Assembly: GCA_027077805.1 (NCBI GenBank)
Contig: JALWTS010000041.1
Coordinates: 73,234-137,233 of the forward strand
Source of the DNA: Gammaproteobacteria bacterium
GTDB lineage: Bacteria > Pseudomonadota > Gammaproteobacteria > JABHGC01
Direction: 5' to 3'
Length of the DNA stretch: 64,000 nucleotides
A program made the position numbers and the translations under genes. This document shows positions 1 through 64,000 of the stretch, piece by piece. The notes under the pieces are model-generated. The model searched no databases, was not told where the DNA came from, and was given only the letters and a program-made list of their open reading frames with translations. The number at the start of each line of letters is the position of its first letter. Positions within the stretch are counted from its first letter, which is position 1.

Positions 1-248
1 GGTGGGGGAAAATTGTCCGTAATGGCCATATCCGTTGTTAAAGTTTGGCTACTAATAAAACCAATGCCTTGTTGTACTGCCCATGCTTGATAAAATGCAA
101 TATCTGGCAACCGCACTTGGGTGGCGATGGCTTCTAACAAAGGAATTTTTTGTTGCCTTGCCATTTTTTTCAACTCGGTTAATTGTTCTGTGGTAATTAG
201 CCCTTGTGCGACACCCGCTTCAATTAATTGCCCTGAACTAACGCCCAT
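1..248 (-). CDS. Partial CDS (N-terminus only; gene continues past the window start): T2SSE_N / MshEN-type N-terminal domain, probably the start of a GspE/PilB/MshE-family pilus assembly ATPase
   Basis: Minus-strand ATG at 248-246 overlaps the 3' end of the upstream PilT-like gene. Translation is MGVSSGQLIEAGVAQGLITTEQLTELKKMARQQKIPLLEAIATQVRLPDIAFYQAWAVQQGIGFISSQTLTTD..., which matches the spacing pattern of GspE/PilB N-terminal domains (L..GLIT.EQL......Q......L...L.......D.......A...G..F). Confidence 0.45.
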   Translation of the reverse strand, partial: MGVSSGQLIEAGVAQGLITTEQLTELKKMARQQKIPLLEAIATQVRLPDIAFYQAWAVQQGIGFISSQTLTTDMAITDNFPP

Positions 249-1308
249 ACAATCCCCTTTGACGAAGTTGGCTTTGTAAAATATCGGGATAATGGGCAGT
301 TTTTATGGCTAAGGCTTTATCAATCACTTGTTGTTTGACTAAATCAGCCAAAGATTGCTCCAAAGTTTGCATCCCTGAATCGGTGGTAGCCGATTCCATC
401 ACACTATAAACTTGTTGGGTTTTATGATGACGGATTAGATTTGCTACCGCAGGATTAATCATTAAAATTTCTAAGGCAGGCACACGCCCTTCGCCTTGTT
501 TTATGGGTAATAATCGCTGTGCGACTACGGCACGCAATACGCGTGATAATTGTTGGCGTACCATCGCTTGTTCTTCCGCAGGAAATGATCCTAAAATCCG
601 CTCAATCACGCCAACCGCATCCCCCGTATGCAAGGTTGAAAACACCAAATGCCCCGTTTCTGCCGCAGTAATAGCTACTCGCATCGTCTCTAAATCTCGC
701 ATTTCACCGACTAATATCACATCAGGGTCTTCTCGTAATGCTGACCGAATGGCTTGCGGATAACTGGGGACATCTAAATGCAATTCCCGTTGATGTACTA
801 AGCTCTGAATATTTTGATGCAAATATTCAATGGGGTCTTCAATGGTTAAAATATGACAGGCTCGATCTTGATTAATTTTATGGATTAGTTGGGCTAAGGT
901 AGTCGTTTTACCACTACCCGTTGCACCTGTTACTAAAACCAAGCCGTCTTTTAAACCACATAATTGATATAATTGCTCAGGCAAACCTAAAGATTGTAAG
1001 GAGCGAAATCGACTGTCTAAATAACGCACCGCTAACGCAGGCTGTTGGCGTTCATAATAAATATTGATCCGAAACCGTTGCCCACTGTTTAAGGAATAAG
1101 CAAAATCAATGCTTTTGTCTTGCTGATAGGATTGTAATAAATTATCAGGGACTATTTGTTGAATCATGGCCTCAATTTGTGGCAAACTTAAACACTCACC
1201 CAATGGTTTTAATTGCCCATGTTGGCGTAAATAAATCGGTTGATTGACGCTAATATGTAAATCAGAGCCTTGTTGCTCAATACATTGTTGTAATAATAAA
1301 TCAAACAT
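238..1308 (-). CDS. PilT-family type IV pilus retraction ATPase (third PilT/PilU paralog in the window)
   Basis: 356 aa. Walker A is GATGSGKTTTL, Walker B is DVILVGEMRD, the His-box TGHLVFSTLHT is present, and the PilT-type AIRNLIRE-like motif AVANLIRHHK is present. Length and architecture are typical of PilT. Confidence 0.8.
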   Translation of the reverse strand: MFDLLLQQCIEQQGSDLHISVNQPIYLRQHGQLKPLGECLSLPQIEAMIQQIVPDNLLQSYQQDKSIDFAYSLNSGQRFRINIYYERQQPALAVRYLDSRFRSLQSLGLPEQLYQLCGLKDGLVLVTGATGSGKTTTLAQLIHKINQDRACHILTIEDPIEYLHQNIQSLVHQRELHLDVPSYPQAIRSALREDPDVILVGEMRDLETMRVAITAAETGHLVFSTLHTGDAVGVIERILGSFPAEEQAMVRQQLSRVLRAVVAQRLLPIKQGEGRVPALEILMINPAVANLIRHHKTQQVYSVMESATTDSGMQTLEQSLADLVKQQVIDKALAIKTAHYPDILQSQLRQRGLYGR

Positions 1309-1925
1309 TAAAATGCCAATACCAGTTGAATATCAATCAGTTGAATCGGCTGAATCGCCGTTTTTGCGTTGCTTTCTAATAAATTCAATGCAAAATACAC
1401 CACATGGACTTTTTTAGAGAGTTGATCTAAGCCCGCAAGAAATCGCCGAAAATTAGCATAAGTGCTGAGTAATTTTAAATGTTCTAAGTTTAAACTTGAC
1501 CAGACCAAGCTGTCTTTGCCTAATAAGGGATGTCGGGGTTGTTCGGATTGTAAATAAGGACTGACTTCCATGACTTTAATCCCACTCGCCTTTGCCAATT
1601 GGCTAATTTCTAATTTTAAGGCTTGACGTTGATTAACTGAGTTAGGGTCTAAATAGGCTTGTTTAAGTTGTTGCAATTTTTCACTGCTCGCGTTTAAAGC
1701 CGCCTCTAATTGGGTTAATTTCGGTTGTAATTGTTGATATTGTTTGGGAATTTTAGGCAATACAATTTTTTTTAAATCTTGTTCTAAGATTTGTTGTTGT
1801 TCTTCTAACAAGGCTAATTGTTTTTTCGCAGGTAAATATCGAGCTAATACATAAGTAGCGACAATGATTGATCCGCCTAATATTGCCATTAATACTTGCT
1901 CTCTTAAGCTAATATTAGAAAACAT
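1308..1925 (-). CDS. PilO/MshJ-like pilus assembly protein (N-terminal TM helix plus coiled coil)
   Basis: 205 aa with a single N-terminal TM segment followed by a Q/L-rich coiled coil. Its operon position is after a PilM/N-like gene, and it overlaps the next gene by a start/stop. Confidence 0.4.
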   Translation of the reverse strand: MFSNISLREQVLMAILGGSIIVATYVLARYLPAKKQLALLEEQQQILEQDLKKIVLPKIPKQYQQLQPKLTQLEAALNASSEKLQQLKQAYLDPNSVNQRQALKLEISQLAKASGIKVMEVSPYLQSEQPRHPLLGKDSLVWSSLNLEHLKLLSTYANFRRFLAGLDQLSKKVHVVYFALNLLESNAKTAIQPIQLIDIQLVLAF

Positions 1926-3372
1926 TTGCTTTCCCGTCCATGGGTTTAAGTTTTAACTTAATCTGATAACCGGATAAGTCTAATCGTCCTGTTTGAGCTG
2001 TAATGCTTAAATGTGCTACTGTCCACTGCCAAGCCATTAATGCTTGGGTTAATTGTTTAGCAAATTGTTGGCCTGATGATTCCTCTAATGACCATGCTTG
2101 AATTTGAATGTTCTGATTGCTTTCTATAATTTTGTCTAAGACCATTTGGGCATTCATGCTTTGAATAATCGCATCTAACAAGCCTTTAACCAAAGCACTG
2201 CGTTGTGGCAAGATATGATCAAATAAAGCAATTTGTTGTTGGTTTTGCTCTAATTGTTGTTGTTGCTGTTGCAGTTTGGTTTTTAATTTCGTCACTTTAT
2301 CATGCAATGCCTGAATCTTATCTTTATCTTGCTGACGTTTGACAAGTTCGGTTTCAGTGGCATTCATGTCAGTTAATAATAACTGTTTACGTTGATACAA
2401 CTGCCCTTCAATCAAAGCAATGGCAACAAACACTGCCACGATGCTCAGTCCTAAGCAATAACGAGGTTGTTGATACCAAGGTGGCGGTGGTTGACTAGCG
2501 GTTAAGTAAATTGCCATTTGCTCATCATATTGTTGCCAAGTATGTTGAGCTAAAGCTAACATCGCAAACTGAGCAGGTGTTAATTCTTGCTCAGGCAATG
2601 GCGATTCAATTGCCAACACCTCAATATTAAACACCTGAGCCAAATTGTTTAATTCTTGAGCAAGACGACAATCAAGTGTGATGTATAAACGTAATATTCT
2701 AATCTCATCTGTGATCAGCGTATGTAATAAATCAATCACTTGATCTAAATCAGGTTCCATTTGAGGGATAAATCGAGTTTGCAATCCAACTAATTGCCCT
2801 TGTTGTCGTTGTAAGCCTGACAAGCTATGGGGATAAATTTCTAGCAATAGCTCATTGTCATTGGTCAAATAATTCAAACCACTGCCAATCAATGGATAAA
2901 TGGCATGCAAATACAAACCCGAGGATTCCACTAGATTTAACCATTGTTGATAAATCGTCTGATTCATCCCTGCTACCCAATAACTCGTTTCATTCAGTTC
3001 CGACATACCCGCTTGCAAATGCCAGTTCGTTTGCAATGCTTGCTCTTCATTCCACTGCCATCCCCAAACATTCGCTTGTTCTGAGAGTAATGGCTCTAAT
3101 TCCCATTGAATATTGTCTTGAATCTGCTCCCCTAAACCTACGCTTTGTTCTGCCATAAGATGAGGGATTAATTCGTGGGTAATAACAATGGCTTTTTTGG
3201 GAAGTTTGGGAATTTGTTGGAGTAAATTCGGTAAATCTTGGGCTAGGTTTTCGAGTGGGCAAGCGATAGTTTGTTGGATTTTGGCTTGGGATTTATTGGT
3301 TATTAAAACAATAACATCAAGCGAAATTCCATTAGAATATATGACTAACAATGGTGATTGATGGTTTAACAT
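1915..3372 (-). CDS. PilM-PilN-like fusion (MshI-like) pilus biogenesis protein
   Basis: 485 aa. About 290 N-terminal residues show a PilM-like pattern, then a single TM helix (YCLGLSIVAVFVAIALIEGQLY), then a long Q-rich coiled coil like PilN/MshI. Size matches MshI (about 480 aa). Confidence 0.4.
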   Translation of the reverse strand: MLNHQSPLLVIYSNGISLDVIVLITNKSQAKIQQTIACPLENLAQDLPNLLQQIPKLPKKAIVITHELIPHLMAEQSVGLGEQIQDNIQWELEPLLSEQANVWGWQWNEEQALQTNWHLQAGMSELNETSYWVAGMNQTIYQQWLNLVESSGLYLHAIYPLIGSGLNYLTNDNELLLEIYPHSLSGLQRQQGQLVGLQTRFIPQMEPDLDQVIDLLHTLITDEIRILRLYITLDCRLAQELNNLAQVFNIEVLAIESPLPEQELTPAQFAMLALAQHTWQQYDEQMAIYLTASQPPPPWYQQPRYCLGLSIVAVFVAIALIEGQLYQRKQLLLTDMNATETELVKRQQDKDKIQALHDKVTKLKTKLQQQQQQLEQNQQQIALFDHILPQRSALVKGLLDAIIQSMNAQMVLDKIIESNQNIQIQAWSLEESSGQQFAKQLTQALMAWQWTVAHLSITAQTGRLDLSGYQIKLKLKPMDGKANVF

Positions 3373-4302
3373 TTAAGGCACTACCCAATCAAAATCAAGC
3401 ACGGCAACAGTACGTGGAATAAACGTATAAATCAGCGGTTTTGCTGTGCTAGGATAAAGATTATCCGTACAAGTGCTAGTGCCTGTGTTATATTCGTAAA
3501 CACCAATGGCACGAATACCGATGGGAAAACGCTTGCTATTATCAATGCTAAAATTAATCGTTTGTTCAGAGGTACTCACAGCCAAAGTATGATCATCACT
3601 TTCTAAAGCAATCAAACTGCCATTGCTAGGATACCATAATTTTAAACATAGTGATTTAGAAGCCGATGAAGCACTAAAAGTTACTGCGATATTATTGGGT
3701 AATAAGGCAAAATGATCTGCTTGTTCCACTAAATCCCCGCTGCTAGGGTAATCCTTCTCGTAATCATCGCTACCACCAATCACGCCATCTAAGCCTTTGC
3801 TTTGCACTGTTAATATGGTGGAATTTGCCGACACTATCCAACCAAAATCATCATCAGTGCCCACATTTTGCCAACCATCACGAAAGCGTTTCGCCCCATC
3901 TTTGGCATCCGCAATTACGGATAAATAAGGGCCATTCCAGCCTGACCATAATCCTGCTGTTGTATTAAAAGTTAAGCCTGTTATGGTATTACCACAGTCA
4001 GTAGTATTTTCCACTAATTCTTTTAAACAAGCAGGTAATTGCCCGACGTCTGCCACAAACCCCGAAATATTCGGCTGACCATTTACGGTTTGCTCAACAC
4101 TTCCTACTACTGCTTTTTTAATCATTTCTAAACGATTACGAGTATCTTCAAAGCGAATTTGACTGTCAGAATTTTGGGTAATCGATAAAGCGGATAAAGC
4201 GAGTGTCCCTAAAATTAGAATAACTAGCAATAACTCTAGTAAAGTAAAACCATTGCCAACAGAAAAATTATTATAAGATTGATTCTTCATTTTAATAAAC
4301 AT
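3373..4302 (-). CDS. Prepilin-type N-terminal cleavage/methylation domain protein (minor pilin or pseudopilin), 309 aa
   Basis: N-terminus is ...NGFTLLELLLVILILGTLALSALS, the class III signal G|FTLLE followed by a hydrophobic helix. Confidence 0.6.
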   Translation of the reverse strand: MFIKMKNQSYNNFSVGNGFTLLELLLVILILGTLALSALSITQNSDSQIRFEDTRNRLEMIKKAVVGSVEQTVNGQPNISGFVADVGQLPACLKELVENTTDCGNTITGLTFNTTAGLWSGWNGPYLSVIADAKDGAKRFRDGWQNVGTDDDFGWIVSANSTILTVQSKGLDGVIGGSDDYEKDYPSSGDLVEQADHFALLPNNIAVTFSASSASKSLCLKLWYPSNGSLIALESDDHTLAVSTSEQTINFSIDNSKRFPIGIRAIGVYEYNTGTSTCTDNLYPSTAKPLIYTFIPRTVAVLDFDWVVP

Positions 4303-4952
4303 ACGACAATATCATCACTATTAGTATTAGCACTACAAATATCAGAGGCATTGTTACCCGCATAAACACCATCTTTGCCCATGCTGACAATTCTGGCTTT
4401 ATTATCATCCTCTAAATTAAACAATAAATACGGTCGTCCCCATTTTTCATAGACTTCACCACTACGACTTTGCCATTGTAAATAACTACCAATGGCTTTA
4501 TGTTGATAAGGATCAGCAATGGCTGCAATATTAGTTAGAACACTACCCGCATCAGGCTGTCCCGTGCCATCTAAGCCTAAATCATCCCCAATATCAAGCA
4601 AACCTTCCCCAAAACGAGACACATAAGGCCCTCGCCAACCACGTCCCCGATCAATATCCCAACTATCTTCCGCCCCTTGTTCTAATAAACCTGAAAAATC
4701 AGCAGGTGATAAGCCTGTCATATCAGGAAAATGTCCTAAATCTTGACGAAACTGCAACAAGGCTTTTTTTAACTCCAAAATCTCATGTCTAGCAATTTGA
4801 TCTTTACTATCCGTATCCACCGAACCAAACGATGCCACCATTGCCCCACCAATCACGGCTAAAATCCCCACCACAAGCATCAACTCCAACAAGCTAAACC
4901 CTTGCTGATTTTTCCGTTGATGTTGAAAATTAGTCTTGATATTCAAAGCCAC
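4287..4952 (-). CDS. Prepilin-type N-terminal cleavage/methylation domain protein, 221 aa
   Basis: QQGFSLLELMLVVGILAVIGGAMVA pilin-type leader and helix. Confidence 0.6.
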   Translation of the reverse strand: MALNIKTNFQHQRKNQQGFSLLELMLVVGILAVIGGAMVASFGSVDTDSKDQIARHEILELKKALLQFRQDLGHFPDMTGLSPADFSGLLEQGAEDSWDIDRGRGWRGPYVSRFGEGLLDIGDDLGLDGTGQPDAGSVLTNIAAIADPYQHKAIGSYLQWQSRSGEVYEKWGRPYLLFNLEDDNKARIVSMGKDGVYAGNNASDICSANTNSDDIVVCLLK

Positions 4953-5376
4953 TGATTAATACTCCTGGCCCATATTTTGAGTTATAGACTTTATAGCCAA
5001 ACCATTGTAATTTATCGCCAACCTTATGTTCAGCGGTAATTTTATCCGCAATGCTTTGTTCAATGTAAAAGTTAATGGTTTTGCCTTGATTCGATTGTAA
5101 TTCAATGCCTTGTTTCACAATAGGAATGGGATTGACATTCATATTGACAAAAATTTCTTGCAAATAACTGGTTTTTCTGGGTTTTGGCAGTTGATTAATG
5201 CTTGCTGGAAATTGAATTTTTAAAAAGGGTAAAATCTCTACTGTACCTGCGCTATTTGGCACTGAGCTTACAATTAAATTATCTAAATCAACTGTTTTAA
5301 ATGCTGAGACCGCTATCCCTATAGGGGAATAGACCATAACCCATAGGAATAGCATCCATTGTATTTTCATTATCAT
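4930..5376 (-). CDS. Hypothetical exported protein in the pilus operon (Sec signal peptide)
   Basis: 148 aa with a hydrophobic N-terminal signal (MLFLWVMVYSPIGIAVSAF) and no pilin motif. It sits between pilin genes. Confidence 0.3.
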   Translation of the reverse strand: MIMKIQWMLFLWVMVYSPIGIAVSAFKTVDLDNLIVSSVPNSAGTVEILPFLKIQFPASINQLPKPRKTSYLQEIFVNMNVNPIPIVKQGIELQSNQGKTINFYIEQSIADKITAEHKVGDKLQWFGYKVYNSKYGPGVLISGFEYQD

Positions 5377-5448
5377 TGGCTCATCCTTAAAACAAACTCA
5401 AGGCGATAGTGAAACACTACCACCTTGGTTAGCAAGTATGTTAAATAA

Positions 5449-6450
5449 TTAGGATTTTTGACCCGTAAATTCGGCAAATTCTTCGTCTAAGAAATCACCA
5501 TTAGCATCAATAATCGCTTGCAAAATCGGTGTACCTTTTGCAGTAACCGTCCCTGTTGTGCCAGTACTCGCACGAGTACCATCGGTTGTATCATCATCAG
5601 TACCCACATTGATTAACAAAACATAACGACTATATTTATCTTTAGCGATCCCACCATAATAAGGGGCTTGAGATAATAAATTTTCCCCGCCGACAATGCT
5701 AGCATTATTTCCTAAGCCTAGACCAATTAAAACCGCATCCGCATCCGCACCTATTTTAGTATTATTAACGCCATTCGTTCCACGATTCCATACCATCACA
5801 ATGGCTTCATGACTATCTGAAGGATCATGAATCTCTCTAGCAAATCCACGTCCACGATTCTTACCCGAGGTTGGTGCATCAAAACCACGATTAGGAATAT
5901 CAACATCCACTAAATTACCCGTTGGAAAACCCGCCGGTGCCCCATCCGCATTGTCATCATTGTTACAGGTTGTAAGTTCCGCATAACGAATTTTAATAAT
6001 GCCTGCATTATCTAAGGCTTCTCCGAAACTTTCGTGAAGTTTCACTAAACTAAATTTACCTGCCAATTTTTGACTGACACCACCACCAACACCCGGAAGG
6101 TTACTTGAACCACCATATTTAGACGCATTTGCCGGAGTGGCATCAGCAGGATGATCCACCGCACCGTCTAACAAACTAGGATCCGCCCCTACTGAAATAC
6201 AAGCTAAAGAATCTAATTCATCAGGCAATGCCCCCTCGTTGACATTATACAAACGAACCGCTTGCTCAATCGCTGCCAGAGAATGGGTTGCCGCCCCTTT
6301 GGATGCTTTGGCTTCCTGCCCATCTAAACTAGCAACAACTGTACCGCCAATAATGGCCAAAATCCCAATCACTACTAATAATTCCAACAAGGTAAACCCT
6401 TGTTGTTGTTTTTGCATTTGTTTCATTTCGCTTCCTTTAAAAAAATACAC
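5449..6450 (-). CDS. Large pilin-like protein (prepilin leader; about 320 aa; Gly/Thr/Asp/Asn-rich C-terminal region)
   Basis: MKQMQKQQQGFTLLELLVVIGILAIIGGTVVASL is a type IV pilin leader. It is unusually long for a major pilin. The true start is probably at an internal Met (M8 or M11 of the ORF). Confidence 0.55.
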   Translation of the reverse strand: MYFFKGSEMKQMQKQQQGFTLLELLVVIGILAIIGGTVVASLDGQEAKASKGAATHSLAAIEQAVRLYNVNEGALPDELDSLACISVGADPSLLDGAVDHPADATPANASKYGGSSNLPGVGGGVSQKLAGKFSLVKLHESFGEALDNAGIIKIRYAELTTCNNDDNADGAPAGFPTGNLVDVDIPNRGFDAPTSGKNRGRGFAREIHDPSDSHEAIVMVWNRGTNGVNNTKIGADADAVLIGLGLGNNASIVGGENLLSQAPYYGGIAKDKYSRYVLLINVGTDDDTTDGTRASTGTTGTVTAKGTPILQAIIDANGDFLDEEFAEFTGQKS

Positions 6451-6490
6451 TCATTTCCCTCACAGAAACTGCAAATTTATAAATAAAAAT

Positions 6491-6709
6491 TTATGACCCC
6501 TCGCCAACTAAACTACTATTATCACTGCTATTATCATTACTATTCTTGAAATCAACCACATAACGATATTGCTTACCACAATGCAAAATGATTTCTTTTT
6601 GCCCTCGGCGTAAAATCCTCATTTCAATATGTAAGTCAGCAAAGCCATCATGAGAAACTAACTCATCATATAATTGCAAAATTTTGTTTTTGACTAATTG
6701 ATGTCCCAT
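6491..6709 (-). CDS. Small hypothetical protein (72 aa) immediately upstream of the pilin operon
   Basis: ORF only. The basic RILRRGQKEIILHCGKQYRYVVDF core and Ser/Asn/Asp tail fit no family I can assign. Confidence 0.25.
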   Translation of the reverse strand: MGHQLVKNKILQLYDELVSHDGFADLHIEMRILRRGQKEIILHCGKQYRYVVDFKNSNDNSSDNSSLVGEGS

Positions 6710-6851
6710 CGCTAATATTCAAAATAAACTTAAATGATAATTATTCGCAATTATATTAAGATTGAATTTAATTGCAAGGGTTTTTTTAAAAAATTAGAAA
6801 TTATTCCAAAACTGGCTAAACTTTGGGTAAGGTTTTTTTTGGAGAATTTTA

Positions 6852-7925
6852 ATGTATCAATGGTATTTCAGTCGTAATGGTCAACAAACGGGTCCTTTTA
6901 ACCAAGACCAAGCCAAAGCCCAAGCAATGATTAATCCAGAAGGTTATGCTTGGCGAGAAGGGTTTGCGGAATGGGTTCCAATTCGTGAGGTTGGCGAATT
7001 AAATGGGCAAGCACCCGCACCTAGTCCTAACCAAAATCAAAATCAAAATTTCAACCTAAACCAAAATTCCAACCAAAATCGAAACCTAGATAGTTTTTCC
7101 CCATCATTAGCATCAAGTTCACAATCCTCAGATGTGATTGACTTTAAAATTATTGGCAATGAAATGCAGTTTGTAGAAGTTGAACTTGATCCAGAGGAAA
7201 GTGCGGTGGCAGAAGCAGGTGCGATGATGTACAAGCATCCGCAAGTTGAAATGGAAAGTGTGTTTGGTGATGGCTCGAAACAAAGTCAAAGTAATAGTTT
7301 TTTTGGTAATTTATTAGGGGCTGGTCAACGTTTAATCACAGGGGAAAGTTTATTTACTACTGTGTTTACTCACAAAGGATCAGGTAAAGCCCATGTGGCA
7401 TTTGCCGCCCCTTATCCAGGGAATATCATCCCGATTATGTTACCTAATGTGGGCGGAACATTAATCTGTCAAAAAGATAGCTTTTTATGTGCGGCTAAAG
7501 GCGTGTCCATTGGTTTGCATTTTCAAAGAAAAATTTTGACAGGTTTATTTGGTGGCGAAGGCTTTATTATGCAAAAACTTGAAGGGGATGGTTTAGTCTT
7601 TGTGCATGCAGGTGGGACAGTTGTGGAACGAGTATTAAATATGGGTGAAACCTTACATGTGGATACGGGTTGTGTGGTTGCGATGGAAGCCAGTGTTGAT
7701 TTTGATATTCAAAAAGCGGGGGGCATTAAAACCATGTTATTTGGTGGTGAGGGTTTATTTTTTGCGACCTTGCAAGGACCGGGTAAAATCTGGTTGCAAT
7801 CCCTACCCTTTTCACGTTTGGCAGGACGAATGTTAGCAGCGGCACCACAAACAAGCGGATTTACGCAGGGTGAAGGTTCAATTTTAGGTAATGTTGGCGG
7901 ATTTTTAGATGGGGATAATTTTTAA
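6852..7925 (+). CDS. AIM24 family protein (TIGR00266/DUF124) with an N-terminal GYF-like (DUF4339) domain and a poly-Asn/Gln linker
   Basis: N-terminus is WYFSRNGQQTGPF...GYAWREGFAEWVPIREVGEL (GYF-like). The C-terminal 250 aa (FKIIGNEMQFVEVELD...GEGLFFATLQGPGKIWLQSLPFSRLA) matches the AIM24 family. Confidence 0.65.
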   Translation: MYQWYFSRNGQQTGPFNQDQAKAQAMINPEGYAWREGFAEWVPIREVGELNGQAPAPSPNQNQNQNFNLNQNSNQNRNLDSFSPSLASSSQSSDVIDFKIIGNEMQFVEVELDPEESAVAEAGAMMYKHPQVEMESVFGDGSKQSQSNSFFGNLLGAGQRLITGESLFTTVFTHKGSGKAHVAFAAPYPGNIIPIMLPNVGGTLICQKDSFLCAAKGVSIGLHFQRKILTGLFGGEGFIMQKLEGDGLVFVHAGGTVVERVLNMGETLHVDTGCVVAMEASVDFDIQKAGGIKTMLFGGEGLFFATLQGPGKIWLQSLPFSRLAGRMLAAAPQTSGFTQGEGSILGNVGGFLDGDNF

Positions 7926-7936
7926 GCCACTCCTCA

Positions 7937-8869
7937 CTAGAAATCCCGCCCAAAACTCTCTTTAAATCGAACACTAAGCTCATCAAAATTAATACAATGA
8001 TTTTGGGTGCCAGGTTGTTCGATTTTAATCGCCCCCATTAATGCCGCTAAACGCCCTGTGGTTTCCCAATCTAATTGATGTTTTAAACCATAAAGCAATC
8101 CTGCCCGATACGCATCCCCACAACCTGTGGGGTCTTCTAAACGTTGGGTTTTTGCCACTGGAATTGCAATGTCTTTGCCTTGAGTATAAATCACCGAACC
8201 TTCAGAGCCTTTGGTAATAATCAATGCCTTTACTTGTTTAGCAATGTGCTCTAAAGATAATTCGGTGGTTTGTTGTAACATTTGTGATTCATAATCATTT
8301 AGGGTAATCCAAGTGGCTTGTTGAATAAATGTTAATAACTCGGGTTTGCCAAACATTGGCATTGCTTGCCCCGGATCAAAGATAAATGGAATGCCTGCTT
8401 CTACAAATTGCTGGGCATGTTCAATCATGCCATCTCGACCATCGGGTGATATAATCCCTAATTCAATGCCCCCATCTTCAGGAATTTGGTTTTCTTCCGC
8501 GTAACTCATCGCCCCTGGGTGAAAAGCCGTAATCTGATTATCATCTAAGTCAGTGGTAATATAGGCTTGAGCTGTATAGGCTTGTTCGATAATCCGAATA
8601 TAATCTTGCGAAATTTTATTTTCTAACATCCATGTTTGATAAGGCGAAAAATCATGCCCCACCGTTGCCATTGGTTTGGCATCCGTTTCTAACAAATGCA
8701 GATTATAAGCAATATTCCCCGCACAGCCACCAAATTCACGCCGTAGTTTTGGTACCATAAACGAGACATTTAGAATATGAACTTTTTCGGGCAAAATATG
8801 ATTTCTAAAATGATCATTAAATACCATGATCGTGTCATATGCAATTGAACCACAAACTAAAATACTCAT
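7937..8869 (-). CDS. PfkB-family carbohydrate/nucleoside kinase (adenosine kinase-like)
   Basis: N-terminus is SILVCGSIAYDTIM...GGCAGNIAYNL. The C-terminal PfkB signature DPTGCGDAYRAG is present. Confidence 0.7.
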   Translation of the reverse strand: MSILVCGSIAYDTIMVFNDHFRNHILPEKVHILNVSFMVPKLRREFGGCAGNIAYNLHLLETDAKPMATVGHDFSPYQTWMLENKISQDYIRIIEQAYTAQAYITTDLDDNQITAFHPGAMSYAEENQIPEDGGIELGIISPDGRDGMIEHAQQFVEAGIPFIFDPGQAMPMFGKPELLTFIQQATWITLNDYESQMLQQTTELSLEHIAKQVKALIITKGSEGSVIYTQGKDIAIPVAKTQRLEDPTGCGDAYRAGLLYGLKHQLDWETTGRLAALMGAIKIEQPGTQNHCINFDELSVRFKESFGRDF

Positions 8870-9244
8870 CTACCAATATCCTAACTCATTAAAAATTAAT
8901 ATCCAAACCATAAACGCAAAACTCACTGCCAGTAACACTGCGGCTGATCCAATATCTTTCGCCCGTCCTGATAATTCATGACGTTGTCCACCAAATCTAT
9001 CCACCACTGCCTCAATCGCAGAATTAATTAATTCGACTATCATCACCAATAGCCAACTGCCAATTAATAAGGCTTGTTGTAATCCCGTCTCACCAAAATA
9101 AATGGCACTAGGTATGACTGGCAACAAAATCAAACACTCTAAACGAAAGGCTTCTTCATTTTTCCATGCCGATTTTAAGCCCTGATACGAATAAATCATA
9201 GCATAAAATAAACGTTTAAACCCGGTATTACCCGGTTTCATCAT
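8870..9244 (-). CDS. dgkA: Diacylglycerol kinase
   Basis: Strong similarity to E. coli DgkA throughout (…[37 protein letters not shown]…). The start is taken at the MMKPGNTGF Met rather than the longer ORF start. Confidence 0.8.
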
Positions 9245-10695
9245 GAATTTTTGATTGTCCATACGATATCTAATTCTCGTGCTGCTTTTACTTCATCTAA
9301 TCGTTTCACAGGCAAATGATAAGGGGCATTTTTAACGATTTTAGGTTGCTGTTTTGCCTCGTTATTAATAGTAATTAGCGCATTGATAAAGCCATCAATC
9401 TCCTGTTTGGTTTCAGTTTCAGTCGGTTCAATTAACAAACATTCTGGTACTAATAAAGGAAAATAGGTGGTTGGTGCATGATAGTTGTAGTCTAGCAAAC
9501 GTTTGGCAAAATCAATGGTATGTACCCCAAATTCTTTGGCTTGACGTTTGAGTGTCACAATACATTCATGACTGGCCCGACGTTCAGGAAAGGCCAAATC
9601 AAAACCTGCTTGTTGTAGTTTTACCATTAAATAATTGGCATTTAAACAAGAAAACTCTGCCACTCGAGTCATGCCTTCGCCACCTAATAATCTAGCATAA
9701 ATATAGGCGCGTAATAAAATCCCTGAATTGCCAGCAAAGGTAGTCAAACGTCCAATGGTTTGTGGATGCTGTTGTTCCGTAATCCAAGTATATTCCTCAC
9801 CATTATAATCCACCATAGGCACAGGTAAAAACGGCATTAAGGCTTTGACCACACCCACAGGCCCTGCCCCAGGCCCACCACCGCCATGTGGGGTTGAGAA
9901 GGTTTTATGTAAATTAATATGTACAATATCAAAGCCCATTTCTCTAGGTCTGACTTTGGCTAAAATCGCATTAAGATTGGCACCATCATAATATAATAAG
10001 CCTCCCACTTGATGCACCATAGCAGAAATCTCAGTGATTTGCCGTTCAAATACCCCTAAAGTTGAGGGATTAGTCAACATAATCCCTGCGGTTTTATCAC
10101 TAAGGGAATGTTGTAGTTGTTCTAAATCAACATCGCCATCCGCATTGCTTGGAATTTCTTTGACTTTAAAGCCACACATTACTGCTGACGCAGGATTCGT
10201 TCCATGTGCCGCATCTGGGACTAAGATTTCATTGCGTTGCTCGCCTTCACCTCTGGCTTGATGATAGGCTTTAATCATGGCAACCCCCGCAAATTCGCCT
10301 TGTGCACCTGCCGCAGGTGTTAATGATATACCATCCATGCCTGTTACCGTTTTTAGTATTTGTTGCAAATCATATAAACACGCCATCCAACCTTGATGAA
10401 AACTGGCATCAGCTAAGGGATGAGCAGAAGCAAATTCAGGTAAATTCGCCAAAGTATGACAAACTTTGGGATTATACTTCATGGTACAAGAACCCAAAGG
10501 ATAAAATTGGGTATCAATGGAAAAATTCTTTTGGGATAAACGAGTATAATGCCTTACGACTTGCAATTCAGACACGTCAGGTAAACCAATTTTAGAGGTA
10601 CGCAAAGCATCACTAGGTAAATCGGTTGCGGGTATTGCTACTGGTTTGACATTTAAACCTGAACGCCCCGCCTGAGATTGTTCAAAAATTAACAT
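9241..10695 (-). CDS. gcvPB: Glycine dehydrogenase (decarboxylating) subunit 2
   Basis: 484 aa. Typical split P-protein beta subunit sequence (…SCTMKYNPK…; PLP-dependent). It is adjacent to gcvPA. Confidence 0.9.
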
Positions 10696-10719
10696 AATTT
10701 TCGTTTCTTTTAATTATCG

Positions 10720-12123
10720 TTATGATTTTGCCTGAACAGGACAAGGATTGATTGCTTGCTGTTCAATAATCCGTTTGACATGAGCAACATATTGGGTAAT
10801 ATCTTGTTCCGTTTTGGTTTCCGTTGCACAGACTAATAAACAATTTTCAAGTTTAGGATAAAATTCGGCTAACACCAAGCCAGCAATAATACCTTGTGCT
10901 TGTAAGGCACGCATAATCACTTGTAATGGGAATTGAAATGCTAATACGGCTTCATGGAAAAATGGCGAAGCAAATTTCAAATCAATGCCATCAATAGCGG
11001 TTAATTGCTCAACTAATTGTCGGGTCCGTTGATGACAAGTCCCCGCTGTATTAATTAAGCCTTGATCGCCCATTAACGCCATATAAATTGTTGCGGCTGT
11101 TACCATTAAACCTTGATTGGTACAAATATTAGAAGTTGCTTTAGCTCGACGAATATGTTGTTCTCTGGCTTGTAAAGTTAAGGTATAAGCTATTTTGCCT
11201 TGTTGATCGACAGTGCGTCCCACAATTCGTCCGGGTAATTGTCGTAAATAGGGTTTTTGACAACATAAAAAACCAAAATACGGCCCACCTAAGGATAAGG
11301 GAATCCCAAAAGGCTGCCCCTCACCACACACAATATCAGCCCCTTTATCACCCCATTCACCCGCAGGTTTTAATAAAGCCATTGCCATAGGATTCACCAC
11401 GGCAATCACCAAACTTTTATGTTGATGAGCCCAATTGGTAATCTCATCGACTGATTCTAATACTCCAAAAAAATTTGGCTGAGGAATGACTACTGCGGTA
11501 ATATCTTGATCTTGATACGCTGCTAACGCATTATTATCAAATTTACCAGTATGAACATCATAAGCTAACTGAACAATTTCAATCCCTTGATGAGCGACAA
11601 TACTATTTGCCACTTGAGAATAGTGAGGATGTAAACTGCCCGCAATTAGAATTTTATTGGATTTAGATTTAGAACGGCGATGACACCGCACTGCCATCAA
11701 TATTGCTTCCGCTAAAGCCGAAGCACCATCATATAAAGAGGCATTAGAGGCATCCATTGCCGTTAATTTTGCCATCATAGATTGATATTCATAAATTAAC
11801 TGCAAAATCCCTTGACTGGCTTCTGCTTGATAAGGCGTGTAAGCACTATAAAACTCACCCCGACTCGCAATTTGCCACACTGCCGCAGGAATGTAATGCT
11901 CATAAGCCCCTGCACCTAAAAATGATAAATTATAACTATCTTGTTTGGCACGTTGTTTTAATAATTGACTGACGTCTAATTCCGTTAAGCCTTGAGGTAG
12001 GTCTGAAAAATCTACCCCTTTTAATTGCTCTGGCACTTCCGAAAATAAATCATCAATATTATCAACACCGATGACTGCCAACATTTGTTCAATATCATCT
12101 GAGGTATGAGGAATAAATGGCAT
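10720..12123 (-). CDS. gcvPA: Glycine dehydrogenase (decarboxylating) subunit 1
   Basis: 467 aa N-terminal P-protein subunit. Its start ATG overlaps the gcvH stop (TAATG). Confidence 0.9.
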   Translation of the reverse strand: MPFIPHTSDDIEQMLAVIGVDNIDDLFSEVPEQLKGVDFSDLPQGLTELDVSQLLKQRAKQDSYNLSFLGAGAYEHYIPAAVWQIASRGEFYSAYTPYQAEASQGILQLIYEYQSMMAKLTAMDASNASLYDGASALAEAILMAVRCHRRSKSKSNKILIAGSLHPHYSQVANSIVAHQGIEIVQLAYDVHTGKFDNNALAAYQDQDITAVVIPQPNFFGVLESVDEITNWAHQHKSLVIAVVNPMAMALLKPAGEWGDKGADIVCGEGQPFGIPLSLGGPYFGFLCCQKPYLRQLPGRIVGRTVDQQGKIAYTLTLQAREQHIRRAKATSNICTNQGLMVTAATIYMALMGDQGLINTAGTCHQRTRQLVEQLTAIDGIDLKFASPFFHEAVLAFQFPLQVIMRALQAQGIIAGLVLAEFYPKLENCLLVCATETKTEQDITQYVAHVKRIIEQQAINPCPVQAKS

Positions 12124-12518
12124 TAGTCATCCTCTTGCTCAATCATCGCTTGATAATCTTCTACGGATAATAATTCATCCATATCTGCATCATTAGAAGG
12201 TTGAACTTTGTAAATCCAGCCTTGTTCAAAGGCCCCTTGGTTAATTAACTCTGGTTCCTCTTCTAAAACTTCATTGATCGCAACGACTTCACCACTGATA
12301 GGACTATAGACCTCCTCTGCGGTTTTTACGGATTCCAGTACCACACATTCCTCTTGAGTGTCAATAATCTGTCCCACTTCGGGTAAACGCACATAAACCA
12401 AATCACCCAATAAACCTTGAGCATGATCGGTAATTCCAATGGTAATCGTGCCATCCTCTTCAACTCTAACCCATTCATGGGTTTTAGTATATTTATAATC
12501 CGCAGGTAAATCGCTCAT
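12123..12518 (-). CDS. gcvH: Glycine cleavage system H protein (lipoyl carrier)
   Basis: 131 aa with the lipoyl-lysine motif ESVKTAEEVYSPISGEV. Confidence 0.9.
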   Translation of the reverse strand: MSDLPADYKYTKTHEWVRVEEDGTITIGITDHAQGLLGDLVYVRLPEVGQIIDTQEECVVLESVKTAEEVYSPISGEVVAINEVLEEEPELINQGAFEQGWIYKVQPSNDADMDELLSVEDYQAMIEQEDD

Positions 12519-12520
12519 TT

Positions 12521-13612
12521 CTAGTCCCTTTTGGTAATAAATGGTAGTTTAACAATGCTTACGGGCTGTAATTTGCCACGCATTTCAACTTGACAACTGC
12601 CTTGATCATAATCAGAAAGTCGGGCAAAGGCAATGGATTGCCCTAAACTCGGGGAAAAACTGCCACTGCTAATCATTCCTAAGAAATTATCATTGTTATC
12701 ATAAACCTTTTGCCCATGTCGCAATACGCCTTTCCCCTCAAATAATAGTCCATAACGTTTGGCGTATCGGCTTTGTTTTTTTGCCATTAAGGCTTGACGA
12801 CCAATAAATGCTCGATCGTCGGGTTGCCATGCCACTGTCCAAGTTAAACCTGACTCTAAAGGCGTAACCGTCTCATCCATATCTAAGCCATATAAATTCA
12901 TACCTGCTTCTAAGCGTAACGTATCTCTCGCTCCCAAACCACAGGGTGATACGCCTGCATCGGCAAGCTGTTGCCATAATCTCAGTGCTTGCTTATGAGG
13001 CAAAATAATTTCAAAGCCATCTTCGCCAGTATAACCTGTACGAGCGACTAAGCAATCCTCGCCCATGACACTATGGAAAGTTTTTAATTCCTTAGCCACA
13101 GTTCGTAGGCTTTGAGGCAAAAACGGCATGACGGCAGCGCTTGCTTGTGGTCCTTGTACGGCTATCATCGATAAATCTTGGCGTTCGATTACCTCAACCT
13201 TATAATTTATTGCTTGTTGCTGAATCCATGCGAAATCTTTTTCCCTAGTTCCTGCGTTGAGCACTAAACGATAAAAATCTGGGGAAAAAAAATAGGCAAT
13301 TAAATCATCAATCACCCCTGCATTTTCGTTAAGCATACAACTATATAAAGCCTGATTTGCCACCAGCTTTGCCACATCATTTGCCAATAAATAACGCAAA
13401 AAATCCTCACACTGGCGACCGTGCAAATCAATTATCGTCATATGTGATACATCAAACATACCATGATGTTTGCGTACTGCTTTATGTTCTTTAATTTGCG
13501 AACCATAGTTAATCGGCATTAACCAACCCGAAAAATCAAGCATTTTGCCGTTCATGGCCTTATGTAAATCATACAAAGCAGTTTTTTGCATTGAGCAACT
13601 CCATTGATGCAA
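12521..13612 (-). CDS. gcvT: Glycine cleavage system T protein (aminomethyltransferase)
   Basis: MQKTALYDLH…GWLMPINYGSQIKEH…GMFDVSHM…. The probable true start is the internal Met at about 13591. Confidence 0.9.
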   Translation of the reverse strand: MHQWSCSMQKTALYDLHKAMNGKMLDFSGWLMPINYGSQIKEHKAVRKHHGMFDVSHMTIIDLHGRQCEDFLRYLLANDVAKLVANQALYSCMLNENAGVIDDLIAYFFSPDFYRLVLNAGTREKDFAWIQQQAINYKVEVIERQDLSMIAVQGPQASAAVMPFLPQSLRTVAKELKTFHSVMGEDCLVARTGYTGEDGFEIILPHKQALRLWQQLADAGVSPCGLGARDTLRLEAGMNLYGLDMDETVTPLESGLTWTVAWQPDDRAFIGRQALMAKKQSRYAKRYGLLFEGKGVLRHGQKVYDNNDNFLGMISSGSFSPSLGQSIAFARLSDYDQGSCQVEMRGKLQPVSIVKLPFITKRD

Positions 13613-13653
13613 TAAAACACACTATTATTAGCAAAGTTTACCGTGATTCAAGA

Positions 13654-14526
13654 CTAGATTTTATACGATTTTTTTGTTGGCAAGTCTAAATTAAATGATT
13701 GAGGATTAAAACCAAAATCATTACTAGCAGGCTGATGTTCAAAAGTCATATCCTGATTCATACGTTCTGCCATTGCTACGGTCCAATGGCGATACCTTGG
13801 TAATAAATGTAAAAAAAACAATGCCAAGCGAAAAATCCCCAAAGGAATGGTTAAGATTCTAGGTTGACATTTTAATGCTAAAAAAACCCGTTCAACCATT
13901 TGCCGATAACTTAAGATTTCAGCCCCCGAAAGATTATAACTCTGATTTTTTATGGTTTTAGTTGTTAATGCTAAATAACAAGCCATTGCTACATCTTTGG
14001 CATAAACAGGTTGCCGTAAACCTTTCGCTTGACCCAATACAGGAAAAAAACCAAACTTATTAATAAAATTCGCCATGGCAGTAATATTTTTATCCTTACC
14101 CAAATCATAAATCAATGTTGGGCGTAAAATAAGCCATGCTACCTTGGACAAAATTGCTTGTTGTTGCAATTGTTGTTCCCCATTGATTAAACGCTGCACA
14201 ATTTGTTGTTCCGTTGAACTAGACGAATCAACTTTGGTAAAACGACTGGTCGATGATACGACCACAATACGCGTCATACCTGAGGCTAATAACCAATCAA
14301 AATAATCTGCCAATAACCATATTGGCGCTACCCATAACCAATCATTGATTTTAGGCTGTAGTGCGGTATTCATTGGAATTTGTTGCCAGTTAATATTAGG
14401 CGTATTTTTTTGCGGTGCTTTTCTAGAACAAGCAATGATTTGATAATTATTGGCAACTAGTATGGGTAATAAATGTTGTCCTACTAAACTGGTGGCACCG
14501 ACTACGCCTATATGATTATGTGGCAT
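13654..14526 (-). CDS. NAD(P)-binding Rossmann-fold protein (atypical SDR / epimerase-dehydratase-like)
   Basis: N-terminal IGVVGATSLVGQHLLPIL dinucleotide-binding motif. 290 aa. Confidence 0.45.
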   Translation of the reverse strand: MPHNHIGVVGATSLVGQHLLPILVANNYQIIACSRKAPQKNTPNINWQQIPMNTALQPKINDWLWVAPIWLLADYFDWLLASGMTRIVVVSSTSRFTKVDSSSSTEQQIVQRLINGEQQLQQQAILSKVAWLILRPTLIYDLGKDKNITAMANFINKFGFFPVLGQAKGLRQPVYAKDVAMACYLALTTKTIKNQSYNLSGAEILSYRQMVERVFLALKCQPRILTIPLGIFRLALFFLHLLPRYRHWTVAMAERMNQDMTFEHQPASNDFGFNPQSFNLDLPTKKSYKI

Positions 14527-14862
14527 CTAACTTGCCACCAATACACTCGCAATAGCTGAAACTTGTTCAATCACGACATCAGCAGTCGTTTCAATAAACT
14601 GACTATTACGTTGTATATAATCAATTGATTTTAATTGATAAACCAGAATTGCACCTTTTGTTTGTAAATTAGCAGGTAACACAACCTCTAATTGAATATT
14701 TCTAATCGTATGAGTAATTGGTGCAACAATTGCCATTTTAGTATGTTCATTAAACATTTTTTTGGAAATTACAAAGGCAGGTCGTCGTTTAATAATTTCT
14801 TTACCACTACTAGGATCAAAGTTTCACCAAATAATATCGCCTTGTTCAGGAATATAACTCAT
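14527..14862 (-). pseudogene. mazF: mazF/pemK-family toxin gene interrupted by an in-frame TGA (codon 13)
   Basis: Minus-strand ATG at 14862-14860 overlaps the mazE stop (ATGA). Translation is MSYIPEQGDIIW*NFDPSSGKEIIKRRPAFVISKKMFNEHTKMAIVAPIT…, which aligns to MazF (…GDLIWVDFDP…) over 111 codons. The stop is TGA at 14826-14824. The ORF track only recovers the downstream 76-aa piece. Confidence 0.6.
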
Positions 14863-15116
14863 AGGATTTCTTTACCTATTGCTTGCTGGTTTAGCCACTG
14901 CTTATCCTCATCAGTAAACTGCAAATTTTCTTTAGGCGTATTAGCTAATAACTCTTCTAAAGTTAGTGTTGGCTTGGCAGGCGTTAAAATAATTTGATTA
15001 TCTTGAACCGTAATATTCACACAAGAACCCACATTTAAATTTAGTGCGGATAAAATCGTTCTGGGAATACTAATAATATTAGCACCACCTGATTGACGAA
15101 TTACTGCCTGAATCAT
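14859..15116 (-). CDS. mazE: MazE/PemI-family antitoxin (AbrB/SpoVT-type)
   Basis: MIQAVIRQSGGANIISIPRTILSALNLNVGSCVNI…TLEELLANTPKENL aligns with E. coli MazE ([33 protein letters not shown]…TLAELVNDITPENL). Confidence 0.7.
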   Translation of the reverse strand: MIQAVIRQSGGANIISIPRTILSALNLNVGSCVNITVQDNQIILTPAKPTLTLEELLANTPKENLQFTDEDKQWLNQQAIGKEIL

Positions 15117-15202
15117 TGCGAATCTCCATCTAATATCAATTTAAAGTTATACTTTAGTATATGGTACAATAAAGAAGCTATTACTAAAAACAAACATCTA
15201 AT

Positions 15203-16075
15203 TTATTTACTCAAACGCAAACTATAATAAATCGCAATCAAGCTAAACCGCAACCAAACCCCAACCGCAACCCAACCCATTAAACCCCAAGAATATTGTT
15301 GTCGAAAAAACTTGCGATAAAAACGCATCATACCTTTATGTTTATGCCATTCCACAAAAATAGGGCGTGATTTACTACAAACGCCTAAAGCATGGGTAAC
15401 TTTAGCATCAGGCACAAATAGGATTTTCCAGCCCTTTTGCCAAAAACGTAGACACCAATCTAAATCTTCACAATGCAAAAAATAGCCTTCGTCCCAAAGT
15501 CCAACCTCAGTAATCGCCTCAGATTTCACCAACATACAAGCCCCTGAAATCGCCTCGACTTCTATTGGCTTTTTAGGTAATGGTTGTTGATGTAAATGAA
15601 AATCAAAAAATAATTTAGGCCAATATTTTGCGAAACGGTAGAAACCAAAGGCTCGTACTAATGAACGCCAAGGCGTTGGAATCGCACGTCGTCCGCCACC
15701 TTGTTCCGAACCATCAGCATTTAATAATAAAGCACCGACCATACCAATTTTATTATCTGAATCTAAAATTTGGCTTAACTGTTTAATAGTATTGGTTTCT
15801 AAACGACAATCAGGGTTTAAAAATAATAACTGCTTGGTTTTTGCTTGCTTAATACCAATATTACAGGCAGTGGCAAATCCTAAATTTTCAGCATTACGAA
15901 TAATAGTCAGTTTCGCTTCTTGTGGAAACTGTTGTTCACACAAGGCTAAACTGTTATCGTCTGAGGCATTATCAACAATAATAATTTGCCTTACTTGGGT
16001 TAAAATACTGGCAATACACTCCACCAGAAATTGACCCGCATTATAATTAACAATAATTACCGTAATCATACACAA
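15203..16075 (-). CDS. Family 2 glycosyltransferase
   Basis: ITVIIVNYNAGQFLVECIASIL…IIVDNASDDNS is a GT-A DxD-type N-terminus. Confidence 0.7.
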   Translation of the reverse strand: MCMITVIIVNYNAGQFLVECIASILTQVRQIIIVDNASDDNSLALCEQQFPQEAKLTIIRNAENLGFATACNIGIKQAKTKQLLFLNPDCRLETNTIKQLSQILDSDNKIGMVGALLLNADGSEQGGGRRAIPTPWRSLVRAFGFYRFAKYWPKLFFDFHLHQQPLPKKPIEVEAISGACMLVKSEAITEVGLWDEGYFLHCEDLDWCLRFWQKGWKILFVPDAKVTHALGVCSKSRPIFVEWHKHKGMMRFYRKFFRQQYSWGLMGWVAVGVWLRFSLIAIYYSLRLSK

Positions 16076-16179
16076 TAAGCTCTCTATTAATTCTATGACG
16101 ATGGAAATTCATATGTCTATAATTTTTAATTGTTTTAGGAATTATAATGATCGATATTTGCTATTATTGTTCTTAAATG

Positions 16180-17361
16180 TTATACGTCACTAACAATTTT
16201 TTTGTAAATATCATTAACCATTTCAGCACTTTGTTCAATTGAAAAAATTTTTTCAGCCCAAATCTTGGCATTATTTCCCAAGTATTGCCGTAAATCAGTA
16301 TTAGTAATCAATTCTTCTAAAACATCTGCTAATAAAATTGGATCAGGTGACTCAATTGCGATTCCTGTTTGGTTATGGATAATCGCGTCAGGTAAAGGTG
16401 ATGATACAGCTACTACGCTAGGAATGCCATATAAAGCAGCTTCAAATACAGGACGACCTGCTGTATTCAAATAAGAAGGAAAAGCTAAAATATCAATTTC
16501 TGCATAAATTTGATGAACATCCGCTACAAAACCTCTTAATTCAATAAAATCTTCTAAATCATATTGTTGAATTTTCTTAGTTATTTCAGATTTTACATCT
16601 TCGGCAAAACCCAATTGTTTTAACAAATATGCTTTTAATCCCACCAAATAACGTACATTTTCACCTACAATTAAAAGCTTAACTGATAATTTACGCTCCT
16701 TCACCAATATTCTAACTGCCTCAATTAATTCATAAATCCCCCTAAAACGTAACAAATTTCCTAAAAAGCCAACACAGACAACAGCATTTGTTGATACAAA
16801 TTGGGGCTTATTGACATAAAGACCATTATGAATAATCTTTAGTGGTAAAGCAGCGAATAAAGTACAAGCCACACTTTGATCAATTGCAATGACCGCATCG
16901 GCATATTGTTTTAATAATCGATTAATAATTTTTGTTCTTAAAATTGCCTTATTGCTATTTAACTGCACAGAACGGACATGAACAACTAATGGAATTTTTA
17001 ATAACCATTTAGCCAATAAACCAATAGGCAACAAAGTTATCTCATTTAAATGGATTAAATCGAACGATTGTTTTTTTAATTGCCATAACGCCAATAAACT
17101 ATAGGGTAAAAAAAATAATTCTCGAAACAAAATAATCCAACGTAATCCTCGATAATATCCATAACGAGTATGATCAAATTGGCTTAAACCTTTTACAGGA
17201 AAAATATTTAACCCAACTTCAACAAATGCTTGGCAAACAGCGCCCTTTGGTGTAACGACAGTTCCATTGACATTAAATTTTCTCAATAATTTAAACAATT
17301 CAATCAAACTTTTAGCGGCACCACCATAAACAGAAGCTGGATGGAAATATAATACGTTCAC
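16180..17361 (-). CDS. Family 4 (group 1) glycosyltransferase
   Basis: 393 aa with a GT-B C-terminal motif (…GRPVFEAALYGIPSVV…). Confidence 0.6.
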   Translation of the reverse strand: MNVLYFHPASVYGGAAKSLIELFKLLRKFNVNGTVVTPKGAVCQAFVEVGLNIFPVKGLSQFDHTRYGYYRGLRWIILFRELFFLPYSLLALWQLKKQSFDLIHLNEITLLPIGLLAKWLLKIPLVVHVRSVQLNSNKAILRTKIINRLLKQYADAVIAIDQSVACTLFAALPLKIIHNGLYVNKPQFVSTNAVVCVGFLGNLLRFRGIYELIEAVRILVKERKLSVKLLIVGENVRYLVGLKAYLLKQLGFAEDVKSEITKKIQQYDLEDFIELRGFVADVHQIYAEIDILAFPSYLNTAGRPVFEAALYGIPSVVAVSSPLPDAIIHNQTGIAIESPDPILLADVLEELITNTDLRQYLGNNAKIWAEKIFSIEQSAEMVNDIYKKIVSDV

Positions 17362-17638
17362 AATAGCCTTTAATAAATCAATAACCTTTAAGTTGTTTAA
17401 TAAAAAAATATTAGATTGAAACCAAAAACTTCATTAATTCTCTTTCTAAATGTCCAGAAATTAGATTTGCATAACTCACAGTAATATAGTGAGAATCTCG
17501 CCATACAATAACATTATTAGATTAGGTAGTAGTTTCCATATAGCAATAACCAGTACTAAAAATATTACTTTTTAGTACATTCAATAGCATAAGTTTTTAT
17601 TTTAGGCACATTATCATTGACAAACATTATGATAACAA

Positions 17639-19693
17639 CTAGTTATTTCCTTTCCAGGAACTAACTAAGCCCTGAATGTGACTATCACCATCAAAATTAA
17701 CTTTCTGCATCGTCAATAAACTTGAGCTTTTTATTAATTTCGGATAGATCAATAACATCATGTTATAAGCACCCCTAATCGACAAATGGTGATGATCACG
17801 ATAGTATACCTGCCCAACTTTGTCAAAAAACATACACTGCTCGTTGGGACACTGAACATCACGGACAGAAACATAGTTATTGGTTAGACTCTGTAATTTT
17901 TTAGCATAATCCAACTCTTTACGCACAGATTTCATATTAGGTTGACATATTTTATTAAGCCATTCATCTGAAATCACGAAATTAGGAACAGCCCTGCATT
18001 GCGCAATCAACGTATTTGGACGAATAAAATCTTCAAGATATATGGCTTGATGCCCCATTGCTTCTAGTTTAGATAAATGTTGATTTATAATAGGTGCAAC
18101 AAGTTCTGGTTTATCACGCTTGGCACTAGTAATTATAACAACTGCAGGCTTAGTTAGCGTAGACATCCACAACAATACTGACTTATTGCGTTCAATACAT
18201 TGCTGAGTTAAATCGGGTCGTTTAAACTCCCTGATCAACCCATTAAAACCACTTTGTGGTGTGCAACCATTTTGATAAGCAACTAACACATTTGAATCTG
18301 GAAATAATTCTACGAATCCAGCCACAAGATGCAAAGCATGACTATCACCCCAAAGGATAATATCAAGTGAACCATCTCTATGGGTAGCACAAGTAAATAA
18401 ATCACTAGGATATTTTTCACTTGGTGCCCCAGTGCAATAGTTTTTAATTTCAAGTTGTCGCCAATCACGATTGGCCAAATTTATTCGATAGTCAGGTATT
18501 CTGTCTGGAATATGGGATAAAACCACAATAAACAAAACAATACCCATCATTGCCAATGGAAATGTCAATTGGAGCAAGCAATCCTTAAAAGATGTTGCTT
18601 TGTGTGTCCAAATAGACGCATAACGCAATGGAGTTTCAATTGTTTTATTTAAAACAACCGCCATAAACAGCATAGCCCAAAAAAGCAAAATTTGGTCGAT
18701 ATTATCAAGCTCTAAACCATATAGTGCTTTGTAATAAACAATTAATGGCCAATGAACAAGATATAACGAATAGCTTATTTTTCCCAAAAATATGACCACT
18801 CGATGTTCAAATACAATTCTTGCAATAATTGATGCCGCACCTGAAAAAATCATGAGTCCTGCACCAACTGCAGGGAAAAGTGCATTATAATAGGGAAAAA
18901 GGCTGTGCTCATTAAGTAACATTGCAGGTGCAATACATAAAACTAATCCAAGCAAAAAAATAGTATTACCCAGTGTTTTTTTACTTTCTGACAATAAATT
19001 TGGTAAGTAAGCTAATAACGCACCTATACCAAATTCAAAAATACGAAATGGGAACCAGTAAAAGGATGTTGATACACCATCTCTAAAATTTGACATTACT
19101 CCTGTTGAGGATGTGATGTATGACATCACAGTTGTTTCAATTACTAACAGATTAAGTAAAAATGATATCATTGATGCTATCAAAACAGCAATTAACACGC
19201 CATAACGTCCCCAAAAACGATAGGAGAAATACAAAACGAAAGGCCAAAATAGGTAAAATTGTTCCTCAACTCCCAAAGACCATAAATGTAGCAAGGGCTT
19301 AGTTGCAGCAGTAGCATCAAAATAACCGACTTGTGACCAAAAATATATATTAGCCAAACTGAAAATTGAAAAAATACTAGAATCAATCAGATTGCTAAAT
19401 TGTTCATTAGAAAATAATAAGAAACCAACTAATACTGACACTAATACTGTAACAGCCATAGCAGGAAACAAGCGTCTAGCTCTACGCCAATAAAAAGCAG
19501 AAAATCTTATGTTGCCTTGCTCACATTGATCAAGTAATATTTTAGATATTAGAAAACCACTAATAACAAAAAAAATATCAACACCCACAAAACCACCTGG
19601 TAGTAAAGATACGTCTAAATGAGTAGCAATGACCAGTAAAACGGCAAGTGCTCTCATACCATCAATAAATATTAAATATTTCATAATTACCAA
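17639..19693 (-). CDS. Acyltransferase family 3 (OafA-like O-acetyltransferase) with a C-terminal SGNH domain
   Basis: 684 aa. The N-terminal 10-TM acyl_transf_3 pattern is present (…IFIDGMRALAVLLVIATHL…). The C-terminal approximately 300-aa soluble domain is typical of OafA/YrhL glycan O-acetyltransferases. Confidence 0.7.
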   Translation of the reverse strand: MVIMKYLIFIDGMRALAVLLVIATHLDVSLLPGGFVGVDIFFVISGFLISKILLDQCEQGNIRFSAFYWRRARRLFPAMAVTVLVSVLVGFLLFSNEQFSNLIDSSIFSIFSLANIYFWSQVGYFDATAATKPLLHLWSLGVEEQFYLFWPFVLYFSYRFWGRYGVLIAVLIASMISFLLNLLVIETTVMSYITSSTGVMSNFRDGVSTSFYWFPFRIFEFGIGALLAYLPNLLSESKKTLGNTIFLLGLVLCIAPAMLLNEHSLFPYYNALFPAVGAGLMIFSGAASIIARIVFEHRVVIFLGKISYSLYLVHWPLIVYYKALYGLELDNIDQILLFWAMLFMAVVLNKTIETPLRYASIWTHKATSFKDCLLQLTFPLAMMGIVLFIVVLSHIPDRIPDYRINLANRDWRQLEIKNYCTGAPSEKYPSDLFTCATHRDGSLDIILWGDSHALHLVAGFVELFPDSNVLVAYQNGCTPQSGFNGLIREFKRPDLTQQCIERNKSVLLWMSTLTKPAVVIITSAKRDKPELVAPIINQHLSKLEAMGHQAIYLEDFIRPNTLIAQCRAVPNFVISDEWLNKICQPNMKSVRKELDYAKKLQSLTNNYVSVRDVQCPNEQCMFFDKVGQVYYRDHHHLSIRGAYNMMLLIYPKLIKSSSLLTMQKVNFDGDSHIQGLVSSWKGNN

Positions 19694-19710
19694 ACAATGT
19701 TCTACAGAAT

Positions 19711-22524
19711 CTATTTAAGAAATAACTCTGCAGGAATCGGATACGGCAAAGTTTTCATTGGAAAACCAACAAAGGGCTGCTCAAAACCTGCTGCAATTCT
19801 TCGATGCCAAGCTCTAAAGGCAAGATGATTTTCGTGCCTAACGCCAATGATATCTCGCCAACCAATCGCAAAACGTCCGCCACTAGTTAAACTAGTGGAA
19901 CGATGAGTCACTAAAATTGTTAGAGATGATTTCTGTTTTATTGAGGTATCACCAAAAACTGTACGAATACGGGCAACATATTCTGAATCAGCACCTACAC
20001 GAATAGATAAAAAATAACCAATACGTTCAAATACTGAGCGTCGAAACATTAGTGAGATAAACGCTTTACGAATAGCTACACGACGAAAATTAATATGTCC
20101 ATCGCCATCAACCCGAAAATATTTGTGACATACCCCCACAATATCATGATTATTCTCAAGAATTTTGAGTTGTTGTTCAAGCCGTTGTGGATGACTCCAA
20201 TCATCACTATCCATAAAGGTTATATACTCTCCACGAGCATGTGACAAAGCAATATTCTTAGCCACATATGTTCCTGAATTTTGTCCACAACGAAATAAAC
20301 GTATACGTGAATCATGTTTAGCCTGATTTTCAAGCCATTCATAAGTATCATCTAGAGAACAGTCATCAACAATCAATAATTCCAGATTGTGATGAGATTG
20401 ATTTAAAATTGAATCCAGTGCCACCTGCAAAAGTTCATCTCGACCATAAACAGTCATAATCACTGATATTAACGCTTTATCCTGTGTCGTTTTAGGAACA
20501 TCACAACTCAAATTTGCTATCGCTAACCCAGTAGTATTATTTTTGTTGCGGATTGGATGTAAATTATACCGTTCTAAAACACTATTGATAATATCTAATT
20601 GTTTTGAATAATTATCTTGTAATCTAGCGATTTCAGCATGTAACAAATCTACCTCATCATTCTGTGGAAAATCAGTCTTTAACTTTTGATATAACGTATC
20701 TACAATCTCTGCATTGCCAAGATAAGCCTGAGAAAGCACTTCATGGATACGAAAAACACACATAAGCTCCCGAAGTCGCTTCACAATTGACAAATTGTTC
20801 CCTATTTTTAACTTATCAACTAATGTCCGCATACCACCCATAACGGTCAACTGTTCAACAATTGATACTACTTTTTTCCAATCTTGATCTTCATAATAGG
20901 CAATCATTATAGCTGTAGATACAGAAATCAAATAACGATACCCCCCCTGTTGCATATCATGATCTACCACTTTGCGCAACGCTTCTAAAGGGAGAAAGCG
21001 AACACAAGTACGATGTTCTAATTCTAACGCTTTATAATTATAAGGTTTTTTTTGTAAAATTTCGGTACAACATTGCCTTACAAATTGCCAATCTCCCATT
21101 TCATCCGCTAAAACTGCAAACTCTAATAATACAGGAATTGAAAAATTTGACTGCGCTAACAATAATTTGTTTACATCATTTTTTGCATCATTAAGCCTAC
21201 CAGATATACGTTTTACTTTTATGTCAGCAAGTAATTGTGATTCATTTAATAAAGACTTAGATAGGTAAAACTGTTTTCCTTTGTTACCTTCTAGAAAATT
21301 TGCAAGCTTGGACTGATTTGGTATTAGTTTTATAAAATGGTAAAAAAACAAAATCACACTAATTGGCAATTGAATAACAAACTTGATTGGTCGCACTAGC
21401 ATTTGACCTATTTTCCAAGATTTGCTATCTAATACTTCTTGAAGTTTATGCTCAAGTTGCTGGATACGTTTCTTACATTCTTTTTCATTAACTCTATTTT
21501 CGTCCATTTGAACCAAAATATCTCTAGCTTTCTCTTGCATCTTTTGTTGGTAGGTACTATTTTTTGAAAGATTACGATATAATCGAGTAAGTGCTGATAC
21601 TTCTCCACGTAACTGTTTGATTTCAGATAAATCACTATGCAACAATAACAAATTTTCATCCATTTTATTGCCTGCATAAACTGAACTGTGACCAGATGTT
21701 CCAACAACTAATTTACTATCACTTGACAAATTAGTCTCTATGTCTTGCCAATCTTCACCGTTTCTCCAACTAGGATAAATTTCATCCATTAATGCTCCAC
21801 AATGTTTTTTAAAAATTTCACATTGAGTTTCATCCCAATCATGCCAAGTCATAATTTTTTCAGCATAATTAGCTGAAGAAATAGCATTAATATCAGTAGT
21901 ACGTTGATTATGATGTTGAATTACAAAATTAGTAGGAGTAATTTTCAAAAAATCACATAAATCAAGCAAACTATTTGCCAAATTTTCAATGGTTAAAAAG
22001 AAAGTACGTTTAGGAGATATAGACAAAAGATCCTTTTGAATAAGCCTATTATTATAGTTCCAAAACCAACAATTTTTCTCAAATGAGGACCATGATTGCC
22101 ATTCTTCCGTTGAAACTAAACCCAACCTATCCCCTTGAAGTCGCCAACGACGCCATACAATAGCATTCTCAGCAAAATCCATTTCAGTAAACCATCCACG
22201 TTGAACACCAGAACAAACAACATTTCGTCCATCACGAATCAACCAAATATAATAACAGCGATGGAAAGCCTCTTCTAATAAAGGAATAAGCAACGATAAC
22301 TTATTGTTACTTTCGCCGTAATGAATTTCTTTGTTATCACTAGGACGAGTTGCTTTAAGCAATTGAACAATCGCTTTACCACTTAAATCACCATAACGAT
22401 ATTTTGCCGCCTCTTCTACAAGAATTGGTTCAGGTTCATGTAAACATTGGCAATTGGGTGACTGGGAGAGTACACGTGATATCGTGTTACTACCTGCTCG
22501 TCCAGTATTTAAAACAAAAAACAT
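19711..22524 (-). CDS. Multidomain protein: N-terminal sulfotransferase-like domain, central coiled-coil/helical region, C-terminal family 2 glycosyltransferase
   Basis: N-terminus LNTGRAGSNTISRVL resembles the PAPS 5'-phosphosulfate-binding loop of Stf0-type sulfotransferases, and a later RDGRNVVCS resembles a 3'-PB motif. The C-terminus ISVIMTVYGRDELLQVALDSILNQ…LLIVDDCSLDDT…FMDSDDWSHPQRLEQQ is a GT2 domain. 937 aa. Confidence 0.5.
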   Translation of the reverse strand: MFFVLNTGRAGSNTISRVLSQSPNCQCLHEPEPILVEEAAKYRYGDLSGKAIVQLLKATRPSDNKEIHYGESNNKLSLLIPLLEEAFHRCYYIWLIRDGRNVVCSGVQRGWFTEMDFAENAIVWRRWRLQGDRLGLVSTEEWQSWSSFEKNCWFWNYNNRLIQKDLLSISPKRTFFLTIENLANSLLDLCDFLKITPTNFVIQHHNQRTTDINAISSANYAEKIMTWHDWDETQCEIFKKHCGALMDEIYPSWRNGEDWQDIETNLSSDSKLVVGTSGHSSVYAGNKMDENLLLLHSDLSEIKQLRGEVSALTRLYRNLSKNSTYQQKMQEKARDILVQMDENRVNEKECKKRIQQLEHKLQEVLDSKSWKIGQMLVRPIKFVIQLPISVILFFYHFIKLIPNQSKLANFLEGNKGKQFYLSKSLLNESQLLADIKVKRISGRLNDAKNDVNKLLLAQSNFSIPVLLEFAVLADEMGDWQFVRQCCTEILQKKPYNYKALELEHRTCVRFLPLEALRKVVDHDMQQGGYRYLISVSTAIMIAYYEDQDWKKVVSIVEQLTVMGGMRTLVDKLKIGNNLSIVKRLRELMCVFRIHEVLSQAYLGNAEIVDTLYQKLKTDFPQNDEVDLLHAEIARLQDNYSKQLDIINSVLERYNLHPIRNKNNTTGLAIANLSCDVPKTTQDKALISVIMTVYGRDELLQVALDSILNQSHHNLELLIVDDCSLDDTYEWLENQAKHDSRIRLFRCGQNSGTYVAKNIALSHARGEYITFMDSDDWSHPQRLEQQLKILENNHDIVGVCHKYFRVDGDGHINFRRVAIRKAFISLMFRRSVFERIGYFLSIRVGADSEYVARIRTVFGDTSIKQKSSLTILVTHRSTSLTSGGRFAIGWRDIIGVRHENHLAFRAWHRRIAAGFEQPFVGFPMKTLPYPIPAELFLK

Positions 22525-22591
22525 TCAATATCCTCATTAATTAAACAAAAATTTAAAAGTAATAGTGTCATACAGCAATAACTTAAAATAT

Positions 22592-24214
22592 CTAAACTAA
22601 ATCCCCATAACCCCGAGTTTTCGCCCCAACCCAATAATCAACTGTTGCACCAATATCCAATGCAACACATCCTTGTTGGGCAAGTTGTGCAACAAAAATT
22701 TTACCAATAATACCACCCGCAACTAATGCCAAAGTTCCAGGCATAGTTTCTTTTTTTAAATTATTCAATATTGAATTGAAACAATTGGGGAGAATGGTAG
22801 AGTTATTGTAAAAAATTTTGTTAGATAAAGTTTTTGCATGAGTTGGAATTTTGTAAATTTCAATATTGTTTTTAACAAAAAAATTTCCAAAAAAGTCCAT
22901 AATGTAATCTTCATTTATACTAGAAACAATAACCAATTTTTCTGCGGAATTAGAAAGTTTTTTAATATAACTTTCATCAAATACTACCTGATGTACACGT
23001 TCTTCAGTCAATACGACTTCTTTATGAACAATCTCCGGCAAATGCTTCATAACTGTTAAAAGTGCTCTGCCACCATGCATAGATTGAAAGTTTTGCAAAC
23101 GAGGATTCGTATCTCGAATAAAACGATAAATACTTGGAATACCAAGCACATCAACAAAATCTAAAGCATCCTGTAATTGACACCTAATATTTCCCCTCAA
23201 TTCTTCACTTAGTTCTGTTCCCCACCAATGACGTTCACGCAATCGTTGATCATCAACGACAGCGAAATCAGTTGAATTATTCCAGATGTATGATTCGCCA
23301 TCACCTAGTCTAATGAGTGATAGCCTTTCTTTTTTAATCAATTTTTTTTCCAAAAAACTAGTAAAGGCTTCTTTATCAACTGGATTTACTCGAACATCCA
23401 TAAATTTCATTTGTTGACGCAAATGGTTATAGACAGGAATAACATATTGTTCCAATTCGTGACGAAATCCTTTAGGAGCATAATTCAACAAAAGTTGTTC
23501 TTGATTTTGATGACTAAGGCGATATTGCTGATCCAGCAACAGACTAGATTCTATCTCACTAAGCTTTAATTTTTCTAATCCATTCTCAATAGACAACATA
23601 TTATACACTTGTTTGTATTTTTTTTCTCCTTGCTTAGTTGCTAATCTTAATAAACCAGCCTTTTGCACGGTTCGCAAAGAACTCGGCTTACTAAAAACTG
23701 ATGCGTCAAAAAAAGCTTCTAACATATGAATTTTCTCACTTTTTAATAACATTGCAAATACAACATTTTCAAAACGAGCTCTTTTCACTGATGTGTATAA
23801 TGGGAAAAATTTTATCACTTGGCTTAATTCTTCTTCAGACAGTACAGAACCACTAAAATCACGTTGATTCAACCACAACCATAACTTGATAGAAGAATTA
23901 GTCACTGCTATAACCTCTTGCGAAGATAATTCATAAAACAGTTTGTGAATGATTTCACTACGTTCATTAAATAATATTTCTAATACTGAAAGCAATTGTT
24001 CATTTGGAAGATTTGCTTGAGCTTCAAGTTTAGTTAAGGTCATCATTGGATCTTTTGCATGAAGCAATGCAATTTCAATTAAATCTTGTGAGATATTTGC
24101 CTGAATATTATTTAAGTAACGATCAGCTAATAAAGTTACAGCTTGCTCTGTTAACTCGGGTGTTTTATCTAATAGCCAAAATACAACTTTTATTACTAAC
24201 AATTTGAACTTCAT
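22592..24214 (-). CDS. Hypothetical protein; the C-terminal half may be a GT-D/DUF1792-like glycosyltransferase
   Basis: 540 aa. LIRLGDGESYIWN and …LALVAGGIIGKIF…DIGATVDYW resemble the DUF1792 GDGE / DxE pattern. This is a weak call. Confidence 0.3.
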   Translation of the reverse strand: MKFKLLVIKVVFWLLDKTPELTEQAVTLLADRYLNNIQANISQDLIEIALLHAKDPMMTLTKLEAQANLPNEQLLSVLEILFNERSEIIHKLFYELSSQEVIAVTNSSIKLWLWLNQRDFSGSVLSEEELSQVIKFFPLYTSVKRARFENVVFAMLLKSEKIHMLEAFFDASVFSKPSSLRTVQKAGLLRLATKQGEKKYKQVYNMLSIENGLEKLKLSEIESSLLLDQQYRLSHQNQEQLLLNYAPKGFRHELEQYVIPVYNHLRQQMKFMDVRVNPVDKEAFTSFLEKKLIKKERLSLIRLGDGESYIWNNSTDFAVVDDQRLRERHWWGTELSEELRGNIRCQLQDALDFVDVLGIPSIYRFIRDTNPRLQNFQSMHGGRALLTVMKHLPEIVHKEVVLTEERVHQVVFDESYIKKLSNSAEKLVIVSSINEDYIMDFFGNFFVKNNIEIYKIPTHAKTLSNKIFYNNSTILPNCFNSILNNLKKETMPGTLALVAGGIIGKIFVAQLAQQGCVALDIGATVDYWVGAKTRGYGDLV

Positions 24215-25290
24215 TATAAAGATTCTTTTGATTTTGACAACTGAATATCAACAATTAAATCCTTTAACACCAAATACTCCGTATTTAAGGCTCTCATCCC
24301 TGTTAATAGACTTTGTAATATACCAAACAAAAAACGAACAATAAAAAAAACAATAAGCATATCACCAAGATTTTCAGTATTCACATCAAATTCCATTACA
24401 TAAATCACGGTTGAAGCAAAAAAAACGCCCAAAATTACTCTAAGAATTAATTGAACAATTTTTGCGTCAAGCTGTCCTCTTTTCTTTGACAGTTCTAATT
24501 TTTTGTTTTTATCTGAATAACATACCTTGTGATAGTAATCTTGGAAATCAGAATCTACATCCCCTAAATTACTTTGTTTCATCAAATTTTGCTTTAAACT
24601 TTTATCAAGTTCTTTTAGCTTCTTTTCCATTGATTTTGTTTGATTTGTCTGATAATAACTTTTCCATAAAAACACTGGAATCAAAACAATCATAATAGCT
24701 ATTAAAATAATTGTCATAATCGGCATAAAATAAGCAATAATAACCAAGCTTAACAGGATTACCCCAAGATTTTGTAATAACTCAAACAAATGAAATATAA
24801 CATTTATTATCGCTTTACCAAATTGTGGATCAGTTTGAAAAATAAATTGATGAAGTATTTTTGATTTCTCTTTATCTGCCTCTTGTGATTTTTGGTGTTG
24901 TTCAAAAAAGATATTCGCCTTAATTTTACGAAATTTACTTGTTCTTGAATAAGAGTATTTTGATATTTTAATAGAATAAACTAACGGTAAAATTGCCGAC
25001 AATATAAATAACAATAAAATAAAACATGCCACCACCAAAATAAAAGTTCTCTCGGATATGGGTGGAAATTGATATGCAATTAACCCATCTAAAATATTTT
25101 GTATATCACCACTATGAACTAATACAATACTTTTGATTGATACCATAAAAGCAACAATAATAATCATTTTGGAAACAATACCACTAAAATTCAACAAAAT
25201 AAAAGTTAATGGCTTATCTAAAAATAATGTTTTAGCAAATATTGATATAGTTTTAAAATAACTGACGGCACTATTGTAAAAAAAAGACAT
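24214..25290 (-). CDS. Polytopic inner-membrane protein (ABC-exporter-like transmembrane domain without an NBD), unknown function
   Basis: 358 aa with about 6 hydrophobic helices. It sits in the glycan cluster and shares a start/stop with the next gene. Confidence 0.3.
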   Translation of the reverse strand: MSFFYNSAVSYFKTISIFAKTLFLDKPLTFILLNFSGIVSKMIIIVAFMVSIKSIVLVHSGDIQNILDGLIAYQFPPISERTFILVVACFILLLFILSAILPLVYSIKISKYSYSRTSKFRKIKANIFFEQHQKSQEADKEKSKILHQFIFQTDPQFGKAIINVIFHLFELLQNLGVILLSLVIIAYFMPIMTIILIAIMIVLIPVFLWKSYYQTNQTKSMEKKLKELDKSLKQNLMKQSNLGDVDSDFQDYYHKVCYSDKNKKLELSKKRGQLDAKIVQLILRVILGVFFASTVIYVMEFDVNTENLGDMLIVFFIVRFLFGILQSLLTGMRALNTEYLVLKDLIVDIQLSKSKESL

Positions 25291-25480
25291 GAAAAACCTA
25301 AACTCTTAACAAAATAACTGTTGCATTGCACTTAGTTTAAAATAATAAATAAACATAAACGGTTAAACTAAAAGCAAATTTAATGTTATTTAACTATATT
25401 TTAACCACATTTTTTTAATTTTAGAGTACAATTCAAAACACAAAATAGCAATTTCAATTTATCTATCACTAATAACAAAC

Positions 25481-26035
25481 TCAATCAAACAACTCTGCCT
25501 CTTTAAATAAAGAACCCTGTCTATCTTTTGTTGAAAGTGTAATATCCAATTTTTTATCAACCAACCAATCAATCTTTAAACTCGCATCATTCCAAGCAAT
25601 ACAACGCTCTAATTCAGGGGCATAATAGTTCGTGGTTTTATACAAAAATTCCGCCGTGTCTGATAAAGTTAAAAAACCGTGCGCAAAACCTTCTGGAATC
25701 CAAAGTTGATGATGATTTTCAGATGATAATCCCGCACTTACCCATTGCCCAAAAGTTGGCGACGAACGCCGAATATCCACCGCAACATCTAAAACTTTAC
25801 CTTGTACTACTCTGACTAATTTGCCTTGCGCTTTAGGGTTTAATTGATAATGTAACCCTCTTAATACGCCTTTGACTGATTTAGAATGATTATCTTGGAC
25901 AAACTCACAATTTAATCCTGTCAATGCTTTAAATACTTTCGCATTAAAACTTTCAAAGAAAAAACCACGATGATCACCAAATACTTTGGGTTGCAATAAA
26001 ATCACATCAGGAATTGCTAAAGGGGTTGCTTGCAT
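25481..26035 (-). CDS. rfbC: dTDP-4-dehydrorhamnose 3,5-epimerase
   Basis: 184-aa RmlC cupin (…VFGDHRGFFFESFN…). Confidence 0.9.
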   Translation of the reverse strand: MQATPLAIPDVILLQPKVFGDHRGFFFESFNAKVFKALTGLNCEFVQDNHSKSVKGVLRGLHYQLNPKAQGKLVRVVQGKVLDVAVDIRRSSPTFGQWVSAGLSSENHHQLWIPEGFAHGFLTLSDTAEFLYKTTNYYAPELERCIAWNDASLKIDWLVDKKLDITLSTKDRQGSLFKEAELFD

Positions 26036-26921
26036 TAAAATACTCTTTCTTGCAGTAAAAGTTGTAAATATTGACCGTAACTGTTTTTTATTAAGGGTTG
26101 ACTTAATTGTTCTAATTGTTGATCATCAATCCAATGTTGTCGCCAAGCAATTTCTTCAGGACAAGCCACTTTTAAACCTTGGCGTTTTTCCAAAGTCGCA
26201 ATAAAATGACTGGCTTCTAATAATGAATCATGGGTTCCCGTATCCAACCAAGCATAACCTCTCCCCATAATCTCAACCGATAATTGCTGTTGTGCTAAAT
26301 ACAACGCATTAATATCGGTAATTTCCAACTCACCTCTAGCAGAAGGTTTTAATTGTTTTGCCATTTCTATCACTTGATTATCATAAAAATACAAGCCTGT
26401 TACCGCATAATGCGATTTCGGGTTTGCAGGTTTTTCTTCCAATGACAAGACTTGTCCCGTTTGGTCAAACTCAACGACACCATAACGTTCAGGGTCATGC
26501 ACATGATAAGCAAATACACTCGCACCTGCTTGACGCTGAGCCGCATTCGCTAATAAATGATGAAAATCATGGCCATAAAAAATATTATCCCCTAAAATTA
26601 AGGCACAGCAGTCTTGAGCAATAAATTCATCACCCAGAATAAATGCTTGGGCTAAACCATCAGGACTTGCTTGCACTTGATACTGTAAATTTAACCCCCA
26701 TTGTTGACCATCACCTAATAGTCGCTGAAACGCAGGCATATCATGTGGGGTTGAAATAATCAAAATATCTTGAATCCCTGCTAACATCAATGTGCTTAGT
26801 GGATAATAAATCATAGGTTTATCATAAACAGGCAGTAGTTGTTTGGAAATTGATAAAGTCGCAGGATATAAGCGAGTACCACTGCCTCCCGCAAGAACAA
26901 TCCCTTTACAAATACTCATTA
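26035..26921 (-). CDS. rfbA: Glucose-1-phosphate thymidylyltransferase
   Basis: [42 protein letters not shown]. The start is taken at the internal Met, which overlaps the rfbD stop. Confidence 0.9.
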
Positions 26922-27812
26922 TAACTGTCCTTGTAAAGCCAGTTCTGCCACCAAGCGTTTTACCTGAACTTGCCAATCGGGTAATACCAATCCAAATTGT
27001 TGTTTGATTTTATCGGTATTTAAACGAGAATTTAAGGGTCGTGTTGCGGGGGTTGGATAAGCACTCGTTTTAATAGGAATGATTTGCTCAGGACTAATTT
27101 TTAATTCCGCCCCTGCTTGAATTGCTTCAGTAATGACCAATTTTGCAAACTCATGCCAATTCGTCTCACCTGACGCCACCAAATGATATAATCCACTGGC
27201 ATTATTGCCTTGCTTAAATTGCAATAAACACATCGCCGTAATATCCGCAATTAATTCGGCACTGGTTGGCACGCCAACTTGATCAACCACTACTTTTAAC
27301 TGTTCCCGTTGCTTTGCTAATCGTAACATAGTTCTAGCAAAATTATGACCTAGGCGAGCATAAACCCAACTGGTGCGAAAAATAAAATGTTGACAAGCCA
27401 CGTCAGCTATCAATTGCTCGCCTAGTTGCTTGGTTTGACCATAGACACTTTGGGGAGAGGTCGCATCGCTTTCTAAATAAGGTGAATCTTTAGTGCCATC
27501 AAACACATAATCGGTGGAATAATGCACTAAACAACCATTAATTTGCTTTACTGCTTCGGCAATCACTTTCACCGCTTGGGCATTGACAATATTAGCTAAT
27601 TCAGGCTCTGACTCCGCTTTATCTACGGCGGTATAAGCAGCAGCATTCACTACGATATCAGGTGATAATTTGAGGATACAATCACCTAATTTATCTAACT
27701 CAATAAAATCTACTTCCGTTTGATCAAAAGCGGTAACTGTTCCTAAGGGTAATAATGCCCGTTGCAATTCCCAACCAACTTGCCCTTGTTTGCCTAATAA
27801 TAATATGTTCAT
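26919..27812 (-). CDS. rfbD: dTDP-4-dehydrorhamnose reductase
   Basis: [16 protein letters not shown]… RmlD Rossmann fold. It is translationally coupled to rfbB. Confidence 0.85.
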
Positions 27813-28864
27813 GAATACTGTTGCTCCACCCACTGACGATAAACCCCAGTCGTAACATTATTAACCCAATCGAAATGTGATAAATACCAAGTTACTGTTT
27901 TAGCCATGCCAGATTCAAAGGTTTCTTTAGGTCGCCAAGCTAATTGTTGTTGAATTTTAGAGGCATCAATCGCATAGCGTCGATCATGCCCTGGCCGATC
28001 TTTAACATAAGTAATCTGATCAGCATAAGACTTACCATCGGTTCTTGGTTGCTGTTGATCCAAAATCTGACACAAGGTATTCACTACCTCAATATTCGCT
28101 TTTTCATTACACCCACCAATATTATAAACCTCACCGACTTGACCTTTTTCTAATACGTTTACAATTGCCTGACAATGATCAATCACATATAACCAGTCCC
28201 GAATTTGTTGACCATCCCCATAAATGGGTAAAGGCTGATTACTAATGGCATTATGAATACACAATGGAATCAATTTTTCTGGAAACTGATAAGGGCCATA
28301 ATTATTAGAACAATTCGTGGTTAATACAGGCAAGCCATAGGTATGATAATAAGCTCGAACTAAATGATCCGAACTGGCTTTACTGGCAGAATAAGGACTA
28401 TTAGGTTGATATTGATGAGTTTCTTTAAATGCTGGTGCATTTTTTTCCAATGACCCATACACTTCATCCGTAGAAATATGTAAAAATCGAAAATTTTGTC
28501 GTTGCTCACTAGGCAATTGATTCCAATAATCTCGTACTGATTCTAATAAGCGAAACGTTCCCACAATATTGGTTTGAATAAAATCATCGGGGCCATGAAT
28601 AGAACGATCAACATGGGATTCTGCGGCAAAATTAATCATTGCTCGGGGCTGATATTTTACTAATAATTCGGTTATTAATTTCTCATCAGCAATATCGCCT
28701 TGTTGGAAAATATATTGCGGATGATCCGAAATTGGTTTTAAATTTTCCAAGTTTCCTGCATAGCTTAACTTATCCAAATTTAACACTAATTCTTGCGAAT
28801 GTTGTAACCAATCAGTAATGAAATTGCTGCCAATAAACCCAGCACCACCTGTTACAAATATCAT
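27809..28864 (-). CDS. rfbB: dTDP-glucose 4,6-dehydratase
   Basis: MIFVTGGAGFIGSNF…; 351 aa RmlB. Confidence 0.9.
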   Translation of the reverse strand: MIFVTGGAGFIGSNFITDWLQHSQELVLNLDKLSYAGNLENLKPISDHPQYIFQQGDIADEKLITELLVKYQPRAMINFAAESHVDRSIHGPDDFIQTNIVGTFRLLESVRDYWNQLPSEQRQNFRFLHISTDEVYGSLEKNAPAFKETHQYQPNSPYSASKASSDHLVRAYYHTYGLPVLTTNCSNNYGPYQFPEKLIPLCIHNAISNQPLPIYGDGQQIRDWLYVIDHCQAIVNVLEKGQVGEVYNIGGCNEKANIEVVNTLCQILDQQQPRTDGKSYADQITYVKDRPGHDRRYAIDASKIQQQLAWRPKETFESGMAKTVTWYLSHFDWVNNVTTGVYRQWVEQQYS

Positions 28865-29033
28865 ATCAATACGTATAAATTAAAAAAATACTGTTCAAAA
28901 ATATTAGCATAAGTTGCCACAAACTCAAATCATTTGCATTTTTTTATTACATACGCTAGCATTTTAAAGTATTACTATAAGTAAATAAACTAAATATAAG
29001 AATATAATAAAAGTTTTAAGGAGGAATTAAGAT

Positions 29034-30020
29034 ATGAGGCCCCCAATCTATCTATTGTTTCTGCTAGTCTTATTTGGTCAATCCAGCTTTGCAGGAATTA
29101 ACGCAAAATCTTATGTTATCGCAGATGCCAACAGTGGTGCGATTTTAGAGGCGCGTAATCCTTATAAAAAACTACAACCTGCAAGTACCACTAAAATTGT
29201 TACTGCCATGGTAGTTTTAGATAGATTATCGCCAAGTAAATGGGTAAAAATTAGTAAACGTGCCAGCCAACAAGTACGAGTAAAAGCCTATTTAAAGGCA
29301 GGACATAAATACCGAGTCAGAGATTTGCTCAAAGCCTTACTCATTAAATCTGCCAATGATGCCGCTGTGGCATTAGCCGAAGCTGTGGCAGGTTCCGAAA
29401 AAAAATTTGCCTTGCTCATGACGAAAAAAGCTCGTAGCTGTGGAGCCTACAATACTAGATTTAAAAGTGCCTCAGGTTTAACTAAAAAAGGACAATACAC
29501 TACCGCACATGATTTATATTTATTAATGCAATGTGCGCGTGATAAAAAATATGATCGGATAAAAAAATATGCTCGTATCAAACATACCGTGATTCGCAGT
29601 AATAAAGGTCAAAAACATACCTTAAAAAACCATAACCGTTTATTTACCCAATCGCCTTATTACTCCATTGGTAAAACGGGTTTTACTCGTGCGGCAAAAT
29701 ACTGTTATGTTAGTTATTTAGAAAAAGATAATGTCTCAACGGTGATTTCAATGCTAGGCAGCCAACAGCTTTGGCCTAACGCCAAAAAACTGGCTAAGCG
29801 TAGTATGAAGCTGGCAAAATATAAATCCAATAAGTGTACCAAAAAAATTCAAGCCCAGTTAAAGAAAAAGGGTTTGTATAAAGCCAAAATTGATGGCATT
29901 TATGGCAAACAAACCCGACTATCAGTCAAAAAATTTCAACTACAAAATAAATTGCCCGCTCATGGCTATATTGATAGTAAAACCTTGTACAAACTCTCGG
30001 GTAAAACTCAGTGTTCTTGA
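29034..30020 (+). CDS. Serine-type D-alanyl-D-alanine carboxypeptidase (S11, PBP5/6-like) with a C-terminal peptidoglycan-binding (PG_binding_1) domain
   Basis: Signal peptide present. SxxK is ASTTK, SxN is SAND, KTG is GKTGFT. C-terminus is KKIQAQLKKKGLYKAKIDGIYGKQTRLSVKKFQ. Confidence 0.75.
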   Translation: MRPPIYLLFLLVLFGQSSFAGINAKSYVIADANSGAILEARNPYKKLQPASTTKIVTAMVVLDRLSPSKWVKISKRASQQVRVKAYLKAGHKYRVRDLLKALLIKSANDAAVALAEAVAGSEKKFALLMTKKARSCGAYNTRFKSASGLTKKGQYTTAHDLYLLMQCARDKKYDRIKKYARIKHTVIRSNKGQKHTLKNHNRLFTQSPYYSIGKTGFTRAAKYCYVSYLEKDNVSTVISMLGSQQLWPNAKKLAKRSMKLAKYKSNKCTKKIQAQLKKKGLYKAKIDGIYGKQTRLSVKKFQLQNKLPAHGYIDSKTLYKLSGKTQCS

Positions 30021-30048
30021 AATTATTTTACCTTTTTTAACTGTACCG

Positions 30049-30069
30049 CTCCCCCTTTTGAAGGGGGAG
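30049..30069. terminator. Bidirectional intrinsic terminator hairpin between the convergent dacA-like and rpoH genes
   Basis: CTCCCCC-ttttgaa-GGGGGAG is a perfect 7-bp GC stem. Confidence 0.55.
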
Positions 30070-30081
30070 ATTGAGAGGGGA

Positions 30082-30933
30082 CTACATTGCCGATTTTAAT
30101 TGTTGCAATGCTTGTTTCTCTAATTGCCGAATGCGTTCCGCAGAGACATTATAATGGGCAGCTAATGTTTGCAAAGTAGCTTTAGTTTCATTTAACCAAC
30201 GTTGTTCAATAATATGGCGACTACGCTGATCTAAAGTTTCTAAAGCCTGTTGTAACTTATCGTATTGAAATCCATCCCAATCGGCTTTTTCTATCATATC
30301 CGCAGGTTCGCCCGCTTTATCTTTTAAGTAATGGGCAGGAACGTATTCATGTTCATTAGCATCATCATTTTGATCAGGTGTGCCATCAAATGCCACGTCT
30401 TGACCACTTAACCGAGATTCCATTTCTCGTACCATTTCTGGTTTGACTTGCAAATCTTTGGCAATCGCTTCAATTTCCTGCTGATTTAACCAGCCTAAGC
30501 GTTTTTTATTACGCCGTAAATTAAAAAACAATTTACGCTGGGCTTTAGTCGTCGCAACTTTGACAATACGCCAATTTTTTAAAATAAATTCATGAATTTC
30601 AGCTCGAATCCAATGCACCGCAAACGAAATCAAACGCACACCTGCATAAGGGTCAAAACGCTTTACTGCTTTCATTAGTCCCACACTACCTTCCTGCACT
30701 AAATCCAACATAGGTAAGCCATAACCATTATACCCTCTTGCAATATGCACCACAAAACGTAAATGCGACAACACTAAAGTTTTTGCGGCGTGTAAATCGT
30801 CTTGTTCATGTAAGGCAATCGCAAGTGATTTTTCTTCGTCTGCATCCAAAATAGGAATACTATTCACGGCTTGAATATAAGCTTCAATACTATGAACAGG
30901 TAAGGCAGATAATACCGCTAAATCTCGATTCAT
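30082..30933 (-). CDS. rpoH: RNA polymerase sigma-32 (heat shock sigma factor)
   Basis: 283 aa. The RpoH box QRKLFFNLR and region 2 (…[11 protein letters not shown]…) are present. Confidence 0.9.
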
Positions 30934-30965
30934 AATTTAGTTACTCCAAAAAAATTTTGTTTATT

Positions 30966-30999
30966 TTAGCACTCTCATAGTAAGAGTGCTAATTTTTTT
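30966..30999. terminator. Stem-loop immediately downstream of the cysE stop (10-bp stem TTAGCACTCT/AGAGTGCTAA) flanked by an A/T run
   Basis: Hairpin followed by T7 on the plus strand. On the transcribed (minus) strand the U-run is displaced by about 12 nt, so function as an attenuator between cysE and rpoH is uncertain. Confidence 0.35.
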
Positions 31000-31798
31000 C
31001 AAAGTTCCCAGTTTCCGTGGCAGTTTCTTTCTCAGATTCAGGTGTGGTTGATTCAATCTCATATTGTCTTAAGTCAGGAATCTCTAGGTCTTGTTGCTCA
31101 ACGCCTAATTCCTGTAAATGATGTCCCATTGCTTCCATTTGCTTATCCATTGCATGGATATGCTCTAACATACAATTAATCGCCTGAGCCACAGGGTCTG
31201 ACATATCTTTTGTTGTGCCATAAGCATCAAAACCAATTTTTTTAGCCATCTCAATTTGTTGTTGTGTCGGTGCTTTTACTTGTGTAGATTTTTTCACAAT
31301 ATTCCCAGGCACCCCAACCACTGTTACATCACTAGGGACATCTTTCAGCACTACAGCATTAGCGCCTATTCTCGCATTATCGCCAATTAAAATTGGCCCT
31401 AATACTTTCGCACCTGCTCCAACAATCACATTATCACCCAAAGTTGGATGACGCTTGCCTTTTTGCCAGCTTGTACCACCTAAAGTTACCCCATGATATA
31501 AGGTACAATCATCCCCAATTACCGCAGTTTCACCAATCACAACACCCATACCGTGATCAATAAAAAAGCGACGACCAATGACAGCACCAGGATGAATTTC
31601 AATCCCAGTCAACCAACGTGCAAACATAGACAAAAATTTTGCCAACCATCTAATTTTATGCTGCCATAACCAATGATCCATGCGGTGCATTAGAATAGCA
31701 TGAATACCTGGGTAAGTGGTAAGAATTTCCAGCATGTGTCGAGCCGCAGGGTCTCGATCAAAAACACAAGTAATATCTTCTCGTAATCGGGTAAACAT
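30989..31798 (-). CDS. cysE: Serine O-acetyltransferase (short N-terminus, long acidic C-terminal tail)
   Basis: Hexapeptide core [28 protein letters not shown]. There is an approximately 95-aa Glu/Gln/Thr-rich extension after the LbH domain. Confidence 0.85.
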
Positions 31799-31988
31799 AA
31801 ATTTCCTTAACTAAACTACAGTTACAACATAGTTTAACTAAATTTAATAATTAAACTGGAAAATGGGAAAAGGCATTTTGTTTTGATTGACCGAAACGCT
31901 ATCATATCGAATCAAAAATCACTAGGAAACTTAATTATTAAAAGACTATTTTTTACTTTAGCTGACCAACAACAACCAAGGAGTCATT

Positions 31989-32804
31989 ATGAAACTTTAT
32001 TATTGCTTTTTGCTAGTTATCCTAACGATAAATTCAAGTTATGCGAATACCACACCAGATATTAAACAAACATTACAAACGGTATTTCAAGGATTATCAG
32101 AACAACAACCCGCCGTATTATGGCAAGCGTTACCACTAAGCTATCAACAACAACTGACCCGACTGATTCAACAGTCAGCAAGCCAAACCAATCCATTAGT
32201 CCATAGAAAGTTTATTCAACTATTGACCAAAACCAAAAAGGTACTACAACAAAAACAAGCATTTTTTCTCAATAATCCCGATATTAAATCACATCCTAAA
32301 GTTGATAAAGCCCTATGGCAGGATATTATTCAAACGTTGAATATTTTATTAGCGAGTCGTTTAACGGATATCAATTATCTAAAAAATATCAACCTAGAAA
32401 CCCTATTACAATCAACAGGTCAAGAATTAAGTCAAAAACTTCATTTATTCCCAACAGAACTTAGCAAAACTGAATTTGAAGTGCTAGAAAGTGATACTCA
32501 ATCAGCTCAAGTAAAAATTTCATACCCAAATCAAAATTCCGAAGTGCTAGCATTTGCATTAATAGAAAATAAATGGTTGCCTTTAAAGTTTATTGAAAAA
32601 TGGAATACTGCCACTGATGAAATGCAACAATATTTACAATTGGGTCCTAATCCACAACAGGATATGATAGCGATGTTATTGCTAAATACGGTAGAAATTA
32701 TGTTAGTACAACTTGAGAAAATTAACAGTCAAACAGAATTTGATCAAGTATTTGATCAATCTTTGAAAAATATTAATGCTTTAGGCAATCAATTGACAGA
32801 ATAA
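31989..32804 (+). CDS. Hypothetical secreted protein (signal peptide MKLYYCFLLVILTINSSYA)
   Basis: ORF with an N-terminal Sec signal. It is Q/L-rich and fits no recognisable family. Confidence 0.4.
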   Translation: MKLYYCFLLVILTINSSYANTTPDIKQTLQTVFQGLSEQQPAVLWQALPLSYQQQLTRLIQQSASQTNPLVHRKFIQLLTKTKKVLQQKQAFFLNNPDIKSHPKVDKALWQDIIQTLNILLASRLTDINYLKNINLETLLQSTGQELSQKLHLFPTELSKTEFEVLESDTQSAQVKISYPNQNSEVLAFALIENKWLPLKFIEKWNTATDEMQQYLQLGPNPQQDMIAMLLLNTVEIMLVQLEKINSQTEFDQVFDQSLKNINALGNQLTE

Positions 32805-32814
32805 AACAAAAAAA

Positions 32815-32852
32815 CAAAGCCTGATACCAATCAGGCTTTGTTGCAGTTTTTT
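32815..32852. terminator. Bidirectional intrinsic terminator
   Basis: CAAAGCCTGA-taccaa-TCAGGCTTTG (10-bp stem) followed by TTGCAGTTTTTT. It lies between convergent genes. Confidence 0.6.
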
Positions 32853-32871
32853 ACAAACTATGTACGCTAAT

Positions 32872-33144
32872 TTATTTGCTTTCTGCTGGTGCGACAGGTG
32901 CAACAGGCGCGACAGGTGCACCATAGTAAGGATAACCGCCATAGTAAGGTTGGTGATAACCATAGCCACGACCATATACGTTAGTACGAGATGAGAAGTT
33001 CATATCGAAGTCATTCGCACCATAACCATCACCAAATCCACTCCAAGGACCCCATCCACTCCAAGGACCACCCCACCAAGCTTGGGCAGAAACTGAAGTT
33101 GCTAATAAAGCACTAACGGCGATTGCTTTTACGATATTTTTCAT
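32872..33144 (-). CDS. Small secreted Gly/Tyr/Trp/Pro-rich low-complexity protein, copy 1 (candidate sulfur-globule-protein-like or periplasmic structural protein)
   Basis: MKNIVKAIAVSALLATSVSAQA|WWGGPWSGWGPWSGFGDGYGANDFDMNFSSRTNVYGRGYGYHQPYYGGYPYYGAPVAPVAPVAPAESK. An RBS AAGGAAAT lies upstream. The start is at the internal Met of the ORF. Confidence 0.5.
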   Translation of the reverse strand: MKNIVKAIAVSALLATSVSAQAWWGGPWSGWGPWSGFGDGYGANDFDMNFSSRTNVYGRGYGYHQPYYGGYPYYGAPVAPVAPVAPAESK

Positions 33145-33243
33145 GATAATTTCCTTTTTGTTCAATAATAAAATAATAATAAATTTAATAAAATTGCTAT
33201 TGAATGAGAACCTAACCTATAGCTTCAGCTAGGTTCTATAAAA

Positions 33244-33756
33244 TTAAATTTTTGGGCCAAATTTAGGAAGTTCAGCACGTTTTTCCATGATTTCTTTACG
33301 GCGTTGTTCCATTTCTTGCATCGCTTTTTCACGATATTGTTGCATTTCTCTCATCGCTTTAGCTTGGCGTTCTTGCATGGCTTTTACTTGTTGTTCTGCA
33401 AAAGCTTGTGCTACTTTCCTGTCTTCTTCCATTTTCTTCACAATGTCATCATTAGCAAATGGAGCAGGAACAGCTTCAGGACCTTTCACGATAGGCTGAG
33501 GAAAATTTTTCATCATTTGTTCGTGATGCTTTCGTGCCATTTCTTCGGCTTGTCTCATTGAAGCTTCATGACGTTTCATAATCTCTTCATTGGCTTGACG
33601 TTGTGCCTTAATTGCTTGTTCAAATGCTTGTTGTTGTTGTTCAAAATCAACGACTGGTACGGCAGGTGTTACTTGAGGTTCTCCCCACCATGCGTTAGCT
33701 GACAATGAAATACCCATGACTGTTGCGATTGCTAATACTTTAACTAAACGTTTCAT
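33244..33756 (-). CDS. Secreted, highly charged Met/Gln/Glu/Lys-rich predicted coiled-coil protein (170 aa), flanked by the two Gly/Tyr-rich paralogs
   Basis: Signal peptide is MKRLVKVLAIATVMGISLSANA|WWGEP…. The mature part is EEQ/AMQE-repeat helical (…AMQERQAKAMREMQQYREKAMQEMEQRRKEIMEKRAEL…). It shares the post-cleavage WWG motif with its neighbours. Confidence 0.5.
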   Translation of the reverse strand: MKRLVKVLAIATVMGISLSANAWWGEPQVTPAVPVVDFEQQQQAFEQAIKAQRQANEEIMKRHEASMRQAEEMARKHHEQMMKNFPQPIVKGPEAVPAPFANDDIVKKMEEDRKVAQAFAEQQVKAMQERQAKAMREMQQYREKAMQEMEQRRKEIMEKRAELPKFGPKI

Positions 33757-33870
33757 ATCTAAAACCTCTCATCTAATATGTTTGTTACATCAATCACAGG
33801 GAGCACATCCATGTGCAGAGCATCCATTCAAAGCCACATCCCTGTGTATTTCTATCCCTATTCTTTACGA

Positions 33871-34167
33871 TTACTTGCTTTCAGCTGGCACAACAGGAGC
33901 GACAGGTGCAACAGGAGCGACAGGCGCACCGTAGTAAGGATAACCACCATAGTATGGATAACCATAGTAAGGTTGGTGATAACCATAGCCACGACCATAC
34001 ACATTAGAGTGAGAAGACATATTGAAGTTGAAGTCATTGGCACCATAACCATCACCGAATCCACTCCAAGGACCCCATCCACTCCAAGGACCACCCCACC
34101 ATGCTTGAGCTGAAACTGAAGTTGCTAATAAAGCACTAACGGCAATTGCTTTTACGATATTTTTCAT
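33871..34167 (-). CDS. Small secreted Gly/Tyr/Trp/Pro-rich low-complexity protein, copy 2 (paralog of 32872..33144)
   Basis: Same signal peptide and WWGGPWSGWGPWSGFGDGYG core as copy 1, about 90% nucleotide identity, with one extra YGYPYY unit and one extra PVA unit. Own RBS. The start is at the internal Met. Confidence 0.5.
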   Translation of the reverse strand: MKNIVKAIAVSALLATSVSAQAWWGGPWSGWGPWSGFGDGYGANDFNFNMSSHSNVYGRGYGYHQPYYGYPYYGGYPYYGAPVAPVAPVAPVVPAESK

Positions 34168-34495
34168 GATATATTTCCTTTTTTTGTTACATTTAAGTTT
34201 TAAAGATTTTTTTGTTACTGTGTGCCTGAACACGTGTAAAGAATATTAGAATTTACTTATCAAATCAAATATAAATATTCTATAATGCTTATAATATTAT
34301 TTTATGACAATAATTATATTATTATTTTCTAATATATTTAAGTTAAATATCTAATATCATCAATCAGTTAAAAATTCTTATGGTTTTCACATTGGGGTTT
34401 AAATCAAGTGAAAAAAGTGATAAAAAAAGATTTTTGCTCTTGAAAATTAGGGGCAAGGCTTGCCTTTTTTGAGGGGCAAAAAATGAATAAAATGC

Positions 34496-36169
34496 CTATG
34501 GATTTAAAGCAGGCAATCCAGTGCGTGCTTTAGGCTGAGTTACACATAATTGATGCACCGCAAGATGTTGGAACTGTTGCTGAAAACGGGTTTTCCACGG
34601 CTTAATATCAATGGCTTGCTGATTATATACAGCGGATTGTAATTCTTGAAACAATTCATTCACCTCAATAGGATTCACTTGAGGATAAATATTACATAAA
34701 ACTCTGGCAATATTTTCTAAAGGACTATTATCGGGCATATTCAAACAAGACCCCGCAAATTTAGTCATTAGACTTGCTACGTCCTCCGCTGTTGCTTCAA
34801 ATTCTAAACGTCGCATAAAACGATAAATACGCAAAGAAGTCGGCAAATACTTATCTAAACGCTGTAATAGCCAAAACAACAAACCATAACGTCGTTTGGT
34901 TTCAACCAAGGAACGCTGTGAACGTTGCAAAGACTGAAAAAATACCGATAATTTTCCAGTACTACGACTAATCATCTGGAATAAAACTTCTAAATGGCGG
35001 TAGCAAAACAATAACATTTTGTCCATATATTTAGTGATAATACTGACCCCAGGACGTCCTGCCCCCATCCAAGCACCAAAGAAAAAAATTGCAAACCCGA
35101 TAATCGCAAACCCTAAATACCCAACGGATTGATAAAAAGGGACAGTATATTGCTGTTCTTCAAGCCTATCTAATTTTGCTTCACTAGAGCCAATGCCAAT
35201 TTTTTTGGCAGGGAGTTCCGACCATGTTTCTTTATGATATTGCACATCCCACCACATAACTTGAATTGAAGGTAATTCTAAGATTCCAGTGCTTTGAGGC
35301 ACAACAGTATAAGTTTCAATGCGTTTACCCACAATAGTTTTGCCATCAGTGCTTAGATTATTTTCAGTACTTGATGATTCTAAATACCATTTAAAATCTT
35401 TATTTTGGACTAAAGACGCAATACTAGGAAGATCCTCACCACGACTGCCTCTTGCTTCTAAAGTAATAGTGTAATTAATTGGCTCACCTTCTCTACGTCG
35501 ATTGGCACTATCCATATATCCTGAAATCTTTAAATCGTAAAGAGGCAGCCAAAAATAATTAAAATTTGCTCTGGGTCTTACTCGTAAATGAGTTGCTTTA
35601 GTTTTAATGGATGTAGGAATGGGAGTAAAGCTTTGAGCTTGCGGATTCTGGGCTTGGGAATATTGGGGATATTGATTGTAATTAGGATAGGAATTAGGAT
35701 AAGAATATTGGGGTGGTTGCGTATAGTTTCGATAGGGATATGGCAATTGACGATTATAGTTTTGATAGGGATATGGTGATTGACGATTATAGCTTGGATA
35801 ACTAGAACGATTGTATTGAGAAGACGATTTGAGTGTAATCTCAATCTCAGGAATAGTTAAATCCCCAGCGGCCAATGGAATTAAGGAATATTGATACTCG
35901 GCAACCGCATATTGTTGTTCAAAATACGTTTTAGGTTCACCACCTTCGTTTACATTATCAACGACGGCATTTTCAACCACGGGCATAGGAACATTAGTAA
36001 TTTCAACTGATTTGGGATCATATACAATTTTCATTGTATAAATCACCGCTTGTTTCATATAAGGGTTGGGTTCTGAGATACTCGTTTCAACTCTGGCTGT
36101 ATCCGCAAACACTAAACCATCGATATTAACGAATACCAATAAAAAATAAATTATCGATCGTATGCGCAT
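34496..36169 (-). CDS. BatD-like protein (aerotolerance / oxygen tolerance operon), with a Pro/Tyr/Asn/Gln-rich low-complexity insert
   Basis: N-terminal signal, a C-terminal TM segment, and the last position in a MoxR-DUF58-VWA-VWA-TPR operon. Internal PYPYQNYNRQ-type repeats are present. Confidence 0.55.
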   Translation of the reverse strand: MRIRSIIYFLLVFVNIDGLVFADTARVETSISEPNPYMKQAVIYTMKIVYDPKSVEITNVPMPVVENAVVDNVNEGGEPKTYFEQQYAVAEYQYSLIPLAAGDLTIPEIEITLKSSSQYNRSSYPSYNRQSPYPYQNYNRQLPYPYRNYTQPPQYSYPNSYPNYNQYPQYSQAQNPQAQSFTPIPTSIKTKATHLRVRPRANFNYFWLPLYDLKISGYMDSANRRREGEPINYTITLEARGSRGEDLPSIASLVQNKDFKWYLESSSTENNLSTDGKTIVGKRIETYTVVPQSTGILELPSIQVMWWDVQYHKETWSELPAKKIGIGSSEAKLDRLEEQQYTVPFYQSVGYLGFAIIGFAIFFFGAWMGAGRPGVSIITKYMDKMLLFCYRHLEVLFQMISRSTGKLSVFFQSLQRSQRSLVETKRRYGLLFWLLQRLDKYLPTSLRIYRFMRRLEFEATAEDVASLMTKFAGSCLNMPDNSPLENIARVLCNIYPQVNPIEVNELFQELQSAVYNQQAIDIKPWKTRFQQQFQHLAVHQLCVTQPKARTGLPALNP

Positions 36170-36186
36170 ATTAACCACCTTAAATA

Positions 36187-37488
36187 TTACCAAGGACGAG
36201 ACTCGTATAACAACCGTTGTCCTTGTCCTAATTGTCGTTTTTCTTCATTCAAAAATTGCTGTTGAATTAATTGACTGGGTTCCCCTTCCACTTGCTGTAA
36301 CCATTGTTCAATAATTCTAGGAGGAATATCGGGTTTCCCGTCTAAACGTCCCACTGGAATTTTTCCTTGTTGCAACTGTTGTTCACCAATGGTTTCAAGT
36401 TCTTCTAAATTTTCAATTTCTTGTTGTTCATAACTCGCTGATTCGCCCTTGTCCTGATTTTCTTTATTATCACCTGAGGCTTTGGTATCAAATTGCTGTT
36501 GCCCTTCACTTTTATCTTGCTCTTGATCGCCTTTATTGCCTTTTTGCACTTGATCTTGCTTATCGCCTTTATCTTGTTCGGGCTGTTCTTCGCCTTGTTG
36601 CTCTTGATCTTGTTGTTGCTGTTCCGCTTGTTCTGATTCTGAATCTCGTTGAGCCTTATCTTGTTCTTTAGAATCTGAATCCTGATTTTCCTGATCTGCT
36701 AGTTGTTTTGAATCAGAACCTTGTTGCTCTTGATCTAGTGGTTGTTTTGAGTCAGAACCTTGTTGTTCTTGATCTTGCGCCTTAGACTCAGACCCTTGGT
36801 TTTCTTGATCCTGTTGTTCTTCTGATTCAGAGCCTTGCCGTTCTCGATCTTGCACCTTAGACTCAGACCCTTGGTTTTCTTGATCCTGTTGTTCTTCTGA
36901 TTCAGAGCCTTGTTGCTGTTCTTCAGAAGAATCACCACTAGATTGTTGCCGTTGTTTTTGTTGTTCTTGTGCTTGTTTCTCTTTTTCTTGATTTTCTTGT
37001 TGTTCTTGTGCTTGTTGCTGTTTCTCTTGTTGTTCTTTTTCTTGTTGTTCCTGTTTCTCTTTTTCTTGTTTTTGCTTTTCTTCAGGCTGTTCTGGTTCTA
37101 AAGTGTATAAGTCCAATTGTTTTTGTGCTAAAGCTAAATTAAATTTAGCATCTTCATTATCAGGCTCTCTCGCCAAAGCCCGTTTATAACTCTCAATTGC
37201 TTGATAAAATTTTGCTTGACGAAACTGGGCATTACCTAAATTGTACAAAGCATCACCAAGCACCTCAGGACGAGTAACGCGTTGAAATGCTTGTTCAGCT
37301 AGAACATATAATCCCGCCCGATAATACGCCACCCCTTTACGATAATCATCTGTAAACTTTTCAGCGGCAATACGATAATTACCATCCGCAAAGGCAGTTA
37401 AAGCCTCTTTATCAATATTATTATTCGCAATAGCAATGCTGTAACTTATACTCAATACACTGATTATGACTATTTTGAAATATCTCAT
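36187..37488 (-). CDS. BatC-like TPR-repeat protein with an approximately 200-aa hyper-acidic Glu/Gln/Asp/Ser tandem-repeat region
   Basis: N-terminal TPR motifs (…AYYRAGLYVLAEQAFQRV…ALYNLGNAQFRQAKFYQAIESYKRALAREPDNEDAKFNLALA…) followed by QGSESEEQQDQENQGSESK repeats. Confidence 0.6.
   Translation of the reverse strand: MRYFKIVIISVLSISYSIAIANNNIDKEALTAFADGNYRIAAEKFTDDYRKGVAYYRAGLYVLAEQAFQRVTRPEVLGDALYNLGNAQFRQAKFYQAIESYKRALAREPDNEDAKFNLALAQKQLDLYTLEPEQPEEKQKQEKEKQEQQEKEQQEKQQQAQEQQENQEKEKQAQEQQKQRQQSSGDSSEEQQQGSESEEQQDQENQGSESKVQDRERQGSESEEQQDQENQGSESKAQDQEQQGSDSKQPLDQEQQGSDSKQLADQENQDSDSKEQDKAQRDSESEQAEQQQQDQEQQGEEQPEQDKGDKQDQVQKGNKGDQEQDKSEGQQQFDTKASGDNKENQDKGESASYEQQEIENLEELETIGEQQLQQGKIPVGRLDGKPDIPPRIIEQWLQQVEGEPSQLIQQQFLNEEKRQLGQGQRLLYESRPW
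36690..36930. repeat. Coding tandem repeat array (75-bp unit, about 3 copies, the two 3' copies identical over their first 57 nt) inside the BatC-like gene
   Basis: Units start at 36781 and 36856 (cttagactcagacccttggttttcttgatcctgttgttcttctgattcagagccttg…). A diverged copy lies upstream (36700-36780). Confidence 0.7.
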
Positions 37489-37489
37489 A

Positions 37490-38512
37490 TTATTTCCGCC
37501 ATCTCACCCGCTGTACTTGTCGAAAACGATATAACAACAACAACATCATTAGACCTACTAAAATATAAAAACGTTCATGCCAAACCCGAATTGGATTTTT
37601 CTTTACCATACTAGGCGGTTGATTTTGTTTAATATGCTCTAAAATTGTTTCAACATCATCATTACGATAACTAGCGGTAACATAGATACCGCCACCCGCT
37701 TGTGCTAATAGTTCTAATCCTGTTTTATCTAACTTAGAGATCACTCGTCGTCCTTGCTGATCCACTAACCACCCCCCTTGAGGACTGGCTACAGGCACGC
37801 CCTGAGTTTCACCGACGCCAATCACATATAAATTAATACCATATTGTCTGAATTGTCGCACTTGTTCTGATAAATTAGGTTCTTGAAAATCACCATCTGA
37901 CACCAATACAATCGCTTTGGCATTGCCCGAAGGCTGGCTTAAAAACAAACGCTGTGCTTTATCCAAGGCATTAGACAAACGTGAGCCTTGTAAACGCACT
38001 AAATCAGTGGATAATGCAGGTAAAATTCGTAATAACGACCAACGATCTTCAGTAATCGGTGATAAAACATTGGCAACTGTGGCAAACGCAATCAAACCCA
38101 CTTTTAAATTCTGGGCTTGCTCCACAAAATCTTTCACTTCTTGTTTCGCTCTTGCCAAACGATTAGGACGTACATCTTGGGCTGACATGGAACGTGACAT
38201 ATCAAATAAAATCACCACGCCAGTCGTGGGTTCAAAAATATCAATATCAGTATAATCCCAACGAGGCCCTGCCATTGCAATCACAGCCATGACCCATAAC
38301 ATTGTCCATAATAAAAAGGCTTTACGCCGTTTCACCCCTTCTTCATTATTATGGATAATTAAATAAGGCAACAAATGTTTATCAGCATAGTGCTGTAATC
38401 TATCATAATAATCTTCTCTTAATTGTGCTCTTGGTAACCACCATAAGACTAATGGAAAAATTAAGCCCCATAACCATATGGGTTGTTCAAAATGAAAGCC
38501 GACTGTTTCCAT
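37490..38512 (-). CDS. VWA domain protein (BatB-like)
   Basis: N-terminal TM helices followed by a von Willebrand A domain (…VVILFDMSRSMSAQDV…AKAIVLVSDGDF…). Confidence 0.65.
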   Translation of the reverse strand: METVGFHFEQPIWLWGLIFPLVLWWLPRAQLREDYYDRLQHYADKHLLPYLIIHNNEEGVKRRKAFLLWTMLWVMAVIAMAGPRWDYTDIDIFEPTTGVVILFDMSRSMSAQDVRPNRLARAKQEVKDFVEQAQNLKVGLIAFATVANVLSPITEDRWSLLRILPALSTDLVRLQGSRLSNALDKAQRLFLSQPSGNAKAIVLVSDGDFQEPNLSEQVRQFRQYGINLYVIGVGETQGVPVASPQGGWLVDQQGRRVISKLDKTGLELLAQAGGGIYVTASYRNDDVETILEHIKQNQPPSMVKKNPIRVWHERFYILVGLMMLLLLYRFRQVQRVRWRK

Positions 38513-38519
38513 AGTTATC

Positions 38520-39535
38520 TCACTGCTGATTCCGACCTAAACTAATACCAACCATCATCATTAATATTAATAAAGCAAAACCTAAGGGCCAGCGATATAA
38601 GGGTTGTGGAATTAGAATGGTTTTGGATTTAGCGTCGGTTTTTTCTAAGGTATTAATATCTTGGTAAATGGCTTCTAAGGCCTGAGTATCAGTCGCTCGA
38701 AAATATTGACCACCTGTTTGTTGGGCAATCCTCATTAATAGGTTTTCGTCAATACTCATTTCTTCCATTTCGATTTTACCCTCTTTCCAAATCGGCACTT
38801 CTTTTTGTTGACTACCCACACCAATAGTATAAATCCGAATATTAAAGTGATCTGCCATCATAGCAGCCTGAACAGGCAATAAACTTCCTTCAGTATTTTC
38901 ACCATCGGTAATTAAAATCAATACCCGAGATTCGGCAGGTCGTTCTTTTAATTTTTTTACGGCTAAACCAATGGCATCACCAATGGCTGTTGCATCACCA
39001 ACCATACCAGGTGAAAGATGCGTTAACATATCTCGAACCACTGCCCCATCCAAAGTTAAGGGTGCTTGTACATAAGCTTGATCACCAAATAAAATCAAAC
39101 CAATCCTATCGCCCTGCCGTTGTTGAATAAACTCATCAACAACTTCTTTTACCACATCCATTCGAGTTACTTTGCGTCCATGTAAACTAAAATCCAAAGC
39201 TAACATAGAACGAGACGTATCCACTGCCAACATTAAATCATAACCTCTACTAGTTACTTGGGTATGTTCTTCTAGCCACTGGGGACGCATTACCGTTGCC
39301 ACTAGGGCTATCCATAACAATGCCCATAAAATGGCTTGCAACCAATCATGCGACTGTAAACCTTTATCAGAGGAATGAAATGCTTGTTCTAAACGCTCAA
39401 TCGCAGGATGATATAATACGCTTTCCGCCATTTCTTCCTCTTGCTCTAGGGCTTCTCGATCTGGCCAAAAAAATCTCACCAACCAAGGCAAGGGTAATAA
39501 CAAGGCCAACCAAGGCCAATAAAAACTAAACATGC
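38520..39535 (-). CDS. VWA domain protein (BatA-like)
   Basis: MFSFYWPWLALLLPLPW…LMLAVDTSRSMLA…RVLILITDGENTEG. The start is taken at the internal Met. Confidence 0.65.
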
Positions 39536-40050
39536 TGTTTTTTTCTAAACCATCGTAGTAAAGATAATATATTCGGTTGCTTGTAAGGATCAATTTCTAC
39601 CCAAGCCAGACTTGCTTTAAATAAGGCTCGCCAAGCTTTACGATCAATTTCTAAGTGTTCATTCGGGGGTGCATACGGTAAGTCTAATAATAATTTTCGA
39701 TATTTTGACCATTGAAAGCCTTTGGGATCGTTTTGTTGTAACCATAATAGCCACGCCTCGCCTTCTAAACCAGCACAAGCACTACGACCACAACGTGCCA
39801 TTGCAATTCGTCGTAATAATATAGAAAATTTACCCATTAATACTTGGCTAGGATGACGATTAAACTGGCGTCGTAAGCGTAATAATTGGCTTTTTGCATC
39901 CGTTTTCCATGTTTGTCCTGTTGGAATAGATAACCACAACCAAATAATAAATAACAATACCAATAATAAAGCAAACGCAATCAAGACATCAGTAAGCGAC
40001 CACCAATACACTGACACATCTAAACCACGAATATCACGTAATTGATCCAT
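39526..40050 (-). CDS. DUF4381-like small membrane protein of Bat/MoxR operons
   Basis: 174 aa with a single TM (LIAFALLLVLLFIIWLWL). It has the conserved position between the DUF58 and BatA genes. Confidence 0.4.
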   Translation of the reverse strand: MDQLRDIRGLDVSVYWWSLTDVLIAFALLLVLLFIIWLWLSIPTGQTWKTDAKSQLLRLRRQFNRHPSQVLMGKFSILLRRIAMARCGRSACAGLEGEAWLLWLQQNDPKGFQWSKYRKLLLDLPYAPPNEHLEIDRKAWRALFKASLAWVEIDPYKQPNILSLLRWFRKKQHV

Positions 40051-40064
40051 CCGCCTAATCCTTG

Positions 40065-40982
40065 TTAACGCCCAACTCGATAGGCTCGTTTACGCAAGCC
40101 TTGCAGTAATACTTGATGCACATTTTGCTCAGTAGAAACAGGAATAACATCCGCCCCTAAACGCTTAGCAATCATTTCCAAGCGTTGACGCTGTTGTTGC
40201 CATTGTTGTCGATATTGCGCACAACCAGCACGATTATCGGTATCTAACTCCAATTCTATGCCAGTCCCTGTCGCAAACACGACTCGTCCCATCGCAGGAA
40301 TCTCATAATCAGCCTTATCATCCACAGGAAATAATACCACCTCATGTTTTTGCTGTAATCGACCTAAGATTTGCTCAAAATTCACTAAATCTTGACTAAA
40401 ATCACTAATAATCAAAATCAATGACCCAATCGCTGTGCCATGAATTAATTTTTCCATCGCGTCTGCAAGATAGTGTGAGGAATTTTTTTGTTTAGGCGCC
40501 GCTTCCGTCATTGAACGTAACATTTGCCACAAAGAACGCCTTGAACTACTTGGAGGGAAATAGCGTAACCCATTGGGATCACCGAATAGTAAAGCTCCGA
40601 CTCTATCTTGACTTGCCGAAGCCGCCCAACCTAACAAAGCTGAAATCCTTGCCGCTTGGACTAATTTAAAGGTATTCCTAGTACCAAACTGCATATGACT
40701 ACCAATATCTACACATAATAATACACTACGTTGTCGTTCTTCTTTAAAAACTTTTAAATGTGGCACATTAGTTCTTGCGGTAACTCGCCAATCCATATTA
40801 CGAATTTCATCACCTTCTTGATACTCTCTAACCTCATCAAAGTTCATCCCTTGCCCACGAAATACTGATTGGTATAAACCACATAATAATGAATTAACAG
40901 GATGACGTGAGGCTAAACCCAAGGTATGTGCTTGATGACGTAACTCAAGTAAATCATCTAAATCAGGCAATAAAACTTTCAT
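40065..40982 (-). CDS. DUF58 domain protein (MoxR-associated, VWA-like)
   Basis: 305 aa (…YQEGDEIRNMDWRVTART…) immediately downstream of the MoxR ATPase. Confidence 0.7.
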   Translation of the reverse strand: MKVLLPDLDDLLELRHQAHTLGLASRHPVNSLLCGLYQSVFRGQGMNFDEVREYQEGDEIRNMDWRVTARTNVPHLKVFKEERQRSVLLCVDIGSHMQFGTRNTFKLVQAARISALLGWAASASQDRVGALLFGDPNGLRYFPPSSSRRSLWQMLRSMTEAAPKQKNSSHYLADAMEKLIHGTAIGSLILIISDFSQDLVNFEQILGRLQQKHEVVLFPVDDKADYEIPAMGRVVFATGTGIELELDTDNRAGCAQYRQQWQQQRQRLEMIAKRLGADVIPVSTEQNVHQVLLQGLRKRAYRVGR

Positions 40983-41008
40983 AAAACGATCAAATAGGAC
41001 TGAAATAA

Positions 41009-41965
41009 CTAAGGGACGGCAACCACTTCTAGTAAGCGTTTAATAAAATCATCTGGGGTAACACCATCTGCTTCTGCCTCAAAGGTTAACAATACCCGAT
41101 GGCGTAAAATATCCAAAGCCACACTTTGAATATGCCCGGGCGTAACATAAGTATCACCACTTAACCATGCTTTGGCTTTAGCACAACGGGCTAACGCAAT
41201 ACTCGCCCGAGGGGAAGCACCAAATCGACACCAACGTTTTAAATCAGTATCATAATTCCCAGGTTGTCTTGACCCCATAATCAATGACACAATATATTGA
41301 TTTAATTTTGGATCAATATAAATTTTAGCTACCGCCTCTCTGACTAAAAATAAATCTTCTTGGCTAAGGACTTTTTTGGTCTTTTTAACTTTATGTTGTT
41401 GGACAGAACTATCCAATGCCATAATGGCTAATTCTTCCTCGGCATTAGGATAATCTACCCAAACATGCATTAAAAATCTATCCAACTGGGCTTCAGGTAA
41501 TTGATAAGTCCCTTCTTGTTCAATCGGATTTTGCGTGGCTAATACCATAAATAATGGTGGCAAGGCATAAGTTTTTTGCCCTACCGTTACTTGATGTTCT
41601 GCCATAGCTTCTAGCAAAGCAGACTGTACTTTTGCAGGCGCACGATTAACCTCATCCGCCAATAAAATATTATGGAAAATCGGCCCTGCTCGAAATTCAA
41701 ATTCACCTTGTGCTTGACGATACACATCCGTACCGATTAAATCTGAAGGTAATAAATCAGGGGTAAATTGAATACGATGAAAATCACCTTCAACTGCTTC
41801 TGATAAAGCTTTAACTGCGGTAGTTTTTGCTAACCCAGGCATCCCTTCAATTAATAAATGACCATCACACAATAAGGCAATTAACATATTTTCCACTAAA
41901 TTAGTTTGCCCAATTACTCGTGAGGCAATATGTTCTCGCACGACATTTAATTGGTTTAAATCCAT
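41009..41965 (-). CDS. MoxR-family AAA+ ATPase
   Basis: Walker A is GMPGLAKTTAV and Walker B is LLADEVNRAPAKVQSALLEAMAE. 318 aa. Confidence 0.85.
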   Translation of the reverse strand: MDLNQLNVVREHIASRVIGQTNLVENMLIALLCDGHLLIEGMPGLAKTTAVKALSEAVEGDFHRIQFTPDLLPSDLIGTDVYRQAQGEFEFRAGPIFHNILLADEVNRAPAKVQSALLEAMAEHQVTVGQKTYALPPLFMVLATQNPIEQEGTYQLPEAQLDRFLMHVWVDYPNAEEELAIMALDSSVQQHKVKKTKKVLSQEDLFLVREAVAKIYIDPKLNQYIVSLIMGSRQPGNYDTDLKRWCRFGASPRASIALARCAKAKAWLSGDTYVTPGHIQSVALDILRHRVLLTFEAEADGVTPDDFIKRLLEVVAVP

Positions 41966-42052
41966 AACCCCATCACTCTCTGAAAACTATCATCCATGAA
42001 AATATAGTCAATAATCAAATAAATACCAACTTTATTTTATAATTCACTTGAT

Positions 42053-42346
42053 TTAAGCAGGTGACAATACAAATAATACCATTAAAATGACACTGGCTAA
42101 AATAATAGTAGCAATAATCAAGGCAATTAAAATATGACGTTCAAATGGGATCATAAATATTATCAACATAAGCAGTGGATATAACTTATTTTCTTTGGAG
42201 ACTATCGGGCTAGTTAAATTTTCTGCTCGTCTCTCTTTAGCACAGTCAACTATTTTGTGAACGGATTGAAATGCGATATTTCTCACCAATGCTTTTTGAT
42301 GTTGCTTATTTTTATTTAATTTTTTTGTACCTAAATGAAACTTCAA
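42053..42346 (-). CDS. Hypothetical small protein with a C-terminal TM segment
   Basis: ORF only. AT-rich, with a weak coding signal. Confidence 0.2.
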   Translation of the reverse strand: MKFHLGTKKLNKNKQHQKALVRNIAFQSVHKIVDCAKERRAENLTSPIVSKENKLYPLLMLIIFMIPFERHILIALIIATIILASVILMVLFVLSPA

Positions 42347-42373
42347 AATATTGATTGCTTTATCGTTATAGTT

Positions 42374-42793
42374 TTAAATATCCCAAGGATTCAATATCTT
42401 GACACCAGTTGCTTCAAAGTCTGCTACATTTCGAGTGACAACTGTCATTTTATGTACTAATGCAGTAGCCGCAATAAGTGCGTCTCGGTCTGAACATGGA
42501 TCAGGTACATGAAGTTTGGCACAATATTGAGCAACGGCTGTATCAATAACTAAAATACGATTGGAAAAGGTCGGCAATACATGGGCATTAAACCAAGTTC
42601 GTAGTATATTTCCTTGAATTGAATCTCGCCTTTCTATTGAAAATATACCCATCTCAAGTTCCAATACGGTTATTACGGATAAAAATAGCGTTGTTGTTGG
42701 AATACTATTAGCCCATGTAATAACATTTTTATTAGCTTTACTTGATTTTGCTTTTCTCAATTCAGAAATGACATTAGTATCGAGTAAGTACAT
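42374..42793 (-). CDS. vapC: PIN-domain toxin (VapC family)
   Basis: MYLLDTNVISELRK… PIN N-terminus. 139 aa. A start/stop-coupled upstream antitoxin gene is present. Confidence 0.75.
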   Translation of the reverse strand: MYLLDTNVISELRKAKSSKANKNVITWANSIPTTTLFLSVITVLELEMGIFSIERRDSIQGNILRTWFNAHVLPTFSNRILVIDTAVAQYCAKLHVPDPCSDRDALIAATALVHKMTVVTRNVADFEATGVKILNPWDI

Positions 42794-43047
42794 TATGAAA
42801 AATCCACAGGTTTAAAGAGTTCTGTATTTAGGTGATGTGGATTAAAATCAATGTTATCTTCTGGCATGGCAAGTAAATCAACAATACTTTCTTCTCTATG
42901 TGTAATTTCTTGGTATTCTTTAATGGTTAACAGAACATGGGCAGGCTGTCCTCTATCTGTAATGAAAACAGGCCCATTGAATGCGGCTCGTTTTGCTTTA
43001 CCGACATCTTGGTTAAATTCTCTACTTGAAATGATGGTAATACTCAT
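42793..43047 (-). CDS. Phd/YefM-type antitoxin (VapB partner)
   Basis: 84 aa, MSITIISSREFNQDVGKAKRAAFNGPVFITDRGQPAHVLLTIKEYQEI. Confidence 0.65.
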   Translation of the reverse strand: MSITIISSREFNQDVGKAKRAAFNGPVFITDRGQPAHVLLTIKEYQEITHREESIVDLLAMPEDNIDFNPHHLNTELFKPVDFS

Positions 43048-43095
43048 AAATAAATCTCACTTGATGATTATAAATGTAGATATGTTACTACATAA

Positions 43096-43302
43096 TTAAA
43101 CTCATATCAAATCTCCACAATTGGCGTTTCTGCCCCAAATAGCACTATTGAAAAATTATCGAATGCCATTGAAAATGGTGAAATTTTAATGTTAGTCGAT
43201 GTACCTAAAACAAACGTTGAAAGTTTGGAAACAGCCATATTAAAACATCACCCAGAAGCAGAACTGGAAAGCAGTGAATTAACTATCGCACCGCTAATTT
43301 AA
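43096..43302 (+). other. Open frame without a start codon: possible 3' remnant of a gene (…GEILMLVDVPKTNVESLETAILKHHPEAELESSELTIAPLI*)
   Basis: 68 sense codons after a TAA. The only in-frame ATG gives 37 aa. It sits between the TA module and moaE. Confidence 0.2.
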
Positions 43303-43380
43303 GACCACAAAATCAAAACTAAAAATAGAGGTGTTATTAAAATGTTTGCAATACCTCTATTTTTTGCCCACTAAAAAATC

Positions 43381-43818
43381 CTACGCTTTAGTATTTTCCT
43401 TCACCCACCGCTTACTACCATCGGCTAAATATTCCTTTTTCCAAAACGGCACAGTTGATTTTAAAGCCTCAATCAAAAACCGACAGCTTTCAAAACTAGC
43501 CCTACGATGAGCTGACCAAGTGGCAATTAACACAATATGTTCGCCGATTTCAATCTTACCCACTCGATGTAAAATTAATATATCTAATAATGGCCACTGC
43601 CCTACTGCTTGAGTTACTAATTGTTGTAGGGTTTTTTCAGTCATGGCAGGATAATAGTCTAATTGCATGGCAATGACTTGATCACCTTGGTGATGATTAC
43701 GCATACTGCCAACAAATACCGCATTAGCACCAAATTTGCCCATTTGGGTTTGTTGTTGTTGGTATTGTGCTAATTCTTGCCAAGCAGAAAAGGGTTGTTG
43801 ACGTAGTTCAGTTAACAT
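43381..43818 (-). CDS. moaE: Molybdopterin synthase catalytic subunit
   Basis: 145 aa with the MoaE fold. It is adjacent to moaD. Confidence 0.8.
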   Translation of the reverse strand: MLTELRQQPFSAWQELAQYQQQQTQMGKFGANAVFVGSMRNHHQGDQVIAMQLDYYPAMTEKTLQQLVTQAVGQWPLLDILILHRVGKIEIGEHIVLIATWSAHRRASFESCRFLIEALKSTVPFWKKEYLADGSKRWVKENTKA

Positions 43819-43820
43819 AA

Positions 43821-44045
43821 TCAGCCTCCTGTAACGGGCGGAAAGAACGCAACTTCATCATTAGGATAAACCGTACTATCCCAATCAGCTTGTTCTAAAT
43901 TAATTGCCACTAAAATATTATCATTAGGTAAACTATGCAATTGTTGCCATAATTCTAATACCGTGATATGTTGGCTAAGATTGATTTGTTGCTGTTGTTG
44001 ACCTAAAGTTTCACTTAAACTTGCAAAATATTTCACTGTTACCAT
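43821..44045 (-). CDS. moaD: Molybdopterin synthase sulfur carrier subunit
   Basis: 74 aa ending in …FFPPVTGG (C-terminal Gly-Gly). Confidence 0.75.
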   Translation of the reverse strand: MVTVKYFASLSETLGQQQQQINLSQHITVLELWQQLHSLPNDNILVAINLEQADWDSTVYPNDEVAFFPPVTGG

Positions 44046-44089
44046 AACTTTAACCTATATTTACTTTTTGATTAAATTAAGGATGGATT

Positions 44090-44575
44090 ATGTCTAAATT
44101 GACACATTTTGATAGCAATGGTCAAGCACATATGGTGGATATTAGCGAAAAACCCATTACCCGGCGAATTGCCATTGCCGAAGGTAAAATTATCATGCAA
44201 GCCATAACGCTTGATTTAATTCGATCAGGAGGACATAAAAAAGGCGATGTTTTAGGTATTGCCAGAATTGCAGGGATTATGGCAAGCAAAAAAACGGCTG
44301 ACTTAATTCCGCTATGTCATCCCTTAGCGATTACCAAGGTAAAACTTGAGTTTAAACTACAAAATCAACCACCTAGTGTTTATTGTCAAGCTACTGTAGC
44401 AACATCGGGACAAACTGGCGTAGAAATGGAAGCCTTAACTGCGGTGCAAATTGCCCTACTGACTATCTATGATATGTGTAAATCCGTCGATAAAGGTATG
44501 ACGATGCAAAATATTGGCTTAGTTGAAAAACAAGGGGGGAAATCGGGGCATTGGCAAAAATCAGTCGCAAATTAA
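44090..44575 (+). CDS. moaC: Cyclic pyranopterin monophosphate synthase
   Basis: [18 protein letters not shown]…[17 protein letters not shown]. Confidence 0.9.
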
Positions 44576-44633
44576 TTGAATTTTACGGTAAACTTAAAAT
44601 GACAACTAAAAATTTCATTCTTGAGGATAGATC

Positions 44634-45353
44634 ATGCATAGATTGAGCGGTCGCAGTGCAGACCAACTTCGTGCCATTCATTTTACCCGTCACTATACTT
44701 GCCATGCCGAAGGTTCTGTATTAGCCGAATTTGGCAATACCAAAGTCATTTGCAATGCCACAGTAGAAGAGCGGGTGCCTAGATTTTTACGAGATAGCCA
44801 TTCTGGTTGGATTACGGCAGAATATGGCATGTTACCTCGTTCTACTCGACAACGTATGCAACGTGAGGCCCATGCAGGCAAAGCGGGTGGCAGAACAATG
44901 GAAATTCAACGCTTAATTGGACGTTCCTTGCGAGCAGTCGTTGATTTAGAAGCATTAGGTGAACACACAATCACGATTGACTGTGATGTCATTCAAGCTG
45001 ATGGCGGTACTCGTACTGCTGCAATTACGGGTGGTTATATTGCTTTAGTTGATGCTGTTCGTCATATGCAAAAACGTCAACTGCTAAAAAAATATCCCCT
45101 TCATGGTTATCTGGCGGCAATATCAGTGGGAATTTACCAAGGGATGCCTGTGTTGGATTTAGACTATGAAGAAGATTCTAATGCTGAAACGGATATGAAT
45201 GTTGTCATGAATGAAGCAGGGGCATTTATTGAAATTCAAGGGACAGCCGAAGGTCATGCCTTTCGTCCGCAAGAACTGCAAGCCATGTTAAACCTAGCAC
45301 AACAAGGCATTGAAACCCTGATTGAACAACAACGTAAGGTCTTGGAAAATTGA
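44634..45353 (+). CDS. rph: Ribonuclease PH
   Basis: Near-colinear with E. coli RNase PH (…[21 protein letters not shown]…[18 protein letters not shown]…). Confidence 0.9.
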
Positions 45354-45964
45354 TGAACACCATCAACACCATTGTGTTAGCTAGTAATAATCAAGGGAAA
45401 GTAAGGGAAATTAATCAATTAATCGCTGATTCTGGCATTGAAATCATTCCCCAATCGGAATTTTCAGTGCCAGAAGTAGCAGAAACGGGCTTAAGTTTTG
45501 TTGAAAACGCGATTATTAAAGCCCGTCATGCCTGTCAATATTGTGATTTACCCGTGATTGCCGATGATTCAGGTTTGGAAGTAGATGCCCTGAAAAAGCA
45601 ACCGGGGATTTACTCCGCTCGTTATGCAGGTGCAGATTCATCAGATCAAGCCAATTTAGAAAAATTATTACAACAATTGCAAGGTACTCCAAAAAATCAG
45701 CGTAGTGCCAGATTTCAATGTGTCATGGTATTAATGCAAACGGCGAATGATCCCACCCCTATTATTTGTCAAGCCCGTTGGGAAGGTTATATTACCGAAC
45801 AAGCAATAGGTGATAATGGTTTTGGCTATGATCCTGTCTTTTTTATACCCGAAAAAAATTGTACGTCTGCCCAGCTAAGTGCCAGCGAAAAAAATCGGCT
45901 TAGTCATAGAGGGCAAGCACTCGTTCAATTAAAACAACAATTACAAAAAATTTATCGAAACTAG
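45350..45964 (+). CDS. rdgB: dITP/XTP pyrophosphatase (Ham1/RdgB family)
   Basis: [14 protein letters not shown]…FGYDPVFF… motifs. It overlaps the rph stop. Confidence 0.85.
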
Positions 45965-46002
45965 CATATGCTAAGTTATTATCAAACGTTAATGATAAAC
46001 TA

Positions 46003-48285
46003 TTGCAAACTATGAAAAGATCAAAACTTGGTGCGATTATTGGTGGATTGCTAGGAATTTCTCTTTTAGGCATATTGGCACTTGCCATGTATTTACCAAT
46101 ATTTAAAATGGGTTCAATTATGGATGGTGATGCAAGTTCGGAACAAATCATTACTACCTTCAATAGGGTATCAGATGATGATAATAGCAATACGCAACCC
46201 AATGCTAGAATTAAACCATTACCTGAAATCCAATCCCATCCTCACTATGAATACCAAAATAATGATAAACGTAGTCCTTTTGATATTGATGGGGTTGAAG
46301 CAGATGTTGCTGATGAAATTAGTGACGTTGATAGCTTTGAAATAGAAAAAGAAGAAGAAGAGCCACTGGCTTCTAGTATCATCACTCAACAAGATGCCCC
46401 CCTTATGACTGAAGGCCGTTTTGACGATGATCTTGCTATGGATAAAGATTATGAAGACAAAGGTTCTTATGATAATTTTGCAGGTTTTAGCAGTGAATCA
46501 CGCTTAGCTTATGAGCAAGACAAGCCACAAGCGAAACCTAACAATATACTTAGCAATATCAGTAAAAAAGCTGTTTCAACACCAGAACCAGCACTTAAGG
46601 AAAATATTGCGAGTCCACAAGAATACCCCCCCAGAGATCAATACCTAGCAAAAAACAAAATCGCAACATTACAACAAGCCCGCCAATACCAATTCCCAAG
46701 TAGAAATCCAGCCATGCCAAAAATTGGCAAAAAAACCAATGCGAACATCCAAGCATCAACGCAACTTAGCATTCAACAATTACTAGCCAAAAACCAAAAT
46801 TTGAATATCAAAACCCAAACTGCCACAGGCTATTGGGCCAATACCTATATTCCAGGTGATCCCACGATTCGCTTATTACAAAGCCAATTAGACCAACAAG
46901 CAACCGACCTCAAATCCACCTCACAATATTGGCAACCCTTTGATCCGCCAAAAAACTCAGCACTTACGGTTTATTTACATAGCAATCAAATGCACATACA
47001 ACAACCCACTCGCCAACTGATCCAAGTCGGCATTGCAGGCAGTGAAAGGCAAAGTGGCAGACGACCCGCAATGAATATTGCTGTCGTGTTAGATTTAAGC
47101 AATCCTGTCACACCACCACAACAACCATTAATCACAAACTTATTAACCGATCTTAATCAAGCCAAACAAAATAATGACCGTTTTTCCTTAACCTTAGCAG
47201 GTCAAACGGGAGCAACCATTATTCCTGCGGAACAATTTCGCTATGGTTCCTTAAGTTTGGCGTTTAAACATATTTTCAAACCTAATAAAAGCAAGCATTT
47301 CACTCGCTCCCAAGCAATTCAACAAGCAGTATCGCAATTAATGCAATATAACACCGATACCTCGCCATTAGGTTCAAGTTTAATTTTATTTATTACCCCA
47401 AATAGCTTGGATGCTGAATTAAAACCATTAGAATCCATTGCCCATCAAAACGCCGTATTAGGCATTCCCTTAAGTGTTATTGGCATTGGTCATAATATTA
47501 AATTAAAAGAGCTTGACAAATTAGCCTTAGCAGGTCAAGGGCAACGCCGAATTGTTACGGAACTCAAGCAAACTAAAACAGTTGTTGAACAAGAATTGCA
47601 CGCCGTAAGTCGAGTCGTTGCCAGAGCCTTACGTTTACGCATTCGATTAATGCCAGGCGTGAAATTAGTTAACATATTAGGCTCTCATCCTTTGGATAAA
47701 CAAGCCTCGAATCGAGTCCGCCAAGCGGAACAAAGCATTGATCAGCGTTTAGCCCGTAACATGGGAATACAGGCAGACCGAGGCAAAGACGAACAAGGAA
47801 TTCAAATGGTGATTCCCGTTTATTATGCCAATGATCAACATGTAATACTACTGGATGTGATTACTGAAAAAGCAGGCTTAGTTGCCGATGTTAGCCTACG
47901 CTATAAAGACTTACTATATGCTAGAAATGGGATTAACCGTGCCAGTTTAAGTTTAGATTCAACCATGACCGATAATTTAACACCATTAGAATTGAATGTA
48001 CTTAAAAATTTACTTGCGTTTCAATTTTCGCAAGCGATTTATCACAGCAGTCAACAACTGCAACAAAATCAAACCCAATATGCCAAAGAAACTTTACAAC
48101 AATTTTTAACCCAAATCCAAAGTTTACAACAGAAATTACCTGATTGGCACAATGATAATGAAATTAAGCAAGATATTGCGTTATTACAACAATACATCCA
48201 ATATATTGATCATGGGAATCGTTATCCTTATTTCACTCAATTACTGCATTATCAATCTTTTCGTAAAGTTTTAACCCATCCTTAA
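46003..48285 (+). CDS. Large (760 aa) membrane-anchored protein with an acidic low-complexity N-region and a VWA-like central domain
   Basis: N-terminal TM, D/E-rich segment, then …MNIAVVLDLSNPV…ILFITPNSLD… (MIDAS-like). Confidence 0.35.
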   Translation: MQTMKRSKLGAIIGGLLGISLLGILALAMYLPIFKMGSIMDGDASSEQIITTFNRVSDDDNSNTQPNARIKPLPEIQSHPHYEYQNNDKRSPFDIDGVEADVADEISDVDSFEIEKEEEEPLASSIITQQDAPLMTEGRFDDDLAMDKDYEDKGSYDNFAGFSSESRLAYEQDKPQAKPNNILSNISKKAVSTPEPALKENIASPQEYPPRDQYLAKNKIATLQQARQYQFPSRNPAMPKIGKKTNANIQASTQLSIQQLLAKNQNLNIKTQTATGYWANTYIPGDPTIRLLQSQLDQQATDLKSTSQYWQPFDPPKNSALTVYLHSNQMHIQQPTRQLIQVGIAGSERQSGRRPAMNIAVVLDLSNPVTPPQQPLITNLLTDLNQAKQNNDRFSLTLAGQTGATIIPAEQFRYGSLSLAFKHIFKPNKSKHFTRSQAIQQAVSQLMQYNTDTSPLGSSLILFITPNSLDAELKPLESIAHQNAVLGIPLSVIGIGHNIKLKELDKLALAGQGQRRIVTELKQTKTVVEQELHAVSRVVARALRLRIRLMPGVKLVNILGSHPLDKQASNRVRQAEQSIDQRLARNMGIQADRGKDEQGIQMVIPVYYANDQHVILLDVITEKAGLVADVSLRYKDLLYARNGINRASLSLDSTMTDNLTPLELNVLKNLLAFQFSQAIYHSSQQLQQNQTQYAKETLQQFLTQIQSLQQKLPDWHNDNEIKQDIALLQQYIQYIDHGNRYPYFTQLLHYQSFRKVLTHP

Positions 48286-48312
48286 TTTTTGAAATTTTTT
48301 TCTATTATCTTA

Positions 48313-48341
48313 CTTGAAAATAAAACACTTTACCCCCATCT
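48313..48341 (+). promoter_or_regulatory. Sigma-32 (RpoH) heat-shock promoter upstream of the Hsp20 gene
   Basis: CTTGAAA-(14 nt)-CCCCATCT matches the consensus CTTGAAA-N13-15-CCCCATnT. It lies about 140 nt upstream of the ATG at 48483. Confidence 0.55.
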
Positions 48342-48482
48342 ATAAGGACAGGAAAATAATTGATCTGGATCATTTAAATACGTTAATGTTGCAACATTTT
48401 TTGGAAAAGTTTTTCTAATGAATTAGAAAACCAAAATTATTAACCGTAAATTAACAGATAAACAATGTGAAGGAGAACTACA

Positions 48483-48920
48483 ATGACCTTAGTAAGATGG
48501 AATCCATTCCGTGAAATGGAAAATGTAATTGATCGTTACAATCGCATTTACCATCCTCAATACGGTAAAGACGAGGGTTTTACGGTAGCAGATTGGGCAC
48601 CAGTTGTCGATATTACTGAAACAGAACAAGAATATCAAATTAAAGCCGAACTTCCCGAAGTCAAAAAAGACGATGTAAAAATTGAGGTTGATAAAGGTGT
48701 GTTAACGCTAAAAGGGGAACGTAAAACTGAAACGGAAACCAAAGATAAAAAAGTTCACAAAGTTGAACGTTTTTATGGAAGTTTCGCCAGAAGTTTTACC
48801 TTACCTGAAAATACAGACCAAGACCAAATCACAGCTGAAAGTAAAGATGGTATGCTATATATTCATATTCCAAAAATAGCAGAACCCAAACCTAAAGCCA
48901 TAGAAGTCGCAATTCAATAA
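48483..48920 (+). CDS. Hsp20/alpha-crystallin family small heat shock protein
   Basis: …DWAPVVDITETEQEYQIKAELPEVKKDDVKIEVDKGVLTLKGERK…FARSFTLPE…. Confidence 0.85.
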   Translation: MTLVRWNPFREMENVIDRYNRIYHPQYGKDEGFTVADWAPVVDITETEQEYQIKAELPEVKKDDVKIEVDKGVLTLKGERKTETETKDKKVHKVERFYGSFARSFTLPENTDQDQITAESKDGMLYIHIPKIAEPKPKAIEVAIQ

Positions 48921-48922
48921 AC

Positions 48923-48955
48923 AAAATCAGGCATGAACCACATGCCTGATTTTTT
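48923..48955 (+). terminator. Intrinsic terminator of the Hsp20 gene
   Basis: AAAATCAGGCATG-aacca-CATGCCTGATTTT followed by TT. Confidence 0.65.
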
Positions 48956-49014
48956 GCTATTATCTAAACTGACACTAGGTTATAATAGGCACTCTAAAAA
49001 ATATTATTATTATA

Positions 49015-50208
49015 TTGGTAATGAGCAAAACAAACCTAGCCTTGTGTCATCCCGAACAATTACCACCAAGCTTAGATGGTAGCCGGGGGAGTTATCGCAC
49101 CTTTGATCCACAACAATTAATTCATGCCAATAATGACTTTGAAGCGGCTCAACAATGGTTAGCAGAATATGCCACCCATTATTTTTCTAAACATACCTTA
49201 CGCCAATATGAAAAAGAAATTACCCGATTTTTTTATTGGTCAGTCAATCAAGCGGGCAAAGCAGTCTCTGATTTAAGCAAACAAGATTATGTCTTGTACG
49301 AGCAATTTTTAATGAATCCACAACCGGCTGATATTTGGTGTGGTCCCCGTCGTCCCCGTCATCTGCGTAATGGTCAAATCAATCCCAAATGGCGTCCATT
49401 TGTAGGGCCTTTAAACTTAAGCTCTATTCAAACTGCCTTTGCTGCAATTCAGTCTATGTTAAATTATTGGGTACAAGCTAAATATTTAGCAGCAAATCCT
49501 TTAAGTTTAAAACGTGGGGTATTCAGCAAAAAACAACAACAAAATTATAAAATTGAACGGATTATCGAAACGGATCATTGGCAAGTGATTTGGCAAGCCA
49601 TAGAAAATATGCCCAAAGATAGTCGTAAAAACATGGCAAATTACCAAAGAGCCCGTTATTTAATCGCCTTGTTTTATCATACAGGGGCAAGAATTAGTGA
49701 ACTAGAACGTCATACGCATGGTGATATATACTGTCGTAATACTAAAACAAATCAGTGGTGGCTAAGAGTGATTGGCAAACGCTCGAAACAACGAGACATT
49801 CCTATTGATCAATCATTATTAGTCATTATTCAAAATTTTCGTCAATTTCATCAGCTCCCCCCCTATCCTACGCCTGATGATCCCACGCCATTATTACCCA
49901 AATTATATATCAATCACGACAAAGGAATTACCGCACGACGTGCCAATCAAATTTTAAAACAAATTTTAACTGAAGCAGCAACTCGATTAGCCAAACAATC
50001 CCCACATCAAGCTGAAAAATTACGCAAAGCCTCTGCACACTGGTTCCGTCATAGTTATGCCACAGACTTATTAGAAGCAGATGTTTCAATCAAGACAGTC
50101 AAAGATAATCTCGGACATCAAGATATAAAAACAACCTATTTATATGTTCATAAGGATAAAGAACAACAACATCAAGAAACTCAGGGCAAACTTAAATCAA
50201 TTTATTAA
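49015..50208 (+). CDS. Tyrosine-type site-specific recombinase / phage-type integrase
   Basis: C-terminal catalytic motifs …ARISELERHTHGD…, HWFRHSYATDLL… and …TTYLYVH (R-H-R-Y). Confidence 0.8.
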   Translation: MVMSKTNLALCHPEQLPPSLDGSRGSYRTFDPQQLIHANNDFEAAQQWLAEYATHYFSKHTLRQYEKEITRFFYWSVNQAGKAVSDLSKQDYVLYEQFLMNPQPADIWCGPRRPRHLRNGQINPKWRPFVGPLNLSSIQTAFAAIQSMLNYWVQAKYLAANPLSLKRGVFSKKQQQNYKIERIIETDHWQVIWQAIENMPKDSRKNMANYQRARYLIALFYHTGARISELERHTHGDIYCRNTKTNQWWLRVIGKRSKQRDIPIDQSLLVIIQNFRQFHQLPPYPTPDDPTPLLPKLYINHDKGITARRANQILKQILTEAATRLAKQSPHQAEKLRKASAHWFRHSYATDLLEADVSIKTVKDNLGHQDIKTTYLYVHKDKEQQHQETQGKLKSIY

Positions 50209-50212
50209 TAAT

Positions 50213-51085
50213 ATGCTTAAAATCTTAAAACAATGCTTACGTCTGTTAATAACGTCATGCCTATTGGCTGTTTTGTGCATTTTTTTTATTGCTTATTGGC
50301 TTACCTTACCGAAACAAACCACAATTCGCATTGAACAAGCCTCAGGTTTACCCGTTGAAAACGTAACATTTCCCAGCTCATCAGGTTCATTAATTCATGG
50401 TTGGTATATTAATGGAAAAACACATTATCCTCATATTATTTTATTACATCCACGTCATGGTAATCGTTTAACCATGTTGCCAAGAGCAAAATTTTTATAT
50501 CAAGCAGGTTATTCCGTATTACTATTTGACTTTCAAGCGAATGGTGAAAGCATTGCTAGTCAACAAACCTTAGGATATTTAGAAGCATATGATGTTGCCG
50601 CTGCTATTAATTTTATTAAACAACGTGTACCAAACACTAAAATTGGCGTGATTGCTACGTCATTGGGGGCAGCGGCATTACTTTCGATTAAACCATCACC
50701 TGCGAAAGTAGATGCAATGGTTTTAGAGGCAGTTTATCCTAGTATTGAACAAGCTATCAGTAATCGCTTAGCCTTACATTTAGGAGAACCGGCAAAAATT
50801 TTAACCCCATTATTTAGTTATCAAATCCCTTTGTGGCTAGGATTTTCAACGGATAAACTCCAACCCATTAAACAAATTACTGCCTATCAAATCCCTATAT
50901 TTATCCTCGCAGGTATTTATGATCAACATACCACTATTCAAGAATCCCGACAATTATTTCATCAAATCAAATCCAAACACAAATATTTTTTGGCCTTGCC
51001 AGCAACTCACCAAGATTTCTACCAATACAACCCTAAAACATACGAATTACGAATTCTACAATTTTTTAGGAAACATTTAGATTAA
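50213..51085 (+). CDS. Alpha/beta hydrolase (membrane-anchored)
   Basis: N-terminal TM, then …HIILLHPRHGN…IGVIATSLGAAALL (nucleophile elbow). The start is at the internal Met just after the integrase stop. Confidence 0.55.
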   Translation: MLKILKQCLRLLITSCLLAVLCIFFIAYWLTLPKQTTIRIEQASGLPVENVTFPSSSGSLIHGWYINGKTHYPHIILLHPRHGNRLTMLPRAKFLYQAGYSVLLFDFQANGESIASQQTLGYLEAYDVAAAINFIKQRVPNTKIGVIATSLGAAALLSIKPSPAKVDAMVLEAVYPSIEQAISNRLALHLGEPAKILTPLFSYQIPLWLGFSTDKLQPIKQITAYQIPIFILAGIYDQHTTIQESRQLFHQIKSKHKYFLALPATHQDFYQYNPKTYELRILQFFRKHLD

Positions 51086-51099
51086 ATTCAGACAGGAAG

Positions 51100-51145
51100 A
51101 AATAAAGGACAAATTTGTCAACTCATTTGTCCTTTATTTTTTATT
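51100..51145. terminator. Bidirectional terminator (14-bp stem)
   Basis: AAATAAAGGACAAA-…-TTTGTCCTTTATTT followed by a T-run. It lies between convergent genes. Confidence 0.6.
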
Positions 51146-51162
51146 TTTGAAAATTTTGGCGA

Positions 51163-51552
51163 TTAATACCCACAAGTTCTAGGTGTTAAAACCACTTTAG
51201 AAATAAATCTATCATCATTGCCATTATAATAAAAACCTAAAGCAACCCCTTTTTTAAAAAATATAGCCACATCAGGACTAGAACAAACTTTATTAGTCAA
51301 AATACGATCCATGTTATCACCAAAATCAGAATTAATCGTTTGTGAAGAATAATTAACTAAGGTGTAATAATAGGTCAAAGTATTCTCGAATCCCATCACA
51401 TTATCTAAACGAGTTTCTTTATCCACCATCATGGGTGTTGATTTATTTAATTCATTCGCAATAGAAGTTAATTCTTCATTTGACATACCCGCAAATAACT
51501 GACTAGAAAATAAAACCAGCAATAAAATCATTAGTTTTTTCATATAAACCAC
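51163..51552 (-). CDS. Hypothetical exported protein (about 125 aa)
   Basis: Sec signal MKKLMILLLVLFSSQLFA, and Tyr/Asn-rich. Confidence 0.35.
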   Translation of the reverse strand: MVYMKKLMILLLVLFSSQLFAGMSNEELTSIANELNKSTPMMVDKETRLDNVMGFENTLTYYYTLVNYSSQTINSDFGDNMDRILTNKVCSSPDVAIFFKKGVALGFYYNGNDDRFISKVVLTPRTCGY

Positions 51553-51659
51553 CCTTTATTAAAAAATTAAAAACATTGCTTTCATTATAGTGATGATTTC
51601 AGTCATGCACATTAAAATCTTGCAAAATTTCCATAATTTAGCGAAAATGTCTTTTAGTG

Positions 51660-51733
51660 GCACCCGTAGCTCAGTTGGATAGAGTGTCGGTCTCCGAAGC
51701 CGAAGGTCACAGGTTCGACTCCTGTCGGGTGCG
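51660..51733 (+). tRNA. tRNA-Arg (anticodon CCG)
   Basis: GCACCCGTAGCTCAGTTGGATAGAGTGTCGGTCTCCGAAGCCGAAGGTCACAGGTTCGACTCCTGTCGGGTGCG shows full cloverleaf pairing. It is near-identical in architecture to E. coli argX. CCA is not encoded. Confidence 0.85.
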
Positions 51734-51816
51734 TATCAGTTTTGATAATCTTCTTGCATATGCTTTCGTTTCAACTATAATTCTTACACCTTAACATTGG
51801 ATAGAGTATATTTGAT

Positions 51817-52230
51817 ATGTTAACAGAAGAACAATTACTTGCTTCTTCAGAAGATGAGTATATGAATAAAGAACAGTTAGCCTTCTTTCGCCATCGACTG
51901 GAAACCATGCGAGATGAAATATTAGAAAATCTTGCGAAAACCAATCAACATCTGAAAGAAGCAACGGTAGAAATTGATGAAAATGATAGAGCATCGTTGG
52001 AAGAAGAACACTGGTTAGAACTCAGAATTCGTGAACGTGAAACTAAATTGCTTAAAAAAATTAATGAAGCGTTACAACGCATTGACTCTGAAGATTATGG
52101 TTACTGTGAAGATACAGGTGATGCAATTGGTATCCCTAGATTATTAGCTCGACCAACGGCAACCTTAAGCACTGACGCTCAAGAACAAAGAGAACAGCGT
52201 CAGCGTGTCAGTGATACGGATAAATTTTAA
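51817..52230 (+). CDS. DksA-family RNA polymerase-binding transcription factor with a degenerate (1 of 4 Cys) zinc finger (DksA2-like)
   Basis: Aligns with E. coli DksA, including the coiled-coil tip DxxDxA (DENDRA). The C4 finger GYCESCG…LCIDCK is replaced by GYCEDTG…LSTDAQ. Confidence 0.7.
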   Translation: MLTEEQLLASSEDEYMNKEQLAFFRHRLETMRDEILENLAKTNQHLKEATVEIDENDRASLEEEHWLELRIRERETKLLKKINEALQRIDSEDYGYCEDTGDAIGIPRLLARPTATLSTDAQEQREQRQRVSDTDKF

Positions 52231-52393
52231 GCCAAAATTTTAGCTGACCAAAGTTGCAATTAAAAAATTGATGTTGTATCATCAGTGGTGGTTTTGAACT
52301 GGCAAAAAAAAAGCGGGACCAGAGGAGCCCCGCAAAGTCAAGTTTATTATTATTATTATTATCAGCACATTTTTTTATTATTATCTTTTCAAT

Positions 52394-53530
52394 TCAAAAG
52401 TCTTTACGCAGTCCGATGGCAAATACTTGTCTATCAGGACTGTGTACTCCCCCATTAAGCTTCGATGAAGCCATGGTTGAGGTATTGGTGTTAGTAGCCG
52501 AATAGCCTGCAAACAAACGAGTTCGACGACTAAAGCGATGAATCACACCAACAGCCCAATAATCGGCTTCTTGTCCTCTTTTATCGTCAGCTTCCATGCC
52601 TCCGATTTGGGCAACAAAAATGTTATTACCCTGTTCCAACTGATAAGCAATAAACCAAAGCTGTGCATCGGTTCCATCGGTTACATTATTAGGATCAGGT
52701 GCTGAATAATTTTGGATACCATTCGCACCAGTGTCCTTATTTAAGGTCATTGCATTTTCTATCCATTCGTATTGGGTAGAAAATACATGCCCTCCCCAAT
52801 TAATTTGCAGACCTAATTTTGTTGCTTGCTCATCCGCATGATTGTTTACAGCATTCTGTGCATGTGCAACAAATCCCCATAAAAACCCTATCCTGAAATT
52901 AATGGCAATACTATAATCATTGACATCATCATCATCAACACAGGCGCCCACATTATCACACTCACCATCTAAAGCATTCTCAATATCACTACGTTCATCT
53001 ACCACGGCAGCAAAGTCTAATCGAAACCCCATCCACACAGGAGAACGGTAATAGATTGAATCAGTAATATGGTTAGCATGCCCCAGTAACCCATTACTCC
53101 CCCAAGACATGCCACCATTTCCCCGAGCCTCAAGACTCGTCCAAGCAAAAGGATCGAGATTTACACCGCCTGCCATTTTATAAGGCGAATTAAATGTCCC
53201 TAAACCTAAAAATCCCCATTTTTTGTGTTTTAATCCAACAAACTTTTGACGCCGTGTGCCATCAAAAGAATCGTCCCCACGAATATCTGTTGGATCGACA
53301 TAAAACTCCAAAACAGCAATTGCTTGTAAATCTCTCCCCAAACTTTCTGTTGCTTTTATGCCAATATGGGTCTGGCGTCCAGAATCCCCAATCCCTTGTT
53401 CTGAAGTTCCATTATCTAATGATTCCACTGTATATTCCGCTTGTACACTACCATAAAGTTTTACTTCCCCATAACTTGTACAGCTTATTATTATTAGTAC
53501 AATCGTCATCATTAAACAACGAAACTTCAT
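52394..53530 (-). CDS. Outer-membrane porin (beta-barrel, C-terminal Phe)
   Basis: Signal peptide, alternating amphipathic beta-strand pattern, and a terminal …GLRKDF. Confidence 0.55.
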   Translation of the reverse strand: MKFRCLMMTIVLIIISCTSYGEVKLYGSVQAEYTVESLDNGTSEQGIGDSGRQTHIGIKATESLGRDLQAIAVLEFYVDPTDIRGDDSFDGTRRQKFVGLKHKKWGFLGLGTFNSPYKMAGGVNLDPFAWTSLEARGNGGMSWGSNGLLGHANHITDSIYYRSPVWMGFRLDFAAVVDERSDIENALDGECDNVGACVDDDDVNDYSIAINFRIGFLWGFVAHAQNAVNNHADEQATKLGLQINWGGHVFSTQYEWIENAMTLNKDTGANGIQNYSAPDPNNVTDGTDAQLWFIAYQLEQGNNIFVAQIGGMEADDKRGQEADYWAVGVIHRFSRRTRLFAGYSATNTNTSTMASSKLNGGVHSPDRQVFAIGLRKDF

Positions 53531-53700
53531 TTAGCATCCTACAACTTTCTCACATTATTATTATTGTTGTTGTTGTTTTTTTTATTATTGTTGTTATTGT
53601 TTGTTGTTTTTTTACTATTATAGTGAAAATAAACAACAATGCAACATTTTTTTTAACTTTTTTTCAAAAAAAACAACAATGTTGCTTTTTTGTTACTTTT
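53531..53700. repeat. Simple-sequence, very AT-rich region upstream of the porin gene ((TTA)n, (TTG)n, T8-9 tracts, imperfect palindrome)
   Basis: ttattattattgttgttgttgtttttttt…ttgttgttattgtttgttgttttttt. It also contains an AACAACAATGCAACA / TGTTGC inverted repeat. Confidence 0.6.
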
Positions 53701-53704
53701 ACCC

Positions 53705-53747
53705 CCAAAAAAATACTGATTCGAACATAAACATCAGTATTTTTTTA
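53705..53747. terminator. Hairpin with flanking A/T runs downstream of pilU
   Basis: AAAAAAA-ATACTGAT-(12 nt)-ATCAGTAT-TTTTTTT. Confidence 0.5.
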
Positions 53748-53790
53748 AAATAGAACAAGAACAAAACAATGTCATTGGCTTAAAAATTCA

Positions 53791-54945
53791 CTATCCCCCA
53801 AATTGAATTTCATCGTCCTCATCTTCCTCACCCTCAAGCGATAGTTCCTGCATTCTTGAACCGCCCCGAGACTTCGCATCCCCTTTACTGCCTAATTTAA
53901 TCATCAAACGAACATTATTAGGTGAGTCAGCATGACGCAGTGCATCATCATAACTAATTTCACCTTGGGTATATAAATCATACAAGGCTTGGTCAAATGT
54001 CTGCATACCTTGCTCAGTAGAACGAGTCATTAATTCTTTAATTTTATGTACTTCCCCTTTGTGAATTAAATCACTCATTAATGGAGTATTAATTAAAATT
54101 TCAACGGCACAACGCCGACCTTCACCATCTTTAGTCGGAATTAACTGTTGGGCAATAATCGCTTTTAAATTTAATGATAAGTCTGTTAACAACTGGGCAC
54201 GACGCTCTTCAGGAAAGAAGTTGATAATTCTATCTAAGGCTTGGTTAGCATTATTAGCATGCAGTGTTGATAAACACAAATGCCCTGTTTCCGCAAAGGC
54301 AATGCCATAATCCATGGTTTCCCGAGTACGAATTTCCCCAATTAGAATCACATCAGGTGCTTGACGTAAGGTATTTTTTAAAGCAACATCATAAGACTCA
54401 GTATCTAAGCCAACCTCACGCTGAGTTACAATACAGCCATCATGGTTGTGAATAAATTCAACGGGATCTTCAATGGTAATAATATGACCACTACTATTAC
54501 GATTACGATAACCAATGACGGATGCTAAAGAAGTGGATTTACCTGTACCCGTTGCCCCCACAAAAATAACTAATCCCCGCTTACACATGGCAATACTTTT
54601 CATTACATCGGGTAAATGTAGGTCCTCAAACCTTGGAATATTCGTTTCAATTCGCCGCAATACCATACCAACCGCATCGCGTTGCACAAATGCACTGACC
54701 CGAAACCGTCCAACTTTACTAGCACTAATGGCAAAGTTACACTCTTTAGTGCGTTCAAACTCTTCCCGTTGTTGGCTGGTCATAATGTTTAATACCAATT
54801 CTCTGGATTGCGCAATTGATAAGGGATTTTTAGACACAGGTGTCATACGACCACTTACTTTAATAGTGGGTGCGGCACCTGCGGTAATAAATAAATCAGA
54901 ACCACCTTTGGCCTTCATTAATTTTAATAAGGCATTAAAATCCAT
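53791..54945 (-). CDS. pilU: Type IV pilus ATPase PilU
   Basis: MDFNALLKLMKAKGGSDLFITAGAAPTIKVSGR… with Walker A GATGTGKST. It is downstream of pilT as in Pseudomonas. Confidence 0.85.
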   Translation of the reverse strand: MDFNALLKLMKAKGGSDLFITAGAAPTIKVSGRMTPVSKNPLSIAQSRELVLNIMTSQQREEFERTKECNFAISASKVGRFRVSAFVQRDAVGMVLRRIETNIPRFEDLHLPDVMKSIAMCKRGLVIFVGATGTGKSTSLASVIGYRNRNSSGHIITIEDPVEFIHNHDGCIVTQREVGLDTESYDVALKNTLRQAPDVILIGEIRTRETMDYGIAFAETGHLCLSTLHANNANQALDRIINFFPEERRAQLLTDLSLNLKAIIAQQLIPTKDGEGRRCAVEILINTPLMSDLIHKGEVHKIKELMTRSTEQGMQTFDQALYDLYTQGEISYDDALRHADSPNNVRLMIKLGSKGDAKSRGGSRMQELSLEGEEDEDDEIQFGG

Positions 54946-54956
54946 GAATTCCTCCT

Positions 54957-55994
54957 TTATTTAAAGTTATCTTTATTCGCCGCCTTCATTTGTGCATCTT
55001 GTTTGGTGATTAAACCACGACGTAGCAGTTCTGCCAAATGTTGATCTAAGGTCTGCATACCAACACCCTGTCCCGTTTGAATGGCTGAAAACATTTGGGC
55101 AATTTTATCTTCACGAATCAAATTACGAATGGCAGGTGTGCCAATCATAATTTCCCAAGCGGCAGTTCGCCCCCCCCCCACTTTCTTTAATAAGGACTGA
55201 GCAATCACGGCCCGCAATGATTCGGATAACATTGAACGTACCATACCTTTTTCCGCTGCAGGAAATACATCCACAATCCTATCAATGGTTTTCGCGGCAG
55301 AACTAGTATGCAAGGTGCCAAACACTAAGTGTCCTGTTTCAGCAGCAGTCAATGCTAAGCGAATCGTTTCCAAGTCCCGCAACTCACCCACTAGAATAAT
55401 ATCGGGATCTTGACGTAATGCGGAACGTAATGCTTCATTAAATCCTAAAGTATCACGTTTGATTTCCCGTTGGTTAATCAAACATTTTTTACTTTTGTGT
55501 ACAAATTCAATCGGGTCTTCAATGGTTAAAATATGACCGTACTCGGTATCATTTTTATAATCAATCATTGCCGCTAAAGTCGTTGACTTACCAGAACCTG
55601 TTGGCCCTGTTACTAAGATAATTCCTCTAGGATTATCGGCAATCGTTTTGAATACATCAGGACAACCTAAATCTTCCAAACTCAAAATTTTAGATGGAAT
55701 GGTACGAAACACGGCACCTGCACCACGATCTTGGTTAAAAGCATTCACCCGAAAACGAGCAAGCCCCGGAATTTCAAATGAAAAGTCACATTCTAAATAC
55801 TCCTCATAATCCCGCCGTTGTTTATCATTCATAATATCATACACCAAACTATGTACAGCTTTATGATCTAATGGTGGCATGTTAATACGACGCACATCAC
55901 CATCTACCCGAATCATAGGTGGTAAACCCGCTGATAAATGTAAATCTGAGGAATTATTTTTCACCCCAAATGCTAGCAATTCTGAAATATCCAT
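54957..55994 (-). CDS. pilT: Type IV pilus retraction ATPase PilT
   Basis: MDISELLAFGVKNNSSDLHLSAGLPPMIRVDGDVRRI… is near-identical in pattern to P. aeruginosa PilT. The AIRNLIRE motif is present. It contains a G10 tract (plus-strand C10 at 55170-55179) encoding VGGGR. Confidence 0.9.
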   Translation of the reverse strand: MDISELLAFGVKNNSSDLHLSAGLPPMIRVDGDVRRINMPPLDHKAVHSLVYDIMNDKQRRDYEEYLECDFSFEIPGLARFRVNAFNQDRGAGAVFRTIPSKILSLEDLGCPDVFKTIADNPRGIILVTGPTGSGKSTTLAAMIDYKNDTEYGHILTIEDPIEFVHKSKKCLINQREIKRDTLGFNEALRSALRQDPDIILVGELRDLETIRLALTAAETGHLVFGTLHTSSAAKTIDRIVDVFPAAEKGMVRSMLSESLRAVIAQSLLKKVGGGRTAAWEIMIGTPAIRNLIREDKIAQMFSAIQTGQGVGMQTLDQHLAELLRRGLITKQDAQMKAANKDNFK

Positions 55995-56088
55995 CAATCT
56001 AACCTTATAAAATAAAAAAGCCTTTGTTTAATTATAGACAAACCCCATTATATTTAAATCGTAACTTAGGTTTAAATCACTAAAAATC

Positions 56089-56757
56089 ATGACCATTGCT
56101 GAAAATTTAGCCATTATTCAACAAAGAATCAAACAAGCACAACAACAATACCCAAATACCGCCACAAAAATCCAACTCATTGCGGTCAGTAAAACTCGTA
56201 GTGCGAATGACATTGAAACGGCCTACCAAGCAGGACAAACGCATTTTGCAGAAAGTTATGTTCAAGAAGCCATTCCTAAAATTCAAACTTTAGCCCATTT
56301 GCCCCTAACTTGGCATTTTATTGGTCCAATCCAGTCAAACAAAACCCAAGCCATTGCCCAATATTTTAATTGGGTGCATAGTGTTGCTAGACTAAAAATT
56401 GCCCGACGTTTAAGTCAACAACGCCTAGCAAAGCAAACACCATTAAATATTTGTATTCAAGTTAATATTAGCCAAGAAGCACAAAAATCGGGTATTTTCC
56501 CTCAAGATTTACCCCAGCTTGTCAAGCGCATTCAAACATTACCCCAATTAAAATTACAAGGACTAATGGGTATTGCCAGTCCTTGTAATGAGTTTAGTCA
56601 ACAACAACAACAATTTCATCAACTCAATCAATTACAGCAACAATATGATTTTATGAATGAATTATCAATGGGGATGTCGAATGACTTAGAAGCAGCGATT
56701 TCTAAAGGTGCAACACTATTACGAATTGGCAGTGCAATCTTTGGTAAAAGACAGTAG
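56089..56757 (+). CDS. yggS: YggS-family pyridoxal phosphate homeostasis protein
   Basis: …LIAVSKTRS…HFIGPIQSNKT…. It is divergent from pilT, a conserved arrangement. Confidence 0.85.
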   Translation: MTIAENLAIIQQRIKQAQQQYPNTATKIQLIAVSKTRSANDIETAYQAGQTHFAESYVQEAIPKIQTLAHLPLTWHFIGPIQSNKTQAIAQYFNWVHSVARLKIARRLSQQRLAKQTPLNICIQVNISQEAQKSGIFPQDLPQLVKRIQTLPQLKLQGLMGIASPCNEFSQQQQQFHQLNQLQQQYDFMNELSMGMSNDLEAAISKGATLLRIGSAIFGKRQ

Positions 56758-56807
56758 AATATTGCTAATTTTTCATTCAAACTAACAAAATAACGGTAAC
56801 AGTAACC

Positions 56808-57650
56808 ATGACAATCAAACATTTAGAACAAGCTAAAAATTGCATTGCCTTTATTGGCGGTGGTAATATGGCAAGCAGTTTAATTGGCGGTTTATTAGCG
56901 AATCAATACCAAGCCAAGCAACTGCTAATCGCAGAACCTGACCCACAACAACAAGATTATTTGCATCAAAAATTCGGGGTACAAACTTATGCGGATTGTC
57001 GTGAAATTATTACCGAAGCCAATGTACTTATCTTTGCGGTAAAACCCCAAATTCTGCCTGAAGTTGCTAAACAAAGCAGTGTTTTAATTCAAAAATACCA
57101 ACCTTTAGTCTTATCCGTTGTGGCAGGTATTTTAACCGAACAAATGGAAGAATGGCTAGGTGAAAATATTGCCATTGTACGCACTATGCCAAATACACCT
57201 GCCCTAGTGCAAACAGGTGCAACAGGCTTATTTGCTAATGCTCAAGTCAATGCAGAGCAAAAACAATTAGCGGAATCGATTATGCGTGCTGTCGGTTTAA
57301 CCTTATGGTTTGAACAAGAACAGCAACTCAATGCCGTTACGGCATTATCTGGCAGCGGCCCTGCTTACTTTTTTTATATTATGGAAATTTTGGAAAATAT
57401 TGGAATTAAACTAGGCTTAGACCCAAATTCTGCTCGCTTGCTTACCCTAGAAACCGCTTTAGGTGCCGCAAAACTTGCATTAGAAAGCAATGATCCGCCC
57501 GCAATATTACGCCAACAAGTGACATCACCGCAAGGCACCACGGCAAAAGCTATAGAAGTGATGCAACAGCAGCAATTAGACACAATACTAGAGTCCGCAC
57601 TGACGGCAGCTTATCAACGAGCAGAAGAATTATCCAAACAACATTCTTAA
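56808..57650 (+). CDS. proC: Pyrroline-5-carboxylate reductase
   Basis: IAFIGGGNMASSLIGGL…; 280 aa. Confidence 0.9.
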   Translation: MTIKHLEQAKNCIAFIGGGNMASSLIGGLLANQYQAKQLLIAEPDPQQQDYLHQKFGVQTYADCREIITEANVLIFAVKPQILPEVAKQSSVLIQKYQPLVLSVVAGILTEQMEEWLGENIAIVRTMPNTPALVQTGATGLFANAQVNAEQKQLAESIMRAVGLTLWFEQEQQLNAVTALSGSGPAYFFYIMEILENIGIKLGLDPNSARLLTLETALGAAKLALESNDPPAILRQQVTSPQGTTAKAIEVMQQQQLDTILESALTAAYQRAEELSKQHS

Positions 57651-57682
57651 ACCCTTATTTTAAAAAGTCATAGGCAATCACA

Positions 57683-58264
57683 ATGGGAAGCACTTATTTT
57701 ACGAATCCAATCGTTTTCCTAATCCAAGTACTGTTTGGCACTTATATTTTATTTGTTATGTTAAGATTTTTACTGCAATGGCTTAGAGCGGATTTTTACC
57801 ATCCAATTTCCCAATTTATTCTTAAAGTGACTTCACCTGTTTTAAATCCTTTACGCAAACTTATTCCAGGTTGGGGAGGCTTAGATATTGCCTCAATTGT
57901 ATTAATTTTTATGTTACAACTTATTGAACTGACGCTTGTGGTTGCAGTATTAGATGTACGCATAGGATTATTAGATTTAATTATGGGAGCAATGGCAGCA
58001 TTAATTCAATTGACGATTAATGTCTTTTTATTTGCAATTGTGATACAAGCAGTCATTAGTTGGGTTAATCCACATAGTTATAATCCTGTCACTGACATTT
58101 TATATAGTTTAACCAATCCAATCTTAAAACCGATTCGAGAACGATTACCTCCTGTCTCTGGGCTGGATTTTAGTCCATTTGTTGCTATTATTGGGCTACA
58201 ATTACTCAAAATGTTGATTATTCCCTTATTTTTAACATCTGAAGTAACGAGACATCTTATCTAA
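57683..58264 (+). CDS. yggT: YggT-family membrane protein
   Basis: 193 aa with 4-5 TM and the conserved proC-yggT linkage. Confidence 0.7.
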
Positions 58265-58266
58265 CT

Positions 58267-59415
58267 ATGCCTAAAGAAATACCTAAAAATTCCGTGGGTA
58301 TTGTTGAAGATAAAATTCAACATTTTAGCCAAGCACTCACCCTAGTATGCGGTCGAGAACTGCCTGAATATGATATTGCCTATGAAACCTATGGGACTTT
58401 AAATGCGACTGCAACGAATGCCGTATTAATTTGCCATGCCTTGTCAGGTGATCATCATGCGGCGGGTTATCATAGTATGAAAGATAAAAAACCGGGTTGG
58501 TGGGAAAATTGTATTGGACCAAATAAACCCATTGATACCAATAAATTTTTTGTGGTTTGTAGCAATACCTTAGGACACTGTAAAGGATCAACTGGCCCTG
58601 CTTCAATTAACCCTAGTACGGGTAAATTTTATGGCCCTGATTTTCCTATTGTTACCGTTAAAGACTGGGTGAATAGCCAGGTGCGACTGAGTCATGCCTT
58701 AGGTATTCAGCAATGGGCAGCGATTATTGGGGGGAGTTTAGGTGGCATGCAAGTATTGCAGTGGGCGATTGATTACCCTGATTACTTAAAACATGCGGTG
58801 ATTATTGCAGCAGCCCCTAAATTATCCGCACAAAATATTGCCTTTAATGAGGTGGCTAGACAAGCGATTTTATCCGATCCTGATTTTTACGAAGGCCATT
58901 ATTACCAACATGGTGTGGTACCCAAACGAGGCTTAATGCTAGCGAGAATGCTAGGTCATATTACCTATTTATCCGATGATAGTATGCGTTCTAAATTTGG
59001 TCGTGAGTTACGTCAAGGCAAAATCAATTATAGCTATGAAGTAGAATTTCAAGTAGAAAGTTATTTACGCTATCAAGGACAATCCTTTGTTGATAGATTT
59101 GATGCTAATAGTTATTTATTAATGACTAAAGCCTTAGATTATTTTGATCCTGCCAGTGATTATCAAGACAACTTAGCCACGGCCTTAGCTAAAGCGAGTG
59201 CGGATTTTTTATTAATCTCGTTTACTAGTGATTGGCGTTTTTCACCTGAGCGTTCCCAAGAAATTCTGCAAGCCCTAATTGCCAATAATCAAAATGTCAG
59301 TTATCTAGCAGTAGAAGCCACCCAAGGTCATGACGCTTTTTTAATGCCCCTGCCACAGTATATCAAGGCATTTACCCATTATATGCAACGCATTGCCCAA
59401 CAAATAGGTGACTAA
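58267..59415 (+). CDS. metX: Homoserine O-acyltransferase
   Basis: …[16 protein letters not shown]…[13 protein letters not shown]… alpha/beta hydrolase MetX. Confidence 0.9.
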
Positions 59416-60029
59416 TGGTTAACAACGGCTTACGCATTGATTTTGAGAAAATTATCCAATGGATACCACCACAATCACGAGTCTTGGATTTAGGCTGTGG
59501 TGATGGGCAATTGCTCGCAAAATTACAACAACAAAAACGGGTTACAGGCTATGGCTTAGAAATTAATCCAGATAAAGTTGTTGAATCTATTGACACTGGA
59601 ATCAATGTCATCCATATGGATTTAGATAATCTACAACTAAGTTTAGGGCAATTTCTGGATCAATCCTTTGATTATGTGATTATGTCGCAAACTTTACAAG
59701 CGACTTACCATCCTGCGGATTTATTGGAAGAAATCGTTAGAATTGGCAAAACGGGCATTGTTACCTTCCCTAATTTTGGTTATTGGCCTAATCGCTTTCA
59801 GTTATTTTTTCAAGGCAAAATGCCCATATCTAAAGCCTTACCTTATCAATGGTATAATACTCCCAATATTCATTTATGTACCTTCAAGGATTTTGAAATC
59901 TTATGCCAAAGTAAAAATATTCAAATTCTCGATCGTACCGTAGTGGATTTTGCGCATCGTAAAACCATTACATTTATGCCAAATTTATTTGGTGAAATTG
60001 TCTTGTATCAAATTAAATCGATCCAATAA
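59415..60029 (+). CDS. metW: Methionine biosynthesis protein MetW
   Basis: …RVLDLGCGDGQLL… methyltransferase-like domain immediately after metX. Confidence 0.85.
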   Translation: MVNNGLRIDFEKIIQWIPPQSRVLDLGCGDGQLLAKLQQQKRVTGYGLEINPDKVVESIDTGINVIHMDLDNLQLSLGQFLDQSFDYVIMSQTLQATYHPADLLEEIVRIGKTGIVTFPNFGYWPNRFQLFFQGKMPISKALPYQWYNTPNIHLCTFKDFEILCQSKNIQILDRTVVDFAHRKTITFMPNLFGEIVLYQIKSIQ

Positions 60030-60032
60030 TCA

Positions 60033-60906
60033 TTATTTAATTGATTTTTTATATTTTTTGGGAATTTCTCTTAAAAATCGTGAGGCTTTTTGTGTTTGAT
60101 AAATGCTACCATAAGTCATACGATATTTTGCACAAGTTAAATACAATTGTTGCATGGCCCTAGTCATACCCACATAACATAAACGCCGTTCTTCTTCTAA
60201 TTGCTTTGCTTCTTGGCTACAGGCATAATGTGGAAACAGTCCTTCCGCCATTCCCACCATAAATACGACTGAAAATTCCAAACCTTTGGCAGCATGAATG
60301 GTCATCAACTGTACTTTCACTAAAGGATCGTTCACACCTACGGTTGTTTCGCTGGTATCTACAACCACATGGGCTAAAAAATAATCTCGTTCACTCGTCG
60401 CAATGTCTTTATCCTCTGGAAATTCAAATTGTGTCGTTGCATTGACTAATTCTTGTAAATTCGCCACCCGATTTTGGGTTACAGAATCTTTTAAACTGGC
60501 AAAATGTTCTAATAAACCGCTGTCTTAAATCACCGTATCCACTTGGGCTTCTAAACTTAAACCCATGACTTTTTGTTGCATATCAGTAATTAACTGGCAA
60601 AAATTTGCAATAGCATTGACAGCCCGTTTGGTCAAAACTTTAGTTCCACCTAATGTCATTCCTGCTTGCCATAATGAACACTTATGTTCATTGGCATATT
60701 GTTGCATTTTAGCCAAAGTCGTTTTGCCAATCCCTCTAGGCGGATGATTAATCACTCGTTCAAAAGCAGTATTATTATCAGGATTCGATAATAATTGTAA
60801 ATACGCCAAGGTATCTTTGACTTCTGCCCGTTCAAAGTTTCATCGGTGCGGTAACCGCTTCTCTTTGTTTTTGATTGAGAGAATTGATACTATATGAAAT
60901 ATCCAT
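60033..60906 (-). pseudogene. Decayed UvrD/Rep-family DNA helicase gene (large internal deletion, frameshift and in-frame TAA)
   Basis: Minus-strand start MDISYSINSLNQKQREAVTAP (UvrD residues 1-21) is fused out of frame to a region matching UvrD at about residue 300 (…ERAEVKDTLAYLQLLSNPDNNTAFERVINHPPRGIGKTTL…). There is an in-frame TAA at 60527-60525 where UvrD has VIKDSGL, and then the C-terminal …LMTIHAAKGLEFSVVF…EEERRLCYVGMTRA…SRFLREIP. The Walker A region is absent. Confidence 0.6.
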
Positions 60907-60956
60907 GACATTATTTTTCTATTCTTAAACATTTTCTTGCATCTAAAGGTACCTAA

Positions 60957-61955
<999 letters not shown>

Positions 61956-61956
61956 G

Positions 61957-62796
61957 TTATTGCGACCATTGTCGTTTCGCTTTCCCTGTATATTCAATCT
62001 GCTCACAACTAAAGGGAAAAAATGTCGCTTCAGGCTGTGAAACCGTATCTTTAAAACAAGGAAACATACCCGCAGCAAAGCAAAGAGTGATGTATAAATT
62101 ATAATCTTGTACACTCATGCCTTGATCCGCCGCTAAAGCAGCCAATAAACCTGCCACATTCATATAAATTTTGTGATGTTTAAGTTTGAATAAAACTTGC
62201 TCAATGGCAAAGGCTAATTTGACATATTCGCCTTGATCTAAGGCTAATTCTTGAGCGAATTGCATCACAGCTTGAATACGTTCATCAGTACGAATCAGAG
62301 GACGACCATAGCCTGCAATAATTTTATGCTGTTGAATTTCTAAATTAACGAGTTCGGTTAAATCTTTGCCTTGATCATAGTCAGGTTTAATACGATACAA
62401 AAAATCAATGGCTTTGGTCATAGGACAACCACCATAAATTTCAGCTTGTGATACTGCCACACCGGCACTAATCCCTAAGGCAGCGGTACTTCTGACCGTA
62501 CCTGCTAAGGCTACTACTCGATTATTCCATAAACGCAATTCAGGATAACTGGTAGATAATACCCATAAGCGTTCAAATAACCTTTGTTGTTTTTCGGTAG
62601 GAATTTTGCCTGTAATACCATATAACAATAATCCCATCCACGATAAATGATGTAATTCGGTTAATAAATCTTTACCCCGAAACACCACTCGTTCGCCAGC
62701 AAACCATGCCCCAATATCGGTTCGCCATTGTTGTTGAGCTTGGGATAATTGTTCAACTTTAGTCATTGATTTCATCCTGATTTCGTTTGGGATCAT
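61957..62796 (-). CDS. Short citrate synthase-fold protein (catalytic His/Asp not conserved)
   Basis: …LLLYGITGKIPTEKQQRLFERL… and …GYGRPLIRTDERI…NVAGLLAALAADQGM… align with the citrate synthase motifs LLLHGELPT, GYGHAVLRKTDPR and NVDAHSG. The expected His is Arg and the expected Asp is Ala. Confidence 0.5.
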   Translation of the reverse strand: MIPNEIRMKSMTKVEQLSQAQQQWRTDIGAWFAGERVVFRGKDLLTELHHLSWMGLLLYGITGKIPTEKQQRLFERLWVLSTSYPELRLWNNRVVALAGTVRSTAALGISAGVAVSQAEIYGGCPMTKAIDFLYRIKPDYDQGKDLTELVNLEIQQHKIIAGYGRPLIRTDERIQAVMQFAQELALDQGEYVKLAFAIEQVLFKLKHHKIYMNVAGLLAALAADQGMSVQDYNLYITLCFAAGMFPCFKDTVSQPEATFFPFSCEQIEYTGKAKRQWSQ

Positions 62797-63574
62797 TCAC
62801 TACATCAATTTTACCTGCAAAAAAGGGATACTGTGCCCAACCTAATTGCCGTTGTTCTAGGGCATGAACTGCGGCCCCAGGTAAACGTAGTAGCAAATAC
62901 AACATTTCGCCCTGTTCAGGATTAAAGCCTAAATCACTTAAAGCAGCCGCTGCCACACCACTCATCGCTAAGGGACATTGTGCCCATTGTTCTAATTGCC
63001 CTTGTTGTTGTTGCAAGCAAAGTAAATATTCACCTACCTGACAATCCACTAAAACAGCCAACGTTTGTTGTACGGGTTGGGCACAAGTATTGGCATAAGG
63101 ATCAAAGCCCATAGGATGTTCTGCTTCTGGCCAAACATCGGCTTGAGTGGCTGATTTGGGCTGTGATAAATATTGTTGCCATAACGCCAACGATAAACCA
63201 CAGTGTTGCCAAGCCTGCATGGCTAATAATACTTCTCTAGCTCCAGCAACCGAACCTGCCCCAACGCCTAAGGCAGCCATTAAACAAGCCGCACTACTAG
63301 ACCCACCAACGCCGCCATTCATAGCGGCTCTTACGCTATAATCTCTTGGCCCAGCATTGGCTAAAGCGATGGCTAATTTTTCTAATAACCTAGCTTGCTT
63401 GGCAGTTGGCAGTTCTAATTGAAACAACAAAAATAAATACTCAATCCAACTGGCATTGGGCAAAATATCTTGATATACATTGTAGCCACTACAATAACAG
63501 CTATCTGCCATAAATGGATGCTTGGTTTGGGCGTGTTCTTGCCAGATTTTAGTTTTAATGGTTTCTAGTTTCAT
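62759..63574 (-). CDS. Short citrate synthase-fold protein, paralog of the downstream gene
   Basis: …YLFLLFQLELPTAKQARLLEKL… and …NGGVGGSSSAACLMAALGVGAGSVAGAREVLLAM… align with the citrate synthase …HADHEQNASTSTVR…GPLHGGANEA… region without the His. It overlaps the next gene by 38 nt. Confidence 0.35.
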   Translation of the reverse strand: MKLETIKTKIWQEHAQTKHPFMADSCYCSGYNVYQDILPNASWIEYLFLLFQLELPTAKQARLLEKLAIALANAGPRDYSVRAAMNGGVGGSSSAACLMAALGVGAGSVAGAREVLLAMQAWQHCGLSLALWQQYLSQPKSATQADVWPEAEHPMGFDPYANTCAQPVQQTLAVLVDCQVGEYLLCLQQQQGQLEQWAQCPLAMSGVAAAALSDLGFNPEQGEMLYLLLRLPGAAVHALEQRQLGWAQYPFFAGKIDVVNDPKRNQDEIND

Positions 63575-63586
63575 TATAATGATTGT

Positions 63587-64000
63587 TTACTGTTGATCTC
63601 GGGTTAAAGTTTTTATTCTTACGCCCATGGGTGGCACTTCTTCAGGATCAATATGTACATCTAATAAAGTTGGCCCTTGGTGTTGACAAAACGCTTTGAA
63701 ATCCAATGTAACTAAATCTTCAGACGTGCGAATAGAATATCCTTGAGCACCTACTGATCGTGCCATTGCCGCAAAATCAACAGGTGGTAAATCAAAGCCA
63801 ATGGCTTCACCTGTTCCCAAACGTTGTCCATGTTTTACCATACCTAAGGCTTGATCATTTAAAATAATAAAAATTACAGTGAGTTGTTTTTCAATGGCAA
63901 CGGTAATTTCTTGGCCACTCATCAAATAACTACCATCACCTGTAATACATACGACAGGTGTGGATTTTTTTACTGCAGCAGCAATACCAATACTCGCACC
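63587..64000 (-). CDS. Partial CDS (C-terminal part; gene continues past the window end): thiamine-diphosphate-dependent enzyme, acetolactate synthase/benzoylformate decarboxylase family
   Basis: …GASIGIAAAVKKSTPVVCITGDGSYLMSGQEITVAIEKQLTVIFIILNDQALGMV… is the TPP-binding GDG(x)24-27N motif region. Confidence 0.6.
   Translation of the reverse strand, partial: GASIGIAAAVKKSTPVVCITGDGSYLMSGQEITVAIEKQLTVIFIILNDQALGMVKHGQRLGTGEAIGFDLPPVDFAAMARSVGAQGYSIRTSEDLVTLDFKAFCQHQGPTLLDVHIDPEEVPPMGVRIKTLTRDQQ

What the first reader, a model, noticed from the sequence alone, without database searches (positions are those of the whole stretch)
32872..34167. Tandem trio of small secreted low-complexity proteins: two near-identical Gly/Tyr/Trp/Pro-rich paralogs flanking a charged coiled-coil protein (candidate sulfur-globule-envelope-like proteins)
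Seen directly: two genes (32872..33144 and 33871..34167) encode approximately 70-aa mature proteins. Each has the same Sec signal, a WWGGPWSGWGPWSGFGDGYG core, YGRGYGYHQPYYGGYPYYG repeats and a (PVA)3-4 tail. They are about 90% identical at the DNA level, and copy 2 carries an extra YGYPYY/PVA unit, which points to recent duplication or gene conversion and unit slippage. The 170-aa gene between them encodes a secreted, extremely charged Met/Gln/Glu/Lys helical-repeat protein whose mature N-terminus also begins WWGEP. Each gene has its own RBS, and hairpin terminators lie nearby. Established knowledge: the periplasmic sulfur globule envelope proteins SgpA and SgpB of purple sulfur bacteria are a paralogous pair of about 10-kDa Sec-exported Gly/Tyr-rich repetitive structural proteins. 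Beggiatoaceae also store sulfur in protein-bounded periplasmic globules. Inference: this trio could be the globule-envelope set, or another periplasmic/extracellular matrix, of an AT-rich sulfur-oxidising gammaproteobacterium. If the host is not a sulfur oxidiser, it is still an unusual, probably abundant, self-assembling low-complexity secreted protein system.
Basis: partly seen in the sequence, partly recalled or inferred. Interest (0 to 1): 0.72.

Follow-up and report, generated by a model that had tools for sequence, protein, structure and literature searches.

The report
Sulfur-globule protein genes with helical partner
Two of the three small secreted proteins belong to the known family that coats bacterial sulfur storage globules, and the charged helical protein between them is a previously unannotated partner module that other bacteria encode next to, or fused onto, the same coat proteins.

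Summary
Three minus-strand genes (33871-34167, 33244-33756, 32872-33144) encode Sec-type precursors, each cleaved just before WWG.

The two flanking proteins belong to Pfam PF17228, "Sulphur globule protein". Copy 2 scores 41.1 bits against a cut-off of 26.7. Both align along their length with the Beggiatoa leptomitoformis protein for which that paper reports genetic and proteomic evidence of a globule-envelope role.

They are old paralogs under strong purifying selection (dN 0.034, dS 0.43). They are not a recent duplication or gene conversion.

The middle protein matches no known family and has one homolog among 1.84 billion representative proteins. That homolog also lies directly downstream of an SGP gene, in a GC-rich organism. 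In seven to eight further metagenome loci, a short SGP gene is followed 82-107 nt later by a "long SGP". This is an SGP domain plus a Q/E/K/M helical tail that is homologous to the middle protein (z 6-10 against shuffles; hhalign 97%).

So the trio is a short-SGP plus helical-partner cassette with an extra SGP copy. In architecture the partner resembles SgpD of Allochromatium. Sequence homology to SgpD could not be tested.

The host is an unplaced AT-rich gammaproteobacterium. No sulfur-oxidation genes lie within about 10 kb of the window.

The parts
33871..34167 (-). sgp copy 2: a 98-aa precursor with a 22-aa Sec signal peptide and a 76-aa, 8.4-kDa Gly/Tyr/Trp/Pro-rich mature protein. It is the first gene of the cassette.
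   Evidence: ORF. Pfam PF17228 SGP at 41.1 bits (cut-off 26.7), E 3.3e-10. 48 homologs, 41 of them carrying PF17228. Motif-level alignment with the Beggiatoa SGPs. AlphaFold2 with a 24-sequence alignment predicts no stable fold (pLDDT 52, pTM 0.16).
33244..33756 (-). Helical partner gene: a 170-aa precursor with a 22-aa signal peptide. The mature protein is 148 aa and 17.5 kDa: a WWGEP stub, a Pro/Val linker, helix 1, a Pro-rich linker and helix 2, ending ..LPKFGPKI.
   Evidence: ORF. Two helices at pLDDT about 90. No Pfam or PDB match for the mature part. The only homolog among 1.84e9 representatives is P0049. The core is homologous to P0049 (z 13.7) and to the tails of long SGP proteins (z 6.3-9.8; tail HMM 23.5 bits against a null maximum of 5.5; hhalign 97.3%).
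32872..33144 (-). sgp copy 1: a 90-aa precursor with a 68-aa, 7.4-kDa mature protein. It is a paralog of copy 2 lacking one PYYGY unit and one PVV unit.
   Evidence: ORF. Pfam SGP at 23.2 bits, below the cut-off, E 1.2e-4. 94% protein identity to copy 2. dN 0.034, dS 0.43.
32813..32842 (.). Bidirectional intrinsic terminator that closes the cassette. It is shared with the convergent 271-aa gene at 31989..32804.
   Evidence: 13-bp stem, 4-nt loop and T-runs on both strands. RNA fold -22 kcal/mol, z = -3.8, 0 of 200 shuffles as stable.
33208..33236 (-). 11-bp hairpin starting 7 nt after the stop codon of the helical-partner gene, with no adjacent U-run. It may be a partial terminator or an mRNA-stabilising element (inferred).
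   Evidence: RNA fold of the intergenic region gives z = -2.0, with 4 of 200 shuffles as stable. Coordinates.
34173..34183 (-). Shine-Dalgarno region AAAAAGGAAAT of copy 2. The same 11-mer lies at 33149-33159 for copy 1, and GAGAGG lies at 33765-33770 for the middle gene.
   Evidence: Read directly from the sequence.
34282..34360 (-). AT-rich leader with three overlapping sigma-70-like promoter candidates upstream of copy 2. No candidate was found upstream of the other two genes.
   Evidence: The number of sites (4) is not above the shuffle expectation (6.1 +/- 2.6), so this is only a lead.
34452..34464 (-). Terminator-like hairpin downstream of the batD homolog. It would separate the Bat/MoxR operon from the sgp cassette.

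Best explanation
The trio is a structural-protein cassette for the proteinaceous envelope of periplasmic sulfur globules.

Shown: the two flanking genes encode Sec-exported, intrinsically unstructured Gly/Tyr/Trp/Pro-rich proteins of the SgpA/SgpB/CV1 family (PF17228). They are paralogs maintained by strong purifying selection.

Shown: the middle gene encodes a Sec-exported two-helix protein. Its signal peptide and WWG start are SGP-like. Its body is homologous to the C-terminal helical extension of 'long SGP' proteins found in metagenomes. The gene order short SGP, then an 82-114 nt gap, then the helical or long partner recurs in several GC-divergent lineages.

Inferred: after export and cleavage at AxA|WW, the disordered SGPs self-assemble into the thin coat around zero-valent sulfur. 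The helical protein co-assembles with them as a second envelope component. It is covalently attached to an SGP domain in the long forms and is a separate polypeptide here. In this role it would resemble SgpD, the most abundant globule protein of Allochromatium vinosum, which is likewise Sec-exported with Trp at +1 and built as helix, Pro-rich segment, helix.

Inferred: the three genes may be read from one promoter region upstream of copy 2. The internal hairpin and the final strong terminator could set the stoichiometry.
For: SGP membership:
- Pfam SGP above the gathering score for copy 2.
- 48 homologs, 41 with PF17228, the named ones being 'sulfur globule protein CV1' from sulfur-oxidising lineages.
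- Ordered motif alignment with B. leptomitoformis ALG67575.1. The paper reports that transposon disruption of this protein's gene is associated with loss of globules and of lithotrophic growth, and that thiosulfate induces the gene 10-fold (PMC7356093).

Selection: dN/dS = 0.08 between the copies.

Partner:
- The only homolog, P0049, lies 99 nt downstream of a PF17228 gene (46.7 bits) on the same strand, in a contig of 61% GC.
- L014, L015, L016, L017, L019, L020 and L023 each show a short SGP followed 82-107 nt later by a 231-320-aa protein. Its N-terminus scores 37.6-39.6 bits on Pfam SGP in the three above-threshold cases tested (L014, L020, L023); L017 scores 22.6, below the cut-off.
- The tail of that protein is homologous to the middle protein over its full length, from EQQQQAFEQA(I/V).AQR to the C-terminal P.F.P.K(D)I. 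Smith-Waterman z is 6.3-9.8. The tail HMM gives 23.5 bits against a shuffle maximum of 5.5. hhalign gives 97.3%, E 1.9e-11.
- Residues 1-28 of the middle protein match SGP N-termini at 48-56% identity.

Structure: two helices at pLDDT about 90 separated by a Pro-rich linker. This matches the published description of SgpD, which also reports Trp as the first mature residue and localisation to globules (PMC10386293).

Transcription signals.
Against: - There is no direct evidence that this host oxidises sulfur or forms globules. No sox, dsr, sqr or fcc gene lies in the 64-kb window or within about 10 kb on either side.
- The host is unplaced, with the best named GcvPB relatives about 70% identical.
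- The function of the helical module has not been tested in any organism.
- Sequence similarity to SgpD could not be examined, and the exhaustive search with the middle protein returned no Chromatiaceae protein.
- Most other SGP genes examined are monocistronic with no helical partner, so the partner is not a universal part of the system.
- Amphipathic periodicity is significant in the window protein but not across the family.
- Promoter-like sites are not above chance.
Confidence: 0.65

Rival explanations
1. The middle protein is a periplasmic holdase or chaperone of the Spy/CpxP/ZraP or Skp type. It would keep the aggregation-prone Gly/Tyr-rich SGPs soluble until they reach the globule, and would not itself be part of the envelope.
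For: Faint matches to helical periplasmic chaperone families: Metal_resist PF13801 at 16.5 bits, E 0.0096; LTXXQ at E 0.32 and OmpH/Skp at E 3.6; prefoldin beta at E 5.1 in PDB. The protein is all-helical, highly charged and periplasmic, and its gene lies next to genes for disordered client-like proteins.
Against: All of these matches are far below the curated thresholds. The best one disappears once the signal peptide is removed. In the long SGP proteins the same module is covalently fused to an SGP domain at 1:1 stoichiometry, which fits a co-assembling structural part better than a recycling chaperone. No LTXXQ motif is present (read from the sequence).
Confidence: 0.1
2. The trio builds a different periplasmic or extracellular matrix (sheath, adhesive or another inclusion coat) in a bacterium that does not store sulfur. 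PF17228-type sequences would then be a general keratin-like low-complexity scaffold.
For: No sulfur-oxidation gene lies in or near the window. The host is unplaced. The neighbours are a Bat/MoxR operon and envelope polysaccharide genes. Low-complexity families can attract compositional matches.
Against: The match to the SGP profile is full-length, ordered and above the curated cut-off. The shared motifs extend to Beggiatoa proteins for which a paper reports genetic and proteomic evidence. Every named homolog comes from a sulfur-oxidising lineage. The nearest named GcvPB homologs are almost all from sulfur oxidisers; one is a cyanobacterial record that is probably contamination. [quoted passage not shown]
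Confidence: 0.15
3. The middle gene is a decaying remnant of a long SGP gene that lost its Gly/Tyr domain and no longer has a function.
For: Relative to the long SGPs it lacks the roughly 50-aa G/Y core and keeps only WWGEP. It is almost an orphan, with one homolog in 1.84e9 representatives.
Against: The 170-codon ORF is intact, with its own Shine-Dalgarno sequence and signal peptide. It is homologous from end to end to P0049 in a 61%-GC genome, where the G/Y domain is also reduced (z 13.7), so the short form has persisted in two very different lineages. The helices are confidently predicted.
Confidence: 0.05

Closest known systems
SgpA/SgpB (CV1/CV2) of Allochromatium vinosum and Thiocapsa roseopersicina; the Beggiatoa leptomitoformis sulfur globule protein ALG67575.1 (Pfam PF17228, SGP)
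   Same: For copies 1 and 2: a Sec signal peptide cleaved before WWG; a small mature size; repetitive Gly/Tyr-rich sequence with regularly spaced Pro; the shared ordered motifs GFGDG..DFNMS, GRGYGY, PYYGY repeats, VAPVAP tail and C-terminal Lys; and a paralogous pair, as with SgpA and SgpB (PMC10386293, PMC7356093).
   Different: The mature proteins are shorter (7.4 and 8.4 kDa, against about 10.5 kDa in Chromatiaceae and 15 kDa in Beggiatoa) and richer in Trp. The genes are clustered around a third gene, whereas the A. vinosum sgp genes are described as separate transcription units and most other SGP genes examined here are monocistronic. Localisation and induction are untested.
SgpD (Alvin_2515, UniProt D3RP35) of Allochromatium vinosum
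   Same: For the middle protein: a Sec signal peptide with Trp as the first mature residue; similar size (200-aa against 170-aa precursor); a long N-terminal helix (mature residues 13-58 in SgpD, 16-62 here); a Pro-rich spacer and a second helix; and a predicted coiled-coil character. SgpD is experimentally localised to globules and is the most abundant globule protein.
   Different: No sequence homology has been shown. The SgpD sequence could not be retrieved, and the exhaustive search with the middle protein found no Chromatiaceae protein. The SgpD C-terminus...PSSQTR (translated from the primer), differs from ..FGPKI here and ..RKDI in the long forms. SgpD has a much longer Pro-spaced central region and a short second helix, its gene is not next to other sgp genes, and BLAST finds it almost only in Chromatiaceae.
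'Long SGP' proteins from metagenomes (L014-L020 and L023; unannotated, no family name)
   Same: The helical body of the middle protein is homologous to their C-terminal 140-240 residues. Gene order and spacing downstream of a short SGP gene are the same.
   Different: The long forms keep a complete SGP domain that passes the Pfam cut-off between the signal peptide and the tail, and they have extra helical repeats. The window protein keeps only WWGEP. None of these proteins has been studied.
Surface-coating amphipathic helical proteins of other storage inclusions: phasins on PHA granules, apolipoproteins and perilipins on lipid droplets (analogy from general knowledge, not tested)
   Same: Abundant helical proteins that coat a hydrophobic storage body. 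Both helices of the window protein show hydrophobic periodicity of 3.67 residues, and Met lines up on one face of helix 2.
   Different: No homology. The periodicity is not significant in the other family members. This is a working picture only.

Membership tests
Pfam PF17228 SGP (SgpA/SgpB/CV1-type sulfur globule proteins) | Profile HMM score at or above the curated gathering threshold (26.7 bits) | tested here: met
   Copy 2 scores 41.1 bits, E 3.3e-10, covering profile positions 1-93 of 93. Copy 1 alone scores 23.2 bits, below the cut-off, but it is 94% identical to copy 2 and differs mainly by two deleted repeat units.
Pfam PF17228 SGP (SgpA/SgpB/CV1-type sulfur globule proteins) | Cleavable Sec-type signal peptide that directs the protein to the periplasm | tested here: met
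   Read from the sequence: a basic n-region (MKNIVK), a hydrophobic core, and A-Q-A before WWGG. The A-x-A|WWG junction is invariant or nearly so across the 12 and 24 aligned family members. No SignalP run was possible.
Pfam PF17228 SGP (SgpA/SgpB/CV1-type sulfur globule proteins) | Small, repetitive Gly/Tyr-rich mature protein with regularly spaced prolines | tested here: met
   Mature proteins of 68 and 76 aa; 20-21% G, 13-16% Y, 12-13% P, 7% W. No stable fold is predicted.
Pfam PF17228 SGP (SgpA/SgpB/CV1-type sulfur globule proteins) | The host oxidises reduced sulfur and deposits sulfur globules | tested here: inconclusive
   No sulfur-oxidation genes lie in the window or within about 10 kb on either side. 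The nearest named GcvPB relatives (68-71%) are mostly from sulfur-oxidising Gammaproteobacteria.
Pfam PF17228 SGP (SgpA/SgpB/CV1-type sulfur globule proteins) | Physical association with the globule envelope; induction by sulfide or thiosulfate | not testable with these tools
   This needs proteomics of purified globules, localisation and expression data.
SgpD (Alvin_2515) family | Sec signal peptide with Trp as the first mature residue | tested here: met
   The middle protein reads ...SLSANA|WWGEP. SgpD reads ...TTTAFA|W, translated from the primer and stated in PMC10386293.
SgpD (Alvin_2515) family | Architecture of long helix, proline-rich segment, second helix | tested here: met
   The AlphaFold2 model has helices at 38-84 and 103-162 with a Pro-rich linker between them. 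The published SgpD model has helices at mature residues 13-58 and 126-142. The proportions differ.
SgpD (Alvin_2515) family | Detectable sequence homology to Alvin_2515 | tested here: inconclusive
   The SgpD sequence could not be obtained: the terminator-based scan hit only a Bradyrhizobium MAG, and afdb50 was unavailable. Indirectly, the exhaustive phmmer search with the middle protein returned only P0049 and no Chromatiaceae protein at E <= 1e-3, and the C-termini differ. It is therefore not filed as a member.
CpxP/Spy/ZraP periplasmic chaperones (Pfam Metal_resist PF13801, LTXXQ PF07813) | Profile score above the gathering threshold; LTXXQ motifs | tested here: not met
   16.5 bits against a cut-off of 29.2, and only with the signal peptide included. 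The mature protein gives LTXXQ at E 0.32. No LTXXQ motif is present in the sequence.
'Long-SGP tail' module (unnamed; defined here from L014-L023 and P0049) | Homology to the Q/E/K/M helical region, from EQQQ.AFEQA..AQR to the C-terminal P.F.P.K(D)I, beyond shared composition | tested here: met
   Smith-Waterman z of 6.3-9.8 against 300 shuffles for six tails. The tail HMM scores 23.5 bits against a null mean of -9.9 and maximum of 5.5. hhalign gives 97.3%, E 1.9e-11. tblastn gives 32% identity over 179 aa.
'Long-SGP tail' module (unnamed; defined here from L014-L023 and P0049) | Encoded directly downstream of a short SGP gene on the same strand | tested here: met
   In the window, copy 2 is followed by the middle gene after a 114-nt gap. 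The gap is 99 nt in L011 and 82-107 nt in L014, L015, L016, L017, L019, L020 and L023.

The most novel reading that the evidence does not exclude
The helical module defines a widespread, so far unannotated second component of sulfur-globule envelopes outside the Chromatiaceae. It would be the functional, and possibly very distant evolutionary, counterpart of SgpD. It exists in three states: fused to an SGP domain ('long SGP'), with a reduced SGP stub (P0049), or as a free polypeptide (this window). It would coat or organise the sulfur surface together with the disordered Gly/Tyr proteins, much as phasins or perilipins coat other storage bodies.
Probability: 0.35. Interest if true: 0.6.

Novelty: new variant of a known kind. 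Interest (0 to 1): 0.5.

Why it matters
Sulfur globules are a classic bacterial storage inclusion, but how their protein coat is built is still poorly understood. Experimental work rests mainly on the Sgp proteins of a few purple sulfur bacteria and one protein in Beggiatoa. SgpD, the most abundant coat protein in Allochromatium, has looked like a Chromatiaceae speciality.

This locus, with the related loci found here, shows that SgpA/B-type proteins in other Gammaproteobacteria are repeatedly coupled to a charged two-helix module, either by adjacency or by fusion. That gives a concrete candidate for a second envelope component in non-phototrophic sulfur bacteria. It also gives a defined sequence family for which an HMM could be built, and a natural fused, reduced and free series for testing how disordered and helical coat proteins cooperate.

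The two flanking genes, taken alone, are ordinary new members of a known family.

Tried and rejected
1. I tried to retrieve A. vinosum sgpD by scanning genome contigs for the terminator quoted in PMC10386293. Only the SgpD signal peptide and last six residues could be recovered, from primer sequences. The 2014 proteomics paper is not held.
2. The Foldseek afdb50 library, which might have shown D3RP35, was unavailable. PDB Foldseek gave nothing significant; the best hit was vimentin at E 2.1. The PDB sequence search gave only prefoldin at E 5.1.
3. The word-index homology search with the middle protein found nothing. So did a metagenome scan with the middle-plus-P0049 alignment and a tblastn search of a long SGP against plasmids.
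4. I tested whether the short helical tails of the SGP fusion proteins P0002, P0022 and P0032 are homologous to the middle protein. The similarity does not go beyond composition (z 1.3-2.5). Only P0046 reaches significance against the long-tail HMM (z 5.7). These three count only as examples of the same design, not as homologs.
5. The Spy/CpxP-like chaperone reading rests on sub-threshold matches that vanish once the signal peptide is removed.
6. An 11/3 amphipathic-helix 'coat' signature is significant in the window protein but not in the other family members. It is not claimed as a family property.
7. Host identification failed. Cluster look-ups returned no names, and no paper mentions the BioSample. 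GcvPB gives only about 70% identity to various sulfur-oxidising Gammaproteobacteria.
8. Synteny of the neighbours (BatD, the 271-aa secreted protein, CysE, RpoH) with other SGP loci: none found.
9. Rfam found no known RNA in 31500-35000.
Full report
**Observation.** The three genes are present as described, all on the minus strand. Copy 2 is at 33871..34167 (98 aa), the middle gene at 33244..33756 (170 aa) and copy 1 at 32872..33144 (90 aa). The two copies have identical 22-residue signal peptides and the same mature layout: WWGGPWSGWGPWSGFGDGYG, then DF(N/D)xN, GRGYGYHQPYYG, YPYYG units, a (PVA)n tail and AESK. They are 90.0% identical in DNA over 90 aligned codons. Copy 2 carries two extra units, PYYGY and PVV. 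The mature proteins are 7.4 and 8.4 kDa, and more than half of their residues are G, Y, W or P. The middle protein has a comparable signal peptide ending ANA|WWGEP. Its mature part (148 aa, 17.5 kDa) is rich in E, Q, A, K, M and R, with 26 basic and 25 acidic residues. The A-x-A|WWG junction occurs nowhere else in the 64-kb window.

**Relationship of the two copies.** Similarity starts at the ribosome-binding site and ends at the stop codon, and the flanks are unrelated. Of the 90 aligned codons, 67 are identical, 18 differ synonymously and 5 non-synonymously, the last all within residues 47-54. Nei-Gojobori estimates are dN 0.034, dS 0.43 and dN/dS 0.08. This is an old duplicate held by strong purifying selection.

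**What the flanking genes are.** Copy 2 matches Pfam PF17228 ("Sulphur globule protein") over the whole profile at 41.1 bits, above the gathering score of 26.7. Copy 1 scores 23.2 bits, just below. A search of 5.8 billion clustered proteins gave 48 hits. 41 of them already carry PF17228, and the three with names are "sulfur globule protein CV1" from a tubeworm endosymbiont, a Chromatiales bacterium and Sedimenticola.

The supplement of PMC7356093 gives the sequences of the Beggiatoa leptomitoformis, B. alba and Thioflexithrix proteins. The paper reports that transposon disruption of the B. leptomitoformis gene is associated with loss of sulfur globules and of lithotrophic growth, and that thiosulfate induces the gene 10-fold. 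The window proteins align with these along their length and share the ordered motifs and an invariant C-terminal Lys. AlphaFold2 with a 24-sequence alignment predicts no stable fold (pLDDT 52), as expected for a low-complexity structural protein. The similarity is therefore more than compositional, and the two copies are new members of the SgpA/SgpB/CV1 family.

**What the middle gene is.** The mature protein matches no Pfam, NCBIfam or PDB entry. The weak Metal_resist match (E about 0.01) depends on the signal peptide. The word-index search found nothing. An exhaustive phmmer search of 1.84 billion representatives found one protein, P0049 (E 1.9e-6). With the signal peptide and N-terminal stub removed, the two cores still align from end to end, with z = 13.7 against composition-preserving shuffles. 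AlphaFold2 predicts two long helices, precursor residues 38-84 and 103-162, at pLDDT about 90, joined by a Pro-rich linker.

P0049 comes from a contig of 61% GC. The gene 99 nt upstream of it on the same strand encodes a 115-aa PF17228 protein (46.7 bits) that ends ...AAAESK.

**The long SGP proteins.** A metagenome scan with an SGP alignment returned 16 loci. In L014, L015, L016, L017, L019, L020 and L023, and probably L021, a short SGP gene (105-123 aa) is followed 82-107 nt later on the same strand by a longer gene. L018 carries the long gene too, but the contig ends before any upstream gene can be seen. The long product is 231-320 aa: a signal peptide, an SGP domain and a long Q/E/K/M/A helical region ending ...PVFPPRKDI. 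The SGP domain scores 37.6-39.6 bits in L014, L020 and L023, above the cut-off, and 22.6 bits in L017, below it.

The middle protein is homologous to that helical region over its full length, from EQQQQAFEQAIKAQR (EQQQQAFEQAVAAQR in the long forms) to ..LPKFGPKI. Smith-Waterman z is 6.3-9.8 for six tails. An HMM of the tails scores the middle protein at 23.5 bits, against a shuffle mean of -9.9 and maximum of 5.5. hhalign gives 97.3% probability. Its first 28 residues match SGP N-termini at 48-56% identity.

The middle protein is thus the free-standing form of a module that elsewhere is fused to an SGP domain. P0049, which keeps WYWGAPYAYYLYPPYGGY, is an intermediate. Four further SGP hits (P0002, P0022, P0032, P0046) carry shorter helical tails of similar composition, but only P0046 shows similarity beyond composition.

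**Locus organisation.** A terminator-like hairpin follows the upstream batD homolog. An AT-rich leader with promoter-like hexamers precedes copy 2, although their number is not above chance. No promoter-like site precedes the other two genes. An 11-bp hairpin follows the middle gene, and a strong bidirectional terminator follows copy 1. Each gene has its own Shine-Dalgarno sequence. Whether there is one transcript with internal attenuation or three separate transcripts cannot be decided from the sequence. Rfam finds no known RNA here. The neighbours are not conserved at other SGP loci.

**Host.** Window proteins are singletons at 90% identity and carry no names. The source is a 144.9-kb NCBI contig and two ENA metagenome scaffolds. 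GcvPB is 68-71% identical to its best named relatives: Thiogranum longum, Ca. Thiodiazotropha, Allochromatium humboldtianum and a "Chromatiales bacterium". There is also a cyanobacterial record that is probably contamination. No Beggiatoa appears in the top 120. The window and about 10 kb on each side hold type IV pilus genes, the glycine cleavage system, a low-GC glycosyltransferase island, rml genes, rpoH, cysE, a Bat/MoxR operon, molybdopterin genes and an integrase next to tRNA-Arg. There are no sox, dsr, sqr or fcc genes. The host is an unplaced AT-rich gammaproteobacterium, and its sulfur metabolism is inferred only from the SGP genes.

**Most likely function.** Shown: membership of the SGP family, homology of the middle protein to the long-SGP tail, and the conserved gene pairing. 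Inferred: all three proteins are exported by Sec and cleaved before WW. The disordered SGPs form the thin coat around periplasmic zero-valent sulfur, and the helical protein co-assembles as a second coat component.

In architecture this partner resembles SgpD of A. vinosum. SgpD is Sec-exported with Trp at +1, is built as helix, Pro-rich region, helix, is the most abundant globule protein and has been localised to globules by an mCherry fusion (PMC10386293). Homology to SgpD could not be tested, and the indirect evidence points against detectable similarity. I therefore describe the middle protein as working like SgpD, not as a member of its family.

A Spy/CpxP-like chaperone role, a non-sulfur matrix and a decaying gene are less likely, for the reasons given under the rival explanations. 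The helices of the window protein are amphipathic with a period of 3.67 residues. This is not significant in the other family members, so a phasin- or perilipin-like surface-coating mechanism stays a working picture.

**Novelty.** The flanking genes are new members of a known family. The helical module has no family annotation, and nothing about it turned up in the literature I could search. Its recurrent coupling to SGP domains makes the locus a new variant of the known sulfur-globule protein system.

Noticed in passing
window 35654-35803 (-), inside the batD homolog at 34496-36193: The BatD-like protein directly upstream of the trio carries a Tyr/Pro/Asn/Gln-rich low-complexity insert (SYPSYNRQSPYPYQNYNRQLPYPYRNYTQPPQYSYPNSYPNYNQYPQYSQ). 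I did not examine whether this is usual for BatD or relates to the neighbouring Tyr/Pro-rich SGPs.
   Followed up: no
window 34496-41965 (-): A complete Bat/MoxR-type operon: MoxR AAA+ ATPase, DUF58, DUF4381, two VWA proteins (BatA- and BatB-like), a TPR protein (BatC-like) and BatD. It ends about 330 nt upstream of sgp copy 2. This adjacency is not conserved at other SGP loci.
   Followed up: partly
window 31989-32804 (+): A convergent 271-aa protein with an N-terminal signal-like segment and no family match. It shares the bidirectional terminator with sgp copy 1 and is a singleton at 90% identity.
   Followed up: partly
window about 14000-26000: A low-GC stretch (0.29-0.36 against about 0.39 elsewhere) encoding glycosyltransferases (GT2, GT4, GT-D-like) and an AT3-SGNH acyltransferase, next to dTDP-rhamnose-type genes at about 25481-28864. 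It looks like a surface-polysaccharide island, possibly acquired horizontally.
   Followed up: partly
window 46003-51733: tRNA-Arg(CCG) at 51660-51733 lies near a phage-type integrase (49015-50208), an HSP20 gene and a 760-aa protein with no Pfam match (46003-48285). This may be a small integrated element.
   Followed up: no
L005 4680-6345 (metagenome contig, GC 0.40; holds P0001, the top-scoring relative of the window SGPs): Two SGP genes lie about 1 kb apart. The first (126 aa, exactly at the Pfam cut-off) has an internal duplication of a GxGSFGFNM.AKSDVRG unit and is Asn/Gly-rich rather than Tyr/Trp-rich. ThiS-MoaE lies nearby, as in the window, which hints at distant synteny.
   Followed up: partly
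L014, L020, L023 (long SGP proteins), residues about 36-121: A sub-threshold match to Pfam DUF5320 (21-22.5 bits, cut-off 27) spans the junction between the Gly/Tyr domain and the start of the helical tail. Its meaning is unknown.
   Followed up: no
window 61957-64000 and about 2 kb beyond (L030 8198-11618): A cluster made of a 596-aa thiamine-diphosphate enzyme, a 271-aa protein with no family match and a short (269-aa) citrate-synthase-like protein. It might be a citryl-CoA-lyase-type or sulfoacetaldehyde-type module. I did not analyse it.
   Followed up: no
window 42374-43100 (L001 1021-1694): A PhdYeFM antitoxin and PIN toxin pair lies between the molybdopterin genes and the MoxR operon.
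   Followed up: no

What the first reader, a model, noticed from the sequence alone, without database searches (positions are those of the whole stretch)
55170..55179. G10 homopolymeric tract inside the pilT coding sequence: a potential slipped-strand phase-variation switch for pilus retraction
Seen directly: the plus strand carries C10 at 55170-55179, which is G10 on the coding strand of pilT. It encodes Val-Gly-Gly-Gly-Arg (GTG GGG GGG GGG CGA) in the conserved …LKKVGGGR… segment. In a genome of roughly 38-40% GC that prefers A/T-ending codons, using GGG three times in a row is unexpected. A 10-nt G tract is within the length range known (established knowledge from Neisseria, Haemophilus and Campylobacter contingency loci) to undergo high-frequency +/-1 slippage, which would frameshift pilT. 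Inference: this may give stochastic ON/OFF switching of pilus retraction (twitching/gliding, phage susceptibility, DNA uptake). The window also holds two further PilT-family ATPases (pilU and the 238..1308 gene), which could buffer or specialise the phenotype.
Basis: partly seen in the sequence, partly recalled or inferred. Interest (0 to 1): 0.6.

Follow-up and report, generated by a model that had tools for sequence, protein, structure and literature searches.

The report
G10 run inside intact pilT
A run of ten G's really does sit inside the pilus-retraction gene pilT of this uncultured bacterium, where it spells three conserved glycines, but chance codon choice can explain it and no available data show it acting as an on/off switch.

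Summary
C10 at 55170-55179 (+) is G10 on the coding strand of an intact, canonical pilT (345 aa). It reads GTG GGG GGG GGG CGA, which is V272-G273-G274-G275-R276 counted from the ATG. It is the only G/C run of 8 or more in about 83 kb.

The Gly-Gly-Gly-Arg motif is invariant in 79 genome orthologs, and none of them has a G run longer than 6. The two nearest relatives I could find use GGC GGC GGC and GGA GGG GGT. A scan of 241 million metagenome records found seven contigs with G8 or G9 at this site. All were in frame, including three strains about 98% identical that all carry G9.

A one-base slip would truncate PilT to 282 aa (G9) or 290 aa (G11) and remove the AIRNLIRE motif.

The case for design is weak. 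GGG makes up 20% of Gly codons here. Synonymous-codon shuffles give a G/C run of 10 or more somewhere in the window 2.8% of the time, which is roughly one or two per genome. No length variation could be examined, because every available assembly comes from one sample.

Best reading: an incidental, slippage-prone synonymous homopolymer, not a demonstrated contingency switch. It is a modest curiosity.

The parts
55170..55179 (-). G10 homopolymer on the pilT coding strand (C10 on the + strand). It spans nt 816-825 of the 1038-nt CDS, about 79% of the way along.
   Evidence: Read directly. Only G/C run of 8 or more in the window. 0.02 expected per window from shuffles.
55167..55181 (-). Codons GTG GGG GGG GGG CGA, which are V272 G273 G274 G275 R276 (numbered from the ATG at 55994). 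This is the invariant GGGR motif of PilT.
   Evidence: The motif is invariant in 79 orthologs and in P. aeruginosa PilT. G273, G275 and R276 are also invariant in the two paralogs.
54957..55994 (-). pilT, the type IVa pilus retraction ATPase. Intact, 345 aa, stop codon at 54957-54959.
   Evidence: TIGR01420 511 bits. 606 bits to PDB 3JVU. Same length as about 120 close homologs. GC3 of 0.312 against a window mean of 0.283 +/- 0.031, so the composition is native.
55110..55133 (-). AIRNLIRE motif (aa 288-295), downstream of the tract and lost after any +1 or -1 slip.
   Evidence: Sequence. The motif is described as highly conserved and PilT-specific in PMC6762196.
55145..55147 (-). TGA stop reached in the -1 frame if the tract shortens to G9. 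Product 282 aa ending ...GGGELPLGKL.
   Evidence: In-silico edit and translation.
55123..55125 (-). TAA stop reached in the +1 frame if the tract lengthens to G11. Product 290 aa ending ...GGGANCRLGNYDWHTCHS.
   Evidence: In-silico edit and translation.
53791..54945 (-). pilU, 11 nt downstream of the pilT stop, with its own AGGAGG ribosome-binding site. Probably co-transcribed with pilT.
   Evidence: TIGR01420 446 bits. Sequence. The pilT-pilU pair is conserved in related loci.
56031..56076 (-). Two overlapping sigma-70-like promoter matches upstream of pilT. Consensus matches only.
   Evidence: 10 of 12 matches each. The region has fewer such sites than its shuffles, so this is weak evidence.

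Best explanation
The G10 run is an incidental by-product of synonymous codon choice over the invariant Gly-Gly-Gly-Arg motif of a fully functional, native pilT.

Likely origin (inferred): relatives show states one synonymous step away. One Sedimenticola genome has GTG GGT GGG GGG CGA. This genome also tends to reuse the same codon for repeated residues. One or two silent changes would therefore create the run.

Maintenance (inferred): the three glycines and the arginine are essential, so purifying selection holds the population consensus at the in-frame length.

Consequence (inferred from other bacteria): a G10 run is intrinsically prone to replication slippage. This gene should yield pilT-null cells, G9 or G11, more often than an ordinary gene does. 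Those cells would make truncated PilT of 282 or 290 aa without AIRNLIRE, and would probably be hyperpiliated, non-twitching and resistant to pilus-dependent phages. The change is reversible.

On this reading the site is a mutational hot spot that could behave like a switch. Nothing shows it has been selected, conserved or used as one.

What is shown: the tract, its frame, the gene's identity, the predicted truncations, the rarity among orthologs and the chance expectation. What is inferred: the origin, the slippage rate and the phenotype.
For: - The tract and its coding context are confirmed. pilT is intact and canonical and has native composition.
- GGG accounts for 20% of Gly codons. GGG follows GGG in 4 of 8 Gly-Gly pairs outside pilT. 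PP, KK and FF are likewise often encoded by repeated identical codons.
- Synonymous-codon shuffles give a G/C run of 10 or more in 2.8% of windows. That is about 1-2 per genome if the genome is 3-4 Mb. Dinucleotide shuffles give 0.02 per window.
- There is no other G/C run of 8 or more in about 83 kb. There are no tetranucleotide-type or other contingency repeats in the window.
- The tract is absent from 79 orthologs and from the two nearest relatives. L004 is one synonymous T>G away from the window state.
- The same codon state (G9) turns up sporadically in unrelated lineages with GC of 0.39-0.60. It is always in frame, and it is invariant in three strains about 98% identical.
- The Neisseria phasome study describes exactly this class: coding repeats that encode functional residues and are invariant between strains (PMC5953494).
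Against: - pilT is a specific and biologically plausible target. Pilus genes are classic phase-variable loci, and the chance of G10 or longer in pilT itself is only 0.12% in codon shuffles.
- Long G/C runs at this site are very rare. Only seven contigs turned up in 241 million metagenome records and none among 79 genomes. This suggests they are normally selected against, so persistence here may need an explanation.
- In Bordetella, 29 of 30 C/G tracts longer than 8 were polymorphic among close relatives (PMC1891110). A G10 is therefore unlikely to be truly static.
- No read-level data were available, so heterogeneity has not been excluded.
Confidence: 0.6

Rival explanations
1. This is an evolved contingency locus. 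The G10 tract is maintained by selection because reversible +1/-1 slippage switches pilus retraction OFF and ON. That would diversify the population for twitching, adhesion, DNA uptake and resistance to pilus-dependent phages.
For: - The length lies in the proven phase-variable range: modal G9-G10 in Neisseria, and G9-G10 in C. jejuni with 1e-4 to 1.6e-3 changes per division.
- Both slips give clean truncations that remove AIRNLIRE.
- The codon choice is unusual against orthologs: 0 of 79 have a run longer than 6. In low-GC relatives the motif is GGT GGT GGT (L028, L042).
- The probability in pilT by codon shuffling is 0.12%.
- Deleting pilT abolishes susceptibility to pilus-specific phages in P. 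aeruginosa (PMC12607626 abstract). An OFF state could therefore be advantageous.
Against: - No length polymorphism has been observed anywhere. All seven metagenome contigs with G8 or G9 at this site are in frame, and three diverged strains of one species all carry G9.
- The tract is not conserved in the nearest relatives.
- It is the only long G/C tract in about 83 kb, whereas organisms that use this strategy carry many.
- The tract encodes invariant residues and lies 79% of the way into the gene.
- The genome-wide chance expectation is about one such run.
- Three full-text searches found no report of repeat-mediated phase variation of pilT.
Confidence: 0.2
2. This is a sequencing or assembly artefact. 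The true sequence would have an interrupted or different-length run (for example GGT GGG GGG), and the consensus caller smoothed it to G10.
For: - The window comes from a metagenome-assembled contig of a single sample.
- Homopolymers are the commonest site of consensus error.
- The Logan re-assembly of the run does not cover the tract, so there is no independent confirmation.
Against: - G10 gives exactly the reading frame and the V-G-G-G-R residues that the invariant motif requires. A length error would break the frame.
- The NCBI and ENA versions agree base for base over 7 kb, although they share the same reads.
- G9 at the same codons exists in six independent contigs, so the state is biologically possible.
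- A substitution error that turns a T, C or A into G inside the run is not a typical Illumina error.
Confidence: 0.08
3. This is programmed recoding. RNA polymerase or the ribosome would slip on the G10 run to make a fixed fraction of a C-terminally truncated PilT isoform lacking AIRNLIRE, with a regulatory role.
For: - The only support is that both alternative frames terminate quickly, giving defined products of 282 and 290 aa.
- AIRNLIRE has been proposed to couple PilT to PilU.
Against: - The run is not conserved in any relative, which argues against a programmed signal.
- From general knowledge, known transcriptional slippage sites are A/T runs, and I identified no stimulatory element.
- The in-frame product is the full-length canonical protein.
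Confidence: 0.02

Closest known systems
Homopolymeric-tract contingency loci of Neisseria, Campylobacter and Bordetella. For pili, from my own knowledge, the poly-G tract in Neisseria pilC1/pilC2.
   Same: An intragenic poly-G of 9-10 bases whose +1 or -1 change frameshifts a type IV pilus gene. The length matches the modal length of proven tracts. C/G tracts longer than 8 are nearly always polymorphic in Bordetella.
   Different: - Those loci show length polymorphism between strains and within cultures, occur many per genome, and are conserved as repeats across the species. Here none of this is shown: there is one tract in about 83 kb, it is absent from relatives, and no variant allele has been seen.
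- The host gene is the cytoplasmic motor pilT, not a surface component.
- The tract sits late in the gene, over invariant residues.
- The organism is an uncultured environmental gammaproteobacterium, not a host-adapted pathogen.
Invariant coding repeats that encode functional residues, and 'sporadic' chance tracts, as set apart in the Neisseria phasome analysis (PMC5953494).
   Same: This is a coding repeat whose length is fixed by the amino acids it encodes. That paper judges the siaD G7 tract to have arisen by chance from genome context and not by selection for mutability. The G9 tract in L085/L086/L089 is likewise invariant across strains.
   Different: G10 is longer than those examples and is not a multiple of three. 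It is G of GTG followed by three GGG codons. Its intrinsic instability should therefore be higher.
Coding-sequence C/G tracts in housekeeping-type genes of Bordetella (for example kdpD C10 and BP2595 C12; PMC1891110).
   Same: Long C/G runs inside non-surface genes that are interrupted by a substitution in sister species. They appear to be recently created, unstable runs.
   Different: In Bordetella the comparison of three close genomes demonstrates polymorphism. No close genome exists here.
PilT of Pseudomonas aeruginosa (PDB 3JVU/3JVV) and the pilT-pilU tandem.
   Same: Full-length alignment at 606 bits. Walker A (GPTGSGKST), the His box (TGHLVFGTLHT), GGGR and AIRNLIRE are all present, and pilU lies directly downstream.
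   Different: Only the DNA encoding of GGG differs. P. aeruginosa and all 79 sampled orthologs avoid a long G run.

Membership tests
Simple-sequence-repeat phase-variable (contingency) locus | A repeat at or above the length at which slippage is frequent, inside the ORF or its promoter | tested here: met
   An uninterrupted G10 inside the ORF. Screens use C/G longer than 8. Modal proven tracts are G9-G10.
Simple-sequence-repeat phase-variable (contingency) locus | A change of one repeat unit switches expression, by frameshift or loss of product | tested here: met
   In silico, G9 gives 282 aa and G11 gives 290 aa. Both lack R276 through the C-terminus, including AIRNLIRE.
Simple-sequence-repeat phase-variable (contingency) locus | Tract-length polymorphism between strains or within a population | tested here: inconclusive
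   - The only other copy (ENA scaffold) is identical and comes from the same sample.
- The Logan assembly does not cover the tract.
- The species-specific pattern, allowing any run length, gave 0 hits in metagenome contigs.
- In other species, seven contigs with G8 or G9 are all in frame.
- Reads could not be inspected.
Simple-sequence-repeat phase-variable (contingency) locus | Tract longer or more frequent than base composition and codon usage predict | tested here: inconclusive
   - Per window: 0.02 expected from dinucleotide shuffles, and 2.8% of synonymous-codon shuffles reach 10 or more.
- Per genome of 3-4 Mb this is about 1-2, so a single run is not an excess.
- There is no enrichment of long G/C runs in about 83 kb.
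- The whole genome was not available.
Simple-sequence-repeat phase-variable (contingency) locus | The repeat is retained at the orthologous site in related strains or species | tested here: not met
   0 of 79 orthologs have a G run longer than 6. The nearest relatives use GGC GGC GGC and GGA GGG GGT. No conspecific genome exists in the collections.
Simple-sequence-repeat phase-variable (contingency) locus | Reversible, high-frequency phenotypic switching | not testable with these tools
   This needs a culture or single-cell and amplicon data.
PilT, type IVa pilus retraction ATPase | Scores above the family cut-off and aligns over its full length with characterised PilT | tested here: met
   TIGR01420 at 511 bits against a cut-off of 319. 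606 bits over residues 1-344 of PDB 3JVU.
PilT, type IVa pilus retraction ATPase | Walker A, the His box and the PilT-specific AIRNLIRE motif | tested here: met
   GPTGSGKST, TGHLVFGTLHT and AIRNLIRE are all present. The paralogs PilU and 238..1308 lack AIRNLIRE, having LMSDLIHK and AVANLIRH instead.
PilT, type IVa pilus retraction ATPase | Genomic context: pilT-pilU tandem next to yggS-proC-yggT | tested here: met
   The same arrangement is found in related loci.

The most novel reading that the evidence does not exclude
The G10 tract is a genuine contingency switch. It would turn the pilus-retraction motor PilT off and on in a free-living, uncultured environmental gammaproteobacterium. PilU depends on PilT, so PilU-assisted retraction would go off with it. 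This would be the first repeat-controlled pilT. It would also be an example of pathogen-style phase variation of pilus dynamics outside host-associated bacteria, perhaps driven by pilus-specific phages.
Probability: 0.12. Interest if true: 0.5.

Novelty: new member of a known kind. Interest (0 to 1): 0.25.

Why it matters
If the tract does switch, an environmental bacterium would be hedging its bets between retractile pili and non-retractile, hyperpiliated, phage-resistant pili through a single-base slip in the motor gene. No such target turned up in three full-text literature searches.

If it is incidental, as I think more likely, it is a useful caution. A homopolymer in the right length range, inside a plausible gene, is expected about once per genome from codon usage alone. 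It should not be called a contingency locus without evidence of length polymorphism.

In either case the site is a likely hot spot for spontaneous pilT-null mutants. It is also a place where assemblies and annotations of this organism may show spurious or real frameshifts.

Tried and rejected
1. Independent copies of the locus.
- The exact PilT exists only on two contigs from one sample, and the ENA scaffold is base-identical to the window. This gives no independent information.
- The Logan assembly of SRR13853571 stops at pilT nt 498 (L083) and resumes inside pilU (L101).
- Three guessed partial products were not on record: aa 157-345, aa 158-345, and a fragment starting at the tract.

2. Species-specific DNA pattern allowing any run of 6-16 bases between the exact flanks. 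It gave 0 hits in metagenome contigs.

3. Protein search with residues 157-276, meant to find truncated or frameshifted fragments of the same organism. It returned only fragments of about 200 aa from other organisms, at most 93% identical, and did not even list the full-length self-hit. It is uninformative.

4. Genome-contig scan. The organism's own species is not among them.

5. Horizontal acquisition of pilT from a high-GC donor, as an explanation for the GGG codons. Rejected: pilT GC3 is 0.312 against 0.283 +/- 0.031 for the window, and GGT is its commonest Gly codon.

6. Buffering by PilU. Rejected on published genetics.

7. Mismatch-repair status. No mutS or mutL lies in the window, so it is unknown.

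8. Taxonomy. Flanking proteins are only 50-58% identical to any fetched locus. The nearest PilU is 78% identical and unnamed. The next named hits are Methylococcales and Sedimenticola at 72-74%. The lineage therefore stays unassigned beyond Gammaproteobacteria.

Full report
**1. The observation**

The plus strand reads ...GCAGTTCG CCCCCCCCCC ACTTTC..., with C at exactly 55170-55179. On the minus strand this lies in an ORF running from the ATG at 55994 to the stop at 54957-54959. It reads AAG AAA GTG GGG GGG GGG CGA ACT, which is K-K-V272-G273-G274-G275-R276-T.

It is the longest G/C homopolymer in the window. The next longest are three C7 runs, all of them GGG GGG or CCC CCC codon pairs inside genes. 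Dinucleotide-preserving shuffles expect 0.02 G10 per 64 kb, and 2 of 100 shuffles contained one. The window GC is 37.2%.

**2. The gene**

- The ORF is a canonical, intact pilT. It scores 511 bits on TIGR01420 (cut-off 319) and 606 bits over residues 1-344 of P. aeruginosa PilT, PDB 3JVU.
- It carries Walker A, the His box, GGGR and AIRNLIRE.
- It has the same 345-aa length as about 120 homologs at 83-87% identity.
- pilU follows 11 nt after the stop, with its own AGGAGG site. yggS-proC-yggT lie divergently upstream, as in relatives.
- pilT GC3 (0.312) is within one SD of the window mean (0.283 +/- 0.031), and GGT is its commonest Gly codon. I see no sign of recent import from a GC-rich donor.
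- The third PilT-family ATPase (238..1308) belongs to a separate MSHA-like pilus cluster, with pseudopilins, an MshE-type ATPase, a platform protein and a secretin. Its equivalent motif is G-E-G-R, as in PilU.

**3. How unusual the encoding is**

- Across 79 orthologs from one-genome-per-species contigs, G-G-G-R is invariant, but no gene has a G run longer than 6. Low-GC relatives use GGT GGT GGT.
- One Sedimenticola genome (L004) has GTG GGT GGG GGG CGA, a single synonymous T>G away from the window's state.
- To reach closer relatives I searched with the less conserved PilU. The nearest (78% and 75% PilU identity; PilT 82% and 81%) encode the motif as GGC GGC GGC and GGA GGG GGT.
- The window's PilT, PilU and ProC are singleton clusters at 90% identity among about 15 billion proteins. 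No conspecific or congeneric sequence is available.
- I ran a degenerate scan of 241 million metagenome records for any run of G8-G12 directly before the Arg codon and the conserved downstream peptide. It found seven contigs. Six have GGG GGG GGG (G9). One has G8 within M-G-G-G-G-R, an in-frame extra glycine. All are in frame.
- Three of the G9 contigs are strains of one species at 97.9-98.8% nucleotide identity, and all three carry G9.
- The state therefore recurs sporadically in unrelated lineages (GC 0.39-0.60). It is rare, and it has not been caught out of frame.

**4. Whether it exceeds chance**

- GGG is 20% of Gly codons in the window's 51 long ORFs (GGT 42%, GGC 22%, GGA 16%). Independent choice gives 0.008 for three GGG in a row and 0.002 with the preceding GTG.
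- This genome also repeats codons. Outside pilT, 4 of 8 Gly-Gly pairs that start with GGG continue with GGG. Pro-Pro, Lys-Lys and Phe-Phe are often CCC CCC, AAA AAA and TTT TTT.
- I ran five thousand shuffles of synonymous codons, keeping every protein sequence and the pooled codon usage:

| G/C run length | Anywhere in the 51 ORFs | In pilT |
|---|---|---|
| 8 or more | 42% | 3.9% |
| 9 or more | 10% | 1.5% |
| 10 or more | 2.8% | 0.12% |

- If the genome is 3-4 Mb, which is an assumption, that is roughly 1-2 such runs per genome.
- The window extended by about 10 kb on each side holds no other G/C run of 8 or more. It also has no other contingency-type repeats.
- One G10 is therefore what neutral codon choice predicts for a genome. 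Its landing in pilT is notable only after the fact.

**5. What a slip would do**

- G9 gives a 282-aa product ending GGGELPLGKL. G11 gives a 290-aa product ending GGGANCRLGNYDWHTCHS.
- Both lose R276 and everything downstream, including AIRNLIRE. That motif is conserved, specific to PilT, and proposed to couple PilT to PilU (PMC6762196).
- The same paper shows that PilU cannot retract pili without PilT protein.
- Loss of pilT abolishes twitching and susceptibility to pilus-specific phages in P. aeruginosa (PMC12607626 abstract).

**6. How unstable a G10 is likely to be (from the literature, not measured here)**

- In C. jejuni, which lacks mismatch repair, poly-G tracts change at 1e-4 to 1.6e-3 per division and settle at G9-G10 (PMC8355987).
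- In Neisseria, the modal phase-variable tract is G9-G10. A G7 switches at less than 1e-5 and is judged a chance tract. A class of coding repeats is invariant because of the residues they encode (PMC5953494).
- In Bordetella, 29 of 30 C/G tracts longer than 8 differ among three close species, including tracts in housekeeping-type genes (PMC1891110).
- The mismatch-repair status of this organism is unknown. No mutS or mutL lies in the window.

**7. Variation could not be tested**

- The ENA scaffold matches the window with 0 mismatches over 7038 bases and comes from the same sample.
- The Logan assembly of run SRR13853571 ends at pilT nt 498 and resumes inside pilU. The missing piece could not be retrieved.
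- A species-specific pattern that allowed any run length found nothing in the metagenome collection.
- A protein search designed to find truncated fragments was uninformative.

**8. Verdict**

The tract is real, rare among pilT genes and potentially unstable. A one-base slip would knock out pilus retraction. Every test that could separate an evolved switch from an accident came out neutral or negative:
- The tract is not conserved in the nearest relatives.
- Long G/C runs are not enriched nearby.
- It does not exceed the genome-wide chance expectation.
- An analogous G9 in another species is invariant.

My estimates are:
- an incidental, slippage-prone synonymous homopolymer held in frame by purifying selection: about 0.6;
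- an evolved contingency switch: about 0.2;
- an assembly artefact: below 0.1;
- programmed recoding: about 0.02;
- the remainder is unassigned.

Three full-text searches found no report of repeat-mediated phase variation of pilT. If the switch were real, it would be a new member of a well-known kind. The decisive test is simple and cheap: the read pile-up over 55170-55179 compared with control homopolymers.

Noticed in passing
window 238-6450 and L093 11061-16054 (left of the window): The third PilT-family ATPase (238..1308) lies in a separate pilus cluster. The cluster has N-methyl pseudopilins, four unannotated ORFs, an MshEN-type assembly ATPase, a T2SSF platform protein and a secretin. 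This looks like an MSHA-like type IV pilus with its own PilT-like motor, whose motif is KQGEGR and not GGGR.
   Followed up: partly
window about 60090-60870 (L082 13226-14002): Two adjacent short ORFs (94 and 144 aa) both hit only the C-terminal domain of UvrD-type helicases. This is probably a truncated or split helicase remnant (pseudogene).
   Followed up: no
window 49015-50208 and 51660-51733: A tyrosine-recombinase (phage integrase family) gene lies about 1.4 kb from the only tRNA gene in the window. This may be the edge of an integrated element. It sits a few kb from the porin-pilU-pilT block.
   Followed up: no
window 34496-41965, repeats at 36661-37082: A Bat/MoxR-type operon: MoxR AAA ATPase, DUF58, DUF4381, two VWA proteins, a TPR protein and BatD. 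The TPR gene contains imperfect 39- and 75-nt tandem repeats that encode a low-complexity region.
   Followed up: no
window 53554-53700: The AT-rich intergenic region between the porin gene and pilU holds runs of ATT/TTG trinucleotides and several T8 or A8 tracts. It is the most repeat-like non-coding stretch near the pilTU operon.
   Followed up: no
window-wide, e.g. 20941, 37772, 44534, 46626, 49857, 58729: Doubled residues are often encoded by the same codon twice: GGG GGG, CCC CCC, AAA AAA and TTT TTT. This produces many runs of 6-8 bases inside genes. Outside pilT, GGG follows GGG in 4 of 8 such Gly-Gly pairs, against a 20% baseline.
   Followed up: partly
protein P0243 (Logan contig, 663 aa; not in the window): An unrelated organism carries a single ORF that joins PilT (residues 1 to about 325) to PilU (from about residue 35). 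It is either a natural pilT-pilU fusion or deletion, or a chimeric assembly.
   Followed up: no
L088 around 9965-10005 (metagenome contig JDSH01000080.1): One pilT ortholog has four glycines (K-K-M-G-G-G-G-R, ATG GGG GGG GGT GGC CGT) in place of the usual three. The loop apparently tolerates an in-frame extra Gly, as a +3 change of a G run would produce.
   Followed up: no
window about 11300-19550: The ENA assembly of the same sample splits this region into two scaffolds (scaffold_173 and scaffold_248). These are joined in the longer contig from which the window is taken. The junction falls in or near the glycosyltransferase/acyltransferase cluster.
   Followed up: no

What the first reader, a model, noticed from the sequence alone, without database searches (positions are those of the whole stretch)
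61957..63574. Tandem pair of short (about 270 aa) citrate-synthase-fold paralogs in which the catalytic His-His-Asp triad is replaced
Seen directly: both proteins carry the citrate-synthase-type LLL(Y/F)G-(I/L)-PT…Q segment. The downstream one has GYGRPLIRTDERI and NVAGLLAALAADQGM where citrate synthases have GYGHAVLRKTDPR (catalytic His) and NVDAHSG (catalytic Asp). The upstream one has …GVGAGSVAGAREVLLAM where the first catalytic His (PLHGGAN) sits. The two genes overlap by 38 nt and are convergent with hemB. Established knowledge: His274, His320 and Asp375 (pig numbering) are required for citrate synthase and citryl-CoA lyase chemistry. Inference: these are non-canonical, possibly heteromeric, citrate-synthase-fold proteins with a different function (ligand binding or regulation, or a different acyl-CoA chemistry). 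Short citrate-synthase-like proteins of this kind are poorly characterised.
Basis: partly seen in the sequence, partly recalled or inferred. Interest (0 to 1): 0.5.

Follow-up and report, generated by a model that had tools for sequence, protein, structure and literature searches.

The report
Remodelled citryl-CoA-lyase-fold pair, thiamine-enzyme partners
Two adjacent genes encode short citrate-synthase-fold proteins that have lost the catalytic residues of that fold, and they always sit beside a thiamine-dependent enzyme, usually with an outer-membrane receptor and a sensor kinase, so they are probably parts of an uncharacterised small-molecule (signal or metal-chelator) pathway rather than citrate enzymes.

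Summary
Both ORFs are real. "B" (61957-62766, minus strand, 269 aa) and "A" (62759-63574, minus strand, 271 aa) each span a whole citryl-CoA-lyase (CCL) fold. They are distant paralogs (about 20% identity), not halves of a split gene. The His/His/Asp triad is replaced in both, consistently across 120 homologues of each. In B the replacements are Tyr, Arg and Ala. In A they are Leu/Val, no aligned His, and Thr/Ser.

New here: the pair belongs to a conserved operon. In 80 of 80 related genomic loci a thiamine-diphosphate (ThDP) enzyme precedes A and B. In most, a TonB-dependent receptor, a periplasmic binding protein and a histidine kinase-GGDEF-EAL protein follow. Natural fusions exist (ThDP enzyme+A; A+B). 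Small-molecule tailoring genes (O-methyltransferase, SDR) appear inside some clusters.

Best reading: A and B form a heteromer that works with the ThDP enzyme to make a small molecule, which the receptor and sensor then recognise. The product is unknown. The database names "citryl-CoA lyase" and "citrate synthase" are not supported. No literature on this cluster was found.

The parts
61957..62766 (-). Gene B: 269-aa citryl-CoA-lyase-fold protein. The positions of His274, His320 and Asp375 hold Tyr111, Arg155 and Ala205. It keeps the DER Arg (Arg329 equivalent).
   Evidence: ORF. Start and Shine-Dalgarno site. PF00285 36.5 bits. 6HXP E 4.8e-12. Foldseek TM 0.68/0.71. Residue counts.
62759..63574 (-). 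Gene A: 271-aa citryl-CoA-lyase-fold paralog. The His274 position holds Val and the Asp375 position holds Ser. It keeps the Arg401-type motif LRLPGAAVHALEQ and has an invariant His153.
   Evidence: ORF. 6HXP E 3.1e-9, profile 9.6e-12. Foldseek TM 0.67/0.71. hhalign against the B family. Residue counts.
63587..64000 (-). C-terminal 138 codons of the upstream thiamine-diphosphate enzyme, which is 596 aa in the full contig. The gene runs off the window end. Its stop lies 12 nt before the start of gene A.
   Evidence: PF02775 E 3.6e-16. Full gene on the identical contig L001 7390-9180. All three TPP domains present. Closest solved structures are BbmA and CsmA. Junction sequence.

Best explanation
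A and B are the two subunits of a heteromeric citryl-CoA-lyase-fold protein that has given up Claisen (citrate synthase/lyase) chemistry. This heteromer works physically with the thiamine-diphosphate enzyme encoded just upstream.

Proposed sequence of events:
1. The ThDP enzyme joins 2-oxoacid-derived units into an alpha-hydroxy-keto or alpha-hydroxy-acid intermediate.
2. The A/B module uses its remodelled, arginine-rich former citrate/CoA pocket to bind that intermediate and convert or extend it.
3. In some species the product is further tailored by an O-methyltransferase or a short-chain dehydrogenase.
4. The product is released and taken back across the outer membrane by the co-encoded TonB-dependent receptor.
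5. A periplasmic binding protein reads it and controls a histidine kinase-GGDEF-EAL protein, giving a c-di-GMP output.

The product would thus be a self-made signal or metal chelator.

What is shown: fold, loss of the triad, paralogy, operon conservation, fusions.
What is inferred: heteromer formation, direction of the pathway (synthesis), the chemistry, and that the product is the receptor's ligand.
For: Operon conservation:
- In 80 of 80 genomic loci found with the A profile, a ThDP enzyme lies immediately upstream of A on the same strand. B follows in all 76 loci where the contig continues.
- Median gaps are 13 nt (ThDP enzyme to A), 7 nt (A to B) and 20 nt (B to receptor).
- A TonB-dependent receptor follows in 57 loci, a PF04392 binding protein in about 50, and a roughly 1500-aa HisKA-receiver-GGDEF-EAL protein in about 35.

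Natural fusions:
- P0366 (885 aa) is a ThDP enzyme fused to A, and the next gene is B-like.
- P0432, P0447 and P0471 are A-B fusions. All three have a ThDP enzyme gene adjacent or nearby in the same cluster. P0432 was seen on 5 contigs.

Tailoring genes:
- A family-2 O-methyltransferase is inserted at different positions of the cluster in 5 loci.
- Short-chain dehydrogenases and a condensation-domain gene sit next to the fused variants.

Link to the receptor: among 80 loci of the related BbmA-like ThDP clade, 8 carry A/B-like genes and 7 of those also carry a TonB receptor. Only 1 of the other 72 does.

No inner-membrane transporter is conserved in the cluster.

The former active-site positions hold invariant polar residues rather than drifting. 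In B these include R78, N81, N82, R83, Y111, R155 and R163. In A they include R77, D78, H153, R230, H237 and E240.

The ThDP enzyme keeps the cofactor-activating Glu (RHEAGAAYMAEGYAR) and the GDG...ND metal motif.
Against: - No product, substrate or interaction has been demonstrated.
- No exporter is conserved either.
- No riboswitch was found.
- No Fur-box enrichment was found upstream of the ThDP gene, which weakens an iron-siderophore reading.
- The AF2 monomer models are only moderate (pLDDT 70 and 75), and no heteromer model could be made.
- In distant fused variants several residues that are invariant in this family change (for example the Arg401 equivalent of A, and Tyr111 of B; read by eye from the sequences). 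The active site is therefore not uniform across the superfamily.
- One variant (L088) has the trio without a receptor or kinase nearby.
- Many BbmA-like ThDP genes have no A/B at all, so A/B is not essential to that enzyme class.
- The window organism itself has a YfiR-like protein and a receptor upstream, but no kinase in the 20 kb seen.
Confidence: 0.5

Rival explanations
1. Catabolic module. The TonB receptor imports a scarce organic acid or similar compound, the binding protein and kinase sense it, and the ThDP enzyme with A/B breaks it down in the cytoplasm. A/B would act as a lyase or binding module for a hydroxy-polycarboxylate or its CoA ester.
For: - TonB receptors and binding-protein/kinase pairs often accompany catabolic genes.
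- ThDP enzymes also catalyse cleavage.
- The CCL fold is a lyase fold.
- The same gene-order data fit this reading equally well.
Against: - No inner-membrane permease or ABC transporter is conserved in any of the cluster versions.
- The binding proteins are orphans placed next to kinases.
- The accessory genes are of the natural-product tailoring type: family-2 O-methyltransferase, SDR, condensation domain.
- The trio also occurs with no receptor nearby.
- The lyase triad is absent.
Confidence: 0.2
2. A and B are catalytically dead. They serve as regulatory or scaffolding subunits of the ThDP enzyme, in the way the small subunit serves acetohydroxyacid synthase. They would bind an effector such as citrate, another carboxylate or CoA in the old active site.
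For: - The triad is lost in both.
- Fusion to the ThDP enzyme and to each other.
- The related ThDP enzymes BbmA and CsmA were solved as single named proteins, and many relatives lack A/B.
- Retained Arg residues would suit carboxylate binding.
Against: - Presence of A/B tracks presence of a TonB receptor (7 of 8 against 1 of 72). This is easier to explain if A/B changes the chemical nature of the product.
- Two different, separately conserved sets of polar residues in A and B suggest more than one simple effector site.
- This rival is not excluded.
Confidence: 0.2
3. They are what the databases call them: a citryl-CoA lyase (A) and a citrate/2-methylcitrate synthase (B).
For: Names given by NCBI and UniRef to homologues. 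Weak hits to the PRK06224 citryl-CoA lyase models.
Against: - Scores are far below the curated cut-offs: 73 against 212, 53 against 245, 28 against 508.
- All three catalytic residues are replaced in B. At least two are replaced in A.
- No citryl-CoA synthetase is nearby; the constant neighbour is a ThDP enzyme.
Confidence: 0.03
4. The pair is one canonical citrate synthase gene split by a frameshift.
For: The genes are adjacent, overlap, and are on the same strand.
Against: - Each protein aligns to almost the whole length of the 268-aa CCL.
- The two align to each other end to end.
- Both are conserved as separate genes in 76 loci.
Confidence: 0.01

Closest known systems
Citryl-CoA lyase of Hydrogenobacter thermophilus (PDB 6HXP) and the citryl-CoA-lyase module of ATP-citrate lyase
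   Same: Same short (about 260-270 aa) version of the citrate-synthase fold. It is the best sequence and structure match for both A and B. The N-terminal YxxGYxxxDL and ELPT segments are shared, and A also keeps the RxPGxxAHxxEQ helix.
   Different: - 14-20% identity only.
- The His/His/Asp triad is replaced.
- Two diverged paralogs instead of one homo-oligomer.
- The partner gene is a ThDP enzyme, not a citryl-CoA synthetase.
- NCBIfam cut-offs are not reached.
Citrate synthase / 2-methylcitrate synthase (Pfam PF00285)
   Same: Same fold superfamily. B passes the Pfam gathering score.
   Different: About 100-160 residues shorter, catalytic residues absent, A is below the Pfam threshold, and the genomic context is different.
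BbmA and CsmA, ThDP enzymes with solved structures (PDB 8X3X, 8X3Z; names as deposited)
   Same: They are the closest solved relatives of the neighbouring ThDP enzyme: 285 and 263 bits, against 186 for acetohydroxyacid synthase. BbmA is about 41% identical over its N-terminal part. Relatives of BbmA also sit next to binding-protein/kinase pairs, and some sit next to A/B plus a TonB receptor.
   Different: I could not find or read any paper on BbmA or CsmA, so their reaction is unknown to me. Most BbmA-like genes have no A/B neighbour.
Acetohydroxyacid synthase large subunit with its small regulatory subunit
   Same: By analogy only: a ThDP enzyme of the same superfamily that works with a separately encoded partner protein.
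   Different: The partner there is an ACT-domain protein. Here it is a pair of citryl-CoA-lyase-fold proteins.
Signal-synthase-plus-sensor operons such as CqsA/CqsS and LqsA/LqsS (alpha-hydroxyketone autoinducers) and PhcB/PhcS (from my own knowledge, not tested here)
   Same: A small-molecule synthase is encoded beside the sensor kinase that detects its product. ThDP enzymes characteristically make alpha-hydroxyketones.
   Different: Unrelated enzymes. No TonB receptor or binding protein in those systems. No product is known here.
YfiBNR-type periplasmic control of c-di-GMP; NCBIfam TOL_0243 YfiR-like / TOL_0244 TonB-receptor pair
   Same: In the window organism's contig the operon starts with a YfiR-like protein that passes the TOL_0243 model (131 bits against a cut-off of 125), followed by a TonB receptor.
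   Different: The receptor scores 167 against a cut-off of 645, so it is not a TOL_0244 member. Most other species use a PF04392 binding protein and a kinase-GGDEF-EAL protein instead.

Membership tests
Citrate synthase / 2-methylcitrate synthase | Citrate-synthase fold | tested here: met
   Foldseek matches to PrpC, citrate synthases and CCL modules for both models.
Citrate synthase / 2-methylcitrate synthase | Score at or above the Pfam PF00285 gathering threshold and the NCBIfam citrate synthase cut-offs | tested here: not met
   B passes Pfam (36.5 against 27) and A fails (12.1). The best NCBIfam citrate synthase score is 27.8 against 508.
Citrate synthase / 2-methylcitrate synthase | Catalytic His274, His320 and Asp375 (pig numbering) | tested here: not met
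   B has Tyr, Arg and Ala. A has Leu/Val at the first position, no aligned His at the second (an invariant His lies 2 residues later), and Thr/Ser at the third. Counted in 120 homologues of each.
Citrate synthase / 2-methylcitrate synthase | Full length of about 370-430 aa including the N-terminal region | tested here: not met
   269 and 271 aa. The matches cover only profile positions 142-325 of 357.
Citryl-CoA lyase (PRK06224 models; 6HXP) | Short citrate-synthase-like fold of about 260 aa | tested here: met
   6HXP is the best hit by sequence and by structure, TM 0.67-0.71.
Citryl-CoA lyase (PRK06224 models; 6HXP) | Score at or above the curated NCBIfam cut-off | tested here: not met
   B scores 73.1 against 212. 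A scores 53.2 against 245.
Citryl-CoA lyase (PRK06224 models; 6HXP) | Catalytic triad AHGG / GYGH / NVD | tested here: not met
   The aligned residues are IYGG / GYGR / NVA in B and SVAG / (AEH) / AMS in A.
Citryl-CoA lyase (PRK06224 models; 6HXP) | Works with citryl-CoA synthetase in the reductive TCA cycle | tested here: not met
   No succinyl-CoA-synthetase-like gene was found in 80 neighbourhoods. A ThDP enzyme is the constant neighbour. Only neighbourhoods were examined, not whole genomes.
Unnamed conserved cluster: ThDP enzyme - A - B (- TonB receptor - binding protein - kinase/GGDEF/EAL) | ThDP enzyme, A-type and B-type genes adjacent and on the same strand | tested here: met
   Window 61957-64000, and the identical contig L001 7390-10810.
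Unnamed conserved cluster: ThDP enzyme - A - B (- TonB receptor - binding protein - kinase/GGDEF/EAL) | Adjacent TonB-dependent receptor | tested here: met
   L001 5160-7334, directly upstream of the ThDP gene (outside the window). It is 45-56% identical to the receptors of the other loci.
Unnamed conserved cluster: ThDP enzyme - A - B (- TonB receptor - binding protein - kinase/GGDEF/EAL) | PF04392 binding protein and kinase-GGDEF-EAL protein downstream | tested here: not met
   Absent from the 20 kb around the genes in this organism. A YfiR-like periplasmic protein (NF053591, 131 bits) precedes the receptor instead.
A/B heteromer bound to the ThDP enzyme | Physical complex | not testable with these tools
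   Only indirect evidence: strict co-occurrence, overlapping genes and natural fusions.

The most novel reading that the evidence does not exclude
The ThDP enzyme plus the remodelled CCL-fold A/B heteromer is a new kind of small-molecule synthase. Its secreted product would be re-imported by a dedicated TonB-dependent receptor and read by a periplasmic binding protein that controls a kinase-GGDEF-EAL protein. That would be a previously unrecognised self-produced-ligand (quorum-like or chelator-sensing) circuit governing c-di-GMP. It would be widespread in environmental Gamma- and Betaproteobacteria (nitrifiers, methanotrophs, iron and sulfur oxidisers, hydrocarbon degraders), with variants in other phyla.
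Probability: 0.3. Interest if true: 0.85.

Novelty: new variant of a known kind. Interest (0 to 1): 0.65.

Why it matters
- It would give the citrate-synthase/citryl-CoA-lyase fold a second, non-Claisen function.
- It would correct the annotation of many database entries now named citryl-CoA lyase or citrate synthase.
- It points to an unstudied conserved operon in ecologically important bacteria, including Nitrosococcus, Methylococcales, Gallionella-type iron oxidisers, Cycloclasticus and Porticoccus. That operon links a cytoplasmic synthase to an outer-membrane receptor and c-di-GMP signalling.
- The hypothesis is directly testable in cultured carriers: Nitrosococcus oceani Noc_1266-1268, Methylogaea oryzae and Porticoccus litoralis.

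Tried and rejected
- **Split gene:** rejected. Each protein is a full-length CCL-fold protein.
- **Canonical lyase or synthase:** rejected.
- **Riboswitch upstream:** Rfam on 7 loci (145 kb) found nothing.
- **Iron regulation:** Fur-box matches upstream of 68 ThDP genes were no better than in shuffled sequence. An 8-mer enrichment analysis gave no convincing shared operator.
- **Literature:** Nothing was found on this cluster, on Noc_1266-1270, or on BbmA/CsmA. The one "citryl-CoA lyase" hit (Caulobacter) concerned CitE, which is unrelated.
- **BbmA itself:** searching with a reconstructed BbmA fragment did not recover it, only 57-60% identical relatives. Two of these had no A/B neighbour.
- **Plasmids:** no match.
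- **afdb50 fold library:** unavailable.
Full report
**What is in the window.** Two minus-strand ORFs occupy 61957-63574.

- The downstream gene (B) is listed as 279 aa. The database copy and all homologues begin at the third in-frame ATG (62766), which follows an AGGA. The gene is therefore 61957-62766 (269 aa) and overlaps the upstream gene (A, 62759-63574, 271 aa) by 8 nt, ATGACTAA.
- hemB (60957-61955) converges on B with one base between the stops.
- Upstream of A, separated by 12 nt, is the C-terminal end of a thiamine-diphosphate (ThDP) enzyme that runs off the window.
- The window is identical to a metagenome contig (L001). That contig shows the whole unit: YfiR-like periplasmic protein, TonB-dependent receptor, ThDP enzyme (596 aa), A, B.

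**Fold and catalytic residues.**

- B passes Pfam Citrate_synt (36.5 bits, E 3.7e-9). A does not (12.1 bits).
- Both match NCBIfam "citryl-CoA lyase" models only far below the cut-offs: 73 against 212, and 53 against 245.
- The best solved relative of both is the 268-aa citryl-CoA lyase of Hydrogenobacter thermophilus, 6HXP. Single sequences give E 4.8e-12 and 3.1e-9. Family profiles give 8.6e-10 and 9.6e-12.
- AF2 monomer models (pLDDT 69.8 and 75.3) match 6HXP best (TM 0.67-0.71). The next matches are the lyase module of ATP-citrate lyase and 2-methylcitrate/citrate synthases.
- In these alignments AHGG / GYGH / NVD of the lyase correspond to IYGG / GYGR / NVA in B, and to SVAG / (no aligned His) / AMS in A.

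Counts over 120 homologues of each family:

| Catalytic position (pig numbering) | B family | A family |
|---|---|---|
| His274 | Tyr 118, Phe 2 | Leu 90, Tyr 17, others, never His |
| His320 | Arg 120/120 | variable hydrophobic residue; His153 (119/120) lies two residues downstream |
| Asp375 | Ala 107, never Asp | Thr 73, Ser 43 |

Because of His153, loss of the second His in A is uncertain. A keeps the Arg401-type helix LRLPGAAVHALEQ (Arg 120/120). B keeps the Arg329-type DER (120/120). Each family has its own set of invariant polar residues around the old pocket.

**Paralogs, not a split gene.** Each protein spans nearly the whole lyase. The two family profiles align over 231 columns at 20% identity (hhalign E 1.7e-5). 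The two window proteins give only a weak BLASTP match.

**Genomic context.**

- A profile of the A family found 460 confirmed stretches in the species-representative genome set. The best 80 loci come from Gammaproteobacteria (Nitrosococcus, Methylococcales, Chromatiales, Thiotrichales, Cycloclasticus, Porticoccaceae) and Betaproteobacteria (Gallionella, Ferrigenium, Sulfuricella, Nitrosomonadales, Rhodocyclales).
- In every locus a ThDP enzyme (40-49% identical to the window's) directly precedes A.
- B follows A in all 76 loci where the contig continues.
- A TonB-dependent receptor follows in 57 loci. A PF04392 periplasmic binding protein follows in about 50, and a roughly 1500-aa HisKA-receiver-Hpt-GGDEF-EAL protein in about 35.
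- Median intergenic gaps are 13, 7 and 20 nt.
- The window organism is a rearranged version: the receptor is upstream, and a YfiR-like protein takes the place of the PF04392 protein and the kinase.
- A family-2 O-methyltransferase is inserted at three different positions of the cluster in five loci. Transposase insertions account for other gaps.

**Fusions and distant variants.** A full HMM search of 1.84 billion representatives with the A profile found 504 proteins (104 at E <= 1e-30). Among them:

- P0366 (885 aa) is a ThDP enzyme fused to an A domain. It is followed by a B-like gene that is 39% identical to the window's B.
- P0432, P0447 and P0471 are A-B fusions, with A first as in the gene order.

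Their contexts again contain a ThDP enzyme:

- ThDP enzyme, SBP_bac_5 binding protein, 124-aa protein, A-B fusion, dCache-GAF-PAS kinase.
- Dehydrogenase, A-B fusion, ThDP enzyme, with a condensation-domain gene and another dehydrogenase opposite.
- ThDP enzyme, A-B fusion, with a TonB receptor, a dehydrogenase and a kinase on the other strand.

**The ThDP enzyme.**

- It has all three TPP domains, the activating Glu and the metal-binding motif.
- Its closest solved relatives are BbmA and CsmA (285 and 263 bits), clearly ahead of acetohydroxyacid synthase (186 bits). I could not find what BbmA and CsmA do.
- The ThDP enzyme of the SBP_bac_5 variant is 53% identical to BbmA. The window's enzyme is 41% identical.
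- A metagenome scan with a BbmA-like profile gave 80 loci. About 10 have ThDP enzyme, SBP_bac_5 protein and kinase. Seven have an O-methyltransferase beside the ThDP gene. Eighteen have STAS/RsbW/PP2C partner-switching genes nearby.
- Eight of the 80 have A/B-like genes, and seven of those eight also have a TonB receptor. Only one of the other 72 does.
- Many of these contigs are short, so absences are lower bounds.

**Interpretation.**

- The shown facts are the fold, loss of Claisen residues, ancient duplication, strict linkage to a ThDP enzyme, Rosetta-stone fusions, recurrent linkage to a receptor and to periplasmic sensing, and occasional tailoring genes.
- From these I infer that A and B form a heteromer attached to the ThDP enzyme, and that the three make a small molecule.
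- The absence of any conserved inner-membrane transporter, the orphan binding proteins placed next to kinases, and the tailoring genes all favour synthesis plus sensing over uptake plus degradation.
- The association of A/B with the TonB receptor suggests that A/B changes the product. It might, for example, add or shape a polycarboxylate or metal-binding part so that the product needs active outer-membrane uptake. This argues mildly for catalysis over pure regulation.
- The specific chemistry is conjecture. My guess is a ThDP-made tertiary alpha-hydroxy acid or acyloin handled in a former citrate pocket.
- An iron-siderophore role is not supported by Fur-box counts. No riboswitch was found.

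**Comparison with the known.** The proteins work on the scaffold of citryl-CoA lyase but fail its membership tests (triad, curated scores, partner enzyme). They also fail the tests for citrate synthase (length, triad, scores). No paper on this cluster was found in ten searches. The current database names are therefore likely misleading.

**Verdict.** The new result is the conserved operon and the fusions. These turn an odd gene pair into a defined, widespread, experimentally approachable system of unknown product.

Noticed in passing
window 60033-60467 and 60525-60809 (minus strand): Two short ORFs (144 and 94 aa) match only the C-terminal domains of a UvrD/Rep-type helicase. There is no room for the N-terminal roughly 480 aa before hemB. 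This looks like a truncated, frameshifted helicase remnant.
   Followed up: no
window 58267-60029: Homoserine O-acetyltransferase (metX-like, Abhydrolase_1) and metW are adjacent. The last base of one gene's listed range is the first base of the next (59415). They are preceded by yggT, proC and yggS-like genes and pilT/pilU-like ATPases on the full contig. This is ordinary gammaproteobacterial housekeeping context.
   Followed up: no
L006 9174-9710, L010 9228-9764, L021 9339-9890: A REP-associated tyrosine transposase (RAYT)-like gene, identified by eye from the sequence and not scanned, is inserted between the ThDP gene and gene A in three related MAG loci.
   Followed up: no
L089-L091 (for example L090 3078-3452); protein P0452: A 124-aa protein with a CGSHGG...VFNDAG motif and no Pfam match lies between the SBP_bac_5 gene and the A-B fusion. 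The same domain is fused to the N-terminus of an A-like domain in P0452 (411 aa). It may be a further component of the distant variants.
   Followed up: partly
L086 8001-15255; L093, L098, L103, L115, L122: BbmA-like ThDP genes without A/B are followed by an SBP_bac_5 binding protein and a large dCache/GAF/PAS histidine kinase, sometimes with an O-methyltransferase in between. Eighteen others have STAS, RsbW-like and PP2C partner-switching genes beside them. This ThDP clade as a whole is tied to signalling genes.
   Followed up: partly
L001 3781-4493 (outside the window, upstream of the operon): A DUF433/DUF5615 gene pair, of the toxin-antitoxin type, lies just upstream of the YfiR-like gene.
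   Followed up: no
L003 6035-6838 (Nitrosococcus oceani): A ThiD-type hydroxymethylpyrimidine/phosphomethylpyrimidine kinase is transcribed divergently from the ThDP enzyme gene. No TPP riboswitch was detected.
   Followed up: no
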